A stretch of 64,000 nt of DNA, taken from NCBI GenBank assembly GCA_910577225.1, contig CAJTMV010000004.1:103005-167004 (forward strand), read 5' to 3'. Position numbers and translations under genes: made by a program. Under the pieces are notes generated by a model. It saw only the letters and a program-made list of their open reading frames with translations, did no database searches and had not been told where the DNA came from. Below are positions 1 through 64,000 of the stretch, piece after piece (the first letter of the stretch is position 1; each line of letters begins with the position of its first letter). The stretch comes from an uncultured Eubacterium sp. (lineage in GTDB: Bacteria > Bacillota > Clostridia > Lachnospirales > Lachnospiraceae).

Positions 1-30
1 AGACAGGGCAGAAATAGTGAGGAATGATCG

Positions 31-282
31 ATGGATGAAAATATAGAAAACAGTAAAGCTCAGTTGGAAAACGCAGAAGAAGCAGATGTGCGTCTGGAAG
101 AGATACTGATACAGGTGGAACAGTGTCTGGAGCGTCTGGAAGATCCTGGAATTTCGCTGGAAGATTCGTTTCGCTGGTATGAGGAAGGAATTCGCAAACT
201 AAAGATCTGCAATGAAAAAGTCGAACAGATTGAGAAGAAAATGCTGGTGATGAATGCCAGAGGGGAATTAGAAGAATTTTAA
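31..282 (+). CDS. xseB: Exodeoxyribonuclease VII small subunit
   Basis: 83 aa helical protein. The LEDSFRWYEEGIRKLKICNEKVEQIEKK region matches the XseB pattern. Confidence 0.8.
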   Translation: MDENIENSKAQLENAEEADVRLEEILIQVEQCLERLEDPGISLEDSFRWYEEGIRKLKICNEKVEQIEKKMLVMNARGELEEF

Positions 283-478
283 TGCAGGCTGGAAAGAAAC
301 GGGTTTGAAAACAGAAAAGTTTTAATGAGGAAAGAAAAAAGCGAACGGACGAACGGGTAGAAACTGAAAAAATGAAAAGTAAAGCAGAAAGAGAAAAAAT
401 ATAAAAGAAATAAGACAGAAATCAGAAATAGAAAAAAGAAAAAGATAGAGAAAATAAAATCAGGAAAATAGTAAAGAG
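283..478 (+). repeat. Purine-rich (mostly A/G) low-complexity non-coding tract
   Basis: By my count, 33 of 188 nt in 291-478 are pyrimidines. Stop codons occur in all three + frames. The tract ends exactly at the IS left inverted repeat. Confidence 0.5.
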
Positions 479-1988
479 CTCAACTTTCCCAGCAGATATT
501 TTCAAACAAAGCTTGTATAAATGCCGCCTGAGAGTTCATCCATTCGGTCACTTTACTTTTGATACAAGCTGTGATATCTGCTGACAAAGCAGAAAACTGC
601 TCTACGAACAGAGCCATAAGGCTCTGAAGTGCACTGATAAAATCCATATCCTGGATGTCATCGCAGAACATGAAGAATAACTCGCCATAAGTTTTCTCAT
701 CATTTTCCTTACGGCGTATCCATTCCAGTATGATATACCTGGTGAATACAATTGCTGTATGGCTAACCATAGCGTCATAAGTACGGCTCTGGAACTCTGT
801 GCCAAGTTTTAAAAAGGACTTTGATGCTTTGAAAAAGCATTCAATTGACCACCGGTTTCCATAAATGCGTACAATCTCAGAATCACTTAAGCTACAGTCG
901 GTGCTGAGCAGATACAGGCATTCGCTCTTTTTATTACGGTTGCGCACAATGACAATCTTCACGGAGATTCCGGTTTTGGTGGCCACCACAATCGAGCCAA
1001 AAATATTTTTACTGTTATCAAAGCGTACAAACCTGCGCAGCTCCGGCAAGGTATAGAGCTTTCCCTGATAGCTGTAGCGTTGCTTTAGCTGTTTTACCAT
1101 TCCGATAACATCAGGGCCGGCCTCTAATATTTTAGCCAGCATCGGCTCTGTTGTAAACCAGGTATCCATAAGGACATAATCCGCCTTTATCCCTGCGGCC
1201 AATGCCCTCCGGATTAAAAGGATTGCAGCTTCCGGCTTTGCCAAAAGGCTTTCCTTACGGGCTTTGTAACCATTGGTACGGCGGTCGGCCTTATCAGATA
1301 TTTCCTGATAGCGGTTGCTTTTCTTTACGGAAGAAAGCAGGCTGAAGCCAACCGGCACAAAGCTATAGCCGTCAGACCATCCCAGCGTAAGCATGGTAAA
1401 TCCCTTCTGGTATTTATGTTCTACATGGTCATATACCCGTGCGAGGAGTTCCACGGCTTTGCTGCGGTTACGTTTGACCACGGAATCATCCAGAACCAGA
1501 ACCTTTACCCGTTCCGGCCTGGTAAGGCTGCTGAATACGGCGGTCACTTTTGCAGACAGCAGCAGGAGGAACTTTGCCCAATTGAAAGAAGCATCATTTA
1601 AAAAGCGGTAGTAAGTATTCTTAGAAACAGCCAGGTCTTTCCGTTTTGAATTCAGAAAACGAAAAAGGTTCCTGCCCTGAAACACTAAAAGCAGCAGGAA
1701 CTGGAATACTTCGTATGCGGAAACACCGCAGGACTTGGTTATATTTGCTTTACGCAGCAGTTTTCCAATCTGTAATTCCCTGATTGCATTAGAAAACTGA
1801 TTTTGGGTGTTTTCATTTTGGCTCATTTGGTTTATCATAAGATTAGCACCTCTTCTTTGGGAAATTTGATGTGGTAATCTTATTATACCAGAGATTTGGT
1901 GCTGTTTTAATGTCAAGACACCAATTTTTATATTATTTTGCTTGTAAATTCAAGCGTTTAACCCAGTTTTGCTGGTGGGAAAGTTGAG
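479..1988 (-). mobile_element. IS4-like insertion sequence (DDE transposase) with 17-bp terminal inverted repeats
   Basis: The left end CTCAACTTTCCCAGCAG (479-495) matches the reverse complement of the right end CTGGTGGGAAAGTTGAG (1972-1988), 16/17. A single transposase ORF lies inside. No target-site duplication is visible. Confidence 0.8.
480..1838 (-). CDS. IS4-family DDE transposase
   Basis: Long ORF with DDE-type blocks (VLVLDDS, YVLMDTWF, YGNRWSIECFF). I prefer the ATG at 1838 (Met27 of the tracked ORF) because GAAGAGGTG lies upstream. The alternative start is 1916. Confidence 0.8.
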   Translation of the reverse strand: MINQMSQNENTQNQFSNAIRELQIGKLLRKANITKSCGVSAYEVFQFLLLLVFQGRNLFRFLNSKRKDLAVSKNTYYRFLNDASFNWAKFLLLLSAKVTAVFSSLTRPERVKVLVLDDSVVKRNRSKAVELLARVYDHVEHKYQKGFTMLTLGWSDGYSFVPVGFSLLSSVKKSNRYQEISDKADRRTNGYKARKESLLAKPEAAILLIRRALAAGIKADYVLMDTWFTTEPMLAKILEAGPDVIGMVKQLKQRYSYQGKLYTLPELRRFVRFDNSKNIFGSIVVATKTGISVKIVIVRNRNKKSECLYLLSTDCSLSDSEIVRIYGNRWSIECFFKASKSFLKLGTEFQSRTYDAMVSHTAIVFTRYIILEWIRRKENDEKTYGELFFMFCDDIQDMDFISALQSLMALFVEQFSALSADITACIKSKVTEWMNSQAAFIQALFENICWES

Positions 1989-2013
1989 TTATAAATATAT
2001 AAGGAGTGAAGGA

Positions 2014-2739
2014 ATGTTTTATATAGCAGTATGTGATGATGAGGAATATTTTCGCACAAGAGAAGAACAACTGATCATCAAATATATGGAAGCCAAAGGC
2101 TATCATTATAAAATAGAAATTTTTGATTTGGGAAGTGAGTTGTTGAATTTAGGAAATGCCATATCCAAATTTGATATGATATTTCTTGACATAAATATGG
2201 AAGAAATTGACGGAATAGAAACTGCTAAAAGAATCAGGCGAGTTACGAAAGATACTTATATCGTTTTTGTCACAGCCTTTGTTACATATGCATTGGAAGG
2301 ATATAAGGTAGACGCAGTACGCTATTTGTTGAAAGAAGATGAATATTTAGAGAAAGCTATTTATGAATGTCTAAATACCATTGTATATAAAATGAATTAT
2401 GAGGAATACAAACATACCTTTGAATTTCAAGAAGGTATCGTTGAACTTTATTACGAAGATATTCTGTATGTTGAAAGTAATTTGCATAAATTGATATTTC
2501 ATATGGTAACAAATGATACAGACAGATATACCACATATGAAAAGTTAGATATAATTGATGAATTATTACGGGAGGCTGGCTTTTGCAGAATTCACAAAAG
2601 TTATTTGGTAAATTTAAAGTATGTGGAAAGCATAGAACGATATAAGGTCAGGTTATCCAATGGAGATTGCTTGGGAATATCTAAGTCAAGATATTTAGAT
2701 ACAAGAAATGAGTTTGTTTGTTACAGAGGTGAAATTTAA
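2014..2739 (+). CDS. LytTR-family response regulator (AgrA-like)
   Basis: Receiver domain (IAVCDDEE, FLDINMEEIDG) plus a C-terminal LytTR domain (FCRIHKSYLVNLKYV). The ATG at 2014 is preceded by AAGGAG. The tracked ORF start at 1969 lies inside the IS inverted repeat. Confidence 0.85.
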   Translation: MFYIAVCDDEEYFRTREEQLIIKYMEAKGYHYKIEIFDLGSELLNLGNAISKFDMIFLDINMEEIDGIETAKRIRRVTKDTYIVFVTAFVTYALEGYKVDAVRYLLKEDEYLEKAIYECLNTIVYKMNYEEYKHTFEFQEGIVELYYEDILYVESNLHKLIFHMVTNDTDRYTTYEKLDIIDELLREAGFCRIHKSYLVNLKYVESIERYKVRLSNGDCLGISKSRYLDTRNEFVCYRGEI

Positions 2740-4040
2740 TGGAAACGCAGATATATGGGATTTTTTATGCAATATTGTATGTGGTGTTGTGTAAAATGTT
2801 TGTGGAGACTTTTGAAGAAAAGCGGGATTTCACGAAAAATCTGTACCGATATGGAATGTTTATGTTCCTTACAGTAATGGTTTATATGGTTTCCGTGATG
2901 TTTGCCAACAACTTTGCTTTGAAAGAAATATTTATTATTGCTCTAAGCACAATTTGTATGTGGATGAGTTTTCAGCAAAAAATTGTCAAAGCAGTAATAT
3001 TAGTTTTATTTTATCAGGGAGTAGGTTTGGTTATTGATTACATTTCTGTTATAGTTATGTCTAAATGTTTTCCCGCTATAACAATGGAACGGTTATCTGA
3101 TCCTGCGGTAAATTTAATGTTAGGGACGTTGAGCCAGATTTTTTTATTTTGTTTTATTATGCTCGTAAAAAGATATGTCGTGAGAAAGTCTGCCGAAGTA
3201 TTGACAGCAATGGAGTGGGTGCGGTTTGCTACCTTCCCGGTATTTACGATTATTGTACTGGTTGCGCTTTTGACAGGTTTTCAAATTCCGTTAAATAACA
3301 GTCAGAAAAATATTTTAATCTGTATTGCTTTTGGTCTGCTATTAATGAATATCATTGTTTTTGGTTTAAGTAATGATATATTAAAAAGAGAAATGCTGAT
3401 AAGAGAGAATCGATTATTCCGTGAACGTGTAATAAATGAAACCGGGATGTATAGAACTATCTCGGAAAATTATGATAAGCAGAGAAAAAGAGAACATGAA
3501 TACAAAAATCAAATGGCATTTATTGCTGCGTTAGCCCGTGATAATAAAGTAGAAGAATTGAACCATTATTTAGAAGAGTATAATAAAGAAATATTAGCGA
3601 ACATGGACTTGATTGATACAAATAATGTGATAGTAAATGCAATATTAAATTCAAAATATCAGGAAGCGAGGGAAAAAGGCATTGTATTTGTGGTAAAGGT
3701 CAATGATTTATCCGATTTAAAAATAAAAGATGAAGATATTGTTCTTATACTCTCTAATTTATTGAATAATGCAATAGAGGCAAGCGAAAAATGTAATGAA
3801 GCTGTGGTCAGGTTAAAGTTCGTGAAAGAAAAGAAGCAGATTATCATATCTGTTGTAAATACAATGGCAAATGAGCCGTTAATCAATGGCAATAAATTTG
3901 TAACCAGTAAAACAGAAGATGCAGATATGCATGGGATTGGTATTGAGAATATTAAGGAAGCAGTAGGAAAATATGGTGGTTCCTGTGTGATAAAACATGA
4001 CAGCAAGAGTTTTCGTTTTGCAATTCTTATTCCTGATTAG
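2739..4040 (+). CDS. AgrC-like GHKL sensor histidine kinase (multi-TM N-terminus)
   Basis: The first ~200 aa are hydrophobic with roughly 6 TM segments. An H-box-like REHEYKNQ is followed by an N-box NLLNNAIEA and a G-box HGIGIENI. The TAATG overlap with the RR stop implies translational coupling. Confidence 0.8.
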   Translation: METQIYGIFYAILYVVLCKMFVETFEEKRDFTKNLYRYGMFMFLTVMVYMVSVMFANNFALKEIFIIALSTICMWMSFQQKIVKAVILVLFYQGVGLVIDYISVIVMSKCFPAITMERLSDPAVNLMLGTLSQIFLFCFIMLVKRYVVRKSAEVLTAMEWVRFATFPVFTIIVLVALLTGFQIPLNNSQKNILICIAFGLLLMNIIVFGLSNDILKREMLIRENRLFRERVINETGMYRTISENYDKQRKREHEYKNQMAFIAALARDNKVEELNHYLEEYNKEILANMDLIDTNNVIVNAILNSKYQEAREKGIVFVVKVNDLSDLKIKDEDIVLILSNLLNNAIEASEKCNEAVVRLKFVKEKKQIIISVVNTMANEPLINGNKFVTSKTEDADMHGIGIENIKEAVGKYGGSCVIKHDSKSFRFAILIPD

Positions 4041-4050
4041 AAAAGAAAGT

Positions 4051-4076
4051 AGGTACAGTCTTGTATCTGCTTTTTT
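4051..4076 (+). terminator. Weak intrinsic terminator after the RR-HK pair
   Basis: aggtaca-gtct-tgtatct forms a 7-bp stem with one G-U pair, followed by gcTTTTTT. Confidence 0.35.
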
Positions 4077-4088
4077 ATTAAATTTCCA

Positions 4089-4117
4089 ATTCTGTCAAAA
4101 AATTCCTGATTCTGCAA
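4089..4117 (+). promoter_or_regulatory. Candidate LytTR (AgrA-type) direct-repeat box upstream of agrBD
   Basis: ATTCTGTCA (4089-4097) and ATTCTGCAA (4109-4117) are separated by an 11-nt A/T-rich spacer. A TATAAAAT -10-like element follows at about 4123-4130, about 90 bp upstream of the agrB start. Confidence 0.3.
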
Positions 4118-4213
4118 TAGATATAAAATAAGTTTTTGGTGCGCCGATATGGTAAATAAAAGTATATGGTGTTACTAAGTGGAAATTGATACTTAGGATT
4201 AGGAGGTGGGAGA

Positions 4214-4801
4214 GTGACAGAGCTTATGGCAGATATGATCACAGAGCGTTTATTGATCAATGGGATGATAAGAAGTTGTGACAAAGAAATGTACCATTAT
4301 TCAATCCAAGTCTTAATTGAAAAAATAGTAGGATTTTCAGTCATTTTTATGATTTCAATCAAATGGGGAGCCTTGTTGGAAACAGTTTTATTTGTTTTTT
4401 GTTTCTCTTGTATTAGAGGACATACTGGAGGGTTCCATGCAAAAAGTTTTTCGGGATGTTTTATAGGTACAATAGGAATTTATATTGCATATATAAAATG
4501 TTTTTATCCAATTTTGCTGAGGAATATGGATATTAATATGCTTTTGCTTTTGATAGCTGGAGTTCTTATTTTTATAATAGGCGCTGTAAATCATCCGAAT
4601 ATGGATTGGAGTAAAGATGAGTATAATGTAAGTAAAAAGATTGCAAGAGAGATTGTCATAGTGGAAGTATGTAGTATCACTGCGCTTTATTTGTTGGGAA
4701 TGAAAGAAAGTTATGTTTTATTTATGAGTTTTGGATTGATTTTAAGTGCATTTTTATTAGCACTCGGAAAAATAACAAAACAGGAGGTGAAATGTGAATG
4801 A
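4214..4801 (+). CDS. agrB: AgrB-family autoinducer-peptide processing membrane protease
   Basis: 195 aa polytopic protein with the CIRGHTGGFHA motif typical of AgrB. GTG start after AGGAGGTG. Confidence 0.85.
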   Translation: MTELMADMITERLLINGMIRSCDKEMYHYSIQVLIEKIVGFSVIFMISIKWGALLETVLFVFCFSCIRGHTGGFHAKSFSGCFIGTIGIYIAYIKCFYPILLRNMDINMLLLLIAGVLIFIIGAVNHPNMDWSKDEYNVSKKIAREIVIVEVCSITALYLLGMKESYVLFMSFGLILSAFLLALGKITKQEVKCE

Positions 4802-4962
4802 AGAAAAAAGTGGAAAAAGGTTTGCTGAGCATTGTCGAAAAGGTAGTTAGATTGGAAGTACAAAAGAATGATGGCGGTGATCCGCCAATCTGTCCGTTTA
4901 TTTTACATCAGCCTAAAAGACCGAAGAAACAGGCAGGATTTGGATCAAGCGATGAGCATTAA
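4798..4962 (+). CDS. agrD: AgrD-type cyclic lactone autoinducer peptide precursor (54 aa, absent from the ORF track)
   Basis: My translation: MKKKVEKGLLSIVEKVVRLEVQKNDGGDPPICPFILHQPKRPKKQAGFGSSDEH. It has an amphipathic N-terminus and a Cys followed by 4 residues (CPFIL), then HQPxxP, as in clostridial AgrD (compare C. perfringens CLWFT-HQPEEP). The start overlaps the agrB stop (ATGA). Confidence 0.75.
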   Translation: MKKKVEKGLLSIVEKVVRLEVQKNDGGDPPICPFILHQPKRPKKQAGFGSSDEH

Positions 4963-5019
4963 GTATTATGGCTATGAATGAAATGGATTTCAAATTATTT
5001 TATCAAGGAGGACGAATTT

Positions 5020-5904
5020 ATGGATGTTTCAAATGTAGGAGCAGCAAGAGGTCATCAATATGAACCGAAAACAGCAAGTGCTTTACAGGAAGAGGTCAAA
5101 AACACACCTGATTCGGAAAGAAAGGATTTAGGTGTAATTGTTGAGATTTCAAAAGACTCGCCGGAGGCACAGAGAATATCGGAAACAGTACGTCAAAGAA
5201 TAAAAGGGCAGCAGAGAGGAAAAGGCAACCCTTCAATGCACAGGATCATTAACGGAGACAGCGTGAATGGTATGGTTAGTTTTTATGGTGCAAGCGTGAC
5301 GAAAGAGCAAAGTGAGAAGCTGCAAAGTGTTATTATGGACTTAGAGAAGCAGGGCTTTGTAAAGGCTACGCCTGATGTAAATGGTAGCTATCAGGCAGGT
5401 GATGAGGCATTAGGTTCTACATTGGAGCCGGGAACATACGCACAGCTTGGTCTTAAAGTTTCACAGCTTGCCTATGCTTGCAAAGAAATGGGATTGACTG
5501 ATGAAGTAGCAGAGCGGATAACAAGTGCGTATGGTAAGCAGGCAGAAGAGAAGATCAATAAGGTAAACAGCATGATTGAATTTGCTGCCAAGCAGGTAAA
5601 GATTGAACAGGAGAAGTTATATAGGGAGCATGGAACACCCAATTACAAAAAGGGAGTTTCTAAGGCAAGGAGTACAACAGGAAAAAACAGCGTGGAGGTA
5701 AATAAGGAAACAAACAGTGACATTTATAAGATGTTTGCCAATCTTGATGTAAGCAGTAAAGAAAACTTTAGAAGTAGTTTTGAAAAGGCACTGGCAGGGT
5801 TCAAGGATTATTTTGTTTCTGATCCGATTGAACATTACAATGGAACTGGTCGGGAGCAAAGACAGTTAGATGAACTGTTAAAGCGGTTTAACAATTTTAT
5901 ATAA
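5020..5904 (+). CDS. Hypothetical protein (294 aa, no signal peptide)
   Basis: Long ORF. The ATG at 5020 is preceded by AAGGAGG, and no terminator separates it from agrD. I recognise no motif. Confidence 0.6.
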   Translation: MDVSNVGAARGHQYEPKTASALQEEVKNTPDSERKDLGVIVEISKDSPEAQRISETVRQRIKGQQRGKGNPSMHRIINGDSVNGMVSFYGASVTKEQSEKLQSVIMDLEKQGFVKATPDVNGSYQAGDEALGSTLEPGTYAQLGLKVSQLAYACKEMGLTDEVAERITSAYGKQAEEKINKVNSMIEFAAKQVKIEQEKLYREHGTPNYKKGVSKARSTTGKNSVEVNKETNSDIYKMFANLDVSSKENFRSSFEKALAGFKDYFVSDPIEHYNGTGREQRQLDELLKRFNNFI

Positions 5905-5926
5905 AACATGAGAAAGGGGAATTATT

Positions 5927-7225
5927 ATGAAAGCTACAAAAGTGTTATGTGGAATTTTAACATGTGCAATACTTTTTGGAAATGCAGGTATAGTACACGC
6001 TAAAGAGACTCAAAGTGCAAGGAATATTCCAGCACTGACAGCAGAGATGATGGAGGAGAGTATAAATCTTTCGGCACAGTCAGCAAGAATGTCTGGAAAT
6101 GTGTCCGCAGGATATGTTACCGGCTATTTATCTGATACATCAGATGGGGCTTTATACACCATTACAGTTCCCAATGGTTGTATGATGCAGGCGCAGTTGG
6201 AGCAGCCGGGTAATGCAGCAATAGACTATGATTTATATATATTTGACAAAGATGACAATAGTATAGATGCCTCTGAGAATGTGACTAATGTTGTGAACGG
6301 TAAAACATTGGTGGAAGATGTTGCAGTTATTAACACAACTGGGACAGAGGCAGAATATAAAATTTTGGTAAATTCATTTGTTGGTGGAAGTGAGACAGAG
6401 GCATATACCCTGACTTATGCATTGACAGATGTTTATGATGATTATGAGACGGATGAACAGCCACGGAGAGCAGGCGAATTTGTATTTTCGAGTGCATCTG
6501 ATTCAATCAGTGACAGAAATATTAGTTCGCCAATAGATAGCGATTGGTATATGTTTACTGTACCGTCCGGCTATGATGAAATGCAGTTAAATATTTCTTC
6601 ATCATCAGCAAATAGCCATGCAGTGTTGGCATATAAGAATATTGCAACAGATGGTACATATCAGATGGCTCCGGTTTCTTTATCCAGCGGAAAGAACGCA
6701 GTAACAGCAGGAGATGTATATTATCTTAAGGTCTGCTATGGTGGAGCCTTGAACGGATTTGCTCAGGACAGTATTGAGAATTATACATTATCTATTAACT
6801 TTTCTGTTAAATCGCTGGAACCGGGATCGATATCCATTACAGGATTTGAGGGTGGTACTTATGTTACATATGGTTATGGCAGGTTATACCGTGTGACAGG
6901 AGGCACATTGACTGTAAAAGGTATAGTTAAAGATACGGAAGGCAAAGATTTAGCCAATGCACCTGTTTTAGTGGCATTTGCAAACCCTGCATGGGAGGGG
7001 GATTCACGCTATGGGCTTGTTCCGGCAGAAGGAGTGACGGATGCATCAGGAAGATTTACTATAACAGTTACGTTACCGCCTAAAGCTGGATTAGAATGTT
7101 ATTATGTCAATCCTTCAACGCATTACTACGATACTTGTACCGTAATAGCAACTCCGGGCAATGATTTGTATGCTACCGATTTTGTTTATCAATATGCTTA
7201 TTCTGCATATGGAGATAACACATAA
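5927..7225 (+). CDS. Secreted protein with two pre-peptidase C-terminal (PPC)-like domains and a carboxypeptidase-regulatory-like domain
   Basis: Signal peptide MKATKVLCGILTCAILFGNAGIVHA. PPC-like strings AIDYDLYIFDKDDN and DSDWYMFTVPSG. C-terminal GIVKDTEGKDLANAPV...TDASGRFTITV. No catalytic domain is visible. Confidence 0.6.
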   Translation: MKATKVLCGILTCAILFGNAGIVHAKETQSARNIPALTAEMMEESINLSAQSARMSGNVSAGYVTGYLSDTSDGALYTITVPNGCMMQAQLEQPGNAAIDYDLYIFDKDDNSIDASENVTNVVNGKTLVEDVAVINTTGTEAEYKILVNSFVGGSETEAYTLTYALTDVYDDYETDEQPRRAGEFVFSSASDSISDRNISSPIDSDWYMFTVPSGYDEMQLNISSSSANSHAVLAYKNIATDGTYQMAPVSLSSGKNAVTAGDVYYLKVCYGGALNGFAQDSIENYTLSINFSVKSLEPGSISITGFEGGTYVTYGYGRLYRVTGGTLTVKGIVKDTEGKDLANAPVLVAFANPAWEGDSRYGLVPAEGVTDASGRFTITVTLPPKAGLECYYVNPSTHYYDTCTVIATPGNDLYATDFVYQYAYSAYGDNT

Positions 7226-7348
7226 TTGTTTTTGGGGCTGTGTCAAGAGTGATTTAGCAACACATTTGGCAGGGATTAAGGTGTTTGGATAATCAGCTAT
7301 AAATATTTTGCAGTCACATATGTTAGAGATTTAAGGAGGTATTTGCTC

Positions 7349-7819
7349 ATGAAAAAATTAATTTCTTTTATTACATGTATTGCTATGTGTATGATGCTTG
7401 TTATGCCTGTATCAGCGGCAGAGATAGCACCAAATGATGAAACGGTTACAATGACAGAGGAATCTGTTGCATCGGTATATTCTACGAATTATTTCAGGAA
7501 AATTACACCGAAGTTAAATTCTGTTTATGGTAATCCATCAACAGTTGCAACCCTTTCATCTGGCTCTGTAACTGGAACTAATCCGAGTATTACATCTGTG
7601 ACGGTATATTCACGTGTAAGTACAGGAAGCGATCCATTTTATGTTTTTGTTGAAGATCCTTATGGAAATTGGGATTATGATATAGTGAGTGCAAGCGGCA
7701 CAAGCACTTTTTCGTCTTTTGATGGATATGATCCCTCTGGAAGTTGGAAAGTATGGATTGTGACTATGGGAGATGTTTCAACAGCTACATTAACATTGAC
7801 TGTGAATTATCGTTATTAA
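7349..7819 (+). CDS. Small secreted protein, possibly proprotein-convertase P-domain-like
   Basis: Signal peptide MKKLISFITCIAMCMMLVMPVSA after AAGGAGG. FYVFVEDPYGNW...FDGYDPSGSWKVWIV resembles the P-domain pattern. This is an assignment by eye only. Confidence 0.5.
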   Translation: MKKLISFITCIAMCMMLVMPVSAAEIAPNDETVTMTEESVASVYSTNYFRKITPKLNSVYGNPSTVATLSSGSVTGTNPSITSVTVYSRVSTGSDPFYVFVEDPYGNWDYDIVSASGTSTFSSFDGYDPSGSWKVWIVTMGDVSTATLTLTVNYRY

Positions 7820-7867
7820 TATAAAGGGCAATGTGACTGCAATTTATTTTAAAAAGGAGATTGGTGT

Positions 7868-8413
7868 ATGAATATTAATGGAAATAGTACGAGATGGTTT
7901 TCGCAAAATTCTTTAATGAGCAAATTCTTTTCACAAAAAAAAGTAAACAGAAGTGATATATCAGGTCAAACAACAACCAATGCAAACAGCGGTGTTAAGT
8001 ATAAACATAGTTATTTGTATTACAATGAAGATGGTGTCCCTTGCTTTTCAAAGGAACAGGCTGAAAGATGTCTTAAAGGAAGAACAGATTGCCGCAATAT
8101 CGTATCTGTATCAGAGCAGGTAAAAGCAGATTTAGCGGAGGTAGTTAAACAAGATTTTATTAGTACTAACGGATGGGGAATACCAGAAGGAAGTAAAAGA
8201 CATGATGTGGTTAATAATTATTTGAGTACAATTCCGCCTAAACAGTGTGCCTCTGCATCATGGACATTGATAAAAATGGCAGGAGATTATGCTGAAAGAT
8301 TGCAAGCATTAGTAAGAGAAAATAATCCGGGATGGAAACCGGGTGATGCATTTGATACAAGTATTTTGGATCAGCTTGATGGCACTCTCGGAGGTGTGGA
8401 CTTTAAAGTATAG
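7868..8413 (+). CDS. Hypothetical protein (181 aa)
   Basis: ORF with an AAGGAG RBS. Four Cys residues and no recognised motif. Confidence 0.55.
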   Translation: MNINGNSTRWFSQNSLMSKFFSQKKVNRSDISGQTTTNANSGVKYKHSYLYYNEDGVPCFSKEQAERCLKGRTDCRNIVSVSEQVKADLAEVVKQDFISTNGWGIPEGSKRHDVVNNYLSTIPPKQCASASWTLIKMAGDYAERLQALVRENNPGWKPGDAFDTSILDQLDGTLGGVDFKV

Positions 8414-8440
8414 ATATTATAAGTCAAGGAGGATGATAAT

Positions 8441-9205
8441 ATGGCAATGGAAATTATGAACAGTTACGGCAGTTATGCTACGCAATATATGGCGGATAAT
8501 AGCACAGCGAATGGCATAAAGAAAAAGGATACGGAACAGAAAACGGAAACAGCGAATAGCAGCAAGTCAAAAAGTACAGCAGATTATATGAATGAACTGG
8601 CAAAGCTTGTTCCAAGCGTTGAGTGTAAGATTGGAAATACATTTTCATCAGCAAAAAGTGGTAAAACTTTGACAATCAATCCATTACTTTTGGATAAGAT
8701 GCAGAAAGATCCAGAGAAAGAAAAAGAAATGAAAGAACTGATTAGAGGTGTTGAATCAGCTGTGAATATGTTGGACAGTGTAATGAATGCCAGTGGATGG
8801 AGTGTTGTATTTAAGCATGATTATATAGACGAAAACGGAAAATATCGTCAAATTGCACTTGTCAGAAATGATTTTATGCTAAACATGAGCGACAAGCTCC
8901 GGGAAGAAAGACGGAAGAATTCTGAAAAGTTGATTGAAAAGACAAAGGAAAAGGCGGCAGAAAAGAAAAAAGAATTACAAGATGTTTTAGAAGAAAAGTT
9001 GACTATAAAGGAAGATGAAAAAACAACTCCAGACAAGGTAGAGCAGTTTTTGGATGAAAAGATTACTGACTCAAAAGATAACACAGTTTTACTGAACGAA
9101 GAAGATATTAAGACAATTGTTGAAATTGCAAAGGATAATAATGTGGAACAGACCAATGTAAAGAATCACATGCAAGTTGGTTCTAATCTGGATTTGAAAA
9201 TATAG
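8441..9205 (+). CDS. Hypothetical protein (254 aa) with a K/E-rich C-terminal half
   Basis: ORF with an AAGGAGG RBS and a charged coiled-coil-like tail. No recognised motif. Confidence 0.55.
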   Translation: MAMEIMNSYGSYATQYMADNSTANGIKKKDTEQKTETANSSKSKSTADYMNELAKLVPSVECKIGNTFSSAKSGKTLTINPLLLDKMQKDPEKEKEMKELIRGVESAVNMLDSVMNASGWSVVFKHDYIDENGKYRQIALVRNDFMLNMSDKLREERRKNSEKLIEKTKEKAAEKKKELQDVLEEKLTIKEDEKTTPDKVEQFLDEKITDSKDNTVLLNEEDIKTIVEIAKDNNVEQTNVKNHMQVGSNLDLKI

Positions 9206-9343
9206 TCTATTATATTGAGGAGAATAGTTTTATTTACCAAAAAGCATGATGTTGAAATCGCTTAATGAAACTATAAGGTTTTCTTGCAGTATAAACTAAT
9301 AAGAAAATTTCTTATAGAATGAACTATGAAGGAGGTGAAACGA

Positions 9344-9526
9344 ATGAAAAGATTAGGTAAAAAAGTTGTAGCACATGAGAATACTTTATCTGCATTTTGT
9401 GTTTCATGCTACTGTCTTCCGATTACTTGTAAATGCAGCAGCACAAGCCATGATCCGACAGGAACTACATTTCAGTCTACTCAGACTTCGCAGATAAAAA
9501 GCCCATCTGTACCGTTCTTATTGTAG
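9344..9526 (+). CDS. Cys-rich RiPP precursor peptide (60 aa)
   Basis: MKRLGKKVVAHENTLSAFCVSCYCLPITCKCSSTSHDPTGTTFQSTQTSQIKSPSVPFLL. AAGGAGGTG lies 7 nt upstream of this ATG. The gene sits immediately upstream of the rSAM/SPASM maturase. The alternative start is 9326. Confidence 0.65.
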   Translation: MKRLGKKVVAHENTLSAFCVSCYCLPITCKCSSTSHDPTGTTFQSTQTSQIKSPSVPFLL

Positions 9527-9603
9527 TCATGCTGCGATGTAGTCATGCTGCGATGTAGTCATGCTGCGATGTAGTCATGCCGTGATGTAATCAGGTTATG
9601 ATG
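9524..9603 (+). repeat. 16-bp tandem repeat: 3 identical copies, 1 near-identical, 1 degenerate
   Basis: TAGTCATGCTGCGATG occurs three times (9524-9571), followed by TAGTCATGCCGTGATG and then TAATCAGGTTATGATG. The first TAG is the precursor stop codon. Confidence 0.9.
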
Positions 9604-9615
9604 TGTGGAAATGGG

Positions 9616-9653
9616 GTTAGACTGCTAATATATATGCAGTCTAACTTCTTTTC
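9616..9653 (+). terminator. Intrinsic terminator or attenuator between the precursor and the maturase gene
   Basis: Perfect 10-bp stem gttagactgc / gcagtctaac with a 10-nt A/T loop, followed by TTCTTTTC. Confidence 0.7.
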
Positions 9654-9667
9654 AAATGGAGGTTAAA

Positions 9668-11101
9668 ATGAAAATTAAAAAACCATTTATATTTGTTTTC
9701 AAATTATATATCAGATTTTATTTGTATGATGTGAATACGAGAATGATAGTTGGTATAAGTAAGGAGTTATATGAATTGTTAAAAAATTTGGACGAGGAAG
9801 ATTATATACAGATCCCAAATAATTTAGAGAATGAGGTAAATAAGCTTCTAAAATATGATATTTTTAGCGAAACAATTTATGATTATGAGATAAAGTATCA
9901 TCAAAATGAATATATAGAGGATATACTTAAAAATAGTATGAAAACAGTCACTTTGCAAGTTACTCAAAATTGTAACTTACGTTGCAAGTATTGTGTCTAT
10001 TCTGGAAGTTACGAAAACAGAGTACATAGTAATAAAAGGATGAGTTTTGAAACAGCTCAAAAGGCGATTGACTTTTTACATAAACATAGTAGTCTATCTG
10101 CTGCTATTAGTGTGGGGTTTTATGGCGGTGAACCACTTCTTGAAATGGAACTTATAAAAAAATGTGTGGATTATGCCAAGAAAATATTTGATGGTAAGGA
10201 TTTAAGTTTTACTATAACGACTAATGCTACGTTATTGACAGAAGAAGTGATGGATTTTTTTGTGGAAAATGATTTTTATGTAACGATAAGTTTTGATGGT
10301 CCACAAAAAATACAGGATAAAAACAGGGTTATGGCAGATGGAAAACAAGGATCGTTTGATGTTGTCATGAAGAATGTTGAACATTTTCTAAAAAAATATC
10401 CTGAATATACAGAACATATTAGTTTTAATGCCGTCTTAGATCCTACAAATGATTTTAATTGCTCAAATGAATTTTTTATGAATTACGAATCCCTTAAAAA
10501 GAATAATGCTAGAGGGGTATTAATTAGCACAGAGGGATTAAAAAATGATTTGAAACAGGATGAATCTTTTAAGATAGCATATAGCTATGAAATGTTTAAA
10601 AATTTTCTATGGAGCTGCGGAAAATTGGATAATGTAGGTAGTAAACTGACAATAGCTTATATTGAGCAGGTAGAGCAAATGGTAGGAAAAAGAACAATAG
10701 GATTGGAAAAAAATAAAAAATATTCACATCCGGGAGGACCTTGCTTAATTGGGGTACATAAGTTTTTTGTTAATGCAGATGGTTATTTCTATCCTTGTGA
10801 GAGGGTTGATGAGAGTATAGAATGTACCAGAATAGGAAATTTAGATGATGGTCTGGATATTGAAAAGATTAAAATGTTGTTGAATATTGGTAAATTAACA
10901 GAAGATGAATGTAAAAAATGTTGGGCATTCCAATTTTGTACACAGTGCCTACGCTCGGCTGTTGATGGGGATTATTTGTCAAAGAGTAAGAGATTAAGTA
11001 AATGCAACGGTTCAAGATATACAGCAGAGCAGTCATTAAAGGATTATATTGCATTAAAAGAGTGTGGTTCAACATTTGGAAAAAGGATAAAGGGGGAGTA
11101 A
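9668..11101 (+). CDS. Radical SAM / SPASM-domain peptide maturase (CcpM-like, as I recall that family)
   Basis: CNLRCKYC (CX3CX2C) at about residue 105 follows an N-terminal extension. The C-terminal SPASM Cys pattern is GGPCLIG...YPCERV...CKKCWAFQFCTQC...CNG. The ATG at 9668 follows GGAGG. The alternative start is 9656. Confidence 0.85.
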   Translation: MKIKKPFIFVFKLYIRFYLYDVNTRMIVGISKELYELLKNLDEEDYIQIPNNLENEVNKLLKYDIFSETIYDYEIKYHQNEYIEDILKNSMKTVTLQVTQNCNLRCKYCVYSGSYENRVHSNKRMSFETAQKAIDFLHKHSSLSAAISVGFYGGEPLLEMELIKKCVDYAKKIFDGKDLSFTITTNATLLTEEVMDFFVENDFYVTISFDGPQKIQDKNRVMADGKQGSFDVVMKNVEHFLKKYPEYTEHISFNAVLDPTNDFNCSNEFFMNYESLKKNNARGVLISTEGLKNDLKQDESFKIAYSYEMFKNFLWSCGKLDNVGSKLTIAYIEQVEQMVGKRTIGLEKNKKYSHPGGPCLIGVHKFFVNADGYFYPCERVDESIECTRIGNLDDGLDIEKIKMLLNIGKLTEDECKKCWAFQFCTQCLRSAVDGDYLSKSKRLSKCNGSRYTAEQSLKDYIALKECGSTFGKRIKGE

Positions 11102-11105
11102 ATTC

Positions 11106-12161
11106 ATGAGAAATGAAAAGATAGCTGTATTTCCAGTTGATGAGGACTTTCTTTCTCTTCCGGATAATCAGAATATTGAACTGGGAAAAGATTGTTATAA
11201 AATTTCATATTACATAACCTTAGCAGGGTGGAATGTTGATGGTGTGGAAAAACAATTACATGCCTTAAATGAATTTGAGTTTAAAAATATTGATACGCTT
11301 GTATTGATTAACTCGTTTAGAAAACTGGAAAATGATGTGATTCAAAGAATTGTCAATGTGGCTGCACAAAATGAGATAAAAATCGTCTGTGCAAGAGATG
11401 ATTTGGATGTTAATTATGAGGTGTTAAAAAAAGCGTGCAAAGAAGAAACTGTAGAACTTGAAATTGTTTGTGATGAAACAGCTTTCGTTGATAGTAAGGT
11501 AATAAACAATATAGATATTCCTATTATTACAATTTCCGGTATAGGTCCATATGTAGGGAAATTTCAGGTGGGGTTATATCTAAGAAGCTCGTTTGAAAAT
11601 GCAGGGTATAAAGTATTATATATAAGTTCACGTAGAGAGGGGAAATTATTTGGTACTCATATTTTCCCGGAATATATGTATAGTAAAAATTTGGATTATA
11701 CAGCAAAAGTATTTGAGTTTAATAGCTATATAAGTAGTCTAATTAGAAAAGAAAAACCTGATATTGTCATAGTAGGCGTTCCAGGCGAGATGATGGAATT
11801 AAGTGAAAAACATAAAATGAATTTTGGAATAATGGCAAGTGCGGTTTTTAACGCTATAAAGCCAGATGTATCTATATTAAATATGTATAACATGCAGTAT
11901 ACGGATGAGTTTTTGGAAGAGCAGAAAAAATATTGTAAATATCGTTTTGGTGTGATTCCTGATTTATTTTATGCTACTTATACGGGAGTTATTGATTCAT
12001 CACTGCAGGAAGCATGGATACAATACTTTCATGTAGACAAGCTGTTTGATGATTTATTGGAAAAAAATAAGATATTTGGGGAATCAGATATTAAGAGTGG
12101 TTTGCTATTTAAACAGATCATGGATATATTGGAAGAATACGGTTCATTAGATGTTATGTGA
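11106..12161 (+). CDS. Peptide-maturation-system protein of unknown function (351 aa)
   Basis: Starts 4 nt after the rSAM stop, with an RBS of GGGGGAG. I see no catalytic motif. From memory it resembles the TIGR04066-type partner of Cys-rich peptide rSAM systems. This is unverified. Confidence 0.6.
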   Translation: MRNEKIAVFPVDEDFLSLPDNQNIELGKDCYKISYYITLAGWNVDGVEKQLHALNEFEFKNIDTLVLINSFRKLENDVIQRIVNVAAQNEIKIVCARDDLDVNYEVLKKACKEETVELEIVCDETAFVDSKVINNIDIPIITISGIGPYVGKFQVGLYLRSSFENAGYKVLYISSRREGKLFGTHIFPEYMYSKNLDYTAKVFEFNSYISSLIRKEKPDIVIVGVPGEMMELSEKHKMNFGIMASAVFNAIKPDVSILNMYNMQYTDEFLEEQKKYCKYRFGVIPDLFYATYTGVIDSSLQEAWIQYFHVDKLFDDLLEKNKIFGESDIKSGLLFKQIMDILEEYGSLDVM

Positions 12162-12168
12162 GGTGCGT

Positions 12169-12447
12169 ATGGAAGATAATAGAGACAGCATTAAAAAGAG
12201 ATTAGATAATGTGTTTATAGAAAAAATGGCTTTTGCGGTTTACAAACTATCAGATGAACAACGTTCAAAGAGCTTGTTAAGGGACTGTATAGGTATGCAG
12301 GCAAGAGATTTGCTGAAACTTTATATGGAATTAGAAAACGAATTTCATATTGATTTTAATACACTTGTATTAGACGGAAACTTTGATAAATATGATTGTC
12401 TATTAGAATATATTGTAAGTAATATCGGAGAAAAGAATGTCAATTAA
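12169..12447 (+). CDS. Acyl-carrier-protein-related small protein lacking the phosphopantetheine serine
   Basis: IGMQARDLLKLYMELENEFHIDF aligns by eye to the ACP pattern [23 protein letters not shown], with the DSL serine replaced by Ala. The alternative start is 12151. Confidence 0.55.
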   Translation: MEDNRDSIKKRLDNVFIEKMAFAVYKLSDEQRSKSLLRDCIGMQARDLLKLYMELENEFHIDFNTLVLDGNFDKYDCLLEYIVSNIGEKNVN

Positions 12448-13834
12448 AAAGATTCATGTTTGCATCATTGATGACGGAGTATGCGAGGATGAAATCTGCA
12501 CATTTAAGAACGTGCAAATCGGTAATGATAAAGTTATCAATACTTTCAATGTATGTAAGAAAAACTCTCACGGTACAGGATGTGCTAAAGTAATAGCCAA
12601 ACATGCAGAAAAAGATATTTTGATAAGCAGCGTGTCAATTCTTAACAGGCAGTGCAAGGGGAATGTTCAATCTTTATGCACTGCTTTCGAGTGGTGCATA
12701 GAAAATGATGTTGATATTATAAATTTGAGTTTAGGGAGTGTTTTTTTTAAAGATAAGGAACTTTTATTGAATGCCGTTAATCATTGTGCAGAAAATGGAA
12801 TTGTTATTATAGGTGCAACCTCTAATGACGGATATGTAACCTATCCTGCAAGTTTTACGAATGTATTATGTGTTAGATCCTTTGAGAAAAAAGGAGTAAA
12901 GGGATGTGTCGCAAGGTATGATACCAATTTAGGTTTCGGATTGTTTGAAACTCAGGGTAGTGAAAAAATCTACATAAACGGTATAGAAAAAACAACAAGT
13001 TGGTGTAATAGTGTAGCTGCTCCACAAATCACAGCAAAAATAATTAATGTGTATGAGAAAGGAATTAGTCCAATAGCAATTAGAAATATGTTTGGAAACG
13101 AGTTGCTGAAAATTAATTGCTTTGGAATTGATTGGGTGTCAAAGGCATATGTACAGAATATAAGTGAATTGATTCCTGAATGGTGTGTGTGCAAGATAAT
13201 TAATAAAGAAGTGGAAATGCCACTGGACATTGCGGATACTGTCATTACGCAAAAAGCAGATGATATAAAAAGGTGGTTAGAAGCTGGTAAAAATATCATA
13301 TATATTGGCGATGATGTGATTGATTATGCAAGCAGTGATAGCTATGTTTGGTCAAAATACAACAGGATACAACAGATACATTATAACCAGATAGCCCAAC
13401 AAGGTATATCAGGGGTTCCGGTAATTTTTATAAAGGGGGTATGTGCATTAAAGTACATCTATGGACTTGAAAAGATGTTTAAGGAAAAGGATTACCATGC
13501 ATATAGTATTTCTCATAGCATTTTATATGAGTTATATGGAATAACATATATACCTACGGAAATCCCGGATGTAGATGAAATTAGCAATTTTATCAGGAAT
13601 GAGCTGCATTATAAACTGGGGGATATATTATTGTATGATATTAGTGGAATTGATGAAAAATCAGCAGCGAAAAATGTTAAACTATCACCAGACATTATCC
13701 TAGACACAGCGGAAAAGAATGTGACCATATCAAGTGAATATGGGAGTAGGACTGTTGCGGATTCCATAGAAAGCGTTGGGAACTATATAATAGAATTGTT
13801 AGAAGAGGAAGGCAGAGAGAATGATGAGCAATAA
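12437..13834 (+). CDS. Subtilisin-like (S8) peptidase fused to a ~210-aa C-terminal domain of unknown function
   Basis: Catalytic-triad contexts CIIDDGV (Asp), HGTGCAKVIA (His) and NSVAAPQITA (Ser), plus NLSLGS. No signal peptide. The start overlaps the preceding gene. Confidence 0.7.
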   Translation: MSIKKIHVCIIDDGVCEDEICTFKNVQIGNDKVINTFNVCKKNSHGTGCAKVIAKHAEKDILISSVSILNRQCKGNVQSLCTAFEWCIENDVDIINLSLGSVFFKDKELLLNAVNHCAENGIVIIGATSNDGYVTYPASFTNVLCVRSFEKKGVKGCVARYDTNLGFGLFETQGSEKIYINGIEKTTSWCNSVAAPQITAKIINVYEKGISPIAIRNMFGNELLKINCFGIDWVSKAYVQNISELIPEWCVCKIINKEVEMPLDIADTVITQKADDIKRWLEAGKNIIYIGDDVIDYASSDSYVWSKYNRIQQIHYNQIAQQGISGVPVIFIKGVCALKYIYGLEKMFKEKDYHAYSISHSILYELYGITYIPTEIPDVDEISNFIRNELHYKLGDILLYDISGIDEKSAAKNVKLSPDIILDTAEKNVTISSEYGSRTVADSIESVGNYIIELLEEEGRENDEQ

Positions 13835-15470
13835 AGAGGCAGTAAGAAGATTAATAGTGCTTATCAGTAATTACAAGAAAACAATTGCTGTAATTATGAT
13901 CTGTCTGGTCGTATCTACTGGACTAAATCTATGCGTACCATTACTGAGCAGCAGAATTATGGATGATGGGTTTATTGGTGGGAATAAAACATTACTTATT
14001 CAATTGGTGTTATGTTCTTTTGCAGTATATATGATATGCTCCGCTATTAACCTATTAAAAGAAAAAATGAGAATTGATATTTCGGCAAAAATACAGTATT
14101 TGTTATCTGAACGCTCTTTTTCTCATTTGATGAAAATGAATGTTAGCTTTTTTAGTAACAAGAATTATGCTGAAATATTTGATAACATAAATGTGGATAT
14201 TGGCAACATGACTTCTATTGCCGATGAAAGCGTATTTTTTGTGTTTACACAAGCATTTAGTATGACTGGAGGGATAATTGGCTTATTTATCCTGGATTAT
14301 CGCATGACAATATTAGTCCTGCTGTTTATACCAATAAAATGTGTGATAATGAGATATTTTGCAAAAAAGCGGAAACAACTTATAGATAGGTTTATATATG
14401 AAAATCAAAAGTATGCAGGCTGGTTTGGAGATACAGTTGGAGGTATACGGGAAGTTAAACTGTTTGGCATTTTTGAGAATAAATATAAAGAATTTTCTGA
14501 TAAACAGATGCGAGTGATCAATAGTCAGAAAAAAGTACATATACTTAGCCAATGGAACAGTACGACAGATACCATATTGGTTAGAATTTTAACAACTTTA
14601 ATATATGTAGTAGGTGCTGATATGGTATTTAATATGCAGCTCTCGGTGGGGAATGTATTTGCCTTTATTACATACAGTGCATATGTTACAGGACCGATTT
14701 CGGCAATATTAAATATTGGCTATCTTTTATCAGGGATAATTCCCTCTACGAAGCGGTATTATGAGTTTATGGATCTGGAAGAGGAAAATACTAATGCGGA
14801 TGCTGTTGTTCTGCCGCAGTATGGGGATGTTGAGTTGCAAAATATTTCATTTTCTTATGATAAAGAGAAATTGGTTTTAAAAAATATTAGCCTGCTTATT
14901 CCACGGGGGAGTAAGGTAGCATTTATAGGGAAAAATGGTTCTGGTAAAAGTACCATTATTGATTTACTTCTGCGTATGTATGAGCCAACAGAAGGTAAAA
15001 TATTATTGTCTGGCAGTAATATAGCAGATATGGAATTGGGAAAATACCGTAATATAATTTCTGTTGTGAGTCAGGATATATATATGTTCAATGATACTAT
15101 TCGCAATAATATTTGTCTTTACAGACAAGTAGAGGATAAAAAAGTTCTTGATATATGCGAAGATAGCGGGCTGACGGATTTTATAGCAGAGGTATCATTG
15201 GATTATCAGGTGGGACAGAATGGAGCAATGCTTTCTGGCGGACAAAAGCAAAAGATAGCACTTGCAAGGGCATTATTACATGATCGTCCTATAGTGATTT
15301 TTGATGAGGCGACTTCCAGTACGGATGAGTATTCTGAACAGCAGATTAATTCATTGCTACATACAAGGTTAATTGACAAAACTGTAATTGTGGTTACGCA
15401 TAGAACAAATATTTTAAATGAAATGGATCAGATTGTTGAGTTAGATGATGGAAGAGCATGTAAAAAGTGA
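13821..15470 (+). CDS. ABC exporter, fused permease and ATPase, without a C39 peptidase domain
   Basis: The N-terminal half has 6 TM segments. Walker A GKNGSGKST, signature LSGGQKQKIALARAL, Walker B VIFDEATS. Confidence 0.85.
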   Translation: MMSNKEAVRRLIVLISNYKKTIAVIMICLVVSTGLNLCVPLLSSRIMDDGFIGGNKTLLIQLVLCSFAVYMICSAINLLKEKMRIDISAKIQYLLSERSFSHLMKMNVSFFSNKNYAEIFDNINVDIGNMTSIADESVFFVFTQAFSMTGGIIGLFILDYRMTILVLLFIPIKCVIMRYFAKKRKQLIDRFIYENQKYAGWFGDTVGGIREVKLFGIFENKYKEFSDKQMRVINSQKKVHILSQWNSTTDTILVRILTTLIYVVGADMVFNMQLSVGNVFAFITYSAYVTGPISAILNIGYLLSGIIPSTKRYYEFMDLEEENTNADAVVLPQYGDVELQNISFSYDKEKLVLKNISLLIPRGSKVAFIGKNGSGKSTIIDLLLRMYEPTEGKILLSGSNIADMELGKYRNIISVVSQDIYMFNDTIRNNICLYRQVEDKKVLDICEDSGLTDFIAEVSLDYQVGQNGAMLSGGQKQKIALARALLHDRPIVIFDEATSSTDEYSEQQINSLLHTRLIDKTVIVVTHRTNILNEMDQIVELDDGRACKK

Positions 15471-15517
15471 TAACAATTTTCATGATCGGAGTGTAATAAA
15501 ATAGGAGGAATTTTTGT

Positions 15518-15583
15518 ATGAAAAAAGTATTATCTATTGTTTTGTGTATGAGTTTATGTATAATGTGTACTTTGCCGATATAA
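15518..15583 (+). pseudogene. Truncated signal-peptide or lipoprotein-like ORF cut by the IS3 insertion
   Basis: AGGAGG RBS followed by MKKVLSIVLCMSLCIMCTLPI and a stop. The TAA stop abuts the approximate IS3 left end at 15584. Confidence 0.4.
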
Positions 15584-15774
15584 TGTACCCATAACCGTGG
15601 ACAATCTAATTAGTGTAGTCCCCTCATCTTAGACATATCGTCAAGTCGGTTCCGACAGATTGGACAGTCACACTAATTGGTTCCCGATCCCTTGGACATT
15701 AGCATGAATCCTCCCTTTCAAATCGGACAGTCTCTTGCTCTGGCATGGTATAATAGATACAGAAGGAGGATGCC

Positions 15775-16203
15775 ATGAGCAGAAGACAGTTTACCGAAGA
15801 GCAGCAACGAAAGCTGCGCCAGAATCCATATGTTTATAGTGTCACGGCCACGCGCCTTTCCCTTACAAGGGAGTTCAAGGAACTATTCATGGAAGCCTGC
15901 AGGGCTGGTGGAGCGCCCAGAAAAATCCTCGAAGACCACGGATTCAGCGTTGAATTGATCGGCGAGAGACGTTTCTTTAGCATCCCGCAGCACATACGCG
16001 AGGAATTCAAAAAGCATGGGGAATTCCGCGAGGGCTACAGCAGCCGCAGCAACGGGGAGAATGTCCTGGAAGTACAAGGCCATCCATCCGGCGATGACGA
16101 ACTGAAGCAGCTCCGGCATGAAGTCGATTACCTGAAGCAGGAAATGGAGTTCCTAAAAAAAATTTCCTCAATCAGGAATACAGGAAGGCAGGTGCACTGT
16201 TGA
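15775..16203 (+). CDS. IS3-family transposase OrfA (HTH and leucine-zipper part)
   Basis: 142 aa ending in LKQLRHEVDYLKQEMEFLKKI, as is typical of IS3 OrfA. Confidence 0.8.
   Translation: MSRRQFTEEQQRKLRQNPYVYSVTATRLSLTREFKELFMEACRAGGAPRKILEDHGFSVELIGERRFFSIPQHIREEFKKHGEFREGYSSRSNGENVLEVQGHPSGDDELKQLRHEVDYLKQEMEFLKKISSIRNTGRQVHC
16155..16162 (+). other. Programmed -1 ribosomal frameshift slippery run (A8) joining OrfA to OrfB
   Basis: CTA AAA AAA ATT in the orfA frame. The -1 frame is open from 16155 into orfB (KKNFLNQEYRKAGALLMNES). Confidence 0.6.
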
Positions 16204-17219
16204 TGAATGAATCCTCTTGTGCCTATGAAATCATCCAGGAAACCCTGCAGGCCACAGGCAACTCGCTGTCCGTCAGCTCCTTATGCTCCATGGCCGGCGT
16301 ATCCCGGAGCGGATACTACGCCTGGCTCAAGGCTGCACCCATCAGGGAAGCGCAGGAGCAGAGGGACCGTGAGGATTTTGACCTGGTACTGGAAGCCTGC
16401 CGCATGCGTGGCTATTCCAAAGGGGCAAAAGGCATATATATGGCCCTCCTCCATATGGAGCCCCCGGTCATCATGAACCTCAAAAAAATACGGAGGCTCA
16501 TGGACAAATACAGCCTGTCATGCCCTGTGCGCAAGGCAAACCCCTACCGGAGGATGGCCAGGGCCCTGAGAACCAGCAGCGTGGCGGACAACCTGCTGCG
16601 GCGCGAGTTTGAATGCTACGGCCCGCGGATGGTTCTGCTGACGGACATCACGTACCTTCCATACAATGGGACGTTCGCCTACCTGTCGACCATACTGGAC
16701 GCATTCACGAAGCAGATCCTGTCGTATGCCCTCAGCCCGTCATTGGAAGTGGACTTCGTCCTGGAAACAGTAGAGCTGCTTATTAAAAGGCATGGCATCT
16801 CGCTCCATGCCGAGACGGTCATCCACAGCGACCAGGGATGCCATTATACAAGCCACAAGTTTATCAATATCGTGCAGGACAAAGGGCTCAGGCAGTCCAT
16901 GTCACGCAAAGGCAACTGCTGGGACAACGCGCCGCAGGAAATCTTCTTCGGCCACATGAAAGACCACATAAAAGACAGGATCGCGGCCTGTCCCTGCTAT
17001 GGAGATGTCAGGGCGGTTGTGGACGATTACATGGACTATTACAATAATCAGCGTTACCAGTGGCGCCTGGCAAAACTCTCGCCAAATGAATACTATCAGT
17101 TCGTCACGAGTGGGACCTACCCACTGGATATCCCAAACACACCGGCGCCACCAGCATATGAGAAGCAGCCGGAAGAGCTGGGCATTCACGCAGCCGAAAA
17201 GAAAACCGAAAACAATTAA
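16200..17219 (+). CDS. IS3-family transposase OrfB (DDE integrase core)
   Basis: LTDITY..., HSDQGCHYTS and CWDNAPQEIFFGHMK blocks form an rve-type DDE pattern. Confidence 0.85.
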   Translation: MMNESSCAYEIIQETLQATGNSLSVSSLCSMAGVSRSGYYAWLKAAPIREAQEQRDREDFDLVLEACRMRGYSKGAKGIYMALLHMEPPVIMNLKKIRRLMDKYSLSCPVRKANPYRRMARALRTSSVADNLLRREFECYGPRMVLLTDITYLPYNGTFAYLSTILDAFTKQILSYALSPSLEVDFVLETVELLIKRHGISLHAETVIHSDQGCHYTSHKFINIVQDKGLRQSMSRKGNCWDNAPQEIFFGHMKDHIKDRIAACPCYGDVRAVVDDYMDYYNNQRYQWRLAKLSPNEYYQFVTSGTYPLDIPNTPAPPAYEKQPEELGIHAAEKKTENN

Positions 17220-17401
17220 ACCCTGCATCACCATGCGCAAGGAGCGGAACCGTTGTCAGGGGAACCGTGGGATACCGCAGCCCGGCACGTTTTTGGCCGG
17301 GTGAGGATATGCCGCGAAAGTCCCTTGACATAAGGTTCACGGATTACCCTTTTATAAGGAAAAAGGATTAATTTGTAAACCTTATTATACATGCCAATTA
17401 T

Positions 17402-17848
17402 TTGATGGATGCAGGTGTTTTGAAAGTGATAAAAAAGTCAAATGGATTTGAATTTACGAATCCGGGTATTCTGAAGATTCCACTGGAGGATATTTACCGG
17501 GGAGGAAATTCAAAATCAAGAAACCCGCACATGCAGACCATACTGAGAATGGTTGGATTTGGGGACAATGCGGGGTCCGGATTTCCATCCATATTGGCAA
17601 CTTGGAAAGAGGAAGGCTGGGTAAAACCAGAACTGATAGAAAATACAGCTCTTAATCAGGTGACGCTTTATCTAAAAATGATTCCGAAACATGGAGAACA
17701 ATCAGCAAAAAAAACAGCAGAAAAATTAGCAGAATCAGCAGAAAAATCAGCAGAAATGCAAGAGACGCTGTTATCTGAAAGGCAGAAACAGATACTTGCG
17801 TGCATGGAATTAGAAGTATTGTATAGAAGGTATATAAGGATGGAATAA
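17402..17848 (+). pseudogene. C-terminal fragment of an AlbA_2/HATPase_c_4-type (RecG-like C-terminal) putative transcriptional regulator
   Basis: NPGILKIPLEDIYRGGNSKSRNPHMQTILRMVGFGDNAGSGFPSI is the C-terminal module of proteins that are normally about 450-500 aa. The N-terminal two thirds are absent. Confidence 0.5.
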
Positions 17849-17989
17849 AGTAAGGAATAATGTGAAATGTGCCAATGGGATAAATATTTTATTCAAATTG
17901 CGGTCTAGGATTTGTTATGTATAAGACAAAAATCAGCATTTGATCGGTATATATGATTACATTTAATGCTTAGGAGGAGAAAGTGAAAA

Positions 17990-18307
17990 ATGGTTGAGCC
18001 TTCAAAAAGGGACTGGAAATTATATAGAGAGAAAATTGGTGGATGGCAGGAACATTATATGGAAAAGCTGGTCAAGGAATATGCGGACTATTTATGTAGC
18101 GACTTGCCTGCATCTACCAAGTTTTGGGAAATAGAGAAAAGGATTAAGAGAGATCGGAAAATGCCGGGTGTCTGTATTGAGTTAAGAAAATCTGACATGT
18201 TTTGGGACATTGCAGGACTAATTAACGATAAAGTTATCTCAATGGATGATTTAGAAGAATTTAGTGATGATTTAAAAGAAGCAGTAGCCCTGATTTTGAG
18301 GAGATGA
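17990..18307 (+). CDS. Hypothetical protein (105 aa)
   Basis: ORF with a GGAGGAG RBS. No recognised motif. Confidence 0.4.
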   Translation: MVEPSKRDWKLYREKIGGWQEHYMEKLVKEYADYLCSDLPASTKFWEIEKRIKRDRKMPGVCIELRKSDMFWDIAGLINDKVISMDDLEEFSDDLKEAVALILRR

Positions 18308-18382
18308 AAAATTGTATTGTTCTTTGTATAAACGAGAGAGTGGTGGTTATGTTGGCAGAAAAAATAAGTTTTTAGTCCTTAC

Positions 18383-18553
18383 TTGACAGAAGAACAGACA
18401 ATCTCCAAATGGGAAACAGATGAAACGCTGCCGGATATCCGTCAGTCGAAACGGCTTGCGGTTCTGTACGGGGTGTCACTGGATGAGCTGGTCAGGTTTG
18501 ATATTAACATCAAAGAGATACAGGAGGTATTGTGTATAAAACAAATAACTTAA
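18383..18553 (+). pseudogene. Remnant of an XRE-family HTH regulator
   Basis: My translation, LTEEQTISKWETDETLPDIRQSKRLAVLYGVSLDELVRF, is the second half of a Cro/C1-type HTH domain. It has no start codon and no first helix. Confidence 0.45.
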
Positions 18554-18666
18554 AAATAGAAAAGACTTGCTTTTTGGAAAATTTTACTATAGAATAAAAA
18601 TCACAATGAGTCATTCGTTGTAAAAATCACCAAATTTAAAAAGCAACAAGGAAAGGGAGGGAATTT

Positions 18667-20721
18667 ATGTTACAAAAAATGAAAAAACTGTTGTCTGTAT
18701 TTCTGGCACTGGCATTGATGCTTGGCGTGGCTGGCGTGCCGCTGGATCAGGTGCAGGCAGCAGAAGGGGATGTCGTCATTACCCTGTTAGAAACGACAGA
18801 TATTCACGGACATCTTGTTGAGACACCCGGCAGTGACAAAGCAGAGTATCAGTATCGGATGGCTTATATGGCAAAGCTGTTTAACGATTACCGTGCAAAA
18901 GGAGAAGTCATTGCATTAAACGGCGGAGATACTTTCCAGGGAACGCCGCTGTCAAATCTTTCGTTTGGAAAATACCTGATCCAGGCGCTGGACGCAATGA
19001 AATTTGACGCATCGGCAGTCGGAAATCATGAATTTGACTGGGGTATTGAAAAAGTGACGACCAGCCAGGCAACGCTTGCAGACAGCCAGATACCAATGTT
19101 AGCCTGCAATATCTTTGTAAAAGAAACTGGAAAACCGGTTGATTTTGCAAAGCCATATACGGTTATCGAAAGAAGCGGCAAAAAGATCGCCGTCATCGGC
19201 TGGGCAGACGAGTATTCGGCAGATATTATGGCTGAGCGGATTGCGCCTTATACCATCAGCGAGGATGCGACTTTAGTCAATAACCTTGCAAAAGAGTTAA
19301 AGACAAAAGGAGAAGCAGACGCAGTGATCGTACTGGCACACGACGATGCGCAGGAAGCGGTAGAGAAGTTTGAAGCCGGCCATATTGACGTCGTGTTTGG
19401 CGGACATTCCCATCAGATCAAAGTCGGCACAGGAAGCAACGGCATTCCTTACGGCCAGGGCAATCGGGAAGCAAGAGGCTATGCAATGGCAACGATGACA
19501 ATCGGCGCTGACAACAAAGTGTCTGTAACGACACCGGAATATATGGATATTTATGAGAACTCTGATCAGTTAAAATATACAGAGGCAAACAAAGGTGATT
19601 TTGACGAAGCAATTCTTAAGATTTCCAACACGGCAGTGGACGAGGTAGCTCCGCTTTTGAATCAGGAAATCGCAGAACTCCCGGTAGCGCTGGACCGGAC
19701 TTTAATCGAAGGAACGCTTACATCTGTAATGGGTAACTGGATTACGGATATGATGCGTTATGAGGAAGGTGTGGATTTCGCATTCTGCAACGACGGCGGT
19801 ATTCGTACCAATTTTGAAGCAAAGAAACTGACCGTGAACGATATTTATACGGTAGCTCCGTTTGGCAACCTGATTTATAAGATTGAAATGACCGGCACAC
19901 AGATCGTAAAACTGTTAGAGCAGGTCGTAGGCAACGATTCTTCCAATATGCAGATGTCTGGTCTGACTGCAAAATACGACCTGACTCTTCCGGAAGATCA
20001 GCAGGTATTTGACGTATGTCTTGCAGACGGCACGCCAATCGATCCGGAAAAAACTTATACGCTTGTAACAAACGAATATCTGGCAACGGGCGGAAACAAA
20101 TATACGGCATTTGCAGAAGACCGCGTATCTTCTGTAAATACAAATGTTGCAGATAATATTTCCCTGATTGAGAAAGTCACAAAACTCGGCAAGGAAGGTC
20201 CGCTTGTAATCGACACTGCGCCACGTTTTGTAGAAGCTGCCAAACCGGCGGAAGTTCCAAGTGTCTCCGACAAAAAGACGGCATATGTGGGACGGAAATT
20301 TACCATTCAGATCAATGGACTGGCAGAAGGCGCAAAAGTAGTATATAGCTCGAACAACAAAAAAGCGGCTGTTGTCGATAAAAACGGCAAAGTAACTGCA
20401 AAGGCAAAAGGAACGGCTGTTATTACCGCAAAGGTAACGCAGAACGATACGACTTATAAGTTAAAGATCAAAGTTACCGTTAAAAATCCTGTGATTAAGA
20501 TGACAGCTTCCACAAAACAGCTGACAGTTGGACAGACTTATACGTTTAAAGCAAAGGCATACGGCCTTAAAGGTGACATTACATGGACATCTTCAAATAA
20601 GGCGGTAGCGTCTGTAACAGCAAAAGGAAAAGTAACGGCAAAAGCAGCCGGCACAACTTCGATTCAGGCGCAGGTAAATGGAAAGAGCGTTTCCTGCAAG
20701 CTCACGGTAAAGAAGAAATAA
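18667..20721 (+). CDS. Secreted bifunctional metallophosphatase/5'-nucleotidase with C-terminal Big_2 Ig-like repeats
   Basis: Signal peptide, then TTDIHGH, GGDTFQG and GNHEFD metallophosphatase motifs. Two C-terminal repeats of the type AVVDKNGKVTAKAKGTAVITAKV. Confidence 0.8.
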   Translation: MLQKMKKLLSVFLALALMLGVAGVPLDQVQAAEGDVVITLLETTDIHGHLVETPGSDKAEYQYRMAYMAKLFNDYRAKGEVIALNGGDTFQGTPLSNLSFGKYLIQALDAMKFDASAVGNHEFDWGIEKVTTSQATLADSQIPMLACNIFVKETGKPVDFAKPYTVIERSGKKIAVIGWADEYSADIMAERIAPYTISEDATLVNNLAKELKTKGEADAVIVLAHDDAQEAVEKFEAGHIDVVFGGHSHQIKVGTGSNGIPYGQGNREARGYAMATMTIGADNKVSVTTPEYMDIYENSDQLKYTEANKGDFDEAILKISNTAVDEVAPLLNQEIAELPVALDRTLIEGTLTSVMGNWITDMMRYEEGVDFAFCNDGGIRTNFEAKKLTVNDIYTVAPFGNLIYKIEMTGTQIVKLLEQVVGNDSSNMQMSGLTAKYDLTLPEDQQVFDVCLADGTPIDPEKTYTLVTNEYLATGGNKYTAFAEDRVSSVNTNVADNISLIEKVTKLGKEGPLVIDTAPRFVEAAKPAEVPSVSDKKTAYVGRKFTIQINGLAEGAKVVYSSNNKKAAVVDKNGKVTAKAKGTAVITAKVTQNDTTYKLKIKVTVKNPVIKMTASTKQLTVGQTYTFKAKAYGLKGDITWTSSNKAVASVTAKGKVTAKAAGTTSIQAQVNGKSVSCKLTVKKK

Positions 20722-20804
20722 CGTAAATTCATACAGGAAACCAGATGTTACATTTGCGTATGTAAAAACATCAGGTTAAACAAAATTGTGATAGTATGTT
20801 TTTG

Positions 20805-20834
20805 AAAGAGCAGCAGTTATACTGCTGCTCTTTT
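20805..20834 (+). terminator. Intrinsic terminator
   Basis: Perfect 13-bp stem aaagagcagcagt / actgctgctcttt with a 3-nt loop and a T-run. Confidence 0.6.
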
Positions 20835-21034
20835 AATGCTATACGTATTTTCTTTAAAACTTACGTGCTGTATCAGATAAAATACAAAAAATCTGCATTT
20901 CGAGGTTTTCTTTAAACACCTTCCTGCAGACAAATTTGGAACAGCGCGATTTTTAACGACAGGCAAACGCTGCCGGAAGGATTCGCCAGTTTTCTCTGAT
21001 TTTAAATTCCCGATCAATTTCTCACAAATTTTTC

Positions 21035-21063
21035 TTGCACTCAGCGATACTCTGCGCTATAAT
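21035..21063 (+). promoter_or_regulatory. Sigma-A-type promoter for the pheST leader
   Basis: TTGCAC, a 17-nt spacer, then TATAAT. Confidence 0.45.
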
Positions 21064-21069
21064 AGGTGC

Positions 21070-21352
21070 AGTCTGAATATGTAAATGCGAAGAAGGTGGC
21101 ATAACGCAGCTGAAGGCTGATACCGCTGACAGAGAGAAAAAGTGAGGCGCTGAGAGCTTTTTCCGGGACGGGCAGTTTTTGGATTTCACACTGGAGCAGT
21201 CTGGATGAACCTGTAACGTCTGATACGTCAGACCGGTAGTTCGGAACGTTCATACACGTTACGTATGTCAAGTGCCTGATCTGGAGAAACGATCAGGAAA
21301 CAGGGTGGTACCGCGGAATAACTTCGTCCCTTTTTAGGGATGGGGTTTTTTT
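21070..21352 (+). promoter_or_regulatory. T-box riboswitch leader (Phe)
   Basis: Conserved T-box sequence GGGTGGTACCGCG at 21303-21315. AGAGAG and GCTGAGAGC stem I elements. Candidate specifier UUC followed by A at 21185-21188. The terminator is cgtccct-tttt-agggatg followed by a T-run, just before pheS. Confidence 0.8.
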
Positions 21353-21383
21353 ATTTTATTTTTTCGATAAGGAGAATTCGCAT

Positions 21384-22403
21384 ATGAAGGAAAAACTGCA
21401 AAAAATCAAAGAAGAGGCGATTCGTCAGATACAGGCTTCGGAGGGATTGTCCGGATTAAACGACGTTCGGGTAGCGTTTCTTGGCAAAAAGGGAGAACTG
21501 ACCGCCGTCTTAAAGAGTATGAAAGACGTGCTGCCGCAGGATCGGCCGGCAGTCGGCCAGCTTGTCAATGAGACGAGAGCTGCGATCGAAGAAATGCTGG
21601 AAGAGACGAAAAAAAAGCTGGAAGAGGCTGAATTAAATTTCCGCTTAAAACAGGAAGTGATCGATGTAACGCTCCCGGCAAAGAAAAACCGTATCGGGCA
21701 CCGGCATCCGAATACGATCGCACTGGAAGAAGTGGAACGTATTTTTGTAGGTATGGGCTACGAAGTCGTGGAAGGTCCGGAGATAGAGTATGATTACTAT
21801 AATTTTGAAGCGTTAAACATCCCTGCGGATCATCCGGCAAAGGATGAACAGGATACATTTTATATTAACAATCAGATCTTATTGCGTACACAGACTTCAC
21901 CGGTTCAGGTACGTACCATGGAGAGCCGGCCGCTGCCGATTCGCATGATTGCTCCGGGCAGAGTATTTCGTTCCGACGAAGTCGATGCCACGCATTCCCC
22001 ATCGTTCCATCAGATTGAAGGAATGGTCATCGACAGGCACATTACGTTTGCAGATCTGAAAGGAACGCTCGCGGAGTTTGCAAAAGAATTGTTTGGAAAA
22101 GATACGAAAGTAAAGTTCCGTCCGCATCATTTCCCATTTACCGAACCAAGCGCGGAAGTGGACGTCACCTGCTTTAAATGCGGGGGCAGCGGCTGTCGTT
22201 TTTGTAAAGGCAGCGGCTGGATTGAGATTTTGGGATGTGGGATGATTCATCCAAAAGTACTTAAAATGAGCGGTATCGACCCAGAGGAGTATTCCGGGTT
22301 TGCATTTGGCGTCGGTCTGGAACGAATTGCGCTGCTGAAATATGAAATTGACGACATGCGTCTTTTGTATGAAAATGACGACAGATTTTTGTCACAGTTT
22401 TAA
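21384..22403 (+). CDS. pheS: Phenylalanine--tRNA ligase alpha subunit
   Basis: FRPHHFPFTEPSAEVD and GFAFGVGLERIA class II motifs. Confidence 0.95.
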   Translation: MKEKLQKIKEEAIRQIQASEGLSGLNDVRVAFLGKKGELTAVLKSMKDVLPQDRPAVGQLVNETRAAIEEMLEETKKKLEEAELNFRLKQEVIDVTLPAKKNRIGHRHPNTIALEEVERIFVGMGYEVVEGPEIEYDYYNFEALNIPADHPAKDEQDTFYINNQILLRTQTSPVQVRTMESRPLPIRMIAPGRVFRSDEVDATHSPSFHQIEGMVIDRHITFADLKGTLAEFAKELFGKDTKVKFRPHHFPFTEPSAEVDVTCFKCGGSGCRFCKGSGWIEILGCGMIHPKVLKMSGIDPEEYSGFAFGVGLERIALLKYEIDDMRLLYENDDRFLSQF

Positions 22404-22444
22404 CAGATAGAAAGACAAAGTAAGAAAATATTGGAGGAAATGAC

Positions 22445-24865
22445 ATGAATACTTCTTTAAAGTGGATCAAAGATCTGGTGCCGGGACTGCAGGCGACACC
22501 GCAGGAATATGCGGACGCCATGACGCTGTCCGGTACGAAAGCAGAAGGATATGAAGCGTTTGACAAAGATCTTTGCAACATCGTGATCGGACAGATTCAA
22601 AAAATAGAAAAACATCCGGATGCAGATAAACTGGTCGTTTGTCAGGTAGACGTTGGACAGGAAGAGCCTGTGCAGATCGTAACCGGAGCGCCAAATGTCA
22701 AAGAGGGCCAGAAAGTTCCGGTTGTGCTGGATGGCGGCCGCGTGGCAGGCGGTCATGACGGTTCAAAGACCGAGGGCGGCATCAAAATAAAAAAAGGAAA
22801 ATTAAGAGGCGTCGTATCAAACGGGATGATGTGTTCCATCGAAGAGCTTGGTTCTTCCAAAGATATGTATCCCAACGCGCCTGAAGAAGGTATCTACATT
22901 TTTGACGACAGCGTAACCGTCGGCGCAGACGCGGTAAAACAGCTTGGACTGGACGACGTATCTGTCGAGTATGAAATTACGTCCAATCGTGTGGACTGTT
23001 TTAGCGTCCTTGGTATTGCAAGAGAAGCAGCGGCAACGTTTGATCTGCCTTTTCAGCCTCCGGTAGTGACACCGACCGGAAATGCAGAGGATGTGAACGA
23101 TTATATCAAAGTCCGCGTGGATGATCTGACACTTTGTCCGCGTTATACAGCCCGCGTCGTAAAAAATATCCGGATCGAACCGTCGCCGGAATGGATGCAG
23201 CGCAGGCTGATGGCACAGGGGATTCGCCCGATCAATAATATCGTCGATATTACAAACTATGTGATGGAAGAATACGGCCAGCCAATGCATGCCTATGATC
23301 TGGACACGATTGCAGGAAAACAGATTATCGTACGGCGGGCAGAGCAAAACGAGACATTTGTCACACTGGACGGACAGGAACGTGTACTGGACGATACGGT
23401 GCTGATGATCTGCGACGCGGACAAACCAGTCGGCATTGCCGGGATTATGGGCGGTGAAAATTCAATGATCACGGACAATGTCACGACTATGCTGTTTGAA
23501 GCCGCATGCTTTGACGGCACCAATATCCGCCGCTCGTCCAAAAAGATCGGTATGCGGACCGATGCGTCTGGCAAATTTGAAAAAGGACTGGATCCAAACA
23601 ATGCGATGGATGCTATGAACCGCGCCTGCCAGCTGATCGAACAGCTTGGCGCAGGGGAAGTAGTCGGAGGCGCCGTAGACGTTTATCCGGACAAAAAAGA
23701 AGGAAGACGGATTTTGTTTGAGCCTGACAAATATAACCGTCTGCTCGGCACCAGTCTTGCACCGGAGCAAATGCTTGCTTATTTTAAAAAGATCGATCTT
23801 GGCTATGATGCAAATACGAGCGAAGTACTGATTCCGTCCCGGAGACAGGATCTGGAATGCGGTGCGGATCTGGCAGAGGAGGTAGCGAGATTTTATGGTT
23901 ATGATAAAATCGAAACGACACTGCCGTCCGGTGAAGCAACTACCGGTAAGCTGTCGTTTAAGCTGCGTGTAGAGGCAGTGGCCAGAGATGTGGCGGAATA
24001 CTGCGGATTCAGCCAGGGTATGGTATATTCGTTCGAAAGTCCGAAAGTATTTGACAAGCTGCTGCTGCCAAAAGATTCGCCGCTTCGCCAGGCAGTCGTG
24101 ATCTCAAATCCGCTTGGCGAGGACTTTAGCATTATGCGTACGATTTCGCTGAACGGAATGCTTACGTCCTTAGCGACAAATTACAACAGAAGAAACAAAG
24201 ATGTGCGCCTGTACGAGCTTGGCAATATTTATCTGCCAAAAGAGCTGCCGCTTGCCGAGCTGCCGGACGAGCGGATGCAGTTTACGCTCGGCATGTACGG
24301 AGAAGGTGATTTCTTCACGATGAAAGGCGTTATCGAAGAATTTTTACAGCAGGCAGGTATGCATAAAAAGCCGGAATACGATCCGAACGCCGAAAAGCCG
24401 TTCCTGCATCCGGGCAGACAGGCAAACGTTTGCTATGACGGTCAGGTCATTGGCTATTTTGGCGAAGTGCATCCGACGGTAGCGGCCAATTACTCGATGA
24501 AAGAGCGGGTTTATGTAGCAGTGATCGATATGCCGTTCGTTGTAAAGATGGCGGATTTTGACCGCAAATATACCGGTATCGCAAAGTTTCCGGCAGTTAC
24601 CAGAGATCTGAGTATGGTCTGCCCGAAGCAGATTTTAGCCGGCGATATTGAAAAAATCATTGAAAGCAACGGCGGAAGTTATCTGGAGAGCTATCGGCTG
24701 TTTGATATCTACGAAGGGAATCAGATTAAGCTGGGATATAAATCTTTGGCCTATTCGATTACTTTCCGCGCGTCAGACCGTACGCTGGACGACGAGGCAG
24801 TCAGCGAGCCAGTTCAAAAGATTATCAAAGCGCTCGAAGAAACAGGCGTCGAACTTCGAAAATAA
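22445..24865 (+). CDS. pheT: Phenylalanine--tRNA ligase beta subunit
   Basis: N-terminal tRNA-binding domain (KHPDADKLVVCQVDVG), followed by B3/4, B5 and FDX-ACB regions. 806 aa. Confidence 0.95.
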   Translation: MNTSLKWIKDLVPGLQATPQEYADAMTLSGTKAEGYEAFDKDLCNIVIGQIQKIEKHPDADKLVVCQVDVGQEEPVQIVTGAPNVKEGQKVPVVLDGGRVAGGHDGSKTEGGIKIKKGKLRGVVSNGMMCSIEELGSSKDMYPNAPEEGIYIFDDSVTVGADAVKQLGLDDVSVEYEITSNRVDCFSVLGIAREAAATFDLPFQPPVVTPTGNAEDVNDYIKVRVDDLTLCPRYTARVVKNIRIEPSPEWMQRRLMAQGIRPINNIVDITNYVMEEYGQPMHAYDLDTIAGKQIIVRRAEQNETFVTLDGQERVLDDTVLMICDADKPVGIAGIMGGENSMITDNVTTMLFEAACFDGTNIRRSSKKIGMRTDASGKFEKGLDPNNAMDAMNRACQLIEQLGAGEVVGGAVDVYPDKKEGRRILFEPDKYNRLLGTSLAPEQMLAYFKKIDLGYDANTSEVLIPSRRQDLECGADLAEEVARFYGYDKIETTLPSGEATTGKLSFKLRVEAVARDVAEYCGFSQGMVYSFESPKVFDKLLLPKDSPLRQAVVISNPLGEDFSIMRTISLNGMLTSLATNYNRRNKDVRLYELGNIYLPKELPLAELPDERMQFTLGMYGEGDFFTMKGVIEEFLQQAGMHKKPEYDPNAEKPFLHPGRQANVCYDGQVIGYFGEVHPTVAANYSMKERVYVAVIDMPFVVKMADFDRKYTGIAKFPAVTRDLSMVCPKQILAGDIEKIIESNGGSYLESYRLFDIYEGNQIKLGYKSLAYSITFRASDRTLDDEAVSEPVQKIIKALEETGVELRK

Positions 24866-24886
24866 AATAAAGATGGATAGATCATT

Positions 24887-25912
24887 ATGGATGTAAAAGA
24901 TTTCTATTATGAACTTCCGAAAGAACTGATTGCACAGGATCCGCTGTCCGACCGTTCCAGCTCCAGACTTATGGTGCTTGGACGGGAGGACGGCTCCATA
25001 GAACATCATGTATTTCGGGAGATTACAAATTATCTGGATCCGGGAGACTGTCTGGTCATTAACAATACGAAAGTACTTCCGGCACGCTTATACGGCCAAA
25101 AAGAAGGCACGCAGGCCGGCATCGAGCTGCTGCTGTTAAGACGCTTACAGGGCGACTGCTGGGAAACGCTGGTAAAGCCGGGGAAAAAAGCAAAAACCGG
25201 AACCAGAATACAGTTTGGCGAAGGCCTGTTAACCGCAGAAGTGATCGATATCGCAGAAGAAGGCAACCGGATCATTCAGTTTTCCTATCATGGGATTTTT
25301 GAAGAGATTCTGGATCAGCTTGGAGAAATGCCGCTGCCGCCTTATATCACGCATCGTCTGCAGGACAGGCAGCGTTATCAGACCGTCTATGCGACACAGG
25401 AAGGCTCCGCGGCAGCGCCGACTGCCGGACTGCATTTTACGCCGCAGCTGTTAGAGCAGATTCAGGACAAAGGCGTAGAGATCGCGCAGGTAACGCTTCA
25501 CGTGGGGCTTGGGACGTTTCGGCCGGTGAAAGTGGATCAGGTGTCCGATCATCATATGCATTCGGAATATTATGAGATTACACAGGAACAGGCCGATAAG
25601 ATCAACCGCGCAAAAGACAGCGGACACCGCGTCATAGCCGTAGGTACGACAAGTACCCGCACGCTCGAATCTGTGGCAGATGCGGACGGACATGTAAAAG
25701 CAGCCGGCGGCTGGACGCAGATTTTTATTTATCCAGGATACCAGTTTCGATGCATCGACGGACTGATTACAAACTTCCATCTGCCGGAATCTACGCTGAT
25801 TATGCTTGTCAGCGCGCTGGCAGGAAGAGAACATGTTCTGGAGGCATATAAACAGGCGGTTTTGGAAAAATATCGGTTTTTTAGTTTTGGAGACGCGATG
25901 TACATCGGCTGA
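24887..25912 (+). CDS. queA: S-adenosylmethionine:tRNA ribosyltransferase-isomerase
   Basis: [18 protein letters not shown] and TAGLHFT motifs. Confidence 0.95.
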
Positions 25913-25998
25913 GCAAAAATCGGAACCTGACCTGTGCAAAATTGGACGAATACGATTTTCAGGATGGCATAGATTGTAATAATAAGGAAGAGATTGTC

Positions 25999-27273
25999 AT
26001 GGCATATATTAAAAGAGCTGCAGAAGATACGATTGAACGGGTCTCTAAAATGTTTCCCGTGCTGTTAGTGACGGGCCCCAGGCAGGTTGGAAAAACGACT
26101 CTGCTGCAACAAATGGCCAAAATACAGCAAAGCGCAGGAGTGGAGCGGAAATATGTAACTTTGGATGATCCCGATGTCAGATATTTGGCAAAGCGTGATC
26201 CGGCACTATTTTTACAGAGGTATTCTCCACCGGTTCTGATCGACGAAATTCAGTACGCAACGGAGCTGCTGCCTTACATCAAAATGAGTGCGGACCGAAC
26301 AAAAATGAAAGGCGGCTTCTGGATTACCGGATCTCAGGTCTTTCGTTTGATGAAAAATGTAAGTGAAAGCCTTGCGGGGCGGGCTGGTATTGTGAATTTA
26401 TTAGGATTATCGGATGCGGAAATTTATCAGGAGCCAGGCGAACCGTATCAGACAGACGCGGCATACCTGATGAAACGCTTATCGGTAAGAACTCCTAAGA
26501 GTTTAAACGAAATTTACAGCCGAATTTTCAAAGGGTCTATGCCAGAGCTTTACGCAGATGAAACCGTAGATTGGGAGACCTGGTACCGCTCCTATGTAGA
26601 CACGTATCTGCAGAGAGATATTCGCGATCTTGCACAGGTTGCAGATGAAATGCAGTTTTACAATTTTATGACGATTGTTGCCGCCCATACCTCCAAACCT
26701 GTCATATATGAAGAACTGGCAGGCGCTGCCGGTATTTCAGCGTCAACAGCGAAAAAATGGCTTTCCGTTTTGATATCGTCTCATGTGATCACCCTTGTAC
26801 CGCCATACCACAACAATGCGCTAAAGCGCGTTGTTAAAATGCCGCTCCTGCACTTTTTAGATACCGGACTTGCAGCTTATCTGTTAAAATGGGGAAATTC
26901 CCAGGCACTGGAAAGAGGCGCCATGTCTGGGGCGTTCTTTGAAAGTTATGTGTTTTCAGAAATCTATAAGAGTTATCTGAACGCAGGGAAAGAACCTCCT
27001 ATTTATTATTATCGTGATAAAGACCGAAAAGAAATAGACCTGTTGATTTATCAAAACGGCGTGCTTTCTCCGATAGAGATCAAAAAAGCAGCGTCTCCGG
27101 GAAAAACAGCCATTAAGAATTTTAACGTATTAGAGCCTGTTACCCGCGAAGAATCGTTCGGAGGTTTGGAATCCCTGAAAGTAGAGATTGGAACAGGAAA
27201 TGTCATATGCATGGCGAGCGATTTGCTGCCTGTGGATGCAAAAAACTGGTATGTACCGGTCTGGTTAATCTAA
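25999..27273 (+). CDS. AAA+ ATPase with a DUF4143-type C-terminal domain
   Basis: Walker A TGPRQVGKTT and Walker B VLIDEIQ. The overall pattern is that of the widespread ATP-binding protein family. I prefer the start at Met20 of the tracked ORF (GGAAGAG RBS). Confidence 0.75.
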   Translation: MAYIKRAAEDTIERVSKMFPVLLVTGPRQVGKTTLLQQMAKIQQSAGVERKYVTLDDPDVRYLAKRDPALFLQRYSPPVLIDEIQYATELLPYIKMSADRTKMKGGFWITGSQVFRLMKNVSESLAGRAGIVNLLGLSDAEIYQEPGEPYQTDAAYLMKRLSVRTPKSLNEIYSRIFKGSMPELYADETVDWETWYRSYVDTYLQRDIRDLAQVADEMQFYNFMTIVAAHTSKPVIYEELAGAAGISASTAKKWLSVLISSHVITLVPPYHNNALKRVVKMPLLHFLDTGLAAYLLKWGNSQALERGAMSGAFFESYVFSEIYKSYLNAGKEPPIYYYRDKDRKEIDLLIYQNGVLSPIEIKKAASPGKTAIKNFNVLEPVTREESFGGLESLKVEIGTGNVICMASDLLPVDAKNWYVPVWLI

Positions 27274-27318
27274 TGCTCTGGATACATGGAAACGCTGCAG
27301 AAAAAGGAGGAACCTGAA

Positions 27319-27936
27319 ATGAGCGCACTTATTTATTTCGCTTCAGATGCTCCGTTAAAAGAGTGGGAAAGTCCGCACAACCGGATGATGTCTGTAAACG
27401 AAGCGCTGGCAGCAGGCATCGAAATTCCAGATATTCTGGATCTGGATGCCGTCGATAAAGACGATCCGCATATGCTGCTCTGGTCGGACAGTTATGTAAA
27501 AAAGGAAGACACAGGCATATTGGAAGACAGCGGGTTTGACGACGATATTTCCATTCGCGCCATGGAAAAATCTGAGGATGTATTAACGGAAAAGAACTAC
27601 TGCGCCTGTCTGGAATGGCCAGGCTTCACGAAAGGACGCGCACAGCGTCTGATTACTTATATCAGGGAACATTTAACATCCGCTCAGGAGATCGAATTGT
27701 GGCATATCTGGATGGGAAGCTCGTATCCGCCGCCGCAGATTCAAAAATCGTACATCCGGCTGGAAGAACTGCATACGGATGTTATCGAAAAGCTGTATCA
27801 CTGTGAAGCCGGACAGGGACAGCCGGTTGCCGGTTATGTAAAAATACAGCCAGATCAGGGGATTACAGAAGAGGAGCTGGAGCGCGAAATCCACTATTGT
27901 ATTGTGATTCAGAAAAGCCAGGCTGACAGATGCTGA
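27319..27936 (+). CDS. Hypothetical acidic protein
   Basis: ORF with an AAGGAGG RBS before MSALIYFASD. No recognised motif. Confidence 0.45.
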   Translation: MSALIYFASDAPLKEWESPHNRMMSVNEALAAGIEIPDILDLDAVDKDDPHMLLWSDSYVKKEDTGILEDSGFDDDISIRAMEKSEDVLTEKNYCACLEWPGFTKGRAQRLITYIREHLTSAQEIELWHIWMGSSYPPPQIQKSYIRLEELHTDVIEKLYHCEAGQGQPVAGYVKIQPDQGITEEELEREIHYCIVIQKSQADRC

Positions 27937-27976
27937 ACAAATCTGACCGTTAGCAGGCGTATGGGAGGAAAATAAA

Positions 27977-28486
27977 ATGCCGCAGGGAATCCTGCTTCAT
28001 CAGGGAGAGAACGGATATACGTATTTAAAAAAGATTTTTCAGTCCATGCACGATTTTCAGAAAGATTATAACTGGCTGATTACCGACTGTGAGGCATACC
28101 CTGAAAATCCCAAACACGCTGCCCGTTTGTACCAGTCCTGACACGGCGGTTATACATGGATGAGCGGAGGAGAACTGACCAGGCTCATATATGAAGACGA
28201 TTTTCAGTGGATATGGGCCGTGTTATCCGGCTTTGCTCCTACCTGTTCCATAGAAGACGTGCTTAAATATCCGCTGCCCTGCATTCGCAACGCTGACAAC
28301 GATTGGAACAAGGCATACGGTATACAGCATCCTCTGGCATCCGTGGAGCTGTCAGCCTGGGACAGCAGCTATACGATATTTTTTAGTCATAATAAATCTC
28401 TGATGCAGCGATTTCAACAGTCGTTTCCTTTGGGCGAAAATCTTACAAAGCAAACGGATTCCGGTGCTGGTTCCCATGGTATATAA
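27977..28486 (+). pseudogene. Hypothetical gene interrupted by an in-frame TGA (28139-28141)
   Basis: The ORF at 27977-28141 (MPQGILLHQGENGYTYLKK...LYQS*) and the ORF at 28160-28486 are in the same frame. The reading continues as QS*HGGYTWMSGGEL. Confidence 0.45.
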
Positions 28487-28534
28487 AAAAACAAAACAAA
28501 TCTGTAACAATCGGTCAGATTTGTTTTGTTTTTT
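28485..28534. terminator. Bidirectional intrinsic terminator between convergent genes
   Basis: Long inverted repeat aaaaaaacaaaacaaatctg / cagatttgttttgtttttt with an 11-nt loop. It is A/T-flanked on both sides. Confidence 0.7.
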
Positions 28535-28546
28535 ATATGCGGATGT

Positions 28547-30052
28547 TTAATCTGTCCAGTTCATACGTCCGTATCGTTTGGTAACAGATACAATCTCTTC
28601 CAAAAGCGCGTCTGAAAGGTCTTTTTTTGTCATCCGCCATCTCCAGTTCGTACCTACCGTAGAAGGCTTATTGGTGCGGCAGTCGTTGTCCAGACCCATA
28701 TAATCCTGCATCGGAATGATACACATCTTTGCGCTGCTGCGCATTACGAGCGAGATAAACGACCGATAGAGCAGCTTCTGCGGCGTATGCTGGTCACAAA
28801 GATAATCTCTTGCAAGCTGACGTTCTTCTTTTTTGATAGAAGTAAACCAGCCGGCAATTGTCTCATTGTCATGCGTACCGGTGTATGCGACGCAGTTTTC
28901 GATGTAATTATGCGGCAGGTAGTCGTTGGCGGAGCCGGAATCCCTGGAATCAAACGCAAACTCCAGTACCTTCATGCCCGGGAAACCGCTGTCAGATACG
29001 AGCTGACGCACGGAATCTGTTACATAGCCAAGGTCTTCCGCAATAACGTCATGTTTACCCAGATGGCGCTCCATACAGCGAAACAGCTCGATGCCCGGAC
29101 CTTTTTCCCAATGTCCGTTGACCGCGGATGCTTCGCCGAACGGAATGGAATAATACTCGTCAAAACCGCGAAAATGATCGATCCGCAGGACATCATACAT
29201 TTGAAAGCAAAAGTACAGGCGGGACATCCACCATGCGTAGTCCGTACTGCGGTGATAATCCCAGCGATAGAGCGGATTCCCCCAGAGCTGTCCGTCCGCA
29301 GAAAAGCCGTCCGGCGGACAGCCTGCAACCGCATATGGTACGTTGTTCTCATCCAGCTGGAACAGCTCCGGATGCGCCCAGGCATCTGCGCTGTCCATTG
29401 CAACGTAAATCGGAATATCGCCGATAATACGAATGCCTGCTTCATTGACATATGCTTTTAACGCCTTCCACTGTTTAAAAAACTGAAACTGCATATATTG
29501 CTGAAATTCAATTTCAAAATACAGCTCCTTGCGGTAGTAATCCATCGAATAACCATAACGCAGACGGATGTCTTGTGGCCATTCGTTCCATGGCACGCCG
29601 TCGAAACGGTCTTTTAATGCCATAAACAAGGCATAGTCGGACAGCCACCAGTTGTTTTCAGACACAAACCGCTGGTAATCCGGATTTTCGGATATGTTGC
29701 TGCGTTCGTAGGCTTTGTGCAGCAAAGGGTAGCGGCTTTGATACATTTTTTCATAATCGATGTCATCTGGCCGTGTTCCAAAATCGGCCTCGTCGCATTC
29801 TTCCTTCGTCAGAACTTCTTCTTCGATCAGCGTTTCCAGACTGATAAAGTAAGGATTTCCGGCAAATGTGGAAAAGGACTGATAAGGGGAGTCGCCATAA
29901 CTGGTCGGGCCAAGCGGCAGAATCTGCCAGTAAGTCTGACCAGCTTTTTTCAGCCAGTCAGCAAAATCATAGGCGCTTTTGGAAAAACAGCCGATGCCGT
30001 ATTTTGACGGCAGACTTGTAATCGGGAGTAAAATTCCCGCTGCTCGATTCAT
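28547..30052 (-). CDS. malQ: 4-alpha-glucanotransferase (amylomaltase, GH77)
   Basis: GILLPITSLPS, SPYQSFS, LRIDHFRGF and GTHDN motifs. Confidence 0.9.
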   Translation of the reverse strand: MNRAAGILLPITSLPSKYGIGCFSKSAYDFADWLKKAGQTYWQILPLGPTSYGDSPYQSFSTFAGNPYFISLETLIEEEVLTKEECDEADFGTRPDDIDYEKMYQSRYPLLHKAYERSNISENPDYQRFVSENNWWLSDYALFMALKDRFDGVPWNEWPQDIRLRYGYSMDYYRKELYFEIEFQQYMQFQFFKQWKALKAYVNEAGIRIIGDIPIYVAMDSADAWAHPELFQLDENNVPYAVAGCPPDGFSADGQLWGNPLYRWDYHRSTDYAWWMSRLYFCFQMYDVLRIDHFRGFDEYYSIPFGEASAVNGHWEKGPGIELFRCMERHLGKHDVIAEDLGYVTDSVRQLVSDSGFPGMKVLEFAFDSRDSGSANDYLPHNYIENCVAYTGTHDNETIAGWFTSIKKEERQLARDYLCDQHTPQKLLYRSFISLVMRSSAKMCIIPMQDYMGLDNDCRTNKPSTVGTNWRWRMTKKDLSDALLEEIVSVTKRYGRMNWTD

Positions 30053-30069
30053 AGATAAGTCCTCCTTTA

Positions 30070-30936
30070 CTACGGGGCAGACGTTATACCGGTCTTAACC
30101 ATGACGCCAAAGTGATCAGACACTTCCGGTTCGTTTTGCCCGTTAAATATCACCGTGGAACTTTGCACGGGTATGGAGCGGCTGCACCAGATATGATCCA
30201 TGCGCATTCCATCCGGCATCGTTTCACTTTCACAAAAAGAACGCCAGCCGTCGATACAGCCGCGGACAGTAATCCCGCCGTCCTTTTTTTGTGCCAGCTG
30301 GTACGTATCGTACCAGCCGCTTTTTTGGATACAGTCATATCCCTGTCCGCGAAACTGTGCAGGACTGTTAAAATCACCCATCAGCCAGAGATTGGAATGA
30401 TCGTTCTTTTTGTCCTGCAGATGAGCGGCAAGCCGTTCCCACTGCGCGGCGAACGGTTCTTCTTCATCCTGCCACCATCCCATATGGAGCGTATAAAACC
30501 AGTCTTTGCCGCCTTTAGGAAGAATACCGAGCGCCTTGCGCGTCTTCCAATTATTGTAATCCTGACAGCCGCTGATAAAGAACGACTCGGCCGCGGCGAT
30601 GTTTTCTTTGCAAAACAGCGCCATTCCTTCGTCGTATTTTCCATATCCGATCTTGGCAGAGATCCAGGTCCAGGAGTAGTTAAGACCTCGTGCACGAAGC
30701 CGGCTGGCAGTCTGTGCCGCGTGGTTGTCTTCCCGGATCGTTACGGATTCGCCGTTACACGGATAATATCCTTCCAAAAGCTGCGCATCCGCACATGGAG
30801 CCGTCACGGACTGATTGACTTCCTGCAGGGCGAGAATATCCGGCTGCTTTTGCACCATTGCTTCGATAAACCGTTCCAGTTTTTCTTCATAATGCGCTTC
30901 CTGCAGGCTGTGTGTATTTAAAGTTAACAGTTTCAT
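30070..30936 (-). CDS. Endonuclease/exonuclease/phosphatase-family protein, MapP-like maltose-6'-phosphate phosphatase candidate
   Basis: EEP motifs (LTLNTHS, DILALQEV, SDHFGV). It lies directly downstream of a maltose/glucose-family PTS, like mapP after malT in Enterococcus faecalis. Confidence 0.6.
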   Translation of the reverse strand: MKLLTLNTHSLQEAHYEEKLERFIEAMVQKQPDILALQEVNQSVTAPCADAQLLEGYYPCNGESVTIREDNHAAQTASRLRARGLNYSWTWISAKIGYGKYDEGMALFCKENIAAAESFFISGCQDYNNWKTRKALGILPKGGKDWFYTLHMGWWQDEEEPFAAQWERLAAHLQDKKNDHSNLWLMGDFNSPAQFRGQGYDCIQKSGWYDTYQLAQKKDGGITVRGCIDGWRSFCESETMPDGMRMDHIWCSRSIPVQSSTVIFNGQNEPEVSDHFGVMVKTGITSAP

Positions 30937-30991
30937 AAACGATCGTCTCCTGAATCATAATTACAGGATATGAGAATCCTGCGTTGAATCA

Positions 30992-33175
30992 TTATAAAAT
31001 ATCGTTAATATCTGATTTGAGTACGTCTGCTTTCGGACCGTAGATGGCCTGAATGCCGTTATCTTTTTTCACCAGTCCGAGCGCGCCTTCTGCCTTCCAT
31101 GCAGCGGTATCAGCTACCTTTTCCGGATCTTTGACCGTTACGCGAAGACGGGTCATGCAGGCGTCTACAAGCGTAATATTCTCACGTCCGCCCAAAAGTG
31201 CGATAATACGTTCCGGCTGGCTGTTTGCGCCGCTGCCGCCGCTGGATTTGGAAGAGGACGCGTTTTCATCTTCGTTATCATCCGTATAGTTGCCAAGACG
31301 GCCGGGAGTCGCGAAATTTAACTTTCCGATCATAAAATAAGCGACAACATAACCAATGACAAAAAAGGCCACGCAGCAGATAACAAAATGAATAATATCT
31401 CCGCCAAGACCGGCTTTTAACGACATTGGCACACGGGTTAAAAATTCCAGGTTTCCAAACGAGTGCAGTCTTAAGTCGATAACGCCTGCCATTGCAAACG
31501 CACATCCCTGCAGCACCGCATATACGACATACAGCGGAAGTGCGCAGAACATAAACATAAATTCCAGAGGTTCCGTAACGCCTGTTAAAAATACAGCCAG
31601 TACGGTAGAAAAGAACATGGATTTGTAATTCTTTTTCTTGTCTGGGTCTACGCGGCGGAACATCGCAAGCGCGATACCAAGCAGCAGACCGGTAGCGCCG
31701 ATCATCTGGCCGACTTTAAAACGAGCCGGTGTAACGGTAGCCATCAGATTTTCATAAGAAGCAAGATCTCCCGCGTCTTTAAAGTTAATCAGGTCTGTCA
31801 CCCATGCCAGCCAGAGCGGATCCTGTCCAAATACTTCAGAACCTGCGTTGATGCCTGTCTGAATCAGATAGGTTCCGCCAAAAGAAGTATAATTCATTGG
31901 AATCGTAAGCATATGATGCAGTCCGAACGGAAGCAGCAGACGCTCCAGTGTTCCGTAAATAAATGGCGCAAATACCGGAGAAGAAGTAGAAGAATTTGCA
32001 ATCCATACGCCAAAGGAATTAATACCTGTTTGTACAACCGGCCAGAGCACTGCCATTACCAGGGAAATTACCGTAGAGTAGGCAATCACGGCAAGCGGAA
32101 CAAAACGTTTTCCGTTAAAGAACGATAAGGCATCCGGCAGCTTGCGGAAGTTGTAATATTTGTTGTAGACAACGCCGCCGACAAAGCCGGCAATAATACC
32201 GACAAACACACCCATGTTCAGGGCAGGCGCGCCAAGTACGGACGTAAAATAATTTTCGACAAGCATTTCCTGTCCGAATAAAGAGGTTACGGTAGCGCCG
32301 GGTTCATTTAACATCGCGCTTGTAACGCCGAATGCGGCGCCAGTGATACAGTTAATTAAAATAAAAGAAATAATGGCTGCAAATGCGCCGCCGGCACGTT
32401 CCTTTGCCCAGGAGCCGCCGATCGCAGCCGCAAATAAAATATGCAGGTTGTTAATAATCGCCCAGCCGATATTTTCCATGGTACTGCCGACCAGCTGGAT
32501 AGCCGATATGTCGCCTCCCGCCATCTGTACCAGTTTGCCGACGCTGAGCATCAGGCCGGCCGCCGGCATAACCGCGATAACGGTCATTAATACTTTGCCC
32601 AGTTTCTGAAGAAAATCAAAATTAATGCCCGCTTTTTTCTTTTCCGGCGCAGCGGTCTGCGTGTCGGCTGGTCTGGCTGCCGGCTGCGGCGCCGGCGCTT
32701 TTTGCGCTTCCGTTTCGTCTGCCGTTACGGTAATGACCGCATCCTGTCCGGCTTTTACCTTGCCGGAACAAGACTGCATCTTTTTGTCATCCATACCGTC
32801 GCAGATGAGCACAGGCGTAATCAGGTTCAGGTTTTTGCTCTTTAAAAAGGAAAGATCTGCTTCGGCGATCAGATCTCCGACCTTTACCTGATCTCCCTCA
32901 CTGATATGTACCGTAAATCCTTCGCCGTTTAAGCCGACGGTTTCCAGGCCGACATGTACAAGTACATCCAGGCCGTCCTCTGACTGAAAACCGTATGCAT
33001 GTCTGGTTGCCGCTACAGTCGCAACCACGCCGTTGACCGGACTGTAGACTTTGCCGTCTTCTGGCAGAATGGCAATACCATCTCCCAGCGCTTTTTCTGA
33101 AAACACCGGATCCGGAACCTGTTCCAGTGCAACGATTTCTCCCGTCAGGGGAGCAATGATTGAAATACTGCCCAT
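30992..33175 (-). CDS. PTS glucose/maltose-family transporter with domain order IIA-IIC-IIB
   Basis: N-terminal EIIA-Glc (DPVFSEKALGDG, HVGLETVGLNG) and a Pro/Ala-rich linker, then a polytopic IIC and a C-terminal IIB (VDACMTRLRV). Confidence 0.85.
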   Translation of the reverse strand: MGSISIIAPLTGEIVALEQVPDPVFSEKALGDGIAILPEDGKVYSPVNGVVATVAATRHAYGFQSEDGLDVLVHVGLETVGLNGEGFTVHISEGDQVKVGDLIAEADLSFLKSKNLNLITPVLICDGMDDKKMQSCSGKVKAGQDAVITVTADETEAQKAPAPQPAARPADTQTAAPEKKKAGINFDFLQKLGKVLMTVIAVMPAAGLMLSVGKLVQMAGGDISAIQLVGSTMENIGWAIINNLHILFAAAIGGSWAKERAGGAFAAIISFILINCITGAAFGVTSAMLNEPGATVTSLFGQEMLVENYFTSVLGAPALNMGVFVGIIAGFVGGVVYNKYYNFRKLPDALSFFNGKRFVPLAVIAYSTVISLVMAVLWPVVQTGINSFGVWIANSSTSSPVFAPFIYGTLERLLLPFGLHHMLTIPMNYTSFGGTYLIQTGINAGSEVFGQDPLWLAWVTDLINFKDAGDLASYENLMATVTPARFKVGQMIGATGLLLGIALAMFRRVDPDKKKNYKSMFFSTVLAVFLTGVTEPLEFMFMFCALPLYVVYAVLQGCAFAMAGVIDLRLHSFGNLEFLTRVPMSLKAGLGGDIIHFVICCVAFFVIGYVVAYFMIGKLNFATPGRLGNYTDDNEDENASSSKSSGGSGANSQPERIIALLGGRENITLVDACMTRLRVTVKDPEKVADTAAWKAEGALGLVKKDNGIQAIYGPKADVLKSDINDIL

Positions 33176-33515
33176 TTTTAGAATCCTCCGTTTCTTTATC
33201 GTTTATTTAGGTAGTATTAGCTGCGTTTCGCACAAAATTGTGCAAAAATAACGAAATAATCACGTTATTTTTTGCGCTGTTTTTGCGCGTCTTTTACGCA
33301 AACCGTTAAAATAACTGTACATCATTTATAACAAAAACGCAATGCAAAATCTGTAATTCACCTAATTTTTTACATTTTGCATACCAATGATACCATAATT
33401 TTATACAAAATGACTACTCGAAGATCGCCGAACGGTTGACTTTTTCTGAATTTTTATATAATATTCTATATATACGGTAGCGCGTTTATTTATGGAAGAA
33501 GAAGGAGTACAATTT

Positions 33516-34556
33516 ATGGCTGTTACGATCAAAGATGTTGCCGCACTGGCAGGCGTATCCCCGTCCACAGTATCCAGAACCTGTAAGGACCATCCGTCCA
33601 TTAGCAGGGAGACAAAAGAAAAAGTCCGGCGTGCCATGGCAGAGCTTGGCTATGAACCGAATATTCAGCCGGCTGGCGCCGGCCAGCCGCCGCAGTTAAT
33701 CAGCGTAATTCTTCCGCCTTCTTCCAGAGATGTATACGAGAATGCATTTTATCTGGAAGCAGTCCGCGGAATCAGCCAGTTTTGCAACGGTCGTGAATAT
33801 ATCAGCGCGGTAGTAACCGGAAAAGACGACGGAGAAATCCTGCAGGCTGTCCGTACGCTGGCAAAAGATGAACGTATGGGCGGCTTTATCGTGCTGTATT
33901 CCAAGCAGGACGACGCGATTGCAGAGTATTTGTATAACGAAGGCCTTCTCTATGTCCTGATCGGAAAAGCGAAGCAATATGCGAACCAGACCGTTTATAT
34001 CGATAACGATAACGTATTAGCCGGACAGGAAGCTACAGAATATCTGTATCAGCTGGGACATCGAAGAATTGCTTATGTAGGCAGCGAGCATGTGATGTAT
34101 TTTTCAGCCGAGCGAAGAGAAGGATATCAGCATGCGCTGCTAAAGCATGGTCTGACGTTCAATCCGGATTACTGTATCGAGGCGGATCGTCTGGCGTTTG
34201 ATGAAAACGGACTTTTTGAAAAGCTGCTGGAGCGGGAAGAACGGCCGACGGCTGTCGTTGCCAGCGACGATATTCTGGCAGTCGCGCTGGAGCGTACATG
34301 CATCCGTATGGGACTTTCCATACCGGAAGATTTGTCTGTCGTATCGTTTAATAATTCCCTGCTGGCACGCATTACTTCTCCGCAGCTGACCTCTGTCGAC
34401 GTAAACTCTTACCAGCTGGGGATGGAGGCGGCCTCTCAGCTGATTAATCATATCGAAAACCCAAATCTGCTGGCTACAAAGATTATTGTGCCTCATTTTA
34501 TGGTCGTACGAGGCAGCTGCCGGCAGATTTCGGATAATCATCACACGGAATCGTGA
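33516..34556 (+). CDS. LacI-family transcriptional regulator (MalR-like by context)
   Basis: HTH TIKDVAALAGVSPSTVSR plus a periplasmic-binding-fold C-terminus. It is divergent from the PTS gene. The ATG at 33516 follows GAAGGAG. Confidence 0.85.
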   Translation: MAVTIKDVAALAGVSPSTVSRTCKDHPSISRETKEKVRRAMAELGYEPNIQPAGAGQPPQLISVILPPSSRDVYENAFYLEAVRGISQFCNGREYISAVVTGKDDGEILQAVRTLAKDERMGGFIVLYSKQDDAIAEYLYNEGLLYVLIGKAKQYANQTVYIDNDNVLAGQEATEYLYQLGHRRIAYVGSEHVMYFSAERREGYQHALLKHGLTFNPDYCIEADRLAFDENGLFEKLLEREERPTAVVASDDILAVALERTCIRMGLSIPEDLSVVSFNNSLLARITSPQLTSVDVNSYQLGMEAASQLINHIENPNLLATKIIVPHFMVVRGSCRQISDNHHTES

Positions 34557-34756
34557 GCATGTTTTTGGGAAAGTAAAGTGCAGTGCTTTCAATCAGCGGC
34601 TTTTGAGATCGCGTCACAAACGGTTTCAAACGCCGCTTTTGATTTAAAATACGAATTGTACCAAAAAAACTGCGATTTATGCCGATCGAATAGAATTTGC
34701 CGGCTTCGTCGTGTTACTATATACGAAATCATGTCGAAATGAAGGAGGAATCAGGT

Positions 34757-36061
34757 ATGCTGGGAGGCTCATTTTGGATCGCGCTGTTACGCAATACGAT
34801 CAGCACAGGTTTGATGCTCACGTTTTTTCTGATGCTGGACCGTCCCAAATTATCGATGAAAAAAACGATTGGCTGTTATCTGGCGTTTGGTCTGACGCTG
34901 ATTACAGGCTACAGTATCTGGTATGTATATGCGAATGACAGTTTTGTTCAGTATGCCGCGTTTTCAACGCTGTTTGTTATCGGAATCTTCTGTATGCTGA
35001 TGAGCGGAGAAGTTATTTATTTGTCGCTTTATAAAATGGCTCTGGCGTTTTATGTGTTTTCCCTTTGTACATTTTGTGGTGTAGATGTGGCGCGCTGGGG
35101 ATTTGGCGATAATATTTTCGTCGATATTTTGGTACGTCTGATCTGTATGGTCCTGATTCTTTGGTTTACCTGGAAGAAATTCCGTAAACAGTTTCTGGGA
35201 AGCGTGGATTTTTTAATTGAAGAAATGGATCTGTGCAGCTCTGTGACGCTCTTTGTATCCGTAATGCTCGGGGCGATTATGGCTTACTGGCCGAATCTGC
35301 AGGGATTTTCTGTCTTTAATATGGTGCGTGCATTTTTGATATTGTTTATGGCAGGCGTGCTGCAGTATACCATTTTGCATTTATATATTCATCTGGGGCA
35401 GGAACATCATTATCAGGAAGAAAAAGAACTGATGAAAATCAACGAACAGCTGCTGCGCCGGCAGATGGATCTGATGCGGGAGTCGCAGCAGGAGACGGCA
35501 AGACATCGCCATGATATGCGGCACCATATGCTGCTGATACGGGAATACGCGCAAAAAGAAAAGGCGGTCGGACTGCTTGGTTATCTCGATCAGTATGAGG
35601 AAGAAATTGAAAACGGCAGTCTGAAAGAAATCTGTGCGAATCAGGCCGTAAACAGTATTTTATCCGCTTATGCGTCCAAAGCAAAGCTAAAGGATATCCG
35701 TGTGGAAACAGAAGTCAGTCTGCCGTTTACACTGCCTGTGCGGGACATCGACTGGGTGGCGATCCTTGCGAATATATTTGAAAATGCGATTCATGGATGT
35801 CTTTCATCCGGAAGACCCGATCCGCTGATACAGATACAGATTCTAAAGAAAGGCCGTAAAATCAGTATTCAGTGCGTCAACACATGCAGCGAACAGATTA
35901 CTTTCCTAAAAGGAATCCCTCAGTCAGATACCGGCGGAGGCATTGGCGTATCGAGTATTTTAAAAACGGCGGCCCGTTATCGCGGCGAGACGGACTTTTC
36001 TGTCAGAGACGGAGCGTTTGTGACACGGGTGCTTTTGAATGTGCCGCCAGACAATGCATAG
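34757..36061 (+). CDS. Orphan AgrC-like GHKL sensor histidine kinase
   Basis: Multi-TM N-terminal half. H-box ARHRHDMRHHMLLI, N-box NIFENAIHG, G-box GGGIGVSSI. No adjacent response regulator, agrB or agrD. The ATG follows GAAGGAGG. Confidence 0.7.
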   Translation: MLGGSFWIALLRNTISTGLMLTFFLMLDRPKLSMKKTIGCYLAFGLTLITGYSIWYVYANDSFVQYAAFSTLFVIGIFCMLMSGEVIYLSLYKMALAFYVFSLCTFCGVDVARWGFGDNIFVDILVRLICMVLILWFTWKKFRKQFLGSVDFLIEEMDLCSSVTLFVSVMLGAIMAYWPNLQGFSVFNMVRAFLILFMAGVLQYTILHLYIHLGQEHHYQEEKELMKINEQLLRRQMDLMRESQQETARHRHDMRHHMLLIREYAQKEKAVGLLGYLDQYEEEIENGSLKEICANQAVNSILSAYASKAKLKDIRVETEVSLPFTLPVRDIDWVAILANIFENAIHGCLSSGRPDPLIQIQILKKGRKISIQCVNTCSEQITFLKGIPQSDTGGGIGVSSILKTAARYRGETDFSVRDGAFVTRVLLNVPPDNA

Positions 36062-36090
36062 CGGCAGCCTCCGGCCGGAAAGGAAACGCT

Positions 36091-37119
36091 TTATTCATCT
36101 GTCGTTTCCCGTCGAATGAAAACCGGCGTGATATTTTTATGGATCAGCGTAGTCTGCGGTTTTGGTCTGCGTTTTTTTCGTTCTTCCATAAGCGTAACGA
36201 GTAACGACATTGCTTCATAGGCGATCCGGTCGATCTGCTGACCGATGGTGCTGATCGGCAGGATTGCCTGGCTGGAAGCAGGAGAATCATCAAATCCGAT
36301 CAGGCGGTACGTATTCGGCAGCGTACCGTATTCCCGAAAGATAATATTTAACATACTGTTCGCATGCGTGTCGTTAGACAGAAACAGGCCTTTTTTCTGG
36401 CAGGGATACTTTTTTTTGACATATTCATAAATTTGCTGCATGCACTTATGAATTTCCTGATGCGAATGTCCCAAATCTCTTAAAATAATCTCATGCGGAA
36501 TCTGATGCTCCTGACAGGTATCCAAAAATCCCTGAATACGCCCATAGGAAGGAACATTTTTAGCCACTTCTGAGTTGATATGCACCAATACGTCGCAGTT
36601 ATTTTTGATTAAAAGGCTTGTTCCCTGTACGGCGCCCATATAGTTATCCGTGTTGATACTGTTGATATATTCGTCTTCCCGTTCGATGCCGACGACCGGA
36701 ATGCCAAGATCCGCCAGCTCTCTGGAGGGAATGGTGTGGCTTAGGATAATCATGCCTTCGATCCGATAGGCAAGCAGCTCGTTCAGATATTTCCGCTCGG
36801 CTTCTTCTCCGTTTTTGCTCGTAAAGATTAAAAATTTGTAGCCAAATTCCTCATATGTATTTAAAATCTGATTTAACATCTCCGCATAGTAATGCAGATA
36901 TAAATTCGGCACGATAATGCCGACAAATTCGCTCTTTCCGTTTGCAAATACTTTTGCGAGCTTATTCTCCTGATAGTTTAAATCGGCCAGCGCTCTGGCA
37001 ATAATTTCCTGATTCTCTACCGTAAGAGAGTCCGGCTGATTAAAGTATCGGGATATGGTAGTTTTCGAAAAATTGGTATATTTTGCAATGTCCGCAAACG
37101 TGATCTTTTTCTTATCCAT
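36091..37119 (-). CDS. LacI-family repressor (ScrR-like by context)
   Basis: HTH TFADIAKYTNFSKTTISR. It is divergent from the sucrose PTS/GH32 operon. Confidence 0.85.
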   Translation of the reverse strand: MDKKKITFADIAKYTNFSKTTISRYFNQPDSLTVENQEIIARALADLNYQENKLAKVFANGKSEFVGIIVPNLYLHYYAEMLNQILNTYEEFGYKFLIFTSKNGEEAERKYLNELLAYRIEGMIILSHTIPSRELADLGIPVVGIEREDEYINSINTDNYMGAVQGTSLLIKNNCDVLVHINSEVAKNVPSYGRIQGFLDTCQEHQIPHEIILRDLGHSHQEIHKCMQQIYEYVKKKYPCQKKGLFLSNDTHANSMLNIIFREYGTLPNTYRLIGFDDSPASSQAILPISTIGQQIDRIAYEAMSLLVTLMEERKKRRPKPQTTLIHKNITPVFIRRETTDE

Positions 37120-37206
37120 GCAAATACCTCCGGATCTGATAAAATGTTTTTCTGAACGGTATTATAGCAAGGATAGAGAGAAAAAGCAACGATAAAATAA
37201 CCAGTA

Positions 37207-37220
37207 AAGTAACCGGTTAT
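37207..37220. promoter_or_regulatory. Candidate LacI-type operator half-copy near the repressor gene
   Basis: AAGTAACCGGTTAT matches 13 of the first 14 positions of the 16-bp palindrome at 37288. Confidence 0.4.
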
Positions 37221-37248
37221 TTTTTTGAGTTTTTCATAGAGAAAACTA

Positions 37249-37277
37249 TTGACAATGCCATGGATCAATGATAAAAT
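37249..37277 (+). promoter_or_regulatory. Promoter of the MBL-scrA-scrB operon
   Basis: TTGACA, a 17-nt spacer, then TAAAAT with an extended TG (tgaTAAAAT). Confidence 0.45.
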
Positions 37278-37287
37278 AAGCACTATA

Positions 37288-37303
37288 AAGTAACCGGTTA
37301 CTT
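37288..37303. promoter_or_regulatory. Perfect 16-bp palindromic operator
   Basis: AAGTAACCGGTTACTT lies immediately downstream of the -10 element. It is followed by TAACTGGTAACTTAACTGGTTA half-site-like repeats. Confidence 0.5.
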
Positions 37304-37448
37304 AACTGGTAACTTAACTGGTTATTTTAAAGAATTTCCAGGTGTTGCGAAAATAAAAAACAGGCAACCCGACAGCGGCAGTCCGGGAATGAACCGCCCG
37401 GAATCAATGACTGCCTGCCGCAGGTATCCTGTGGGAAAGGAGGACGTT

Positions 37449-38303
37449 ATGAAAATACAATATTTAGGCACGGCAGCAGCGGAGGGCTGGCCGGCATTGT
37501 TCTGCAGCTGCGAGATCTGTAAGAGGGCGCGAAAGCTGGGAGGAAAAGAGCTTCGTACGAGAACGCAGGCGCTTTTGGATGAAACGATTCTGATCGATTT
37601 TCCTCCGGATACGTATACGCATGCGCTGCAGTATTCTCTGCAGCTTGGGCAGATACAGCATCTTCTCATTACCCATTCGCATATGGATCATTTTTTTCCG
37701 ACCGATCTGATTCACCGGCATGAACATTTCGGGCATGGCGCAAATGGAATACTGCATGTATACGGCAATGAAGCGGTGGAAAAAGCGTTTTACGATGCGG
37801 TGCTGATCGACCGGTTTTTGGCGCATCCGCTGGATGATGCGGTCCGTTTTGTAAAAGTGACGCCATTTTGTGATTTTATGGCGGGTGATTATCATATCAT
37901 TCCGGTCGCGGCAGATCATGATCCAAGAGAAGCCTGTCTGATTTACATCATCGAAAAAGATGGAACGTGTATGCTGTATGGACATGATACAGGTATGAAT
38001 CTTAGCGCGCAGGCGTGGGACTGCATTTGCAGCCGCAGGTACGATCTGATATCGCTGGACGCAACGATGGGGAAAAAGCAGATTCCGGGTTATCATATGG
38101 GACTTGCGGACGATGTAGCGTTCGTCAGACGGCTAAGCGAGCATGGCTGTATCGATCAGAATACAGTCAGGGTTATCAGTCATTTTTCACATAACGGTGA
38201 AATGACTCATGAGCAGCTGGAGACATTTGCAAAAGAACACGGGATGACAGCTGCATACGACGGAATGACAGTAACATTTAAAACAGCATGCAAAGGGAGG
38301 TAA
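37449..38303 (+). CDS. MBL-fold metallo-hydrolase
   Basis: The ITHSHMDHF (HxHxDH) motif with later H and D ligands. The ATG follows GGAAAGGAGG. Confidence 0.65.
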   Translation: MKIQYLGTAAAEGWPALFCSCEICKRARKLGGKELRTRTQALLDETILIDFPPDTYTHALQYSLQLGQIQHLLITHSHMDHFFPTDLIHRHEHFGHGANGILHVYGNEAVEKAFYDAVLIDRFLAHPLDDAVRFVKVTPFCDFMAGDYHIIPVAADHDPREACLIYIIEKDGTCMLYGHDTGMNLSAQAWDCICSRRYDLISLDATMGKKQIPGYHMGLADDVAFVRRLSEHGCIDQNTVRVISHFSHNGEMTHEQLETFAKEHGMTAAYDGMTVTFKTACKGR

Positions 38304-38305
38304 TT

Positions 38306-40198
38306 ATGGATTATCGAAAAGTCGCAGAGCAAATCTATGACAAAGTAGGAAAAAAAGAAAACTTAATCTCCGCCGCACATTGCGCGACGCGGCTTCGCCT
38401 TGTGATCGCGGACAACGACAAATGCGACAGTAAAGCCGTTGAAGAAATCGACGGCGTCAAGGGCGTATTTTTCGCTTCCGGTCAGCTTCAGATTATTCTT
38501 GGAACCGGAACCGTCAACAAAGTATATGATGAATTTCTAAAAGTGTCCGGTCTTTCCGCGGCTACAAAAGCAGACGTAAAGCAGGCCGCTGCAGCGCAGC
38601 AGAATATTTTCAAAAGAGCGATTAAAACACTGGGCGATATCTTTGTGCCGATCATACCGGCTATCGTCGCCAGCGGATTTTTAATGGGCATTATGGAAGC
38701 GCTGAACTTTATGGTAAATAACGGGTTTTTAACCCTGAACACCGAGGGTTCTCTGTTTGTATTCGCAAAATTATTCAGTAATGTGGCATATACGTTTCTG
38801 CCGATTTTAATTGCGACAAGCGCTGCGAAGGCATTTGGCGGCAATCCTTATCTCGGCGCAGTTATCGGTATGCTGATGATTCATCCGGATCTGCAAAATG
38901 CATGGACGGTTGCGACCGAAGGTGTAAACGTCCGTCAGAGCGTCTGGTTTGGATTGTACGAAATCGATCTGATCGGTTACCAGGGACATGTGATTCCGGT
39001 CATCATTGCAGTGTGGGTGATGTGTCTGATCGAAAAGAAGCTGCACAAAATAGTGCCGGAAATGTTCGATCTGTTTGTTACGCCTCTGGTAAGCGTATTT
39101 GCAACCGGTTATCTGACCTATTCCGTCATCGGTCCGGTCTTTGTAATTATTGAAAATGGAATTATCAGCGGTATTCAGTGGCTGATCGCGCTTCCGCTTG
39201 GCATCGGCAGTTTCGTTATGGGCGCGCTCTATGCGCCGACAGTTGTGGCCGGCGTCCATCATATGTATACGATTATCGATGTGGGTCAGCTTGCCAAATA
39301 TGGCGTTACATACTGGCTGCCTCTGGCATCTGCTGCGAACCTCGCGCAGGGGGCGGCGACGCTTGCGGTTGCTTTAAAGACAAAAAATACAAAAATAAAA
39401 TCCATGGCGCTTCCGTCTGCGTTTAGCGCGTTTATGGGTATTACAGAACCGGCAATATTCGGTGTAAACATGCGATTTTTTAAGCCGTTTGTCTGCGGCT
39501 GTGCCGGAGGCGCCTGCGGCGCGCTGTTTGCGTCCATCGCCCGCCTCGGCGCCAGCGGAACCGGCGTTACCGGACTGTTTGGCGTACTGTTATGTCTGAG
39601 TATGCCGCTGCAGTATATCCTGATGATGGCCATTTCAATCGGAGTTTCTTTTACGCTGACCTGGGTATTTGGCTACAAAGACGAAGCGCAGCCGGCTCCG
39701 TCGGCAGAACCTGCCGCGGATAAAAATGACGAAGCAAATGATGAAAAAGCAATCTATGCCCCGATACAGGGGAATGTCATACCAAGAGACCAGATTCCGG
39801 ACGAAACGTTTGCATCCGGCGTGCTGGGCGACGGCGTCGGCATAGAGCCGGAGCTTGGAATCGTCCTCGCACCGTTTGACGGCGAGATATCTTCTCTGGC
39901 AGAAACAAAGCATGCCGTCGGTATCAGCGGTCCCAGCGGGATGGAAGTGCTGATACATGTCGGGGTGGATACTGTAAAAATGAAGGGCGACGGATTTACG
40001 CTGTTTGTAAGTGAAGGCGAAAAAGTCCGGGCCGGACAAAAACTCATGACGTTTGACATGGAAAAAATCCGTGCGAACGGGTATCCTGCGACTTCAGCCG
40101 TATTGCTGACCAATAGCGACGATTATTCGTCCTGTCGGATATTAAAAACAGGTATGACAAAGCAGATGGAGAAAATCGTTACAATCGGCGATGAGTAA
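38306..40198 (+). CDS. scrA: PTS sucrose/beta-glucoside-family transporter EIIBCA
   Basis: EIIB HCATRLRL, a polytopic IIC, and a C-terminal EIIA (LIHVGVDTVKMKG). It is followed by a GH32 hydrolase. Confidence 0.8.
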   Translation: MDYRKVAEQIYDKVGKKENLISAAHCATRLRLVIADNDKCDSKAVEEIDGVKGVFFASGQLQIILGTGTVNKVYDEFLKVSGLSAATKADVKQAAAAQQNIFKRAIKTLGDIFVPIIPAIVASGFLMGIMEALNFMVNNGFLTLNTEGSLFVFAKLFSNVAYTFLPILIATSAAKAFGGNPYLGAVIGMLMIHPDLQNAWTVATEGVNVRQSVWFGLYEIDLIGYQGHVIPVIIAVWVMCLIEKKLHKIVPEMFDLFVTPLVSVFATGYLTYSVIGPVFVIIENGIISGIQWLIALPLGIGSFVMGALYAPTVVAGVHHMYTIIDVGQLAKYGVTYWLPLASAANLAQGAATLAVALKTKNTKIKSMALPSAFSAFMGITEPAIFGVNMRFFKPFVCGCAGGACGALFASIARLGASGTGVTGLFGVLLCLSMPLQYILMMAISIGVSFTLTWVFGYKDEAQPAPSAEPAADKNDEANDEKAIYAPIQGNVIPRDQIPDETFASGVLGDGVGIEPELGIVLAPFDGEISSLAETKHAVGISGPSGMEVLIHVGVDTVKMKGDGFTLFVSEGEKVRAGQKLMTFDMEKIRANGYPATSAVLLTNSDDYSSCRILKTGMTKQMEKIVTIGDE

Positions 40199-40234
40199 TC
40201 AGCGATACTGTGTAAAGCAGGAAAGGAAACAGCT

Positions 40235-41722
40235 ATGACAAGTCAGACCTTACGGGAAGCGCGCAAATATGAAGAGGCTTCCGAAAAGTTAATCAAACCG
40301 GAAGAACGACCGGATTTTCATCTGGCTGCCCGGACAGGCTGGATGAACGATCCCAACGGCTTTTCCCTGTATCAGGGACAATACCATATGTTTTATCAGT
40401 ACCATCCATACGATTCCCACTGGGGACCGATGCACTGGGGACATGCGGTCAGCAAAGACCTGCTGCACTGGGAATATCTTCCGGCGGCGCTCGCTCCGGA
40501 CGAATGGTACGATAAGGACGGATGTTTTTCCGGCAGCGCGATAACGCTCGCAGACGGCCGGCATTTGCTGATGTATACCGGAGTCGTGAAAGAACGGCAG
40601 AAAAACGGGGAGATGATGGAAGTCCAGACCCAGTGCCTTGCGGTCGGAGACGGCGTCGATTACGAAAAATATGAAAAGAATCCGGTACTGAATGAACAGA
40701 ATCTGCCGGAAGGATTCAGCCGGTTTGATTTTCGTGATCCCAAAATCTGGCAGAAAGCGGACGGTTCGTACTGCTGTATCATCGGCAACCGGCCGGCGGA
40801 CGGCAGCGGACAGATCTTATTGTTTACGAGTCCGGACGGATTTCAGTGGAATTATAAAAAAGTGCTGTGTACAAACAACCACCGTTTCGGGCTGATGTGG
40901 GAATGTCCGGACTTCTTCGCGCTGGACGGCAAACAGGTGCTTTTAACAAGTCCGCAGGATATGATGCCGCAGGGATTCGAATATCATAATGGAAACGGTA
41001 CGTTATGTCTGATCGGAACCTATGAAGAACAGACCGATACGTTTACAGAAGAATGCAGTCAGTCGATCGATTACGGCATCGATTTTTATGCGCCGCAGAC
41101 AGTCCTTTCGCCGGACGGCAGACGAATTATGATCGGCTGGATGCAAAACTGGGATACCTGCGGACTGCGTACGTCAGAGCATCCGCTCTGGTACGGACAG
41201 ATGAGCCTGCCAAGGGAACTGCATATAAAAAACAACCGACTGTATCAGCTGCCGGTAAAGGAACTGGAACAGCTGCGCGGCAGACAGACGGCCTATCAGA
41301 ACGTTCCGGTTGCCGGATTTGTGAATCTGGAAGGAATACGGGGACGCAGGACGGATCTTGAGATTCAGATAAGGCCTGCGCAGGGACAACGGCTGTATCG
41401 AAAGTTCGCGGTCCGATTCGCACAAAATGAGAAGTATTATACTTCCCTGAGTTTCCGGCCTGAAGAGTCTGTGTTAAAAATAGACCGTAAATTTTCCGGC
41501 TCCCGGCGTGCGATTATTCATCAGCGCCGCAGCCTTGTAAATCATACAAACGGATGCCTGAAGCTGCGTCTGATTCTGGACCGGTACAGCGTGGAGGTAT
41601 TCGTAAACGACGGAGAACAGGTATTGACGGCAACGATGTATACCAGTCAGGAGGCGGACGGTATTTCATTTTTCGCAGACGGGGCGGTAAGCATGGACGT
41701 CGTGAAGTATGATTTGGGATAA
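40235..41722 (+). CDS. scrB: Sucrose-6-phosphate hydrolase (GH32)
   Basis: WMNDPNG, FRDPK and WECPD catalytic motifs. Confidence 0.9.
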   Translation: MTSQTLREARKYEEASEKLIKPEERPDFHLAARTGWMNDPNGFSLYQGQYHMFYQYHPYDSHWGPMHWGHAVSKDLLHWEYLPAALAPDEWYDKDGCFSGSAITLADGRHLLMYTGVVKERQKNGEMMEVQTQCLAVGDGVDYEKYEKNPVLNEQNLPEGFSRFDFRDPKIWQKADGSYCCIIGNRPADGSGQILLFTSPDGFQWNYKKVLCTNNHRFGLMWECPDFFALDGKQVLLTSPQDMMPQGFEYHNGNGTLCLIGTYEEQTDTFTEECSQSIDYGIDFYAPQTVLSPDGRRIMIGWMQNWDTCGLRTSEHPLWYGQMSLPRELHIKNNRLYQLPVKELEQLRGRQTAYQNVPVAGFVNLEGIRGRRTDLEIQIRPAQGQRLYRKFAVRFAQNEKYYTSLSFRPEESVLKIDRKFSGSRRAIIHQRRSLVNHTNGCLKLRLILDRYSVEVFVNDGEQVLTATMYTSQEADGISFFADGAVSMDVVKYDLG

Positions 41723-41777
41723 TTGCCGGCTCCAGACACAGAAACGTATCCCTGCAGGCTTTTCAACCGCTGCAGGC

Positions 41778-41828
41778 AGCCCGGAACAGACAGTTTACAC
41801 CGCCTGTTCCGGGCTGTCTGTTTCTTTT
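41778..41828 (+). terminator. Intrinsic terminator after scrB
   Basis: 12-bp stem agcccggaacag / ctgttccgggct followed by gtctgTTTCTTTT. Confidence 0.65.
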
Positions 41829-41853
41829 GCAAAATCAACAGTCAGTCTTACCG

Positions 41854-43053
41854 TCAGCAGCTTTGAACAGCCATCCGGTAAATCTGCAGCATATCTTTTT
41901 CTTCCAGCTTTTTCGCAGAACCTTTCACACCTCCGGCCGCCACGCTGCACATATGCGCCATTGTCTGCAGCTGTTCGTCGGTCGGCGAGATCCCAAGCTC
42001 CGTAAGACTTGTCGGCATCTGGATACTGCGGTAAAAATCCTCCATCGCCTCGATGCCTTTTAATGCAACGGCATCTTTGGCATCCGTATCGGTTCCGGCG
42101 TCCACAACGCCCATTACCTGCACCGCAAACCGGTAAAATCTGTCCAGACAGTCCCTTCTTACATATCTTGCCCAGCTGCCCCAGATCGCCGCCAGACCCG
42201 CGCCATGCGCAACGTCGAACATACCGCCGATTTCATGCTCCAGCCCGTGTGTGGCAAAATCTCCGCCATCGCTGCCGCATCCGGTCAGTCCGTTATGCGA
42301 CAGACTTCCGGCCCACATCACCTCGGCCCTCGAATCATAATTATCCGGATCATCCCTTAGTATCCGCGCATGTTTCATCACCGTGCGCATCAGCCCTTCG
42401 GCAAGCACATCCGTCAGCTCCATATTTCCGCCGTTTGTAAAATAACGCTCCATCGTATGCATTAAAATATCCGTACATCCGCAGGCCGTCTGATACGCCG
42501 GCAGCGTCATCGTAAGCTCCGGATTCATCACTGCAAAGACAGGCCTGCACACATCGTGATTGTATCCGCGCTTTACCATTCCCTGATCCTTCGTAATGAC
42601 GCTGCTGTTGCTCATTTCACTTCCGGATGCGGCGATCGTAAGCACGACTCCGATCGGAAGACACGCGTCTGCCTGTCTCGTATGTTCGTAAAAATCCCAC
42701 ACATCGCCCGCATTGGTCATTCCATAACCAATCGCTTTTGACGAGTCGATGACGCTCCCGCCGCCCACTGCGAGAATAAAATCCACCTGCTCTTTTTTAC
42801 AAAGATCGATCCCCTCATAGACAAGCGACAGCCGCGGATTTGGAACAACGCCGCCAAGCATGACATAAGAAATTCCTTTCTCATCCAGCGCTTCCTGTAT
42901 CCGCTTTAGCAAACCGGAACGAATCACACTGCCGCTGCCGTAATGAATCAGAACCTTCTTACAGCCGGTCTTTTGCACGAGTTCGCCGACCCTGCCTTCG
43001 GTATGTCTGCCGAAAATCACGCTGGTAGGCGTATAATATTGAAATGAAAACAT
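41854..43053 (-). CDS. Iron-containing alcohol dehydrogenase (butanol dehydrogenase-like)
   Basis: GGGSVIDSSKA and the Fe-ADH histidine-rich region (HGLEHEIG...HGAGLA). Confidence 0.85.
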   Translation of the reverse strand: MFSFQYYTPTSVIFGRHTEGRVGELVQKTGCKKVLIHYGSGSVIRSGLLKRIQEALDEKGISYVMLGGVVPNPRLSLVYEGIDLCKKEQVDFILAVGGGSVIDSSKAIGYGMTNAGDVWDFYEHTRQADACLPIGVVLTIAASGSEMSNSSVITKDQGMVKRGYNHDVCRPVFAVMNPELTMTLPAYQTACGCTDILMHTMERYFTNGGNMELTDVLAEGLMRTVMKHARILRDDPDNYDSRAEVMWAGSLSHNGLTGCGSDGGDFATHGLEHEIGGMFDVAHGAGLAAIWGSWARYVRRDCLDRFYRFAVQVMGVVDAGTDTDAKDAVALKGIEAMEDFYRSIQMPTSLTELGISPTDEQLQTMAHMCSVAAGGVKGSAKKLEEKDMLQIYRMAVQSC

Positions 43054-43308
43054 AATGATAACTCCTTTCAGACACGCGCTAAAATCATTGCATGTTATTT
43101 AGGTAACAGTATAAGCAATCTTTTCACAAGTTGCAAGATTTCCGATTGTTTTTTTATTCCACTTATACTATAATACGTTTATTGTCAGCAGACCAGACAA
43201 CAAACCGCGATTGTTCTTCGTCTCGACGCCGGTATTTTAACGGCTTTGAACGCTGAACAATACCACCGCAAAGGATAAATTAATGAAAGATAGTGAGGTT
43301 TCAAACCG

Positions 43309-45972
43309 ATGGCAGAAATCAAAACAGAAGCAACGCCGATGATGCGGCAGTATCTGGAGATCAAGGAAGATTACAAGGACTGCATTTTATTTTATCGACT
43401 GGGCGATTTTTACGAAATGTTTTATGACGATGCAGTCAAAGCGTCCAAAGAACTGGAGCTGACGCTGACAGGTAAAAACTGCGGTCTGGAAGAACGGGCG
43501 CCGATGTGCGGCGTGCCTTATCATTCGGTAGAAGGTTACCTGAACAAGCTCGTAGAAAAAGGATATAAAGTCGCCATCTGTGAACAGGTCGAAGATCCAA
43601 AGCATGCAAGGGGGATCGTCCATCGTGAAGTGATCCGCATCGTAACGCCGGGGACGAATACAAATATGCAGGCGCTGGATGAGTCCAAAAACAATTACAT
43701 CATGTCGATTGTTTATTTAAACGGCTATTACGGGCTTTCCATCGCGGACGTGACAACCGGCGATTATTATGTGACGCAGGTAGAATCGGATCAGAAGCTG
43801 TGTGATGAGATTAATAAATTCACACCTTCGGAGATTGTCTGCAACGAGGCTTTTTATATGAGCGGCACCGATATCGAGGAAATCTGTACGCGGTTAAATA
43901 TCAGCATATCCGCGCTGGACGCATGGTATTTTTCAGATGAAACGGCCACGTCCACGCTGCTTTCGCATTTTGGGGTTAACAGTGTGGAAGGACTCGGTCT
44001 AAAAGATTATCCGTACGGCACGACGGCAGCGGGCGCTTTATTAAAATATCTGTACGAAACACAAAAAAACGAAATGGAACATATGTCGTCCATTCATCCC
44101 TACACAACCGGTATGTTTATGGTGATCGACAGCTCGACCAGGCGCAATCTGGAACTCGTAGAAACGATACGGGAAAAGCAAAAAAGAGGTTCCCTGCTTT
44201 GGGTGCTGGATAAGACAAAAACGGCGATGGGCGCCCGGACGCTGCGCTCTTATGTCGAACAGCCGTTAATCTGCAGGGAAAAGATCGAAAGCCGTTACGA
44301 TGCCATCGGGGAACTGAACGATCATCTGATCGACCGCGAAGAGCTGCGCGAATATCTGCGGCCGATTCACGATCTTGAAAGACTCATTACGCGCGTTACC
44401 TATCAGACCGCAAATCCGAGAGATCTGCTGGCGCTGAGCAGTTCCATAAAAATGATTGCGCCGTTAAAAAGAATACTGACAGAATTTCAAAGTCCGCTGC
44501 TTGTGCAGACGCAGGAAGAAATGGATGCGCTTTCCGATATCGCAAAGCTGATCGACGATTCGATCGAAGAAGAGGCCCCGATTTCCGTACGGGAAGGCGG
44601 TATTATTAAAAACGGATATAAAGAAGATATCGACAAGCTGCGGGAAGCCCGTACCAACGGCAAGACCTGGCTGGCGGATATTGAAAAAAAAGAACGGGAA
44701 GAAACCGGCATTAAAAATCTAAAAATCAAACACAATAAAGTGTTCGGCTATTATCTGGAAGTAACCAATTCCTATAAAAATCTTGTGCCGGATTATTATG
44801 TACGCAGACAGACATTAGCCAATGCCGAGCGTTATATTACCCCAAAGCTCAAAGAACTGGAAGATATGATTCTGGGCGCGGAAGATAAGCTGGTCGTACT
44901 GGAGTACAATTATTTTTGCGAAATACGCAAAGCCATTGCAGACCAGGTCGTGCGTATTCAGCAGACCGCCAAAGCGGTCGCCGTATTAGACGTACTCGTA
45001 TCGCTTGCCGTTGTGGCGGAAGAAAATCACTACTGCCGTCCGAATATCAATGAGCAGGGTGTGATCGATATCCGGGAAGGAAGACATCCGGTCGTGGAAA
45101 AAATGATCAGTCACGATATGTTTATTACAAACGATACGTATCTGGACAATGCAGACAGCCGCATTTCGATCATCACAGGCCCCAATATGGCCGGAAAATC
45201 GACCTATATGCGGCAGACGGCGCTGATTGTCATGATGGCGCAGATGGGCAGCTATGTGCCTGCAAAGTATGCGGATATCGGACTGGCGGACCGCGTGTTT
45301 ACAAGAGTCGGCGCCTCTGACGACCTGGCAGGCGGACAGAGTACTTTTATGGTAGAAATGAACGAGGTCGCCAATATTTTACGAAATGCAACCGATAAAA
45401 GCCTGCTGATCCTGGATGAGATCGGGCGTGGGACAAGTACGTTTGACGGCTTAAGCATCGCCTGGGCGGTCGTCGAGCATATTTCCAGTCCGAAGCTGCC
45501 CGGCGCAAAGACACTGTTTGCGACGCATTACCATGAACTGACCGAGCTGGAAGGCAAGCTGGATAACGTAAATAATTACTGCATCGCGGTAAAAGAAAAA
45601 GGAGACGATATTGTTTTTCTGCGTAAAATCGTAAAAGGCGGCGCAGATAAAAGCTACGGCATCCAGGTCGCCAAACTTGCCGGCGTGCCGGACAGCGTCA
45701 TTGCGCGTGCAAAAGAAATCGTGGAAGAGTTAAGCGCCAACGATATTACTGAAATCGCCAGACATCTGACCGTAAAAAAATCGTCGGCCAGACAAAAAAA
45801 GCAGACAGCGCAAAAAGATACGCTGGACATGGAACAGATCTCCCTGTTTGATACCGTTAAGGACGATATGATTATCGAAGAATTAAAAAATCTTGATATC
45901 AGCTCGCTGACGCCGCTGGACGCGCTGAATAAGCTAAACGAGCTGCAGAATAAAGTGAAAAACCGCTGGTAA
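43309..45972 (+). CDS. mutS: DNA mismatch repair protein MutS
   Basis: TPMMRQYLEIK, GPNMAGKSTYMRQ and DEIGRGTSTFDG motifs. Confidence 0.95.
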   Translation: MAEIKTEATPMMRQYLEIKEDYKDCILFYRLGDFYEMFYDDAVKASKELELTLTGKNCGLEERAPMCGVPYHSVEGYLNKLVEKGYKVAICEQVEDPKHARGIVHREVIRIVTPGTNTNMQALDESKNNYIMSIVYLNGYYGLSIADVTTGDYYVTQVESDQKLCDEINKFTPSEIVCNEAFYMSGTDIEEICTRLNISISALDAWYFSDETATSTLLSHFGVNSVEGLGLKDYPYGTTAAGALLKYLYETQKNEMEHMSSIHPYTTGMFMVIDSSTRRNLELVETIREKQKRGSLLWVLDKTKTAMGARTLRSYVEQPLICREKIESRYDAIGELNDHLIDREELREYLRPIHDLERLITRVTYQTANPRDLLALSSSIKMIAPLKRILTEFQSPLLVQTQEEMDALSDIAKLIDDSIEEEAPISVREGGIIKNGYKEDIDKLREARTNGKTWLADIEKKEREETGIKNLKIKHNKVFGYYLEVTNSYKNLVPDYYVRRQTLANAERYITPKLKELEDMILGAEDKLVVLEYNYFCEIRKAIADQVVRIQQTAKAVAVLDVLVSLAVVAEENHYCRPNINEQGVIDIREGRHPVVEKMISHDMFITNDTYLDNADSRISIITGPNMAGKSTYMRQTALIVMMAQMGSYVPAKYADIGLADRVFTRVGASDDLAGGQSTFMVEMNEVANILRNATDKSLLILDEIGRGTSTFDGLSIAWAVVEHISSPKLPGAKTLFATHYHELTELEGKLDNVNNYCIAVKEKGDDIVFLRKIVKGGADKSYGIQVAKLAGVPDSVIARAKEIVEELSANDITEIARHLTVKKSSARQKKQTAQKDTLDMEQISLFDTVKDDMIIEELKNLDISSLTPLDALNKLNELQNKVKNRW

Positions 45973-45994
45973 TTTGCGATGCAGGAGGAAATTT

Positions 45995-47977
45995 ATGCCA
46001 GAGATACACGTATTAGATGAAAAAACAATCGATCAGATCGCAGCCGGAGAAGTCGTGGAACGGCCGTCTTCGGTTGTAAAAGAGCTGGTAGAAAACGCCA
46101 TGGACGCGAAAGCGACCGCTATTACAATCGAGATTAAAGACGGCGGGATCTCCTTGATCCGTATTACGGACAACGGGCAGGGCATATCGCCAGACCAGGT
46201 GCCAAAAGCGTTTCTTCGTCACGCGACAAGCAAGCTGACGCAGATCGAAGATCTGCTGACGATTTCTTCGCTGGGATTTCGCGGCGAGGCGTTATCCAGT
46301 ATCGCCTCTGTCGCGCAGGTAGAGTTAATTACAAAAACAGCCAGCGGACTTTCCGCAACCCGCTATCAGATCGAAGGTTCCAGAGAAATCAGTCTCGAAG
46401 AAATCGGCGCGCCTGAAGGGACCACATTTTTGGTCCGCAATCTGTTTTATAATACGCCTGCCCGACGTAAATTTTTAAAGTCCGCACAGACCGAGGCGTC
46501 TTATATCAGCACGTTAGTCGAACGGCTGGCGCTTTCCCATCCGGACATATCCTTTCAGCTGATCGTCAATAACCAGCCGAAGCTGCATACAAACGGCAAC
46601 GCGCAGATCAAAGATATTATTTATCATATTTTCGGCAGAGACATCGCGGCGGGAATTCTTCCGGTACAGGCACAATGCGAACGGTTTCGTGTCGACGGAT
46701 ACATTGGCAAGCCGTTTATTGCGAGAGGAAACCGTAATTACGAGATGTACTTTATCAACGGCCGTTATATCAAAAGCACGCTGATTACCAAATGCATCGA
46801 AGACGCGTACAAACCGTTTTTAATGAAACACCAGTATCCGTTTACCGTCCTGCATATCCAGATGGACAGCAGCATGATCGACGTTAATGTACATCCGGCG
46901 AAAATGGAAATCCGGTTTCAGCAAAGCGAACGTATTTACGAAGAGCTGACGCAGATCCTTTGCCATGCGCTGCAGCAAAAAGACCTGATCCAGGAAGTGC
47001 CTCCGGCAAAAGAATCCGCCGAAAAGAAACCGACGGCAAAGCCATTGAAGCGCAGACCGGAACCGTTCGAGACAAAACGTCTGCAGGCAATTGCAGAATC
47101 GGTAAAAAAAGACAGTCCGTACGAACGAAAATATGCAGACGCTGATACAAAGCCGCGGCAGAATCAGGCGCCGGCAGCAACAGAAACATCCAGCCGCAGC
47201 CTTCCGCTGCCAAAACCACGGACAGAACCTGACGATGGAAAAAAAGTCCGGCCGCCGGTACAGCCGCCGGATGCCGGTTCCCAAAAAGATCTGCATCAGA
47301 CGCCGCAGATCAGCTATGAAACAGCCGCGTCTTCTTACGAGCAGCTGACGCTTGCGGAAAACGGCGGCTGTCACGCCGATTTTATTCAGGAAGCCAGACG
47401 CCGTAATTACCGTATGATCGGGCAGCTGTTTGATACGTACTGGCTGGTGCAGGTGGAACAGGAGCTGTTTATTATCGACCAGCATGCCGCACATGAGAAA
47501 GTACTGTATGAAAAAATGATCCGGCAGCTGGCAGACCGGGTATTTACCTCCCAGCAGATCAGTCCGCCTGTCGTTATTACGATGACGATGCAGGAACAGG
47601 AGCTGTTTGAAGCATATGAACAACAGTTTGTACAGATCGGTTTTGAAGTCCGTCCTTTTGGCGGCAGGGAATATGCCATCTGCGCGGCGCCTGCAAATTT
47701 GTACAACCTGAATCAGAAAGAGCTGTTTTTGGAAATGCTGGACGGATTATCCCGGGATACCGCAAGCCATACGCCAGATCTGGTATTAGAAAAAATTGCT
47801 TCCATGTCCTGTAAAGCCGCCGTAAAAGGCAGTCAGCAGCTGTCTGCCAAAGAAGCGCAGCGTCTTTTAAAAGATCTGCTGGAGCTGGAAAATCCTTATC
47901 ACTGTCCGCACGGAAGGCCGACGATTATCGCAATGACAAAGACGGATATTGAAAAAAAATTCAAACGAATCGTGTAA
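45995..47977 (+). CDS. mutL: DNA mismatch repair protein MutL
   Basis: IAAGEVVERP, DNGQGI and GFRGEAL motifs, and the C-terminal dimerisation motif HGRPT. The ATG follows AGGAGG. Confidence 0.95.
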   Translation: MPEIHVLDEKTIDQIAAGEVVERPSSVVKELVENAMDAKATAITIEIKDGGISLIRITDNGQGISPDQVPKAFLRHATSKLTQIEDLLTISSLGFRGEALSSIASVAQVELITKTASGLSATRYQIEGSREISLEEIGAPEGTTFLVRNLFYNTPARRKFLKSAQTEASYISTLVERLALSHPDISFQLIVNNQPKLHTNGNAQIKDIIYHIFGRDIAAGILPVQAQCERFRVDGYIGKPFIARGNRNYEMYFINGRYIKSTLITKCIEDAYKPFLMKHQYPFTVLHIQMDSSMIDVNVHPAKMEIRFQQSERIYEELTQILCHALQQKDLIQEVPPAKESAEKKPTAKPLKRRPEPFETKRLQAIAESVKKDSPYERKYADADTKPRQNQAPAATETSSRSLPLPKPRTEPDDGKKVRPPVQPPDAGSQKDLHQTPQISYETAASSYEQLTLAENGGCHADFIQEARRRNYRMIGQLFDTYWLVQVEQELFIIDQHAAHEKVLYEKMIRQLADRVFTSQQISPPVVITMTMQEQELFEAYEQQFVQIGFEVRPFGGREYAICAAPANLYNLNQKELFLEMLDGLSRDTASHTPDLVLEKIASMSCKAAVKGSQQLSAKEAQRLLKDLLELENPYHCPHGRPTIIAMTKTDIEKKFKRIV

Positions 47978-48052
47978 GGATCTCAGATCCGGCATTCAGA
48001 AAAGATAAGATTATGGTTGCAAAGGATCAGACAAAAAGGCAGGGATACTACT

Positions 48053-49006
48053 ATGAAAAAACCTCTGATTATCCTGACGGGGCCGACCGCCGTCGGAAAG
48101 ACCGAACTGTCTGTCCGGCTGGCAAAGCAGGTAAACGGCGCCATTATATCTGCGGATTCCATGCAGGTATACCGGTATATGGACGTTGGTTCCGCCAAGA
48201 TTACAAACGAACAGATGCAGGGCGTCAGACATTATCTGATCGACGAATTTTTTCCCGATGAAGAATTTAATGTCGTCCGCTTCAAACAGTATGCGACAGC
48301 ATACATGCAGGAAATATACGACAACGGTCAGATTCCGATTCTTGCCGGAGGCACGGGATTTTATATCCAGGCGGTTTTATATGACGTCGATTTTTCCACA
48401 CAGGATACCGATGATCAATACCGCAAAGAGCTGGAATTACTGGCGGATAAAAACGGCGTGCAGTATCTGCATGACCGGTTAAAGCAGGTGGATCCGGTAT
48501 CTGCACAGATCATTCATGCCAACAACAAAAAGCGCGTGATTCGGGCTTTAGAATTTTTTAAGTTGACAGGAACGCGTATTTCTGAGCATAATGAAAGGGA
48601 GCATGCAAAACAGACCCCTTATCGCGCGGCTTATTTTGTATTAAACGATAACCGGCAGCATCTTTATGAACGAATCGACAAACGAGTGGACGAAATGGTT
48701 GCGCAGGGCCTTGTGGAAGAAGTTCGAAAATTAAAAGATATGGGATATACCAAAGAGCTTGTTTCCATGCAGGGGCTTGGCTATAAAGAGCTGTTTCCAT
48801 ATTTTGACGGCACATGCACGTTAGAAGAAGCTGTCGAAGTGATCAAACGGGATACCAGACATTTTGCCAAGCGGCAGCTGACATGGTTTCGACGGGAAAA
48901 AGATGTCATATGGGTGAATAAAGACATGTTTTCTTATGATAACGACAAAATATTATCTCATATGAATGCTATATTGAGGGAGAAAGGAATCCTAAGACAG
49001 TCATGA
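48053..49006 (+). CDS. miaA: tRNA dimethylallyltransferase
   Basis: LTGPTAVGKT P-loop, ISADSMQVY and HYLID motifs. Confidence 0.9.
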   Translation: MKKPLIILTGPTAVGKTELSVRLAKQVNGAIISADSMQVYRYMDVGSAKITNEQMQGVRHYLIDEFFPDEEFNVVRFKQYATAYMQEIYDNGQIPILAGGTGFYIQAVLYDVDFSTQDTDDQYRKELELLADKNGVQYLHDRLKQVDPVSAQIIHANNKKRVIRALEFFKLTGTRISEHNEREHAKQTPYRAAYFVLNDNRQHLYERIDKRVDEMVAQGLVEEVRKLKDMGYTKELVSMQGLGYKELFPYFDGTCTLEEAVEVIKRDTRHFAKRQLTWFRREKDVIWVNKDMFSYDNDKILSHMNAILREKGILRQS

Positions 49007-50310
49007 ACAGTGATGTTACCAATCAGACAAAAATTACGAACAGATACAAACATATGGGTATTTGTGATAAAGTTGCAGTTTTTGGGGAAACTATCGAAAA
49101 AAAACTGCACGATCGTTTTGCACAGATCGATGAAACGGCACAGACCAATCAGTTAAAAGTGATTTATGCCATGCAGAAAAACAAAGTCAGCGCGGCCTGT
49201 TTTAACCAAAGCAGCGGCTATGGATACGACGATTACGGCAGAGATACGTTAGAAAAAGTTTACGCAAACTGTTTTCATACCGAAGACGCGCTTGTAAGAC
49301 CGCAGATTACCTGCGGCACGCACGCGCTGGCCCTGGCCCTGTTTTCCAACTTAAGACCCGGCGACGAGCTGCTGTCCGCGTCCGGAAAGCCTTACGATAC
49401 GCTGGAAGAAGTCATCGGTATTCGTCCGTCGGCAGGCTCTTTGGCCGAATACGGAATCACTTACCGGCAGGTTTCCTTACTTCCCGATGGAAATTTCGAT
49501 TATGAAGGAATTAAAAATGCCATTCATGACAACACTAAAATGATAACGGTACAGCGTTCCAAAGGATACCAGACAAGACCGACGTTATCGTCGGAAAAAA
49601 TCGGAGAGCTGATTGCTTTCGTAAAAAAGCTCCGGCCGGATCTGATCTGTATGGTCGATAACTGTTACGGCGAATTTGTACAGCTTTGCGAACCGTCGGA
49701 TTTTGGGGCGGATATGACCGTAGGCTCGCTGATTAAAAATCCGGGCGGCGGACTGGCGCCGGTCGGCGGCTATATTGCAGGGACTAAGACATGCGTGCAA
49801 AACGCCGCGTATCGGCTGACTTCTCCGGGCCTTGGCAAAGAAGTCGGCGCTTCTCTTGGCGTGATGCAGTCGTTTTATCAGGGATTGTTTCAGGCGCCGG
49901 TTGTAACGGCAGGAGCGCTCAAAGGAGCCATTTTTGCGGCAAATCTGTACGAAGAGCTTGGATTTGCGGTTATTCCGGACAAATCAGAACCACGGTATGA
50001 TATTATCCAGGCCGTTACGCTTGGCTCTGCGGAACGACTGCTGGCATTTTGCGAAGGCATTCAGGCCGCGGCGCCGGTTGACAGCTATGTCACGCCCGAG
50101 CCCTGGGACATGCCGGGCTACGACAGCAGGGTAATTATGGCTGCAGGCGCATTCGTGCAGGGATCTTCGATTGAATTAAGCGCAGACGGGCCGCTAAAAG
50201 AGCCCTATAACGTATATTTTCAGGGCGGACTGACCTGGTACCATGCGAAATATGGAATTTTAATGTCTTTACAAAAACTTTATGAGCGAAATCTTGTTAA
50301 ACTTGGATGA
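49003..50310 (+). CDS. Methionine gamma-lyase-family / aluminium-resistance-type PLP protein (YnbB-like)
   Basis: 435 aa with an overall Cys/Met-metabolism PLP-fold pattern (SLIKNPGGGLAP). The start overlaps the miaA stop. Confidence 0.65.
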   Translation: MNSDVTNQTKITNRYKHMGICDKVAVFGETIEKKLHDRFAQIDETAQTNQLKVIYAMQKNKVSAACFNQSSGYGYDDYGRDTLEKVYANCFHTEDALVRPQITCGTHALALALFSNLRPGDELLSASGKPYDTLEEVIGIRPSAGSLAEYGITYRQVSLLPDGNFDYEGIKNAIHDNTKMITVQRSKGYQTRPTLSSEKIGELIAFVKKLRPDLICMVDNCYGEFVQLCEPSDFGADMTVGSLIKNPGGGLAPVGGYIAGTKTCVQNAAYRLTSPGLGKEVGASLGVMQSFYQGLFQAPVVTAGALKGAIFAANLYEELGFAVIPDKSEPRYDIIQAVTLGSAERLLAFCEGIQAAAPVDSYVTPEPWDMPGYDSRVIMAAGAFVQGSSIELSADGPLKEPYNVYFQGGLTWYHAKYGILMSLQKLYERNLVKLG

Positions 50311-50386
50311 ATATGTTAATATTATAGAATTGTAAGTTCCTTCTGCCAATTCCTGTCAGAGAGAGTAGAAAGGAACCGATCCGATT

Positions 50387-51076
50387 ATGCAGAAACATTT
50401 AACCGTAAAAGAACTTCCAAAGAACGAACGGCCTTATGAAAAATGCATGTACTACGGCCCCGAGGCATTGACAGACGCAGAGCTGTTAGCCATCTTTATA
50501 AGGACGGGTACCAGACATCAAACGGCTATGGAACTTGGAGCACTGATTTTAGGAGGCGGAAACCGCAACCTGATGAACCTGTATGACTACGGTATACAGG
50601 AACTGATGAAATTTCAGGGAATCGGCAAAGTAAAAGCCATTCAGTTAAAATGCATCGCGGAAATATCCAGACGGATTGCAAACGTAAGCCGGAATATGGA
50701 TATCTGCTTTTCCTCGCCGCAGCTTGTCGCTGATTTTTATATGGAAAAGCTGCGGCACGAACCCATCGAGCATTTTGTCGTCTGTATGCTGGACAGCAAA
50801 TGCCGTTATCTGGGAGAGCGGACGCTGACCATTGGCAGTGTCAATGCCTCTTTGGTATCGCCAAGAGAAGTATTTATCCATGCGCTGTCGCTGCAGGCCG
50901 TTTCGATCATTATTCTGCATAACCATCCAAGCGACAGGCCGCAGCCGAGTCGTGAGGACATACAGGTTACAGAACGTATTGCCGAATGTGGAAAGCTGCT
51001 TCATGTGAAGCTGTCGGACCATATCATTATCGGCGATCATGATTACTACAGTTTTAGAGAAAAGGGACTGCTTTGA
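50387..51076 (+). CDS. radC: RadC-family JAMM-motif protein
   Basis: N-terminal HhH region and ILHNHPSDRPQPSREDIQVT (JAMM). Confidence 0.8.
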   Translation: MQKHLTVKELPKNERPYEKCMYYGPEALTDAELLAIFIRTGTRHQTAMELGALILGGGNRNLMNLYDYGIQELMKFQGIGKVKAIQLKCIAEISRRIANVSRNMDICFSSPQLVADFYMEKLRHEPIEHFVVCMLDSKCRYLGERTLTIGSVNASLVSPREVFIHALSLQAVSIIILHNHPSDRPQPSREDIQVTERIAECGKLLHVKLSDHIIIGDHDYYSFREKGLL

Positions 51077-51096
51077 TCCCTGAATAGGAGACAAGA

Positions 51097-52116
51097 ATGA
51101 TGTCAGCAAATATTTATGGAGTGGATTTGGGCACTGCCAATTTAAAAATTTACTGTAAAGCCAGTGGAACTATTCTGAACGAAAAAAATACGATTGCAAT
51201 TATCAACAAAAATCAGATGTATTCCTATGGCAATGACGCCTATGCGATGTATGAAAAAGCGCCGGATCAGATACAGGTGACGTTTCCGATTGTCAACGGT
51301 GTAATCGCAGATTATAACAATATGCAGACCATGCTGTTTGAGTTTCTCGAAAAAAACGCCAAAGGCAAAATACGCGGCGCAGAGTTTGTCGTCGCGGTAC
51401 CGACCGATATTACGGAGGTAGAAAAGAAGGCGTTTTCCGATATCTTTTTTAAGAGCAAGGCAAAGCCAAGAAGCGTCCTTTTATGTGAAAAACCGATCGC
51501 GGATGCCGTCGGGCTTGGTCTGAACGTCAATGAGCCGACCGGTATTATGGTTGTGGATATCGGCGCGGATACGACAGAAATTTCCATTATTTCCCTGGGC
51601 GGACTGGTGATCAGTCATCTGCTGCACTTTGGCGGCAACCGGCTGGACGAATCGATTATCAGCTATATCCGAAAAAACTATAACCTTGTCATCGGCAAAA
51701 AAACCGCCTGTTCGTTAAAGGAACAGCTGGGCTGCGCGCTGGAAGGAAGAGAAGATAAGATGGTGATCGTCGGACGGGACGTTGTCAGCGGTCTTCCGAT
51801 TGAAATGGAGATTACGTCTTCGATTGTTTACGAGGCAATCCGCGATCATCTGACAAATATTTGTACAAATATCAAGCTCATATTGGAAAAAACGCCGCCA
51901 GAGCTTGCAAAGGATATTATTTATGCAGGCATCTATATTACCGGAGGCGGCTCCAAGATTGAAAAGCTGGACGAGCTGTTTAAACAGATTACAAACATTA
52001 AGGTCAACTGCTGTGATAATCCAGAGGAAAGCGTCGCACAGGGACTGATTAAAATTGTATCCGACAACGAATACAAACATCTGGCTTACAGCCTCAAATC
52101 CAGTATTTATAAATAG
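51097..52116 (+). CDS. mreB: Rod shape-determining protein MreB
   Basis: GVDLGTAN, VVDIGADTTE and ITGGGS actin-fold motifs. Confidence 0.9.
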   Translation: MMSANIYGVDLGTANLKIYCKASGTILNEKNTIAIINKNQMYSYGNDAYAMYEKAPDQIQVTFPIVNGVIADYNNMQTMLFEFLEKNAKGKIRGAEFVVAVPTDITEVEKKAFSDIFFKSKAKPRSVLLCEKPIADAVGLGLNVNEPTGIMVVDIGADTTEISIISLGGLVISHLLHFGGNRLDESIISYIRKNYNLVIGKKTACSLKEQLGCALEGREDKMVIVGRDVVSGLPIEMEITSSIVYEAIRDHLTNICTNIKLILEKTPPELAKDIIYAGIYITGGGSKIEKLDELFKQITNIKVNCCDNPEESVAQGLIKIVSDNEYKHLAYSLKSSIYK

Positions 52117-52127
52117 GGGACGTCTGC

Positions 52128-52997
52128 ATGAGAAGAAGAAGAAAAGCACGCCGCCGCATACCGGCAAAATATATGCTCTGGTTTTTGTCCGTTCTGTGTG
52201 TGGCAGCCATGTTTGCCAGCTTTCTGTTTGACGTTCCGTTTACGCCGTTAAATACGGCGGCAGGTTATGTGTTTATTCCCATGCAAAAAGGTATCAATGA
52301 AATCGGCACATGGGTGACCAGCCTGACGGATAACCTGGAACAGCTGCGGGACGTTATGGAAAAAAACGAACAGCTGCAGGCACAGGTAGACGAACTGACG
52401 ACCGAGCTCGGCACGTATCAGATGGAGCAGTACGATATTGAAGATATGCGCAGGCTGCTCGATCTGGATGAGCAGTACAAATACGAAAAAATCGGCGCAA
52501 GTATCATCGGTAAGGATGCCGGAAACTGGTTCGATACGTTTATTATAGATAAAGGCTCCAAAGACGGTATCGAGGTCGATATGAACGTCATTGCCGGGAG
52601 CGGACTGGTCGGCATCGTAACGAACGTCGGTCCCAACTTCGCAAACGTCCGCTCGATTATCGACGACCGCAACAGCGTCAGCGCCATGGTACTGACGACG
52701 TCCGACAAATGTTTTGTTAACGGCGATCTGGAAATGATGAGTCAAAAGCAGGTCATCGGATTTACCGATCTGACAGACGAGGATGACAAGGCTGCGATCG
52801 GAGACCAGGTCGTAACTTCTTATACAAGCAGTAAATATGTGCCGGGTCTTTTGATCGGACAGATCAGCGAACTGAATACCGATGCCAATAATCTGACAAA
52901 ATCCGGAACCATCACGCCTGCGGTAGATTTTGAACATATTAAAAACGTACTTGTGATTCTGGACAAAAAGCAATCTGTGCAATCCGCGGAAAATTAA
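52128..52997 (+). CDS. mreC: Rod shape-determining protein MreC
   Basis: N-terminal TM segment, a coiled coil (LQAQVDELTTEL) and a beta-rich C-terminus. It sits after mreB. Confidence 0.85.
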   Translation: MRRRRKARRRIPAKYMLWFLSVLCVAAMFASFLFDVPFTPLNTAAGYVFIPMQKGINEIGTWVTSLTDNLEQLRDVMEKNEQLQAQVDELTTELGTYQMEQYDIEDMRRLLDLDEQYKYEKIGASIIGKDAGNWFDTFIIDKGSKDGIEVDMNVIAGSGLVGIVTNVGPNFANVRSIIDDRNSVSAMVLTTSDKCFVNGDLEMMSQKQVIGFTDLTDEDDKAAIGDQVVTSYTSSKYVPGLLIGQISELNTDANNLTKSGTITPAVDFEHIKNVLVILDKKQSVQSAEN

Positions 52998-53021
52998 TGG
53001 AAATTTCAAAGGACATAAGAC

Positions 53022-53540
53022 ATGAGAAGAAAGGTTACTGTTTTTTTGATCATTTTTGTCTGCTTTTTGCTGCAGACGACCTTCTTCCAGGCGCTTGCAT
53101 TAGCCTCTATTTCGCCCAATCTTTTGATCGTGGCAGTATCTTCTTTCGGCTTTATGCGCGGACGGAAGGAAGGCATGTACATCGGTTTTTTTACGGGGCT
53201 GATATTTGACGCCTTTTATGGAACGATTTTTGGATTTTATGCGCTTGTATTTATGTATGCCGGCTACTGCAACGGCATGTTCCGCAAATTTTTCTTTCCG
53301 GATGATATCAAGCTGCCGATGCTTTTAATCTCCGTCAGCGATATTGTCTATAACGTGGCGGTTTACGTTTTAAAATTTATGTTTCGCGGACAGTTTCATT
53401 TCGGCTACTATCTGCTGCATGTGATTATACCGGAGCTGGTCTATACGGTGCTGATTATGATCTTTTTATATCCGGCGCTGTTAAAAATCAATCAGAAGCT
53501 GGAAGCTGTGGAAAAAAGGAGTGGTATAAAATTTGTATGA
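53022..53540 (+). CDS. mreD: Rod shape-determining protein MreD
   Basis: 172 aa polytopic membrane protein following mreC. Confidence 0.75.
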   Translation: MRRKVTVFLIIFVCFLLQTTFFQALALASISPNLLIVAVSSFGFMRGRKEGMYIGFFTGLIFDAFYGTIFGFYALVFMYAGYCNGMFRKFFFPDDIKLPMLLISVSDIVYNVAVYVLKFMFRGQFHFGYYLLHVIIPELVYTVLIMIFLYPALLKINQKLEAVEKRSGIKFV

Positions 53541-56394
53541 ATATGATTCCATCAAAGATTTTCTAAAAAGTTTTTTTAAATCCAGACTGCTCGTGCTTTC
53601 CCTGGTGATCCTGCTGATGGGAGGCGTGCTGCTGCACCGGCTGTTTACGCTGCAGATTGTAAACGGACAGTCTTATCAGGATAATTATACGCTTCGCATC
53701 TGTAAGGAACGCGTTTTAAACGGAACGCGCGGGAATATTCTGGACTGCAACGGAAAGACGCTCGCTTATAACGAGTTAACTTATAAGGTAACGCTGGAAG
53801 ATAATGGTACGTATTCCGGTACGGATGAACGCAACGAGGCCTTAAATACGATTATTGCAAAAGTATTAACGGTACTGGAAGAAAACGGCGACGATTTTGT
53901 AAACGATTTTAATATCCGCATAAAGAAAAACGGAACCTACGCATTTACCGTCGAAGACACGCAGCTGATGCGTTTTCGGGCGGATATCTACGGGAAAAAG
54001 AAAATTGAAGACCTTGGCTTTGACGATAAGCTCGGCTACAACACCGCAGAAGCGACCGAAGATCAGATCATCGAATACTTATGCAGCGAAAAACGATATG
54101 GTCTGGCTGATACGGATTATTCGCCGGAAATGAAATACAAAATTATGGTAATTCGCTATGCGCTGGCGCAAAACGGCTACCAGAAATATATATCCACGAC
54201 AATTGCCGCAGATATCAGCGACAAGACGATGGCTTATATCCGGGAAAATAAAGCGGATCTGCAGGGCGTGGATATCGAAGAGGATTATATCCGTAAATAT
54301 GACGACAGCATTTATTTTGCGTCGATCATCGGTTATACCGGAAAAATATCGACCGAAGAATACGAAGAACTGTCGAAAGTAAACGATTCTTACGAACTGA
54401 CCGATGTCATTGGCAAATCCGGTATCGAACAGATTATGGATGAAAAACTGCAGGGGGCCAAAGGCTCTGAAACTGTTTTCGTAGACGTTATGGGAAAAGA
54501 GCTGGAAGTTACCGATCATAAAGAACCGTCGGCAGGCAACAACATCTATCTGTCGATCGACGCGGATCTGCAAAAGGCCGTTTACCATTTATTAGAGCAG
54601 GAACTGGCCGGTATTTTGTTCAATAAGATTATTAACGTCAAAGAATATGTCAACACAACCGGACAGGCCTCGGATATTAAGATACCGATTTATGACGTGT
54701 ATTATGCGCTGATTCAGAACAATATCATCGATACCTCGCATTTTACGCATAAAAAAGCAAGCGCAACGGAGCGGACGGTACAGGCGATTTATGAAAGCCA
54801 TCTGGAGGCTGTAATTTCCAGAATCAGGGAACAGTGCACAGGCGGTACGCCGGAAGTCTATCAGCTGGCGCCGGAAGAATATCAGAATTATTACAGCTAT
54901 ATCGTTTCGATGCTGCTGGAAAAAAAGGTATTGCTGGACGATCAGATCGATAAAACAGACGCTACTTATCTGGCGTGGACAAAAGAAGAATCCATCAGTC
55001 TGAAAGAATATCTGGCCTATTGCATCAATATGGGCTGGATCGATTACAATATCTTCCAGACAGGAGAAGAATATTCCGATTCTTCGGAAATTTACATGGA
55101 TCTGATTCATTATATCGAAAAAGAATTGAAAAAAGACGAAGGCTTTCAAAAGAAAATATATCAGTACCTGATCCGGCAGGATATGGTAAGCGGGACACAG
55201 TTATGTCTGATTTTATATGACCAAAAGCTCATTAAAAAAGACGAAGAAAAACGTGCGCAGCTGGAAAACGGCACGATATCGGCGTTTACCTTTTTAAAAG
55301 AAAAAGTCCAGTATCTGGAAATTACGCCCGGACAGCTGGCGCTGGATCCGTGTACGGCGTCCTGCGTCATTACCGACGTAAAAACCGGCGAATTAAAAGC
55401 GCTTGTTTCTTATCCCGGATACGACAACAATATGCTGGCAAACACAGTAGACGCCGAATATTTTGCAAAGCTGCAGACAGACGAAGCACGGCCTTTATAC
55501 AACCATGCGACACAGGAACGTACGGCGCCAGGATCTACCTTTAAAATGGTAACCGCAACGGCCGGCCTTTCCGAAGGGATTATTACGCCTTCTACCAAGA
55601 TTAATAACCAGGGAAAATTCAAGCTGGTTGATAACGAACCGGAATGCTGGATTTATCCTGCTTCCAGACATGGATGGATGGACGTGACAAACGCTATCCG
55701 CGTATCCTGCAACTATTTCTTTTACCAGGTTGGCTATGACCTCAGTCTTGTGGGAAATACGTACAGCGATCCGACTGGTATTCGTAAGATTACGGACTAT
55801 GCAAAGGCTTACGGTCTGGGGGATACGACAGGTATCGAGATCCCGGAAAACAAACCGGAAATTGCCAGCCAGTTCCCGGTTATGGCGTCCATCGGTCAGT
55901 CCAATCATAACTATGCAACCGTACAGCTGGCGCGTTATGTGACTGCAGTGGCAAATAAAGGAACCGTTTATAATTACACGCTCCTCAAACAGATGACGGA
56001 CCATAACGGAAAAGTCATCGAATCTTACGAACCGACCGTCAAAAATAAAATGGATATGGACGACAGTCACTGGAAAGCAATCCAAAACGGGAACCGTCTC
56101 GTTGTGGCAAACCTGGCGGAATTTAAAGATTTCCCAATGGTTGTAGCCGGTAAAACAGGTACCGCGCAGCAGGTACTGACAAGGGGCAATCACGCTTTGT
56201 TCGTAGGCTACGCGCCGTTTAAGGATCCGGAAATTTCCATTGCGACAAGGATTGCTTACGGTTATACGTCTCACAATGCCGCGGACGTGTCTGCGCAGAT
56301 TTTGAAATATTATTTCAGGCTGGAGGATACGGACAAGCTGCTGAACGGGCAGGCGAAAAATGTGGGAGATTCCGCGAATGGCATTACTGACTAG
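53533..56394 (+). CDS. mrdA: Penicillin-binding protein 2 (elongasome transpeptidase), unusually long
   Basis: TM anchor, a dimerisation/pedestal region (RGNILDCNGKTLA), then STFK, SCN and KTGT transpeptidase motifs. TTG start. Confidence 0.85.
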   Translation: MYEYDSIKDFLKSFFKSRLLVLSLVILLMGGVLLHRLFTLQIVNGQSYQDNYTLRICKERVLNGTRGNILDCNGKTLAYNELTYKVTLEDNGTYSGTDERNEALNTIIAKVLTVLEENGDDFVNDFNIRIKKNGTYAFTVEDTQLMRFRADIYGKKKIEDLGFDDKLGYNTAEATEDQIIEYLCSEKRYGLADTDYSPEMKYKIMVIRYALAQNGYQKYISTTIAADISDKTMAYIRENKADLQGVDIEEDYIRKYDDSIYFASIIGYTGKISTEEYEELSKVNDSYELTDVIGKSGIEQIMDEKLQGAKGSETVFVDVMGKELEVTDHKEPSAGNNIYLSIDADLQKAVYHLLEQELAGILFNKIINVKEYVNTTGQASDIKIPIYDVYYALIQNNIIDTSHFTHKKASATERTVQAIYESHLEAVISRIREQCTGGTPEVYQLAPEEYQNYYSYIVSMLLEKKVLLDDQIDKTDATYLAWTKEESISLKEYLAYCINMGWIDYNIFQTGEEYSDSSEIYMDLIHYIEKELKKDEGFQKKIYQYLIRQDMVSGTQLCLILYDQKLIKKDEEKRAQLENGTISAFTFLKEKVQYLEITPGQLALDPCTASCVITDVKTGELKALVSYPGYDNNMLANTVDAEYFAKLQTDEARPLYNHATQERTAPGSTFKMVTATAGLSEGIITPSTKINNQGKFKLVDNEPECWIYPASRHGWMDVTNAIRVSCNYFFYQVGYDLSLVGNTYSDPTGIRKITDYAKAYGLGDTTGIEIPENKPEIASQFPVMASIGQSNHNYATVQLARYVTAVANKGTVYNYTLLKQMTDHNGKVIESYEPTVKNKMDMDDSHWKAIQNGNRLVVANLAEFKDFPMVVAGKTGTAQQVLTRGNHALFVGYAPFKDPEISIATRIAYGYTSHNAADVSAQILKYYFRLEDTDKLLNGQAKNVGDSANGITD

Positions 56395-56413
56395 CAGAAA
56401 GGAGAACAGAGTT

Positions 56414-57106
56414 TTGACACAGGCAGTCGTTATCAAAAGCAAATCCTATGGCATACATCTTGTACTGAATCCGGACGTTACGTTTGAGGAGCTGCTCGAT
56501 GCAGTGATTGAAAAATTCGCGGATTCCGGAGACTTTTTTAAAAACGCAACTGTCGGAATATCCTTCGAAGGCTACGAACTGACGCCGGAGCAGGAGTATG
56601 AGCTGATCGCGGTCATCGAATCGCATACGAGCATTCATATTATCTGCATTATGGAACAGGAACAGGTCAAAGAGGCCTGTCTGCTCGCAGAGACCGAGGC
56701 TCTGATTCGTGAAAGAGTTACGAATCACGCCATATTTCACTATGGTTCTCTAAAGCCTGGAGACGAACTGCATTCCGACGTCGGACTTGTCGTCATCGGC
56801 AACGTACCAAAAGGCGCAAAAGTAACCGCCGCCGGTAATCTGATCGTTTTCGGCGAGCTGAACGGATTTGCACATGCAGGAGCTTATGGGGATTTCGCTG
56901 CAACTATCGCAGCATTATCTATAGACACAGGACAGGTCCAGATTGGACGTATCCTGTTTATTCCGCCGGAAAACAGCGGAAAGAAAAAAGGCGGCTTTCT
57001 CCGCCGCAAAAAAGAAGGAGAATCATTTTCACCGCAGATAGCGCGTGTTCAGGACGGACATGTCATAATGGAGCCTTGTACAAAAGATTTATTTGAACAT
57101 TCATAA
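56414..57106 (+). CDS. minC: Septum site-determining protein MinC
   Basis: C-terminal beta-helix pattern (GNVPKGAKVTAAGNLIVFGELNG). I chose the TTG start after AAGGAG. The upstream ATGs at 56360 and 56378 overlap the PBP2 gene. Confidence 0.75.
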   Translation: MTQAVVIKSKSYGIHLVLNPDVTFEELLDAVIEKFADSGDFFKNATVGISFEGYELTPEQEYELIAVIESHTSIHIICIMEQEQVKEACLLAETEALIRERVTNHAIFHYGSLKPGDELHSDVGLVVIGNVPKGAKVTAAGNLIVFGELNGFAHAGAYGDFAATIAALSIDTGQVQIGRILFIPPENSGKKKGGFLRRKKEGESFSPQIARVQDGHVIMEPCTKDLFEHS

Positions 57107-57124
57107 ATCAGGAGGATTCTAATT

Positions 57125-57916
57125 ATGTGTGAAGTTATTGTAATTACATCAGGAAAAGGCGGCGTCGGCAAGACGACAACGACGGCAAACGTAGGCTGCG
57201 CGCTGGCAATGCTTGGAAAAAAGGTCGTACTGATCGATACGGATATCGGCCTGCGTAATCTGGACGTTGTCATGGGACTGGAAAACCGGATCGTTTACAA
57301 TCTGGTAGACGTCATTAAGGGCAGCTGCAGGCTCAGACAGGCGCTCATCAAAGACAAGCGCCATCCGACTCTTTTTCTGATACCTTCCGCACAAACCTGC
57401 GATAAAACAGCAGTTACGCCACAGCAGATGAAAAAGCTGACAGATGAGCTTCGGGAGGATTTTGATTACATACTTCTGGACTGTCCTGCCGGTATCGAGC
57501 AGGGATTTCAAAACGCGATTGCCGGAGCAGACCGCGCCATTGTCGTAACAACGCCGGAAGTATCTGCCATCCGCGACGCAGACCGGATTATCGGCCTGTT
57601 AAAAAATGCGCAGATGCCGCAGATCGAACTGTTAATCAATCGTGTGCGCATGGATATGGTAAAACGCGGAGATATGATGTCGCTCAAAGACGTCTGCGAG
57701 ATTCTGCCGATTCCATTGATCGGCGCCGTACCGGATGACGAAAACATCGTCATCTCCACAAACCAGGGAGAGCCGTTATCCGGACTGGATTCCATGTCCG
57801 GACAGGCATATCATAATATCTGCCGCCGGATTGACGGTGAAAAAGTACCGATCCTGGATCTGAACCAGAAAAAGGTATGGTTCCAGCGTTTCCGCGGTCT
57901 GTCAAAACGTGTATAG
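57125..57916 (+). CDS. minD: Septum site-determining ATPase MinD
   Basis: Deviant Walker A SGKGGVGKTT. Confidence 0.95.
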   Translation: MCEVIVITSGKGGVGKTTTTANVGCALAMLGKKVVLIDTDIGLRNLDVVMGLENRIVYNLVDVIKGSCRLRQALIKDKRHPTLFLIPSAQTCDKTAVTPQQMKKLTDELREDFDYILLDCPAGIEQGFQNAIAGADRAIVVTTPEVSAIRDADRIIGLLKNAQMPQIELLINRVRMDMVKRGDMMSLKDVCEILPIPLIGAVPDDENIVISTNQGEPLSGLDSMSGQAYHNICRRIDGEKVPILDLNQKKVWFQRFRGLSKRV

Positions 57917-57927
57917 GAGGCAGTTGT

Positions 57928-58209
57928 ATGAGATTTTTGCGATTTATATTTCGAAGGAATTCCAAAGATGTGGCGATGGACCGTCTGAAACTGCTTCTGA
58001 TCTCAGACCGGACAGACTGTTCTGCGGATATGCTGGAAATGATAAAAAACGATATCATTCAGGTGATTTCCAAATACATGGAAATCGATACCGAAGGTCT
58101 GGATATCCAGATCACACGCACTGTTTCCGAAACGCATAACGGAAGCGTACCGGCACTATATGCAAATATACCGATTTTGTGCGTCAAGCATCAGCCGGAA
58201 TATCAGTAA
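57928..58209 (+). CDS. minE: Cell division topological specificity factor MinE
   Basis: SKDVAMDRLKLLLISDR motif. The ATG follows AGGAGG. Confidence 0.85.
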   Translation: MRFLRFIFRRNSKDVAMDRLKLLLISDRTDCSADMLEMIKNDIIQVISKYMEIDTEGLDIQITRTVSETHNGSVPALYANIPILCVKHQPEYQ

Positions 58210-58262
58210 ACATTTCACCTGATCATTTAATTACGATTTGAGAAAGCCCGGAGGCGTTATTT

Positions 58263-59363
58263 ATGTTCAAAATGTACTCGTTTCGAAATTATCGGATCCG
58301 ACTGTGTCTGTACGTGATCAGCATTACCGTGATCGGTATTATGGTCGTAGGAAGCGCCAGACACTCCCTGCAGGATCGTCAGCTTCTTGGGATGCTCCTT
58401 GGCCTTGGATGCATGCTCGTGCTGTCTTTGTTCGATTACTCGTTTTTATTAAAATTCGTATGGCCCGCGTATTTTGCAAACCTTGCGCTGCTTGTAGCCG
58501 TCATTTTAAAAGGAGAGGAATCGCACGGGCAGAGCAGATGGCTGCTGATTGGTCCGATACAGTTTCAGCCGTCGGAACTGTCTAAGATTGTGATCATATT
58601 GTTTTTTGCAGCGTTTTTTATGAAATATCAGGAGCAGATCAGTACGTTTCGGGCGCTGGCTGTTTCTGCGGTACTGATCGCATTTCCTCTGGGACTTGTA
58701 TTAAAATCAGATTTATCTACAACAATAGTAACTACATTAATTTTTATTACCCTCTTGTTTGTTGCCGGAATAAGTTATAAAATAATTGGTGGGGTGGCTG
58801 CGGTCTGTGCCCCGGCAGTAATTGTCGTATTATATCTGATCATGCAGCCGGATCAGGAGATTATTAAAAGCTACCAGCTAAAGCGAATTCTTGCCTGGCG
58901 TTATCCGCAAAAATATCCCGACGGCGCCTACCAGCAGCAAAATTCGATTATGGCAATTGGTTCCGGACAGCTCTGGGGAAAAGGGTTAAATAACGACAAT
59001 TTTGATTCCGTAAAAAACGGCAACTTTATTTCAGAACCCCATACAGACTTTATTTTTTCCGTCGCAGGGGAAGAGCTTGGATTTGTAGGGGCAGCTGCAA
59101 TTATTATACTGCTGACATTAATTGCGCTGGAATGTATCTTTATTGGCAGAAAAGCGAAAGATCTGGCCGGACGGCTGATTTGCTGCGGTATGGCGGCGCT
59201 GATCGGCTTTCAGAGTTTTGTCAATATTTCAGTTACGACCGGATTATTGCCAAATACGGGACTGACCCTGCCGTTTGTCAGCTATGGACTGACTTCACTG
59301 GTAACTTTGTATATTGGAATCGGTATTGTACTAAATGTGGGCTTGCAGCCGAAAAAATATTAG
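58263..59363 (+). CDS. rodA: FtsW/RodA/SpoVE-family peptidoglycan glycosyltransferase (RodA by context)
   Basis: Polytopic SEDS pattern (QPSELSKI, PHTDFIFS, LPFVSYGLTS). Confidence 0.85.
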   Translation: MFKMYSFRNYRIRLCLYVISITVIGIMVVGSARHSLQDRQLLGMLLGLGCMLVLSLFDYSFLLKFVWPAYFANLALLVAVILKGEESHGQSRWLLIGPIQFQPSELSKIVIILFFAAFFMKYQEQISTFRALAVSAVLIAFPLGLVLKSDLSTTIVTTLIFITLLFVAGISYKIIGGVAAVCAPAVIVVLYLIMQPDQEIIKSYQLKRILAWRYPQKYPDGAYQQQNSIMAIGSGQLWGKGLNNDNFDSVKNGNFISEPHTDFIFSVAGEELGFVGAAAIIILLTLIALECIFIGRKAKDLAGRLICCGMAALIGFQSFVNISVTTGLLPNTGLTLPFVSYGLTSLVTLYIGIGIVLNVGLQPKKY

Positions 59364-59380
59364 CGGGGGTGGTATACAAA

Positions 59381-59776
59381 ATGAATATCGGTTTAATCGC
59401 ACATGACTCGAAGAAAAAACTTATGCAGAATTTTTGTATTGCGTACCGGGGAATTTTGTGTAAAAACGAACTATTTGCAACAGGCACGACCGGACGGCTG
59501 ATCGAAGAGGTCGCAAACCTCTCGATACACAAATATCTGGCCGGACACCTGGGCGGCGCGCAACAGTTAATCGCACAGATCGAGCAGAACGATATTGACC
59601 TTGTCATCTTTTTGCGCGATCCAATGACGCCAAAATCTCATGAGCCGAATGTCAATAACGTTGTAAAATTATGCGATACGTACAATATCCCGTTGGCAAC
59701 CAATCTTGCAACGGCAGAATTATTAATCAAAGCATTAGACAGAGGAGATTTGGAGTGGCGTGAAATGTACAGATAA
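59381..59776 (+). CDS. mgsA: Methylglyoxal synthase
   Basis: MNIGLIAHDSKK...ATGTTG...GGAQQ pattern. The tracked ORF from 59132 is an upstream out-of-context extension overlapping rodA. Confidence 0.9.
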   Translation: MNIGLIAHDSKKKLMQNFCIAYRGILCKNELFATGTTGRLIEEVANLSIHKYLAGHLGGAQQLIAQIEQNDIDLVIFLRDPMTPKSHEPNVNNVVKLCDTYNIPLATNLATAELLIKALDRGDLEWREMYR

Positions 59777-60818
59777 AAAATCCGGACAGATCCGGCGGTC
59801 TCAGATACGCCTGCATCGCAAACGGTTTTGCCTTCTGGCAGCCGCAGCAGCCGGTATGCTGTTTTTCAGTGCATGCGGGACGAAAACTTATGAGTTTGAA
59901 CATCCATATGACGTTTATGGAACTTCCATTCATTACATACAGCCGCAAAATGAAGAGGATGGTTCTGAACCGTCCCGGGAAACCCGGTCTTTCAAAACGA
60001 TTCCGTTTTTTGCGCAGGAGCTTTGTATCTCTGAAACGGAGTCCGCAGGCGCGGAGCTTGCAGACGCGTCCGCAGCAGAAGCTGCAGGTGTTTTTTATCT
60101 GGACCAGGGAACGATTCCGTTTGCAAAAAATATTTATAAAAAATTATATCCGGCCAGTACGACAAAAATACTGACCGCTTTGACGGCGTTAAAACACGCA
60201 GATCTGACAGACGTTGTCACTGTGAGTGAACAGGCTGCAAACCAGGCAGGCGATTCTTCTGTCTGCGGCCTGAAAGCAGGCGATCAGCTGACACTGGAAG
60301 AGCTTTTGTACGGACTTTTATTAGAAAGCGGCAATGACGCTGCAGATGCCATTGCAGAGCATGTGTCCGGCAGCTCCGAAAACTTTGCGTCGCTTATGAA
60401 CGAAGAAGCGGCAGCCGTCGGCGCTACGCGTTCTCATTTTACCAATCCGCATGGATTGCACGAGGAAGAGCATTACACATGTGTCTATGACCTGTATCTG
60501 TTATTACATGCGGCGTTCACGTATGAACCGTTTCAAACGATTGTCCATACGGCGAAGCATACCGCGGTATACAAAAATGCGTCTGGCGCTGCCGTAACGC
60601 AGGAATGGGAGACAACCGACAAATTTCTGACCGGTGAAGTACCTGTACCGGAAGGAGTTACCGTACTCGGCGGAAAAACAGGCACGACAAACGCAGCCGG
60701 CTATTGTCTGGCGCTGTACAGCCAGAACGCGTCTCAAAAACCGCGTATCAGCATTGTCATGAAAGCCGACAGCAGCGAGCATTTGTACACACTGATGTCG
60801 GATCTGTTAAAACAGTGA
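59760..60818 (+). CDS. D-alanyl-D-alanine carboxypeptidase (S11, PBP5-type), probable lipoprotein
   Basis: SxxK (PASTTKILT), SGN (ESGND) and KTGT motifs. Lipobox-like LFFSACG. Confidence 0.8.
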   Translation: MKCTDKKSGQIRRSQIRLHRKRFCLLAAAAAGMLFFSACGTKTYEFEHPYDVYGTSIHYIQPQNEEDGSEPSRETRSFKTIPFFAQELCISETESAGAELADASAAEAAGVFYLDQGTIPFAKNIYKKLYPASTTKILTALTALKHADLTDVVTVSEQAANQAGDSSVCGLKAGDQLTLEELLYGLLLESGNDAADAIAEHVSGSSENFASLMNEEAAAVGATRSHFTNPHGLHEEEHYTCVYDLYLLLHAAFTYEPFQTIVHTAKHTAVYKNASGAAVTQEWETTDKFLTGEVPVPEGVTVLGGKTGTTNAAGYCLALYSQNASQKPRISIVMKADSSEHLYTLMSDLLKQ

Positions 60819-60946
60819 TTCATTTTTCGTTTGGAAAGATTCTGCCGGATGGTCTGGTAACATTTGCTTATTCTTATGGATATTGCAGTGTGTGCCAGAT
60901 CGCGGTGCGAACGTCGATGGTAATCGCGCATTTTTAGAAATACCAG

Positions 60947-60975
60947 TTGTATTTTATAGAAAAGTATCTTATAAT
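60947..60975 (+). promoter_or_regulatory. Sigma-A-type promoter
   Basis: TTGTAT, a 17-nt spacer, then TATAAT, upstream of the 61038 ORF. Confidence 0.4.
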
Positions 60976-61037
60976 AATCCTATCAGACTTGGAAAGGTTC
61001 GAAGCGTCAGCTAATAACATGCAGGAGGAAAAGAGTA

Positions 61038-61457
61038 ATGGTGGAAATTATTTGTGGCGAAAAAGGAAAAGGAAAGACAAAACATTTGCTGGATAAGGCA
61101 AATACAGCGGTCAGGGATGCGCAGGGAAATGTGGTGTATCTGGATAAAAGCCAGAAACATATGTATGAGCTCAACAATAAGATACGTCTGATCAATGTAA
61201 CAGATTTTCCAGTTTCAAACTGTGATGAATTTTTAGGATTTATCTGTGGCATTGTATCACAGGATCATGATCTGCAGGAAATGTATCTGGACAGTTTTGT
61301 AACAATTGCAGGCCTCAAAGACGATCAGCTGCAGCATGCGATTGAAAAGCTGGATATTATCAGCGAAAAATACAATGTCAGATTTATATTAAGCATCTCC
61401 AAAGATGAACACGATCTGCCGGAATGCGCAAAAGCAAAAGTAATTGTATCATTATAA
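61038..61457 (+). CDS. Small P-loop protein of unknown function
   Basis: Walker A-like GEKGKGKT at the N-terminus. AGGAGG RBS. Confidence 0.45.
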   Translation: MVEIICGEKGKGKTKHLLDKANTAVRDAQGNVVYLDKSQKHMYELNNKIRLINVTDFPVSNCDEFLGFICGIVSQDHDLQEMYLDSFVTIAGLKDDQLQHAIEKLDIISEKYNVRFILSISKDEHDLPECAKAKVIVSL

Positions 61458-61568
61458 CAGATACATGACACAGACAAATCCAGCCCGCTGCACATCGCCA
61501 GTTTTACTGCCGTCTATGTGGATATGGGCTGGATTCTGCGTTATGGTTCACACCTGCATTACTGTCTT

Positions 61569-61781
61569 TTATGCCTGATCCATCGAACGGATGCGTCCAT
61601 AGACACTGAGCAGATATAATCCGCCAATGCCTACAAATGCATAGACGATTCTGGAAAGCCAGGACATATTTCCGAAAAGAAACGCTACCAGATCAAATCG
61701 GAAAAATCCGATCAGGCCCCAGTTTACCGCACCGATAATTACCAGAGTAAGCAGTGTGTAATCTAAATATTTAGAGTTCAT
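61569..61781 (-). CDS. DUF378-family small membrane protein
   Basis: Two TM helices with the IGAVNWGLIGFF pattern. Confidence 0.7.
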   Translation of the reverse strand: MNSKYLDYTLLTLVIIGAVNWGLIGFFRFDLVAFLFGNMSWLSRIVYAFVGIGGLYLLSVYGRIRSMDQA

Positions 61782-61897
61782 AACAGTTACCTCCTTTTCT
61801 CATAGTATGAACATTTTCCGTCCATTCATACATGAAAATTCTGGAACGGATGGAATTTTAACAATTGCTAAATTTTTAGAAAGAGCGGGAAGAACGA

Positions 61898-63355
61898 TTG
61901 ACCGGAAGGAAGAAAAAAAGAAACAGAACGATTGTCCGATTTCCTGGCGGAATGCATCTGAATATCGGAATTATTGTATTTTTATTTATTGCGTTTTACA
62001 TGGTTTATAATATTTACAGTTATCTTACCGCTGTTCATATCAAAAGCTATGAAGTAGAAAAAGGTACGATTGAAGTCAATACTTCCTACACCGGTCTGAT
62101 TCTGCGAAAAGAAACGGTTGTAAACGCGTCGCAGAGCGGAAAACTGGATTATTACCTGAAAGACAACACAAAAGCCTCCAAAGGCACGCTATTGTGTTCG
62201 GTCGATGAAAATGGAAACGTGTCCGAGCGGTTAAACGATGTCGTCTCATCAAATGCGGTACTGACCAGAGATAGTATGAGCGATATTCAAAGTTCTATCC
62301 GCGACTTTGCAAAAGGTTATCAGGAAAGCTCTTACTATACGACCTATAGCTTTAAATCGGACCTTAGCGGACAGCTCATGGAAGCTCTCAATCTGGGCGC
62401 GTTAAACACGATATCGGAATATACGGAGTTTGCCAAAGATAATCAGACGTTTCATTTGTATCGCGCGGAGCAGCCCGGCGTGGTAGCTTATTATACGGAC
62501 GGAATGGAAAATATAACCATTAACGATCTGAGCGAAGATCTGTTCGATCAGTCCGCGCACAGGAAAGTCAGCTTAAAGACCGAAGGTACGGTTGAGATGG
62601 GACAGCCTGTCTATAAGCTGGTCACAGACGAAGAGTGGCAGATTATTGTCAGACTGGATCCTGTCATGAAAAACGAGCTGCAGGATAAAGAGATCACGCA
62701 GATTCGGTTTAAAGAGGATCAGACGACTGCCTGGGCAAATTATACGATAGAGCGAAAAAACGGGCAGGATTATCTGATTTTAACTCTGCGAAACGGTATG
62801 ATTCGATATGCTTATGAACGATATATCGATATTAATATTTTACTGGATCAGCAAACGGGTCTTAAAATTCCAAACAGCTCCATTACTACAAAGACGTTTG
62901 AACTCGTACCAAATGAATATTTAACTTCAGGCAGCGGAACGTCCGGTCAGACCGGTCTTTTAGTCGAGCATCGCAAAGAAAACGGAACTTTTACAGAAGC
63001 GGAATTTGTACCGGTAACCGCCTATTATATTGATAAAAATCCGGACGAAAATGGAAATGAGGACCCCAATAAAGAAAACTGGATCGCTTATATTTCAAAC
63101 GAAAAAATAAAACGCGGCGACAGAATTGCGCGCATGAATTCCACCGACCGCTACGAAATCCTGAATACCGCCAAACTAAAAGGCGTTTATAATATCAATC
63201 GTGGATACGCGGTATTCAGACAGATCGATATTCTCTTTAGCAATGATAATTATACGATCGTGGAAACGGGAACGCAGTATGGCATTATGCAGTATGATCA
63301 TATTGCGCTGGAAGGAGATACGATTGAAGACGGACAGATGATCACTACCAATTAA
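61898..63355 (+). CDS. Membrane-anchored protein, possibly HlyD-like
   Basis: Basic N-terminus, one TM segment (IGIIVFLFIAFYMVYNIY) and a large beta-rich ectodomain. The start is uncertain (TTG at 61898 or ATG at 61952). Confidence 0.4.
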   Translation: MTGRKKKRNRTIVRFPGGMHLNIGIIVFLFIAFYMVYNIYSYLTAVHIKSYEVEKGTIEVNTSYTGLILRKETVVNASQSGKLDYYLKDNTKASKGTLLCSVDENGNVSERLNDVVSSNAVLTRDSMSDIQSSIRDFAKGYQESSYYTTYSFKSDLSGQLMEALNLGALNTISEYTEFAKDNQTFHLYRAEQPGVVAYYTDGMENITINDLSEDLFDQSAHRKVSLKTEGTVEMGQPVYKLVTDEEWQIIVRLDPVMKNELQDKEITQIRFKEDQTTAWANYTIERKNGQDYLILTLRNGMIRYAYERYIDINILLDQQTGLKIPNSSITTKTFELVPNEYLTSGSGTSGQTGLLVEHRKENGTFTEAEFVPVTAYYIDKNPDENGNEDPNKENWIAYISNEKIKRGDRIARMNSTDRYEILNTAKLKGVYNINRGYAVFRQIDILFSNDNYTIVETGTQYGIMQYDHIALEGDTIEDGQMITTN

Positions 63356-63478
63356 ACAGATCTGTCGGCGCCCGGTAATAAAGGTTCAGACAGTGCCGCT
63401 GACGATTTCGGAAAGGTTTTTGTGAAAATATCGGATGTTGAGACAGAAATACAATAAAAATGGAGCAGGAGTGAAAGG

Positions 63479-64000
63479 ATGTTAAAAGAAAATTTGCAAA
63501 GCGTTGAAAAAACAATACAGGCTGCCTGTGATAAAAGCAGTAGAACGCGTTCCGACGTTACTCTTATCGCAGTCAGCAAGACCAAACCGGTAGAAATGCT
63601 GCAGGAAATCTATGATGCGGGCGTACGTGATTTTGGCGAAAATAAGGTACAGGAAATTTGCGAGAAATATGACAAGCTGCCAAACGATATCCGCTGGCAC
63701 ATGATCGGTCATCTGCAGCGAAATAAAGTAAAGTATATTATTGACAAAGTATGTATGATTCATTCTGTAGATTCCTATCGTCTGGCTGAAGAGATCAATA
63801 TCCAGGCCAAAAAGCACCAGCTCGTCATGCCGGTACTGCTGGAGATTAATATTGCGAAAGAACAGACAAAGTTTGGCGTTACAAAAGAAGATGCCATTTT
63901 ACTGGCTGAAGAGATGGCACATCTTACGAATCTCAAGGTAGAAGGGCTGATGGCAGTCGCTCCATATGTGGAAAATGCCGAAGATAACCGCAAATATTTT
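63479..64000 (+). CDS. yggS: YggS-family pyridoxal-phosphate homeostasis protein (partial, runs off the window)
   Basis: My translation: MLKENLQSVEKTIQAACDKSSRTRSDVTLIAVSKTKP...FGENKVQE...WHMIGHLQRNK. The frame stays open to the window end. Confidence 0.85.
   Translation, partial: MLKENLQSVEKTIQAACDKSSRTRSDVTLIAVSKTKPVEMLQEIYDAGVRDFGENKVQEICEKYDKLPNDIRWHMIGHLQRNKVKYIIDKVCMIHSVDSYRLAEEINIQAKKHQLVMPVLLEINIAKEQTKFGVTKEDAILLAEEMAHLTNLKVEGLMAVAPYVENAEDNRKYF

Follow-up and report, generated by a model that had tools for sequence, protein, structure and literature searches.

What peptide does the compact radical SAM (rSAM)/SPASM gene cluster at 9344–15470 make, by what chemistry, and to what end? 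Within the 64,000-nucleotide stretch of DNA analysed here (the window), the initial annotation had placed six ORFs in this segment and had likened the set to a CcpM-type Cys-rich peptide system, and all six are found there, intact and on the + strand. The CcpM label holds, three of the four family-specific NCBIfam models scoring above their curated cut-offs (TIGR04065, TIGR04068 and TIGR04066, with TIGR04069 matched below its own), and we have very little doubt that the cluster is a member of the CcpM/CLI_3235 Cys-rich peptide system. The cluster type is already in the databases, and the copy here is unremarkable within a family that has had little study. Our literature search found no solved product structure for any CcpM-family member, as had been stated; the accompanying statement that no function is known does not fully stand, because SacP23 of Paenibacillus polymyxa #23 is antibacterial (PMC10731318). 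We consider that the operon described here most likely makes a quorum-regulated, thioether-cross-linked bacteriocin-like peptide.

Gene order and conservation

The order precursor, ccpM, TIGR04066 gene, small ACP-like gene, S8 peptidase gene is common to this cluster and the CcpM/CLI_3235 systems. Clostridium pasteurianum BC1 pCLOPA01 (RefSeq) has the same gene set in the same order with an ABC transporter nearby, and an equivalent order has been described in Roseburia intestinalis L1-82 (PMC4573289). Unlike in the annotated systems, the ABC exporter gene here lies inside the operon and the cluster sits on an agr-linked island; the precursor tail extends beyond the 34-position TIGR04065 model, and the ACP-like protein falls below the cut-off of its model. 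The five enzyme genes follow one another at spacings of +4, −11, −11 and −14 nt, in line with the initial annotation. The same tight (4-nt) coupling had been claimed for the precursor, but the rSAM gene starts 129–141 nt further on. Among fetched loci with enough upstream DNA, a CcpM-like rSAM gene lies directly upstream of the TIGR04066 gene in 43 of 46 copies, and this pairing, together with the substitution pattern of the precursor described below, argues that the gene arrangement is not due to chance.

The precursor and the spacer that follows it

The precursor gene (9344..9526, + strand) lies 6 nt downstream of a AAGGAGGTG ribosome-binding site at 9329–9337 and encodes 60 residues, MKRLGKKVVAHENTLSAF-CVSCYCLPITCKC-SSTSHDPTGTTFQSTQTSQIKSPSVPFLL, laid out as a leader (1–18, MKRLGKKVVAHENTLSAF), a Cys block (19–31) with the five Cys within 13 residues noted earlier, and a Cys-free Ser/Thr/Gln-rich tail (32–60). 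The TIGR04065 match (28.3 bits; cut-off 26) spans residues 1–32 and exceeds the cut-off by a small margin, as it likewise does for three of the four divergent family precursors that were scored. The three-part layout is common to 20 aligned family precursors (21 in the layout table), with a conserved 18-residue leader pattern, MK[KR]LGKK...[ST]LxA[FY], and an invariant DPTG; within the core, nothing but the cysteine pattern is strongly conserved. The tails have roughly double the length of the Cys blocks, and across 21 precursors Cys number rises with the length of the Cys-free tail (Spearman rho 0.81, p 1e-5, a statistic that ignores phylogeny). The precursor is under purifying selection, tail included: relative to locus L001, whose rSAM is 95% identical, there are 6 synonymous and 0 non-synonymous differences, and relative to a 62%-identical copy dN/dS is 0.20, far below 1.

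At the precursor stop codon begins a 16-bp tandem repeat, TGTAGTCATGCTGCGA (9522..9593; 4.5 copies, TRF score 123), of which L001 has only about 2 copies, so that the array is variable in copy number. It is followed by a stem-loop and a U-rich tract (9606..9654, + strand), the 141-nt spacer folding with z = −4.6. Equivalent hairpins of differing sequence are found in six other loci (z −4.2 to −6.2; seven loci in total). A simple terminator scan did not call the spacer stem-loop because its loop is longer than 8 nt; it is probably a partial terminator or an mRNA-stabilising hairpin.

The maturase and its partners

The rSAM ORF opens at 9656 and the gene probably starts at 9668 (9668..11101, + strand, 477 aa), a start favoured by the GGAGG at 9659–9663. 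The protein matches TIGR04068, the CcpM equivalog, at 531.6 bits (cut-off 500), the next-best NCBIfam family reaching 241.7 bits, and it also matches PF04055 and Fer4_12. The CX3CX2C motif and seven-Cys SPASM domain seen in the initial annotation are present, and C102, C106 and C109 (numbering from 9668) as well as the C-terminal cysteines 359, 377, 415, 418, 424, 427 and 446 are conserved without exception across 15 diverse homologues. Close homology to a maturase with a solved product was looked for and not found: the best solved-structure relative, CteB, matches residues 80–243 only, at 102 bits, and the models of characterised maturases all score far below their cut-offs (RumMC 205 of 720, PapB 197 of 340, SCIFF 137 of 425 and QhpD 171 of 453 bits). 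At these scores assignment as a PapB or SCIFF-maturase equivalog was rejected. The RumMC, PapB and CteB/SCIFF systems likewise combine rSAM and SPASM with Cys-rich substrates bearing an N-terminal leader, but differ from the present one in having no TIGR04066, ACP-like or S8-fusion partners.

Four nucleotides after ccpM lies the gene of the TIGR04066 'peptide maturation system protein' (11106..12161, + strand, 351 aa; 212.7 bits, cut-off 200), which had been described as having no recognisable catalytic motif. This is correct insofar as the protein has no Pfam match, neither PF07755 nor PF17396 appearing even at E ≤ 10, and a profile search against PDB sequences gave no match; it does not hold for the family and the fold. 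In the AlphaFold2 model (pLDDT 76, pTM 0.79; pLDDT <50 at residues 231–238, 262–285 and 296–320) the protein has a two-domain DUF1611/DgcN-like fold. The top seven Foldseek PDB matches of the model are all DUF1611 (2obn, 7xrj, 2g0t; E 3e-7 to 7e-5), with probability 1.00, 306–375 aligned columns and TM about 0.5. The match to the structures of the DUF1611 family, which includes the D-glutamate N-acetyltransferase DgcN, extends over the whole length of the model, but at about 13% identity, and the sequence link to DUF1611 is only indirect, by hhalign to S8 fusions of which some carry PF07755. The protein has polar invariants and a conserved GxxxxxGK loop, placed like the GTSSKQGKF of S8–DUF1611 fusion proteins. 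One metagenome-assembled genome (L003) encodes an in-frame CcpM–TIGR04066 fusion.

The next product, an ACP-related protein (12151..12447, start perhaps at 12169, + strand, 98 aa), matches TIGR04069 with E 1.6e-9 and 38.1 bits (cut-off 70), and its sole PDB matches, which are weak, are acyl carrier proteins. The absence of the carrier serine is borne out: at the phosphopantetheine position the Ala of GMQARD aligns with the DSL-motif Ser (GLDSLD). In most related loci the TIGR04066 gene is likewise followed by a small ORF of this kind. The size and position of the protein are compatible with the TIGR04069 family.

The S8 serine peptidase (12437..13834, + strand) is the fusion that had been claimed, an S8 part (residues 1 to ~235, PF00082) joined to an extra domain at residues ~235–465. 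The catalytic Asp is already at residue 12, so the enzyme has no signal peptide or pro-domain; D12, H45, N130 and S192 are invariant in 40 sequences, and the model has a pLDDT of 88.8. The C-terminal domain, TIGR04066-like over residues ~260–410 and beyond, is paralogous to the TIGR04066 protein itself (hhalign of 56–231 with S8 260–408, probability 97.5%, E 5.8e-12), and some relatives bear a full DUF1611_C domain. The best NCBIfam match is the QhpE equivalog (NF049966), an assignment we rejected at 82.3 against 165 bits over residues 8–149 only.

The last gene encodes an ABC half-transporter exporter (13821..15470, + strand, 549 aa; PF00664 23–292, PF00005 353–499), 91–93% identical in L001 and L002. 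Its transmembrane domain begins at residue 23, and bacteriocin ABC models that include the peptidase align only from profile position ~140 onwards, from which we conclude, in agreement with the earlier reading, that a C39 domain is absent. The Qhp pathway offers a parallel, in which the rSAM QhpD forms Cys thioethers, the cytoplasmic S8 protease QhpE cuts the leader and the C39-less ABC protein QhpF exports. This three-step logic of quinohemoprotein amine dehydrogenase maturation resembles that of the operon here, but the Qhp substrate is an enzyme subunit and not a free peptide, and QhpE, with 219 profile positions, is without the DUF1611-like C-terminal domain.

The island and its agr module

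The operon sits, in what is probably the genome of a mouse-gut Lachnospiraceae bacterium, on a low-GC island of ~14 kb flanked by insertion sequences, with a DDE transposase gene (480–1916, − strand) as one boundary and an IS3 element (15775–17219) as the other. On the IS3 side the island is truncated just past the ABC gene, and homology with L001 stops at 15550, within the signal-peptide region of a gene that lies downstream. The island also carries a complete agr-type quorum-sensing module (1969..4962, all + strand), comprising a LytTR response regulator (1969–2739, PF04397 and PF00072), a GHKL membrane histidine kinase (2739–4040, HATPase_c_5, PF14501), AgrB (4214–4801, PF04647) and an AgrD propeptide (4798–4962, TIGR04223 28.4 bits, cut-off 19). 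Five co-directional genes (4978..9205, + strand) separate it from the precursor. Pfam matches among them identify a secreted PPC-domain protein (5927–7225), a DUF3879 protein (7868–8413) and a DUF6033 protein (8441–9205). In 13 related loci the DUF6033 gene directly precedes the precursor.

The agr association is repeated in L002, L008/L009, L010, L011 and L022; at the sensitivity of tblastn, roughly half of the long related loci showed no agr genes, and no motif common to the regions upstream of agrB and of the precursor was found. The conserved neighbourhood suggests that expression of the RiPP operon is probably tied to the adjoining agr module. No immunity gene was recognised in 1969–15470 by Pfam and NCBIfam searches, again as noted at the outset.

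Discussion

The CcpM/CLI_3235-type RiPP operon described here is complete and, it appears, functional; it belongs to the family, its catalytic residues are intact, its synteny is conserved and its peptide is under purifying selection. We propose the following scheme for its working. The precursor would be transcribed in excess of the enzymes, as suggested by the conserved hairpin that follows its gene, and CcpM would recognise the conserved 18-residue leader. By 5′-deoxyadenosyl radical chemistry and SPASM auxiliary clusters, as in its sacti- and ranthi-synthase relatives, CcpM would then bond every one of the five cysteines to a carbon in some other residue. These partners most likely lie in the Cys-free C-terminal tail, which would produce a hairpin braced by the cross-links, perhaps with its turn at the invariant DPTG; both the thioether chemistry and this topology are drawn by analogy, since no family member has a product structure. 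The TIGR04066 protein and the serine-less ACP-like protein would act with CcpM, probably as a physical complex, which would probably also dock the S8 peptidase by way of that enzyme's TIGR04066-like C-terminal domain. This cytoplasmic peptidase would cut off the leader, probably after the conserved aromatic Phe18, and the C39-less ABC transporter would carry the product out, the whole being probably under the sway of the agr-type module. As a whole, we regard this scheme as having a somewhat better than even chance of being right.

Analogy with SacP23 makes an antibacterial peptide the most likely product. Heterologous expression of that cluster gave a 3.4-kDa peptide active against Gram-positive bacteria, heat-stable, protease-sensitive and with an Edman-refractory N-terminus, the only family member with a demonstrated bioactive product (PMC10731318). 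The SacP23 cluster likewise has a CLI_3235-family precursor, of 61 aa, with a TIGR04068 rSAM protein, TIGR04066, TIGR04069, an S8 protease and an ABC transporter; its eight genes differ in including an ECF sigma factor and an 'unc-89-like' gene, and an agr module is not reported. The TIGR04066 protein here shares about 27% identity with those of other Paenibacillus.

The chemistry of CcpM might be other than Cys-to-carbon thioether formation, perhaps C–C or ether cross-linking, epimerisation or Cys oxidation, with the cysteines serving as disulfides or metal ligands. CcpM does fall under the cut-offs of all models of characterised thioether synthases, and the links made by SPASM enzymes include cyclophanes and ethers among others, several families of this sort being among its weaker matches. 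Against this, its top-scoring NCBIfam neighbours include the Cys-thioether-forming RumMC, PapB, QhpD and SCIFF maturases with their Cys-rich substrates, and what the precursors strongly conserve in the core is the cysteine pattern; we therefore consider such chemistry unlikely. Nor do we favour the suggestion in the initial annotation that the mature peptide could be a signal rather than a bacteriocin. The lack of a recognisable immunity gene in 1969–15470 is in its favour, and SCIFF-type ranthipeptides are linked to quorum sensing in clostridia. However, the ABC exporter could at the same time serve as an immunity pump, LytTR systems classically turn bacteriocin loci on, and the island already has a dedicated AgrD autoinducer with AgrB, kinase and LytTR regulator; this complete adjoining module, recurring in related loci, supplies a signal of its own and weakens the suggestion. 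The only member tested is moreover antibacterial with a protected producer (PMC10731318), and on balance a signalling role seems to us improbable.

One could also suspect a decaying remnant on a mobile island, yielding no product, considering the transposase and IS3 boundaries, the loss of L001 homology within the signal peptide of the downstream gene, and the repeat expanded right after the precursor. Yet all six ORFs are full length with catalytic residues intact, the proteins are 87–95% identical to their L001 counterparts without frameshifts, the precursor differs from that of L001 by synonymous changes only, and the hairpin and ribosome-binding sites are intact, leaving decay an unlikely prospect.

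Our thioether-bacteriocin scheme leaves room for a more specific arrangement, which we offer as a long shot: that the three partners constitute one machine centred on a DUF1611-like module, in which an active TIGR04066 protein modifies the core, and that the product folds as a hairpin in which every Cys forms one thioether reaching into the tail. TIGR04066 would then be a DgcN-like enzyme, dependent on acyl-CoA or a nucleotide, held on CcpM (to which it is fused in one lineage) and on the degenerate TIGR04066-like domain of the S8 protein, with the serine-less ACP-like protein as adaptor. After the leader cut, it might modify the new N-terminus or another site in the core; N-terminal modification would account for the Edman-refractory N-terminus of SacP23. 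If this is true, the family would hold a class of RiPP tailoring enzyme and a peptide topology not yet described.

Assignment of the cluster to the CcpM family

The six open reading frames that the initial annotation placed at 9344–15470 are all present on the + strand, and three of their products pass the cut-offs of NCBIfam models for the CcpM/CLI_3235 system of Cys-rich peptide maturation. The radical SAM (rSAM)/SPASM enzyme scores 531.6 bits against TIGR04068 (CcpM; cut-off 500, next best model 241.7 bits), the precursor 28.3 bits against TIGR04065 (CLI_3235 family; cut-off 26) and the 351-aa protein 212.7 bits against TIGR04066 (cut-off 200); the ACP-like protein, at 38 bits, stays below the cut-off of 70 for TIGR04069. 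The CcpM-type reading of the initial annotation holds with amendments, one of which concerns the proposed tight coupling of the precursor gene, which is in fact separated from the rSAM gene by 129–141 nt. The junctions among the five enzyme genes are as tight as had been claimed (+4, −11, −11 and −14 nt). Because of a GGAGG at 9659–9663, a start of the rSAM gene at 9668 is likelier than the opening of its reading frame at 9656.

The rSAM enzyme is not a close homologue of a maturase with a solved product, since it scores far under every cut-off of the RumMC, PapB, SCIFF and QhpD maturase models and the closest solved structure, CteB, is matched at 102 bits over residues 80–243 only. A classification among the sactipeptides or ranthipeptides was considered and rejected, the enzyme scoring far below the cut-off of every such maturase model. 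The cysteines of the CX3CX2C motif and the seven C-terminal SPASM cysteines are invariant among 15 diverse homologues. No PqqD/RRE Pfam match was found in the N-terminal 100 residues of CcpM, so that leader recognition by an RRE-like domain is an assumption on our part.

The cluster belongs to an already known, largely uncharacterised kind; as a member it is ordinary, and routine annotation pipelines would give it the family label. On Clostridium pasteurianum pCLOPA01 the RefSeq order is CLI_3235 precursor, ccpM, TIGR04066, a small hypothetical protein and S8 peptidase, the same as in the window. A five-gene version has been described in Roseburia intestinalis, with ‘no structural gene’ (PMC4573289); as in that report, precursors of the CLI_3235 type can be under-called. 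At 4825–5010 of the locus from Paenibacillus sp. FSL R10-2782 (L053), the recorded annotation is an overlapping ORF in another frame, and the 61-aa CLI_3235-type precursor is missed. The components of the window cluster are also those of the SacP23 cluster of Paenibacillus polymyxa, which on expression in B. subtilis yields a heat-stable, protease-sensitive 3.4 kDa peptide active against Gram-positive bacteria, whose N-terminus was refractory to Edman degradation and whose cross-links were left undetermined (PMC10731318). A Paenibacillus homologue of SacP23, that of L053, has a 42-residue core of 4471 Da, to which the reported mass would fit if about ten C-terminal residues were lost, an indicative figure only, as it is computed from this homologue and not from the SacP23 sequence itself. 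We found no structure of a CcpM product in the published literature.

The precursor gene and its family

The precursor gene (9344–9526, + strand; 60 aa, containing CVSCYCLPITCKC) is preceded by AAGGAGGTG at 9329–9337. It differs by six synonymous and no non-synonymous substitutions from the copy in L001, a related locus whose rSAM enzyme is 95% identical, and comparison with the 62%-identical copy in L002 gives a dN/dS of 0.20 over the whole gene and of 0.37 within the tail; this pattern of substitution shows that the small ORF is a real gene. The spacer that follows contains 4.5 copies of a 16-bp tandem repeat (9522–9593), whose first base falls exactly at the precursor stop codon. L001 has only ~2 copies, and the array is therefore copy-number variable. 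Further along, at 9606–9654, lies a strong stem-loop with a U-rich tail, missed by a terminator scan; six other loci have an equivalent hairpin of differing sequence (z −4.2 to −6.2), placed just ahead of the ribosome-binding site of the rSAM gene. A hairpin after the precursor gene is the usual device for keeping precursor mRNA in excess over enzyme mRNA. A sigma-70 promoter scan performed no better than on shuffled sequences, and neither an Rfam nor a tRNA scan gave a hit in the window.

As a search of protein collections with the 60-aa precursor returned only three close relatives, family precursors were extracted from the fetched loci instead, giving 21 distinct precursors from 53 loci and later a 22nd from pCLOPA01; twenty of them were aligned. 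All the precursors share a leader of 17–20 residues (MK[KR]LGKK...[ST][LVMF]xA[YF]), a middle block of 3–8 cysteines with CxC and CxxC spacing, and a Cys-free tail of 14–46 residues in which Ser, Thr, Asn, Gly and Gln are abundant. Precursors with more cysteines tend to have longer tails (Spearman 0.81, p 1e-5; 21 precursors, phylogeny uncorrected), a relation that fits a model with a bridge from every cysteine to some residue of the tail, the arrangement seen in hairpin sactipeptides. TCxCxSxSxDPTG does not vary within the subfamily to which the window's precursor belongs, and its DPTG plausibly forms a turn. The leader ends in a conserved aromatic residue, matching the P1 preference of subtilisin-like peptidases, and we therefore predict cleavage after Phe18.

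Several loci are more elaborate. Some (L010, L013–L016, L018, L020 and L025) have either two precursors or two tandem rSAM-TIGR04066 pairs with differing precursor types; L010 has precursors at 5950–6129 and 7322–7501, and L013 combines a 4-Cys 49-aa with a 5-Cys 59-aa precursor. In an Ignavibacteria MAG with a distant rSAM match (L004, 31% identical), nine tandem genes for ~56-aa precursors (MFTEITGNTDLY...C.C..YC...C...C...) at 4730–8801 are accompanied by two rSAM genes and lack TIGR04066, and for these reasons we regard it as a different, multi-precursor Cys-rich RiPP system.

Partner proteins and a possible maturation complex

The 351-aa TIGR04066 protein has no Pfam match, and a PDB sequence search returned only a chance match to an ecdysone receptor with the sequence and nothing with its profile. 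Its AlphaFold2 model, built with 23 homologues (pLDDT 76, pTM 0.79; weak at 231–238, 262–285 and 296–320), retrieves DUF1611 proteins exclusively as its best seven Foldseek PDB matches, namely 2obn, 2g0t and the N-acetyltransferase DgcN (7xrj), over the whole length (E 3e-7 to 7e-5, TM ~0.5). Members of the family retain a GxxxxxGK loop (GIGPYVGKF) together with invariant polar residues that include S70, R97, K201, N206, E228, H236 and D254; conservation of this kind makes TIGR04066 look more like an enzyme or a specific binder than a passive scaffold.

In the S8 peptidase fusion (model pLDDT 88.8), the triad D12/H45/S192 and N130 are invariant among 40 sequences. Its C-terminal domain (260–408) is homologous to TIGR04066 residues 56–231 by profile-profile comparison (probability 97.5%, E 5.8e-12), the only method by which the homology is visible, BLASTP between the two proteins finding nothing; Foldseek with the whole fusion model returned subtilisins only and left this domain uninformed. 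The glycine-lysine loop is deleted in the C-terminal domain. In more distant S8 relatives Pfam DUF1611_C is present in full, and GTSSKQGKF stands where the loop would be. The ACP-like protein has weak PDB matches, to ACPs only, with Ala at the carrier-serine position; elsewhere the corresponding ORFs encode Ala or Pro at this position, and a few encode Ser.

In a Defluviitaleaceae MAG (L003), CcpM and TIGR04066 form a single 835-aa in-frame protein (3096–5603), with both models above their cut-offs, a fusion that could be an assembly or frameshift artefact. The same locus carries three precursor genes of 7–8 cysteines each (311–538, 2485–2706 and 5810–6046). Among the fetched loci, 46 TIGR04066 copies have sufficient sequence on their upstream side, and 43 of these directly follow a CcpM-like gene; the TIGR04066 profile gathers 1849 clusters at 50% identity. 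Together, the fusion, the domain paralogy between TIGR04066 and the S8 peptidase, and the CcpM-TIGR04066 adjacency suggest that these three proteins, perhaps with the ACP-like protein, may act as a complex.

Genomic island and agr module

The operon lies in a stretch (~2000–16000) of 32–38% G+C, compared with 41–51% elsewhere in the window, bounded by a DDE transposase gene (480–1916, − strand) and an IS3 element (15775–17219), and all genes from 1969 to 15470 are on the + strand. The homology to L001 ends at 15550, inside the signal peptide of a downstream gene, so the island is truncated on the IS3 side; a 21-codon ORF (MKKVLSIVLCMSLCIMCTLPI) at 15518–15583 is what is left of a gene paralogous to that of the 158-aa protein encoded upstream. 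No megablast match placed the island in plasmids. One fetched contig, L012, turns back inside its TIGR04066 gene into an inverted copy of the upstream genes (4586–7032), probably an assembly chimera.

The island opens with a complete agr-type module (1969–4962, + strand) of LytTR response regulator, GHKL kinase, AgrB and AgrD, the 54-aa AgrD (...DPPICPFILHQPKRPKK...) passing TIGR04223 with a predicted ring CPFIL. Between the module and the precursor lie five + strand genes with no assigned function (4978–9205). Their products are a protein of 308 aa, a secreted protein with a PPC domain, a protein of 158 aa whose hydrophobic N-terminus may be a signal peptide, and one protein each with DUF3879 and DUF6033. 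In 13 related loci the DUF6033 gene immediately precedes that of the precursor. The agr and DUF6033 genes also adjoin the RiPP operon in L002, L008/L009, L010 and L011, and the agr genes alone in L022; of the long loci that are more distant, about half gave no agr match at the sensitivity of tblastn. An imperfect direct repeat upstream of agrB (TTCCAATTCTGTC / TTCCTGATTCTGC, 4084–4115, the two starts 19 bp apart) may be a LytTR operator, and a different repeat (ATAAGGTTTTCTT / ATAAGAAAATTTCTTATAG, 9273–9317), partly kept in L011, L002 and L008, lies upstream of the precursor. As the neighbourhood recurs but no operator motif, including a LytTR operator, was found common to the agrB and precursor promoters, we consider agr control of the operon plausible only.

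Interpretation and implications

We consider the product most likely to be a quorum-regulated, rSAM-cross-linked, bacteriocin-like peptide, the cross-links probably being thioethers. The S8 peptidase would remove the leader in the cytoplasm and the ABC exporter would carry the product out, the same logic as that of the QhpD/QhpE/QhpF pathway, the source of the best S8 match. The initial annotation had allowed that the product is a signal, and no classical immunity protein is recognisable among the five genes at 4978–9205; the island, however, already has a dedicated AgrD, and we give this reading low weight. Similarly low weight goes to a non-thioether chemistry of the rSAM enzyme, and to the window copy being in decay, against which stand the intact ORFs and catalytic residues throughout.

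As a type of system the window copy is not new. The CcpM family has a wide distribution, the system being common in gut Firmicutes, and the comparative results offer handles for solving its chemistry: the leader is predicted to be cut behind its conserved aromatic residue, the rule relating cysteine number to tail length predicts cross-links from the cysteines to the tail, the orphan TIGR04066 protein now has a fold assigned, a fusion and a domain paralogy are evidence that rSAM enzyme, TIGR04066 and peptidase may form a complex, and the likely agr-type inducer could serve to turn on expression of the cluster. The fold, the paralogy, the fusion and the cysteine/tail rule make the chemistry of this family more tractable.
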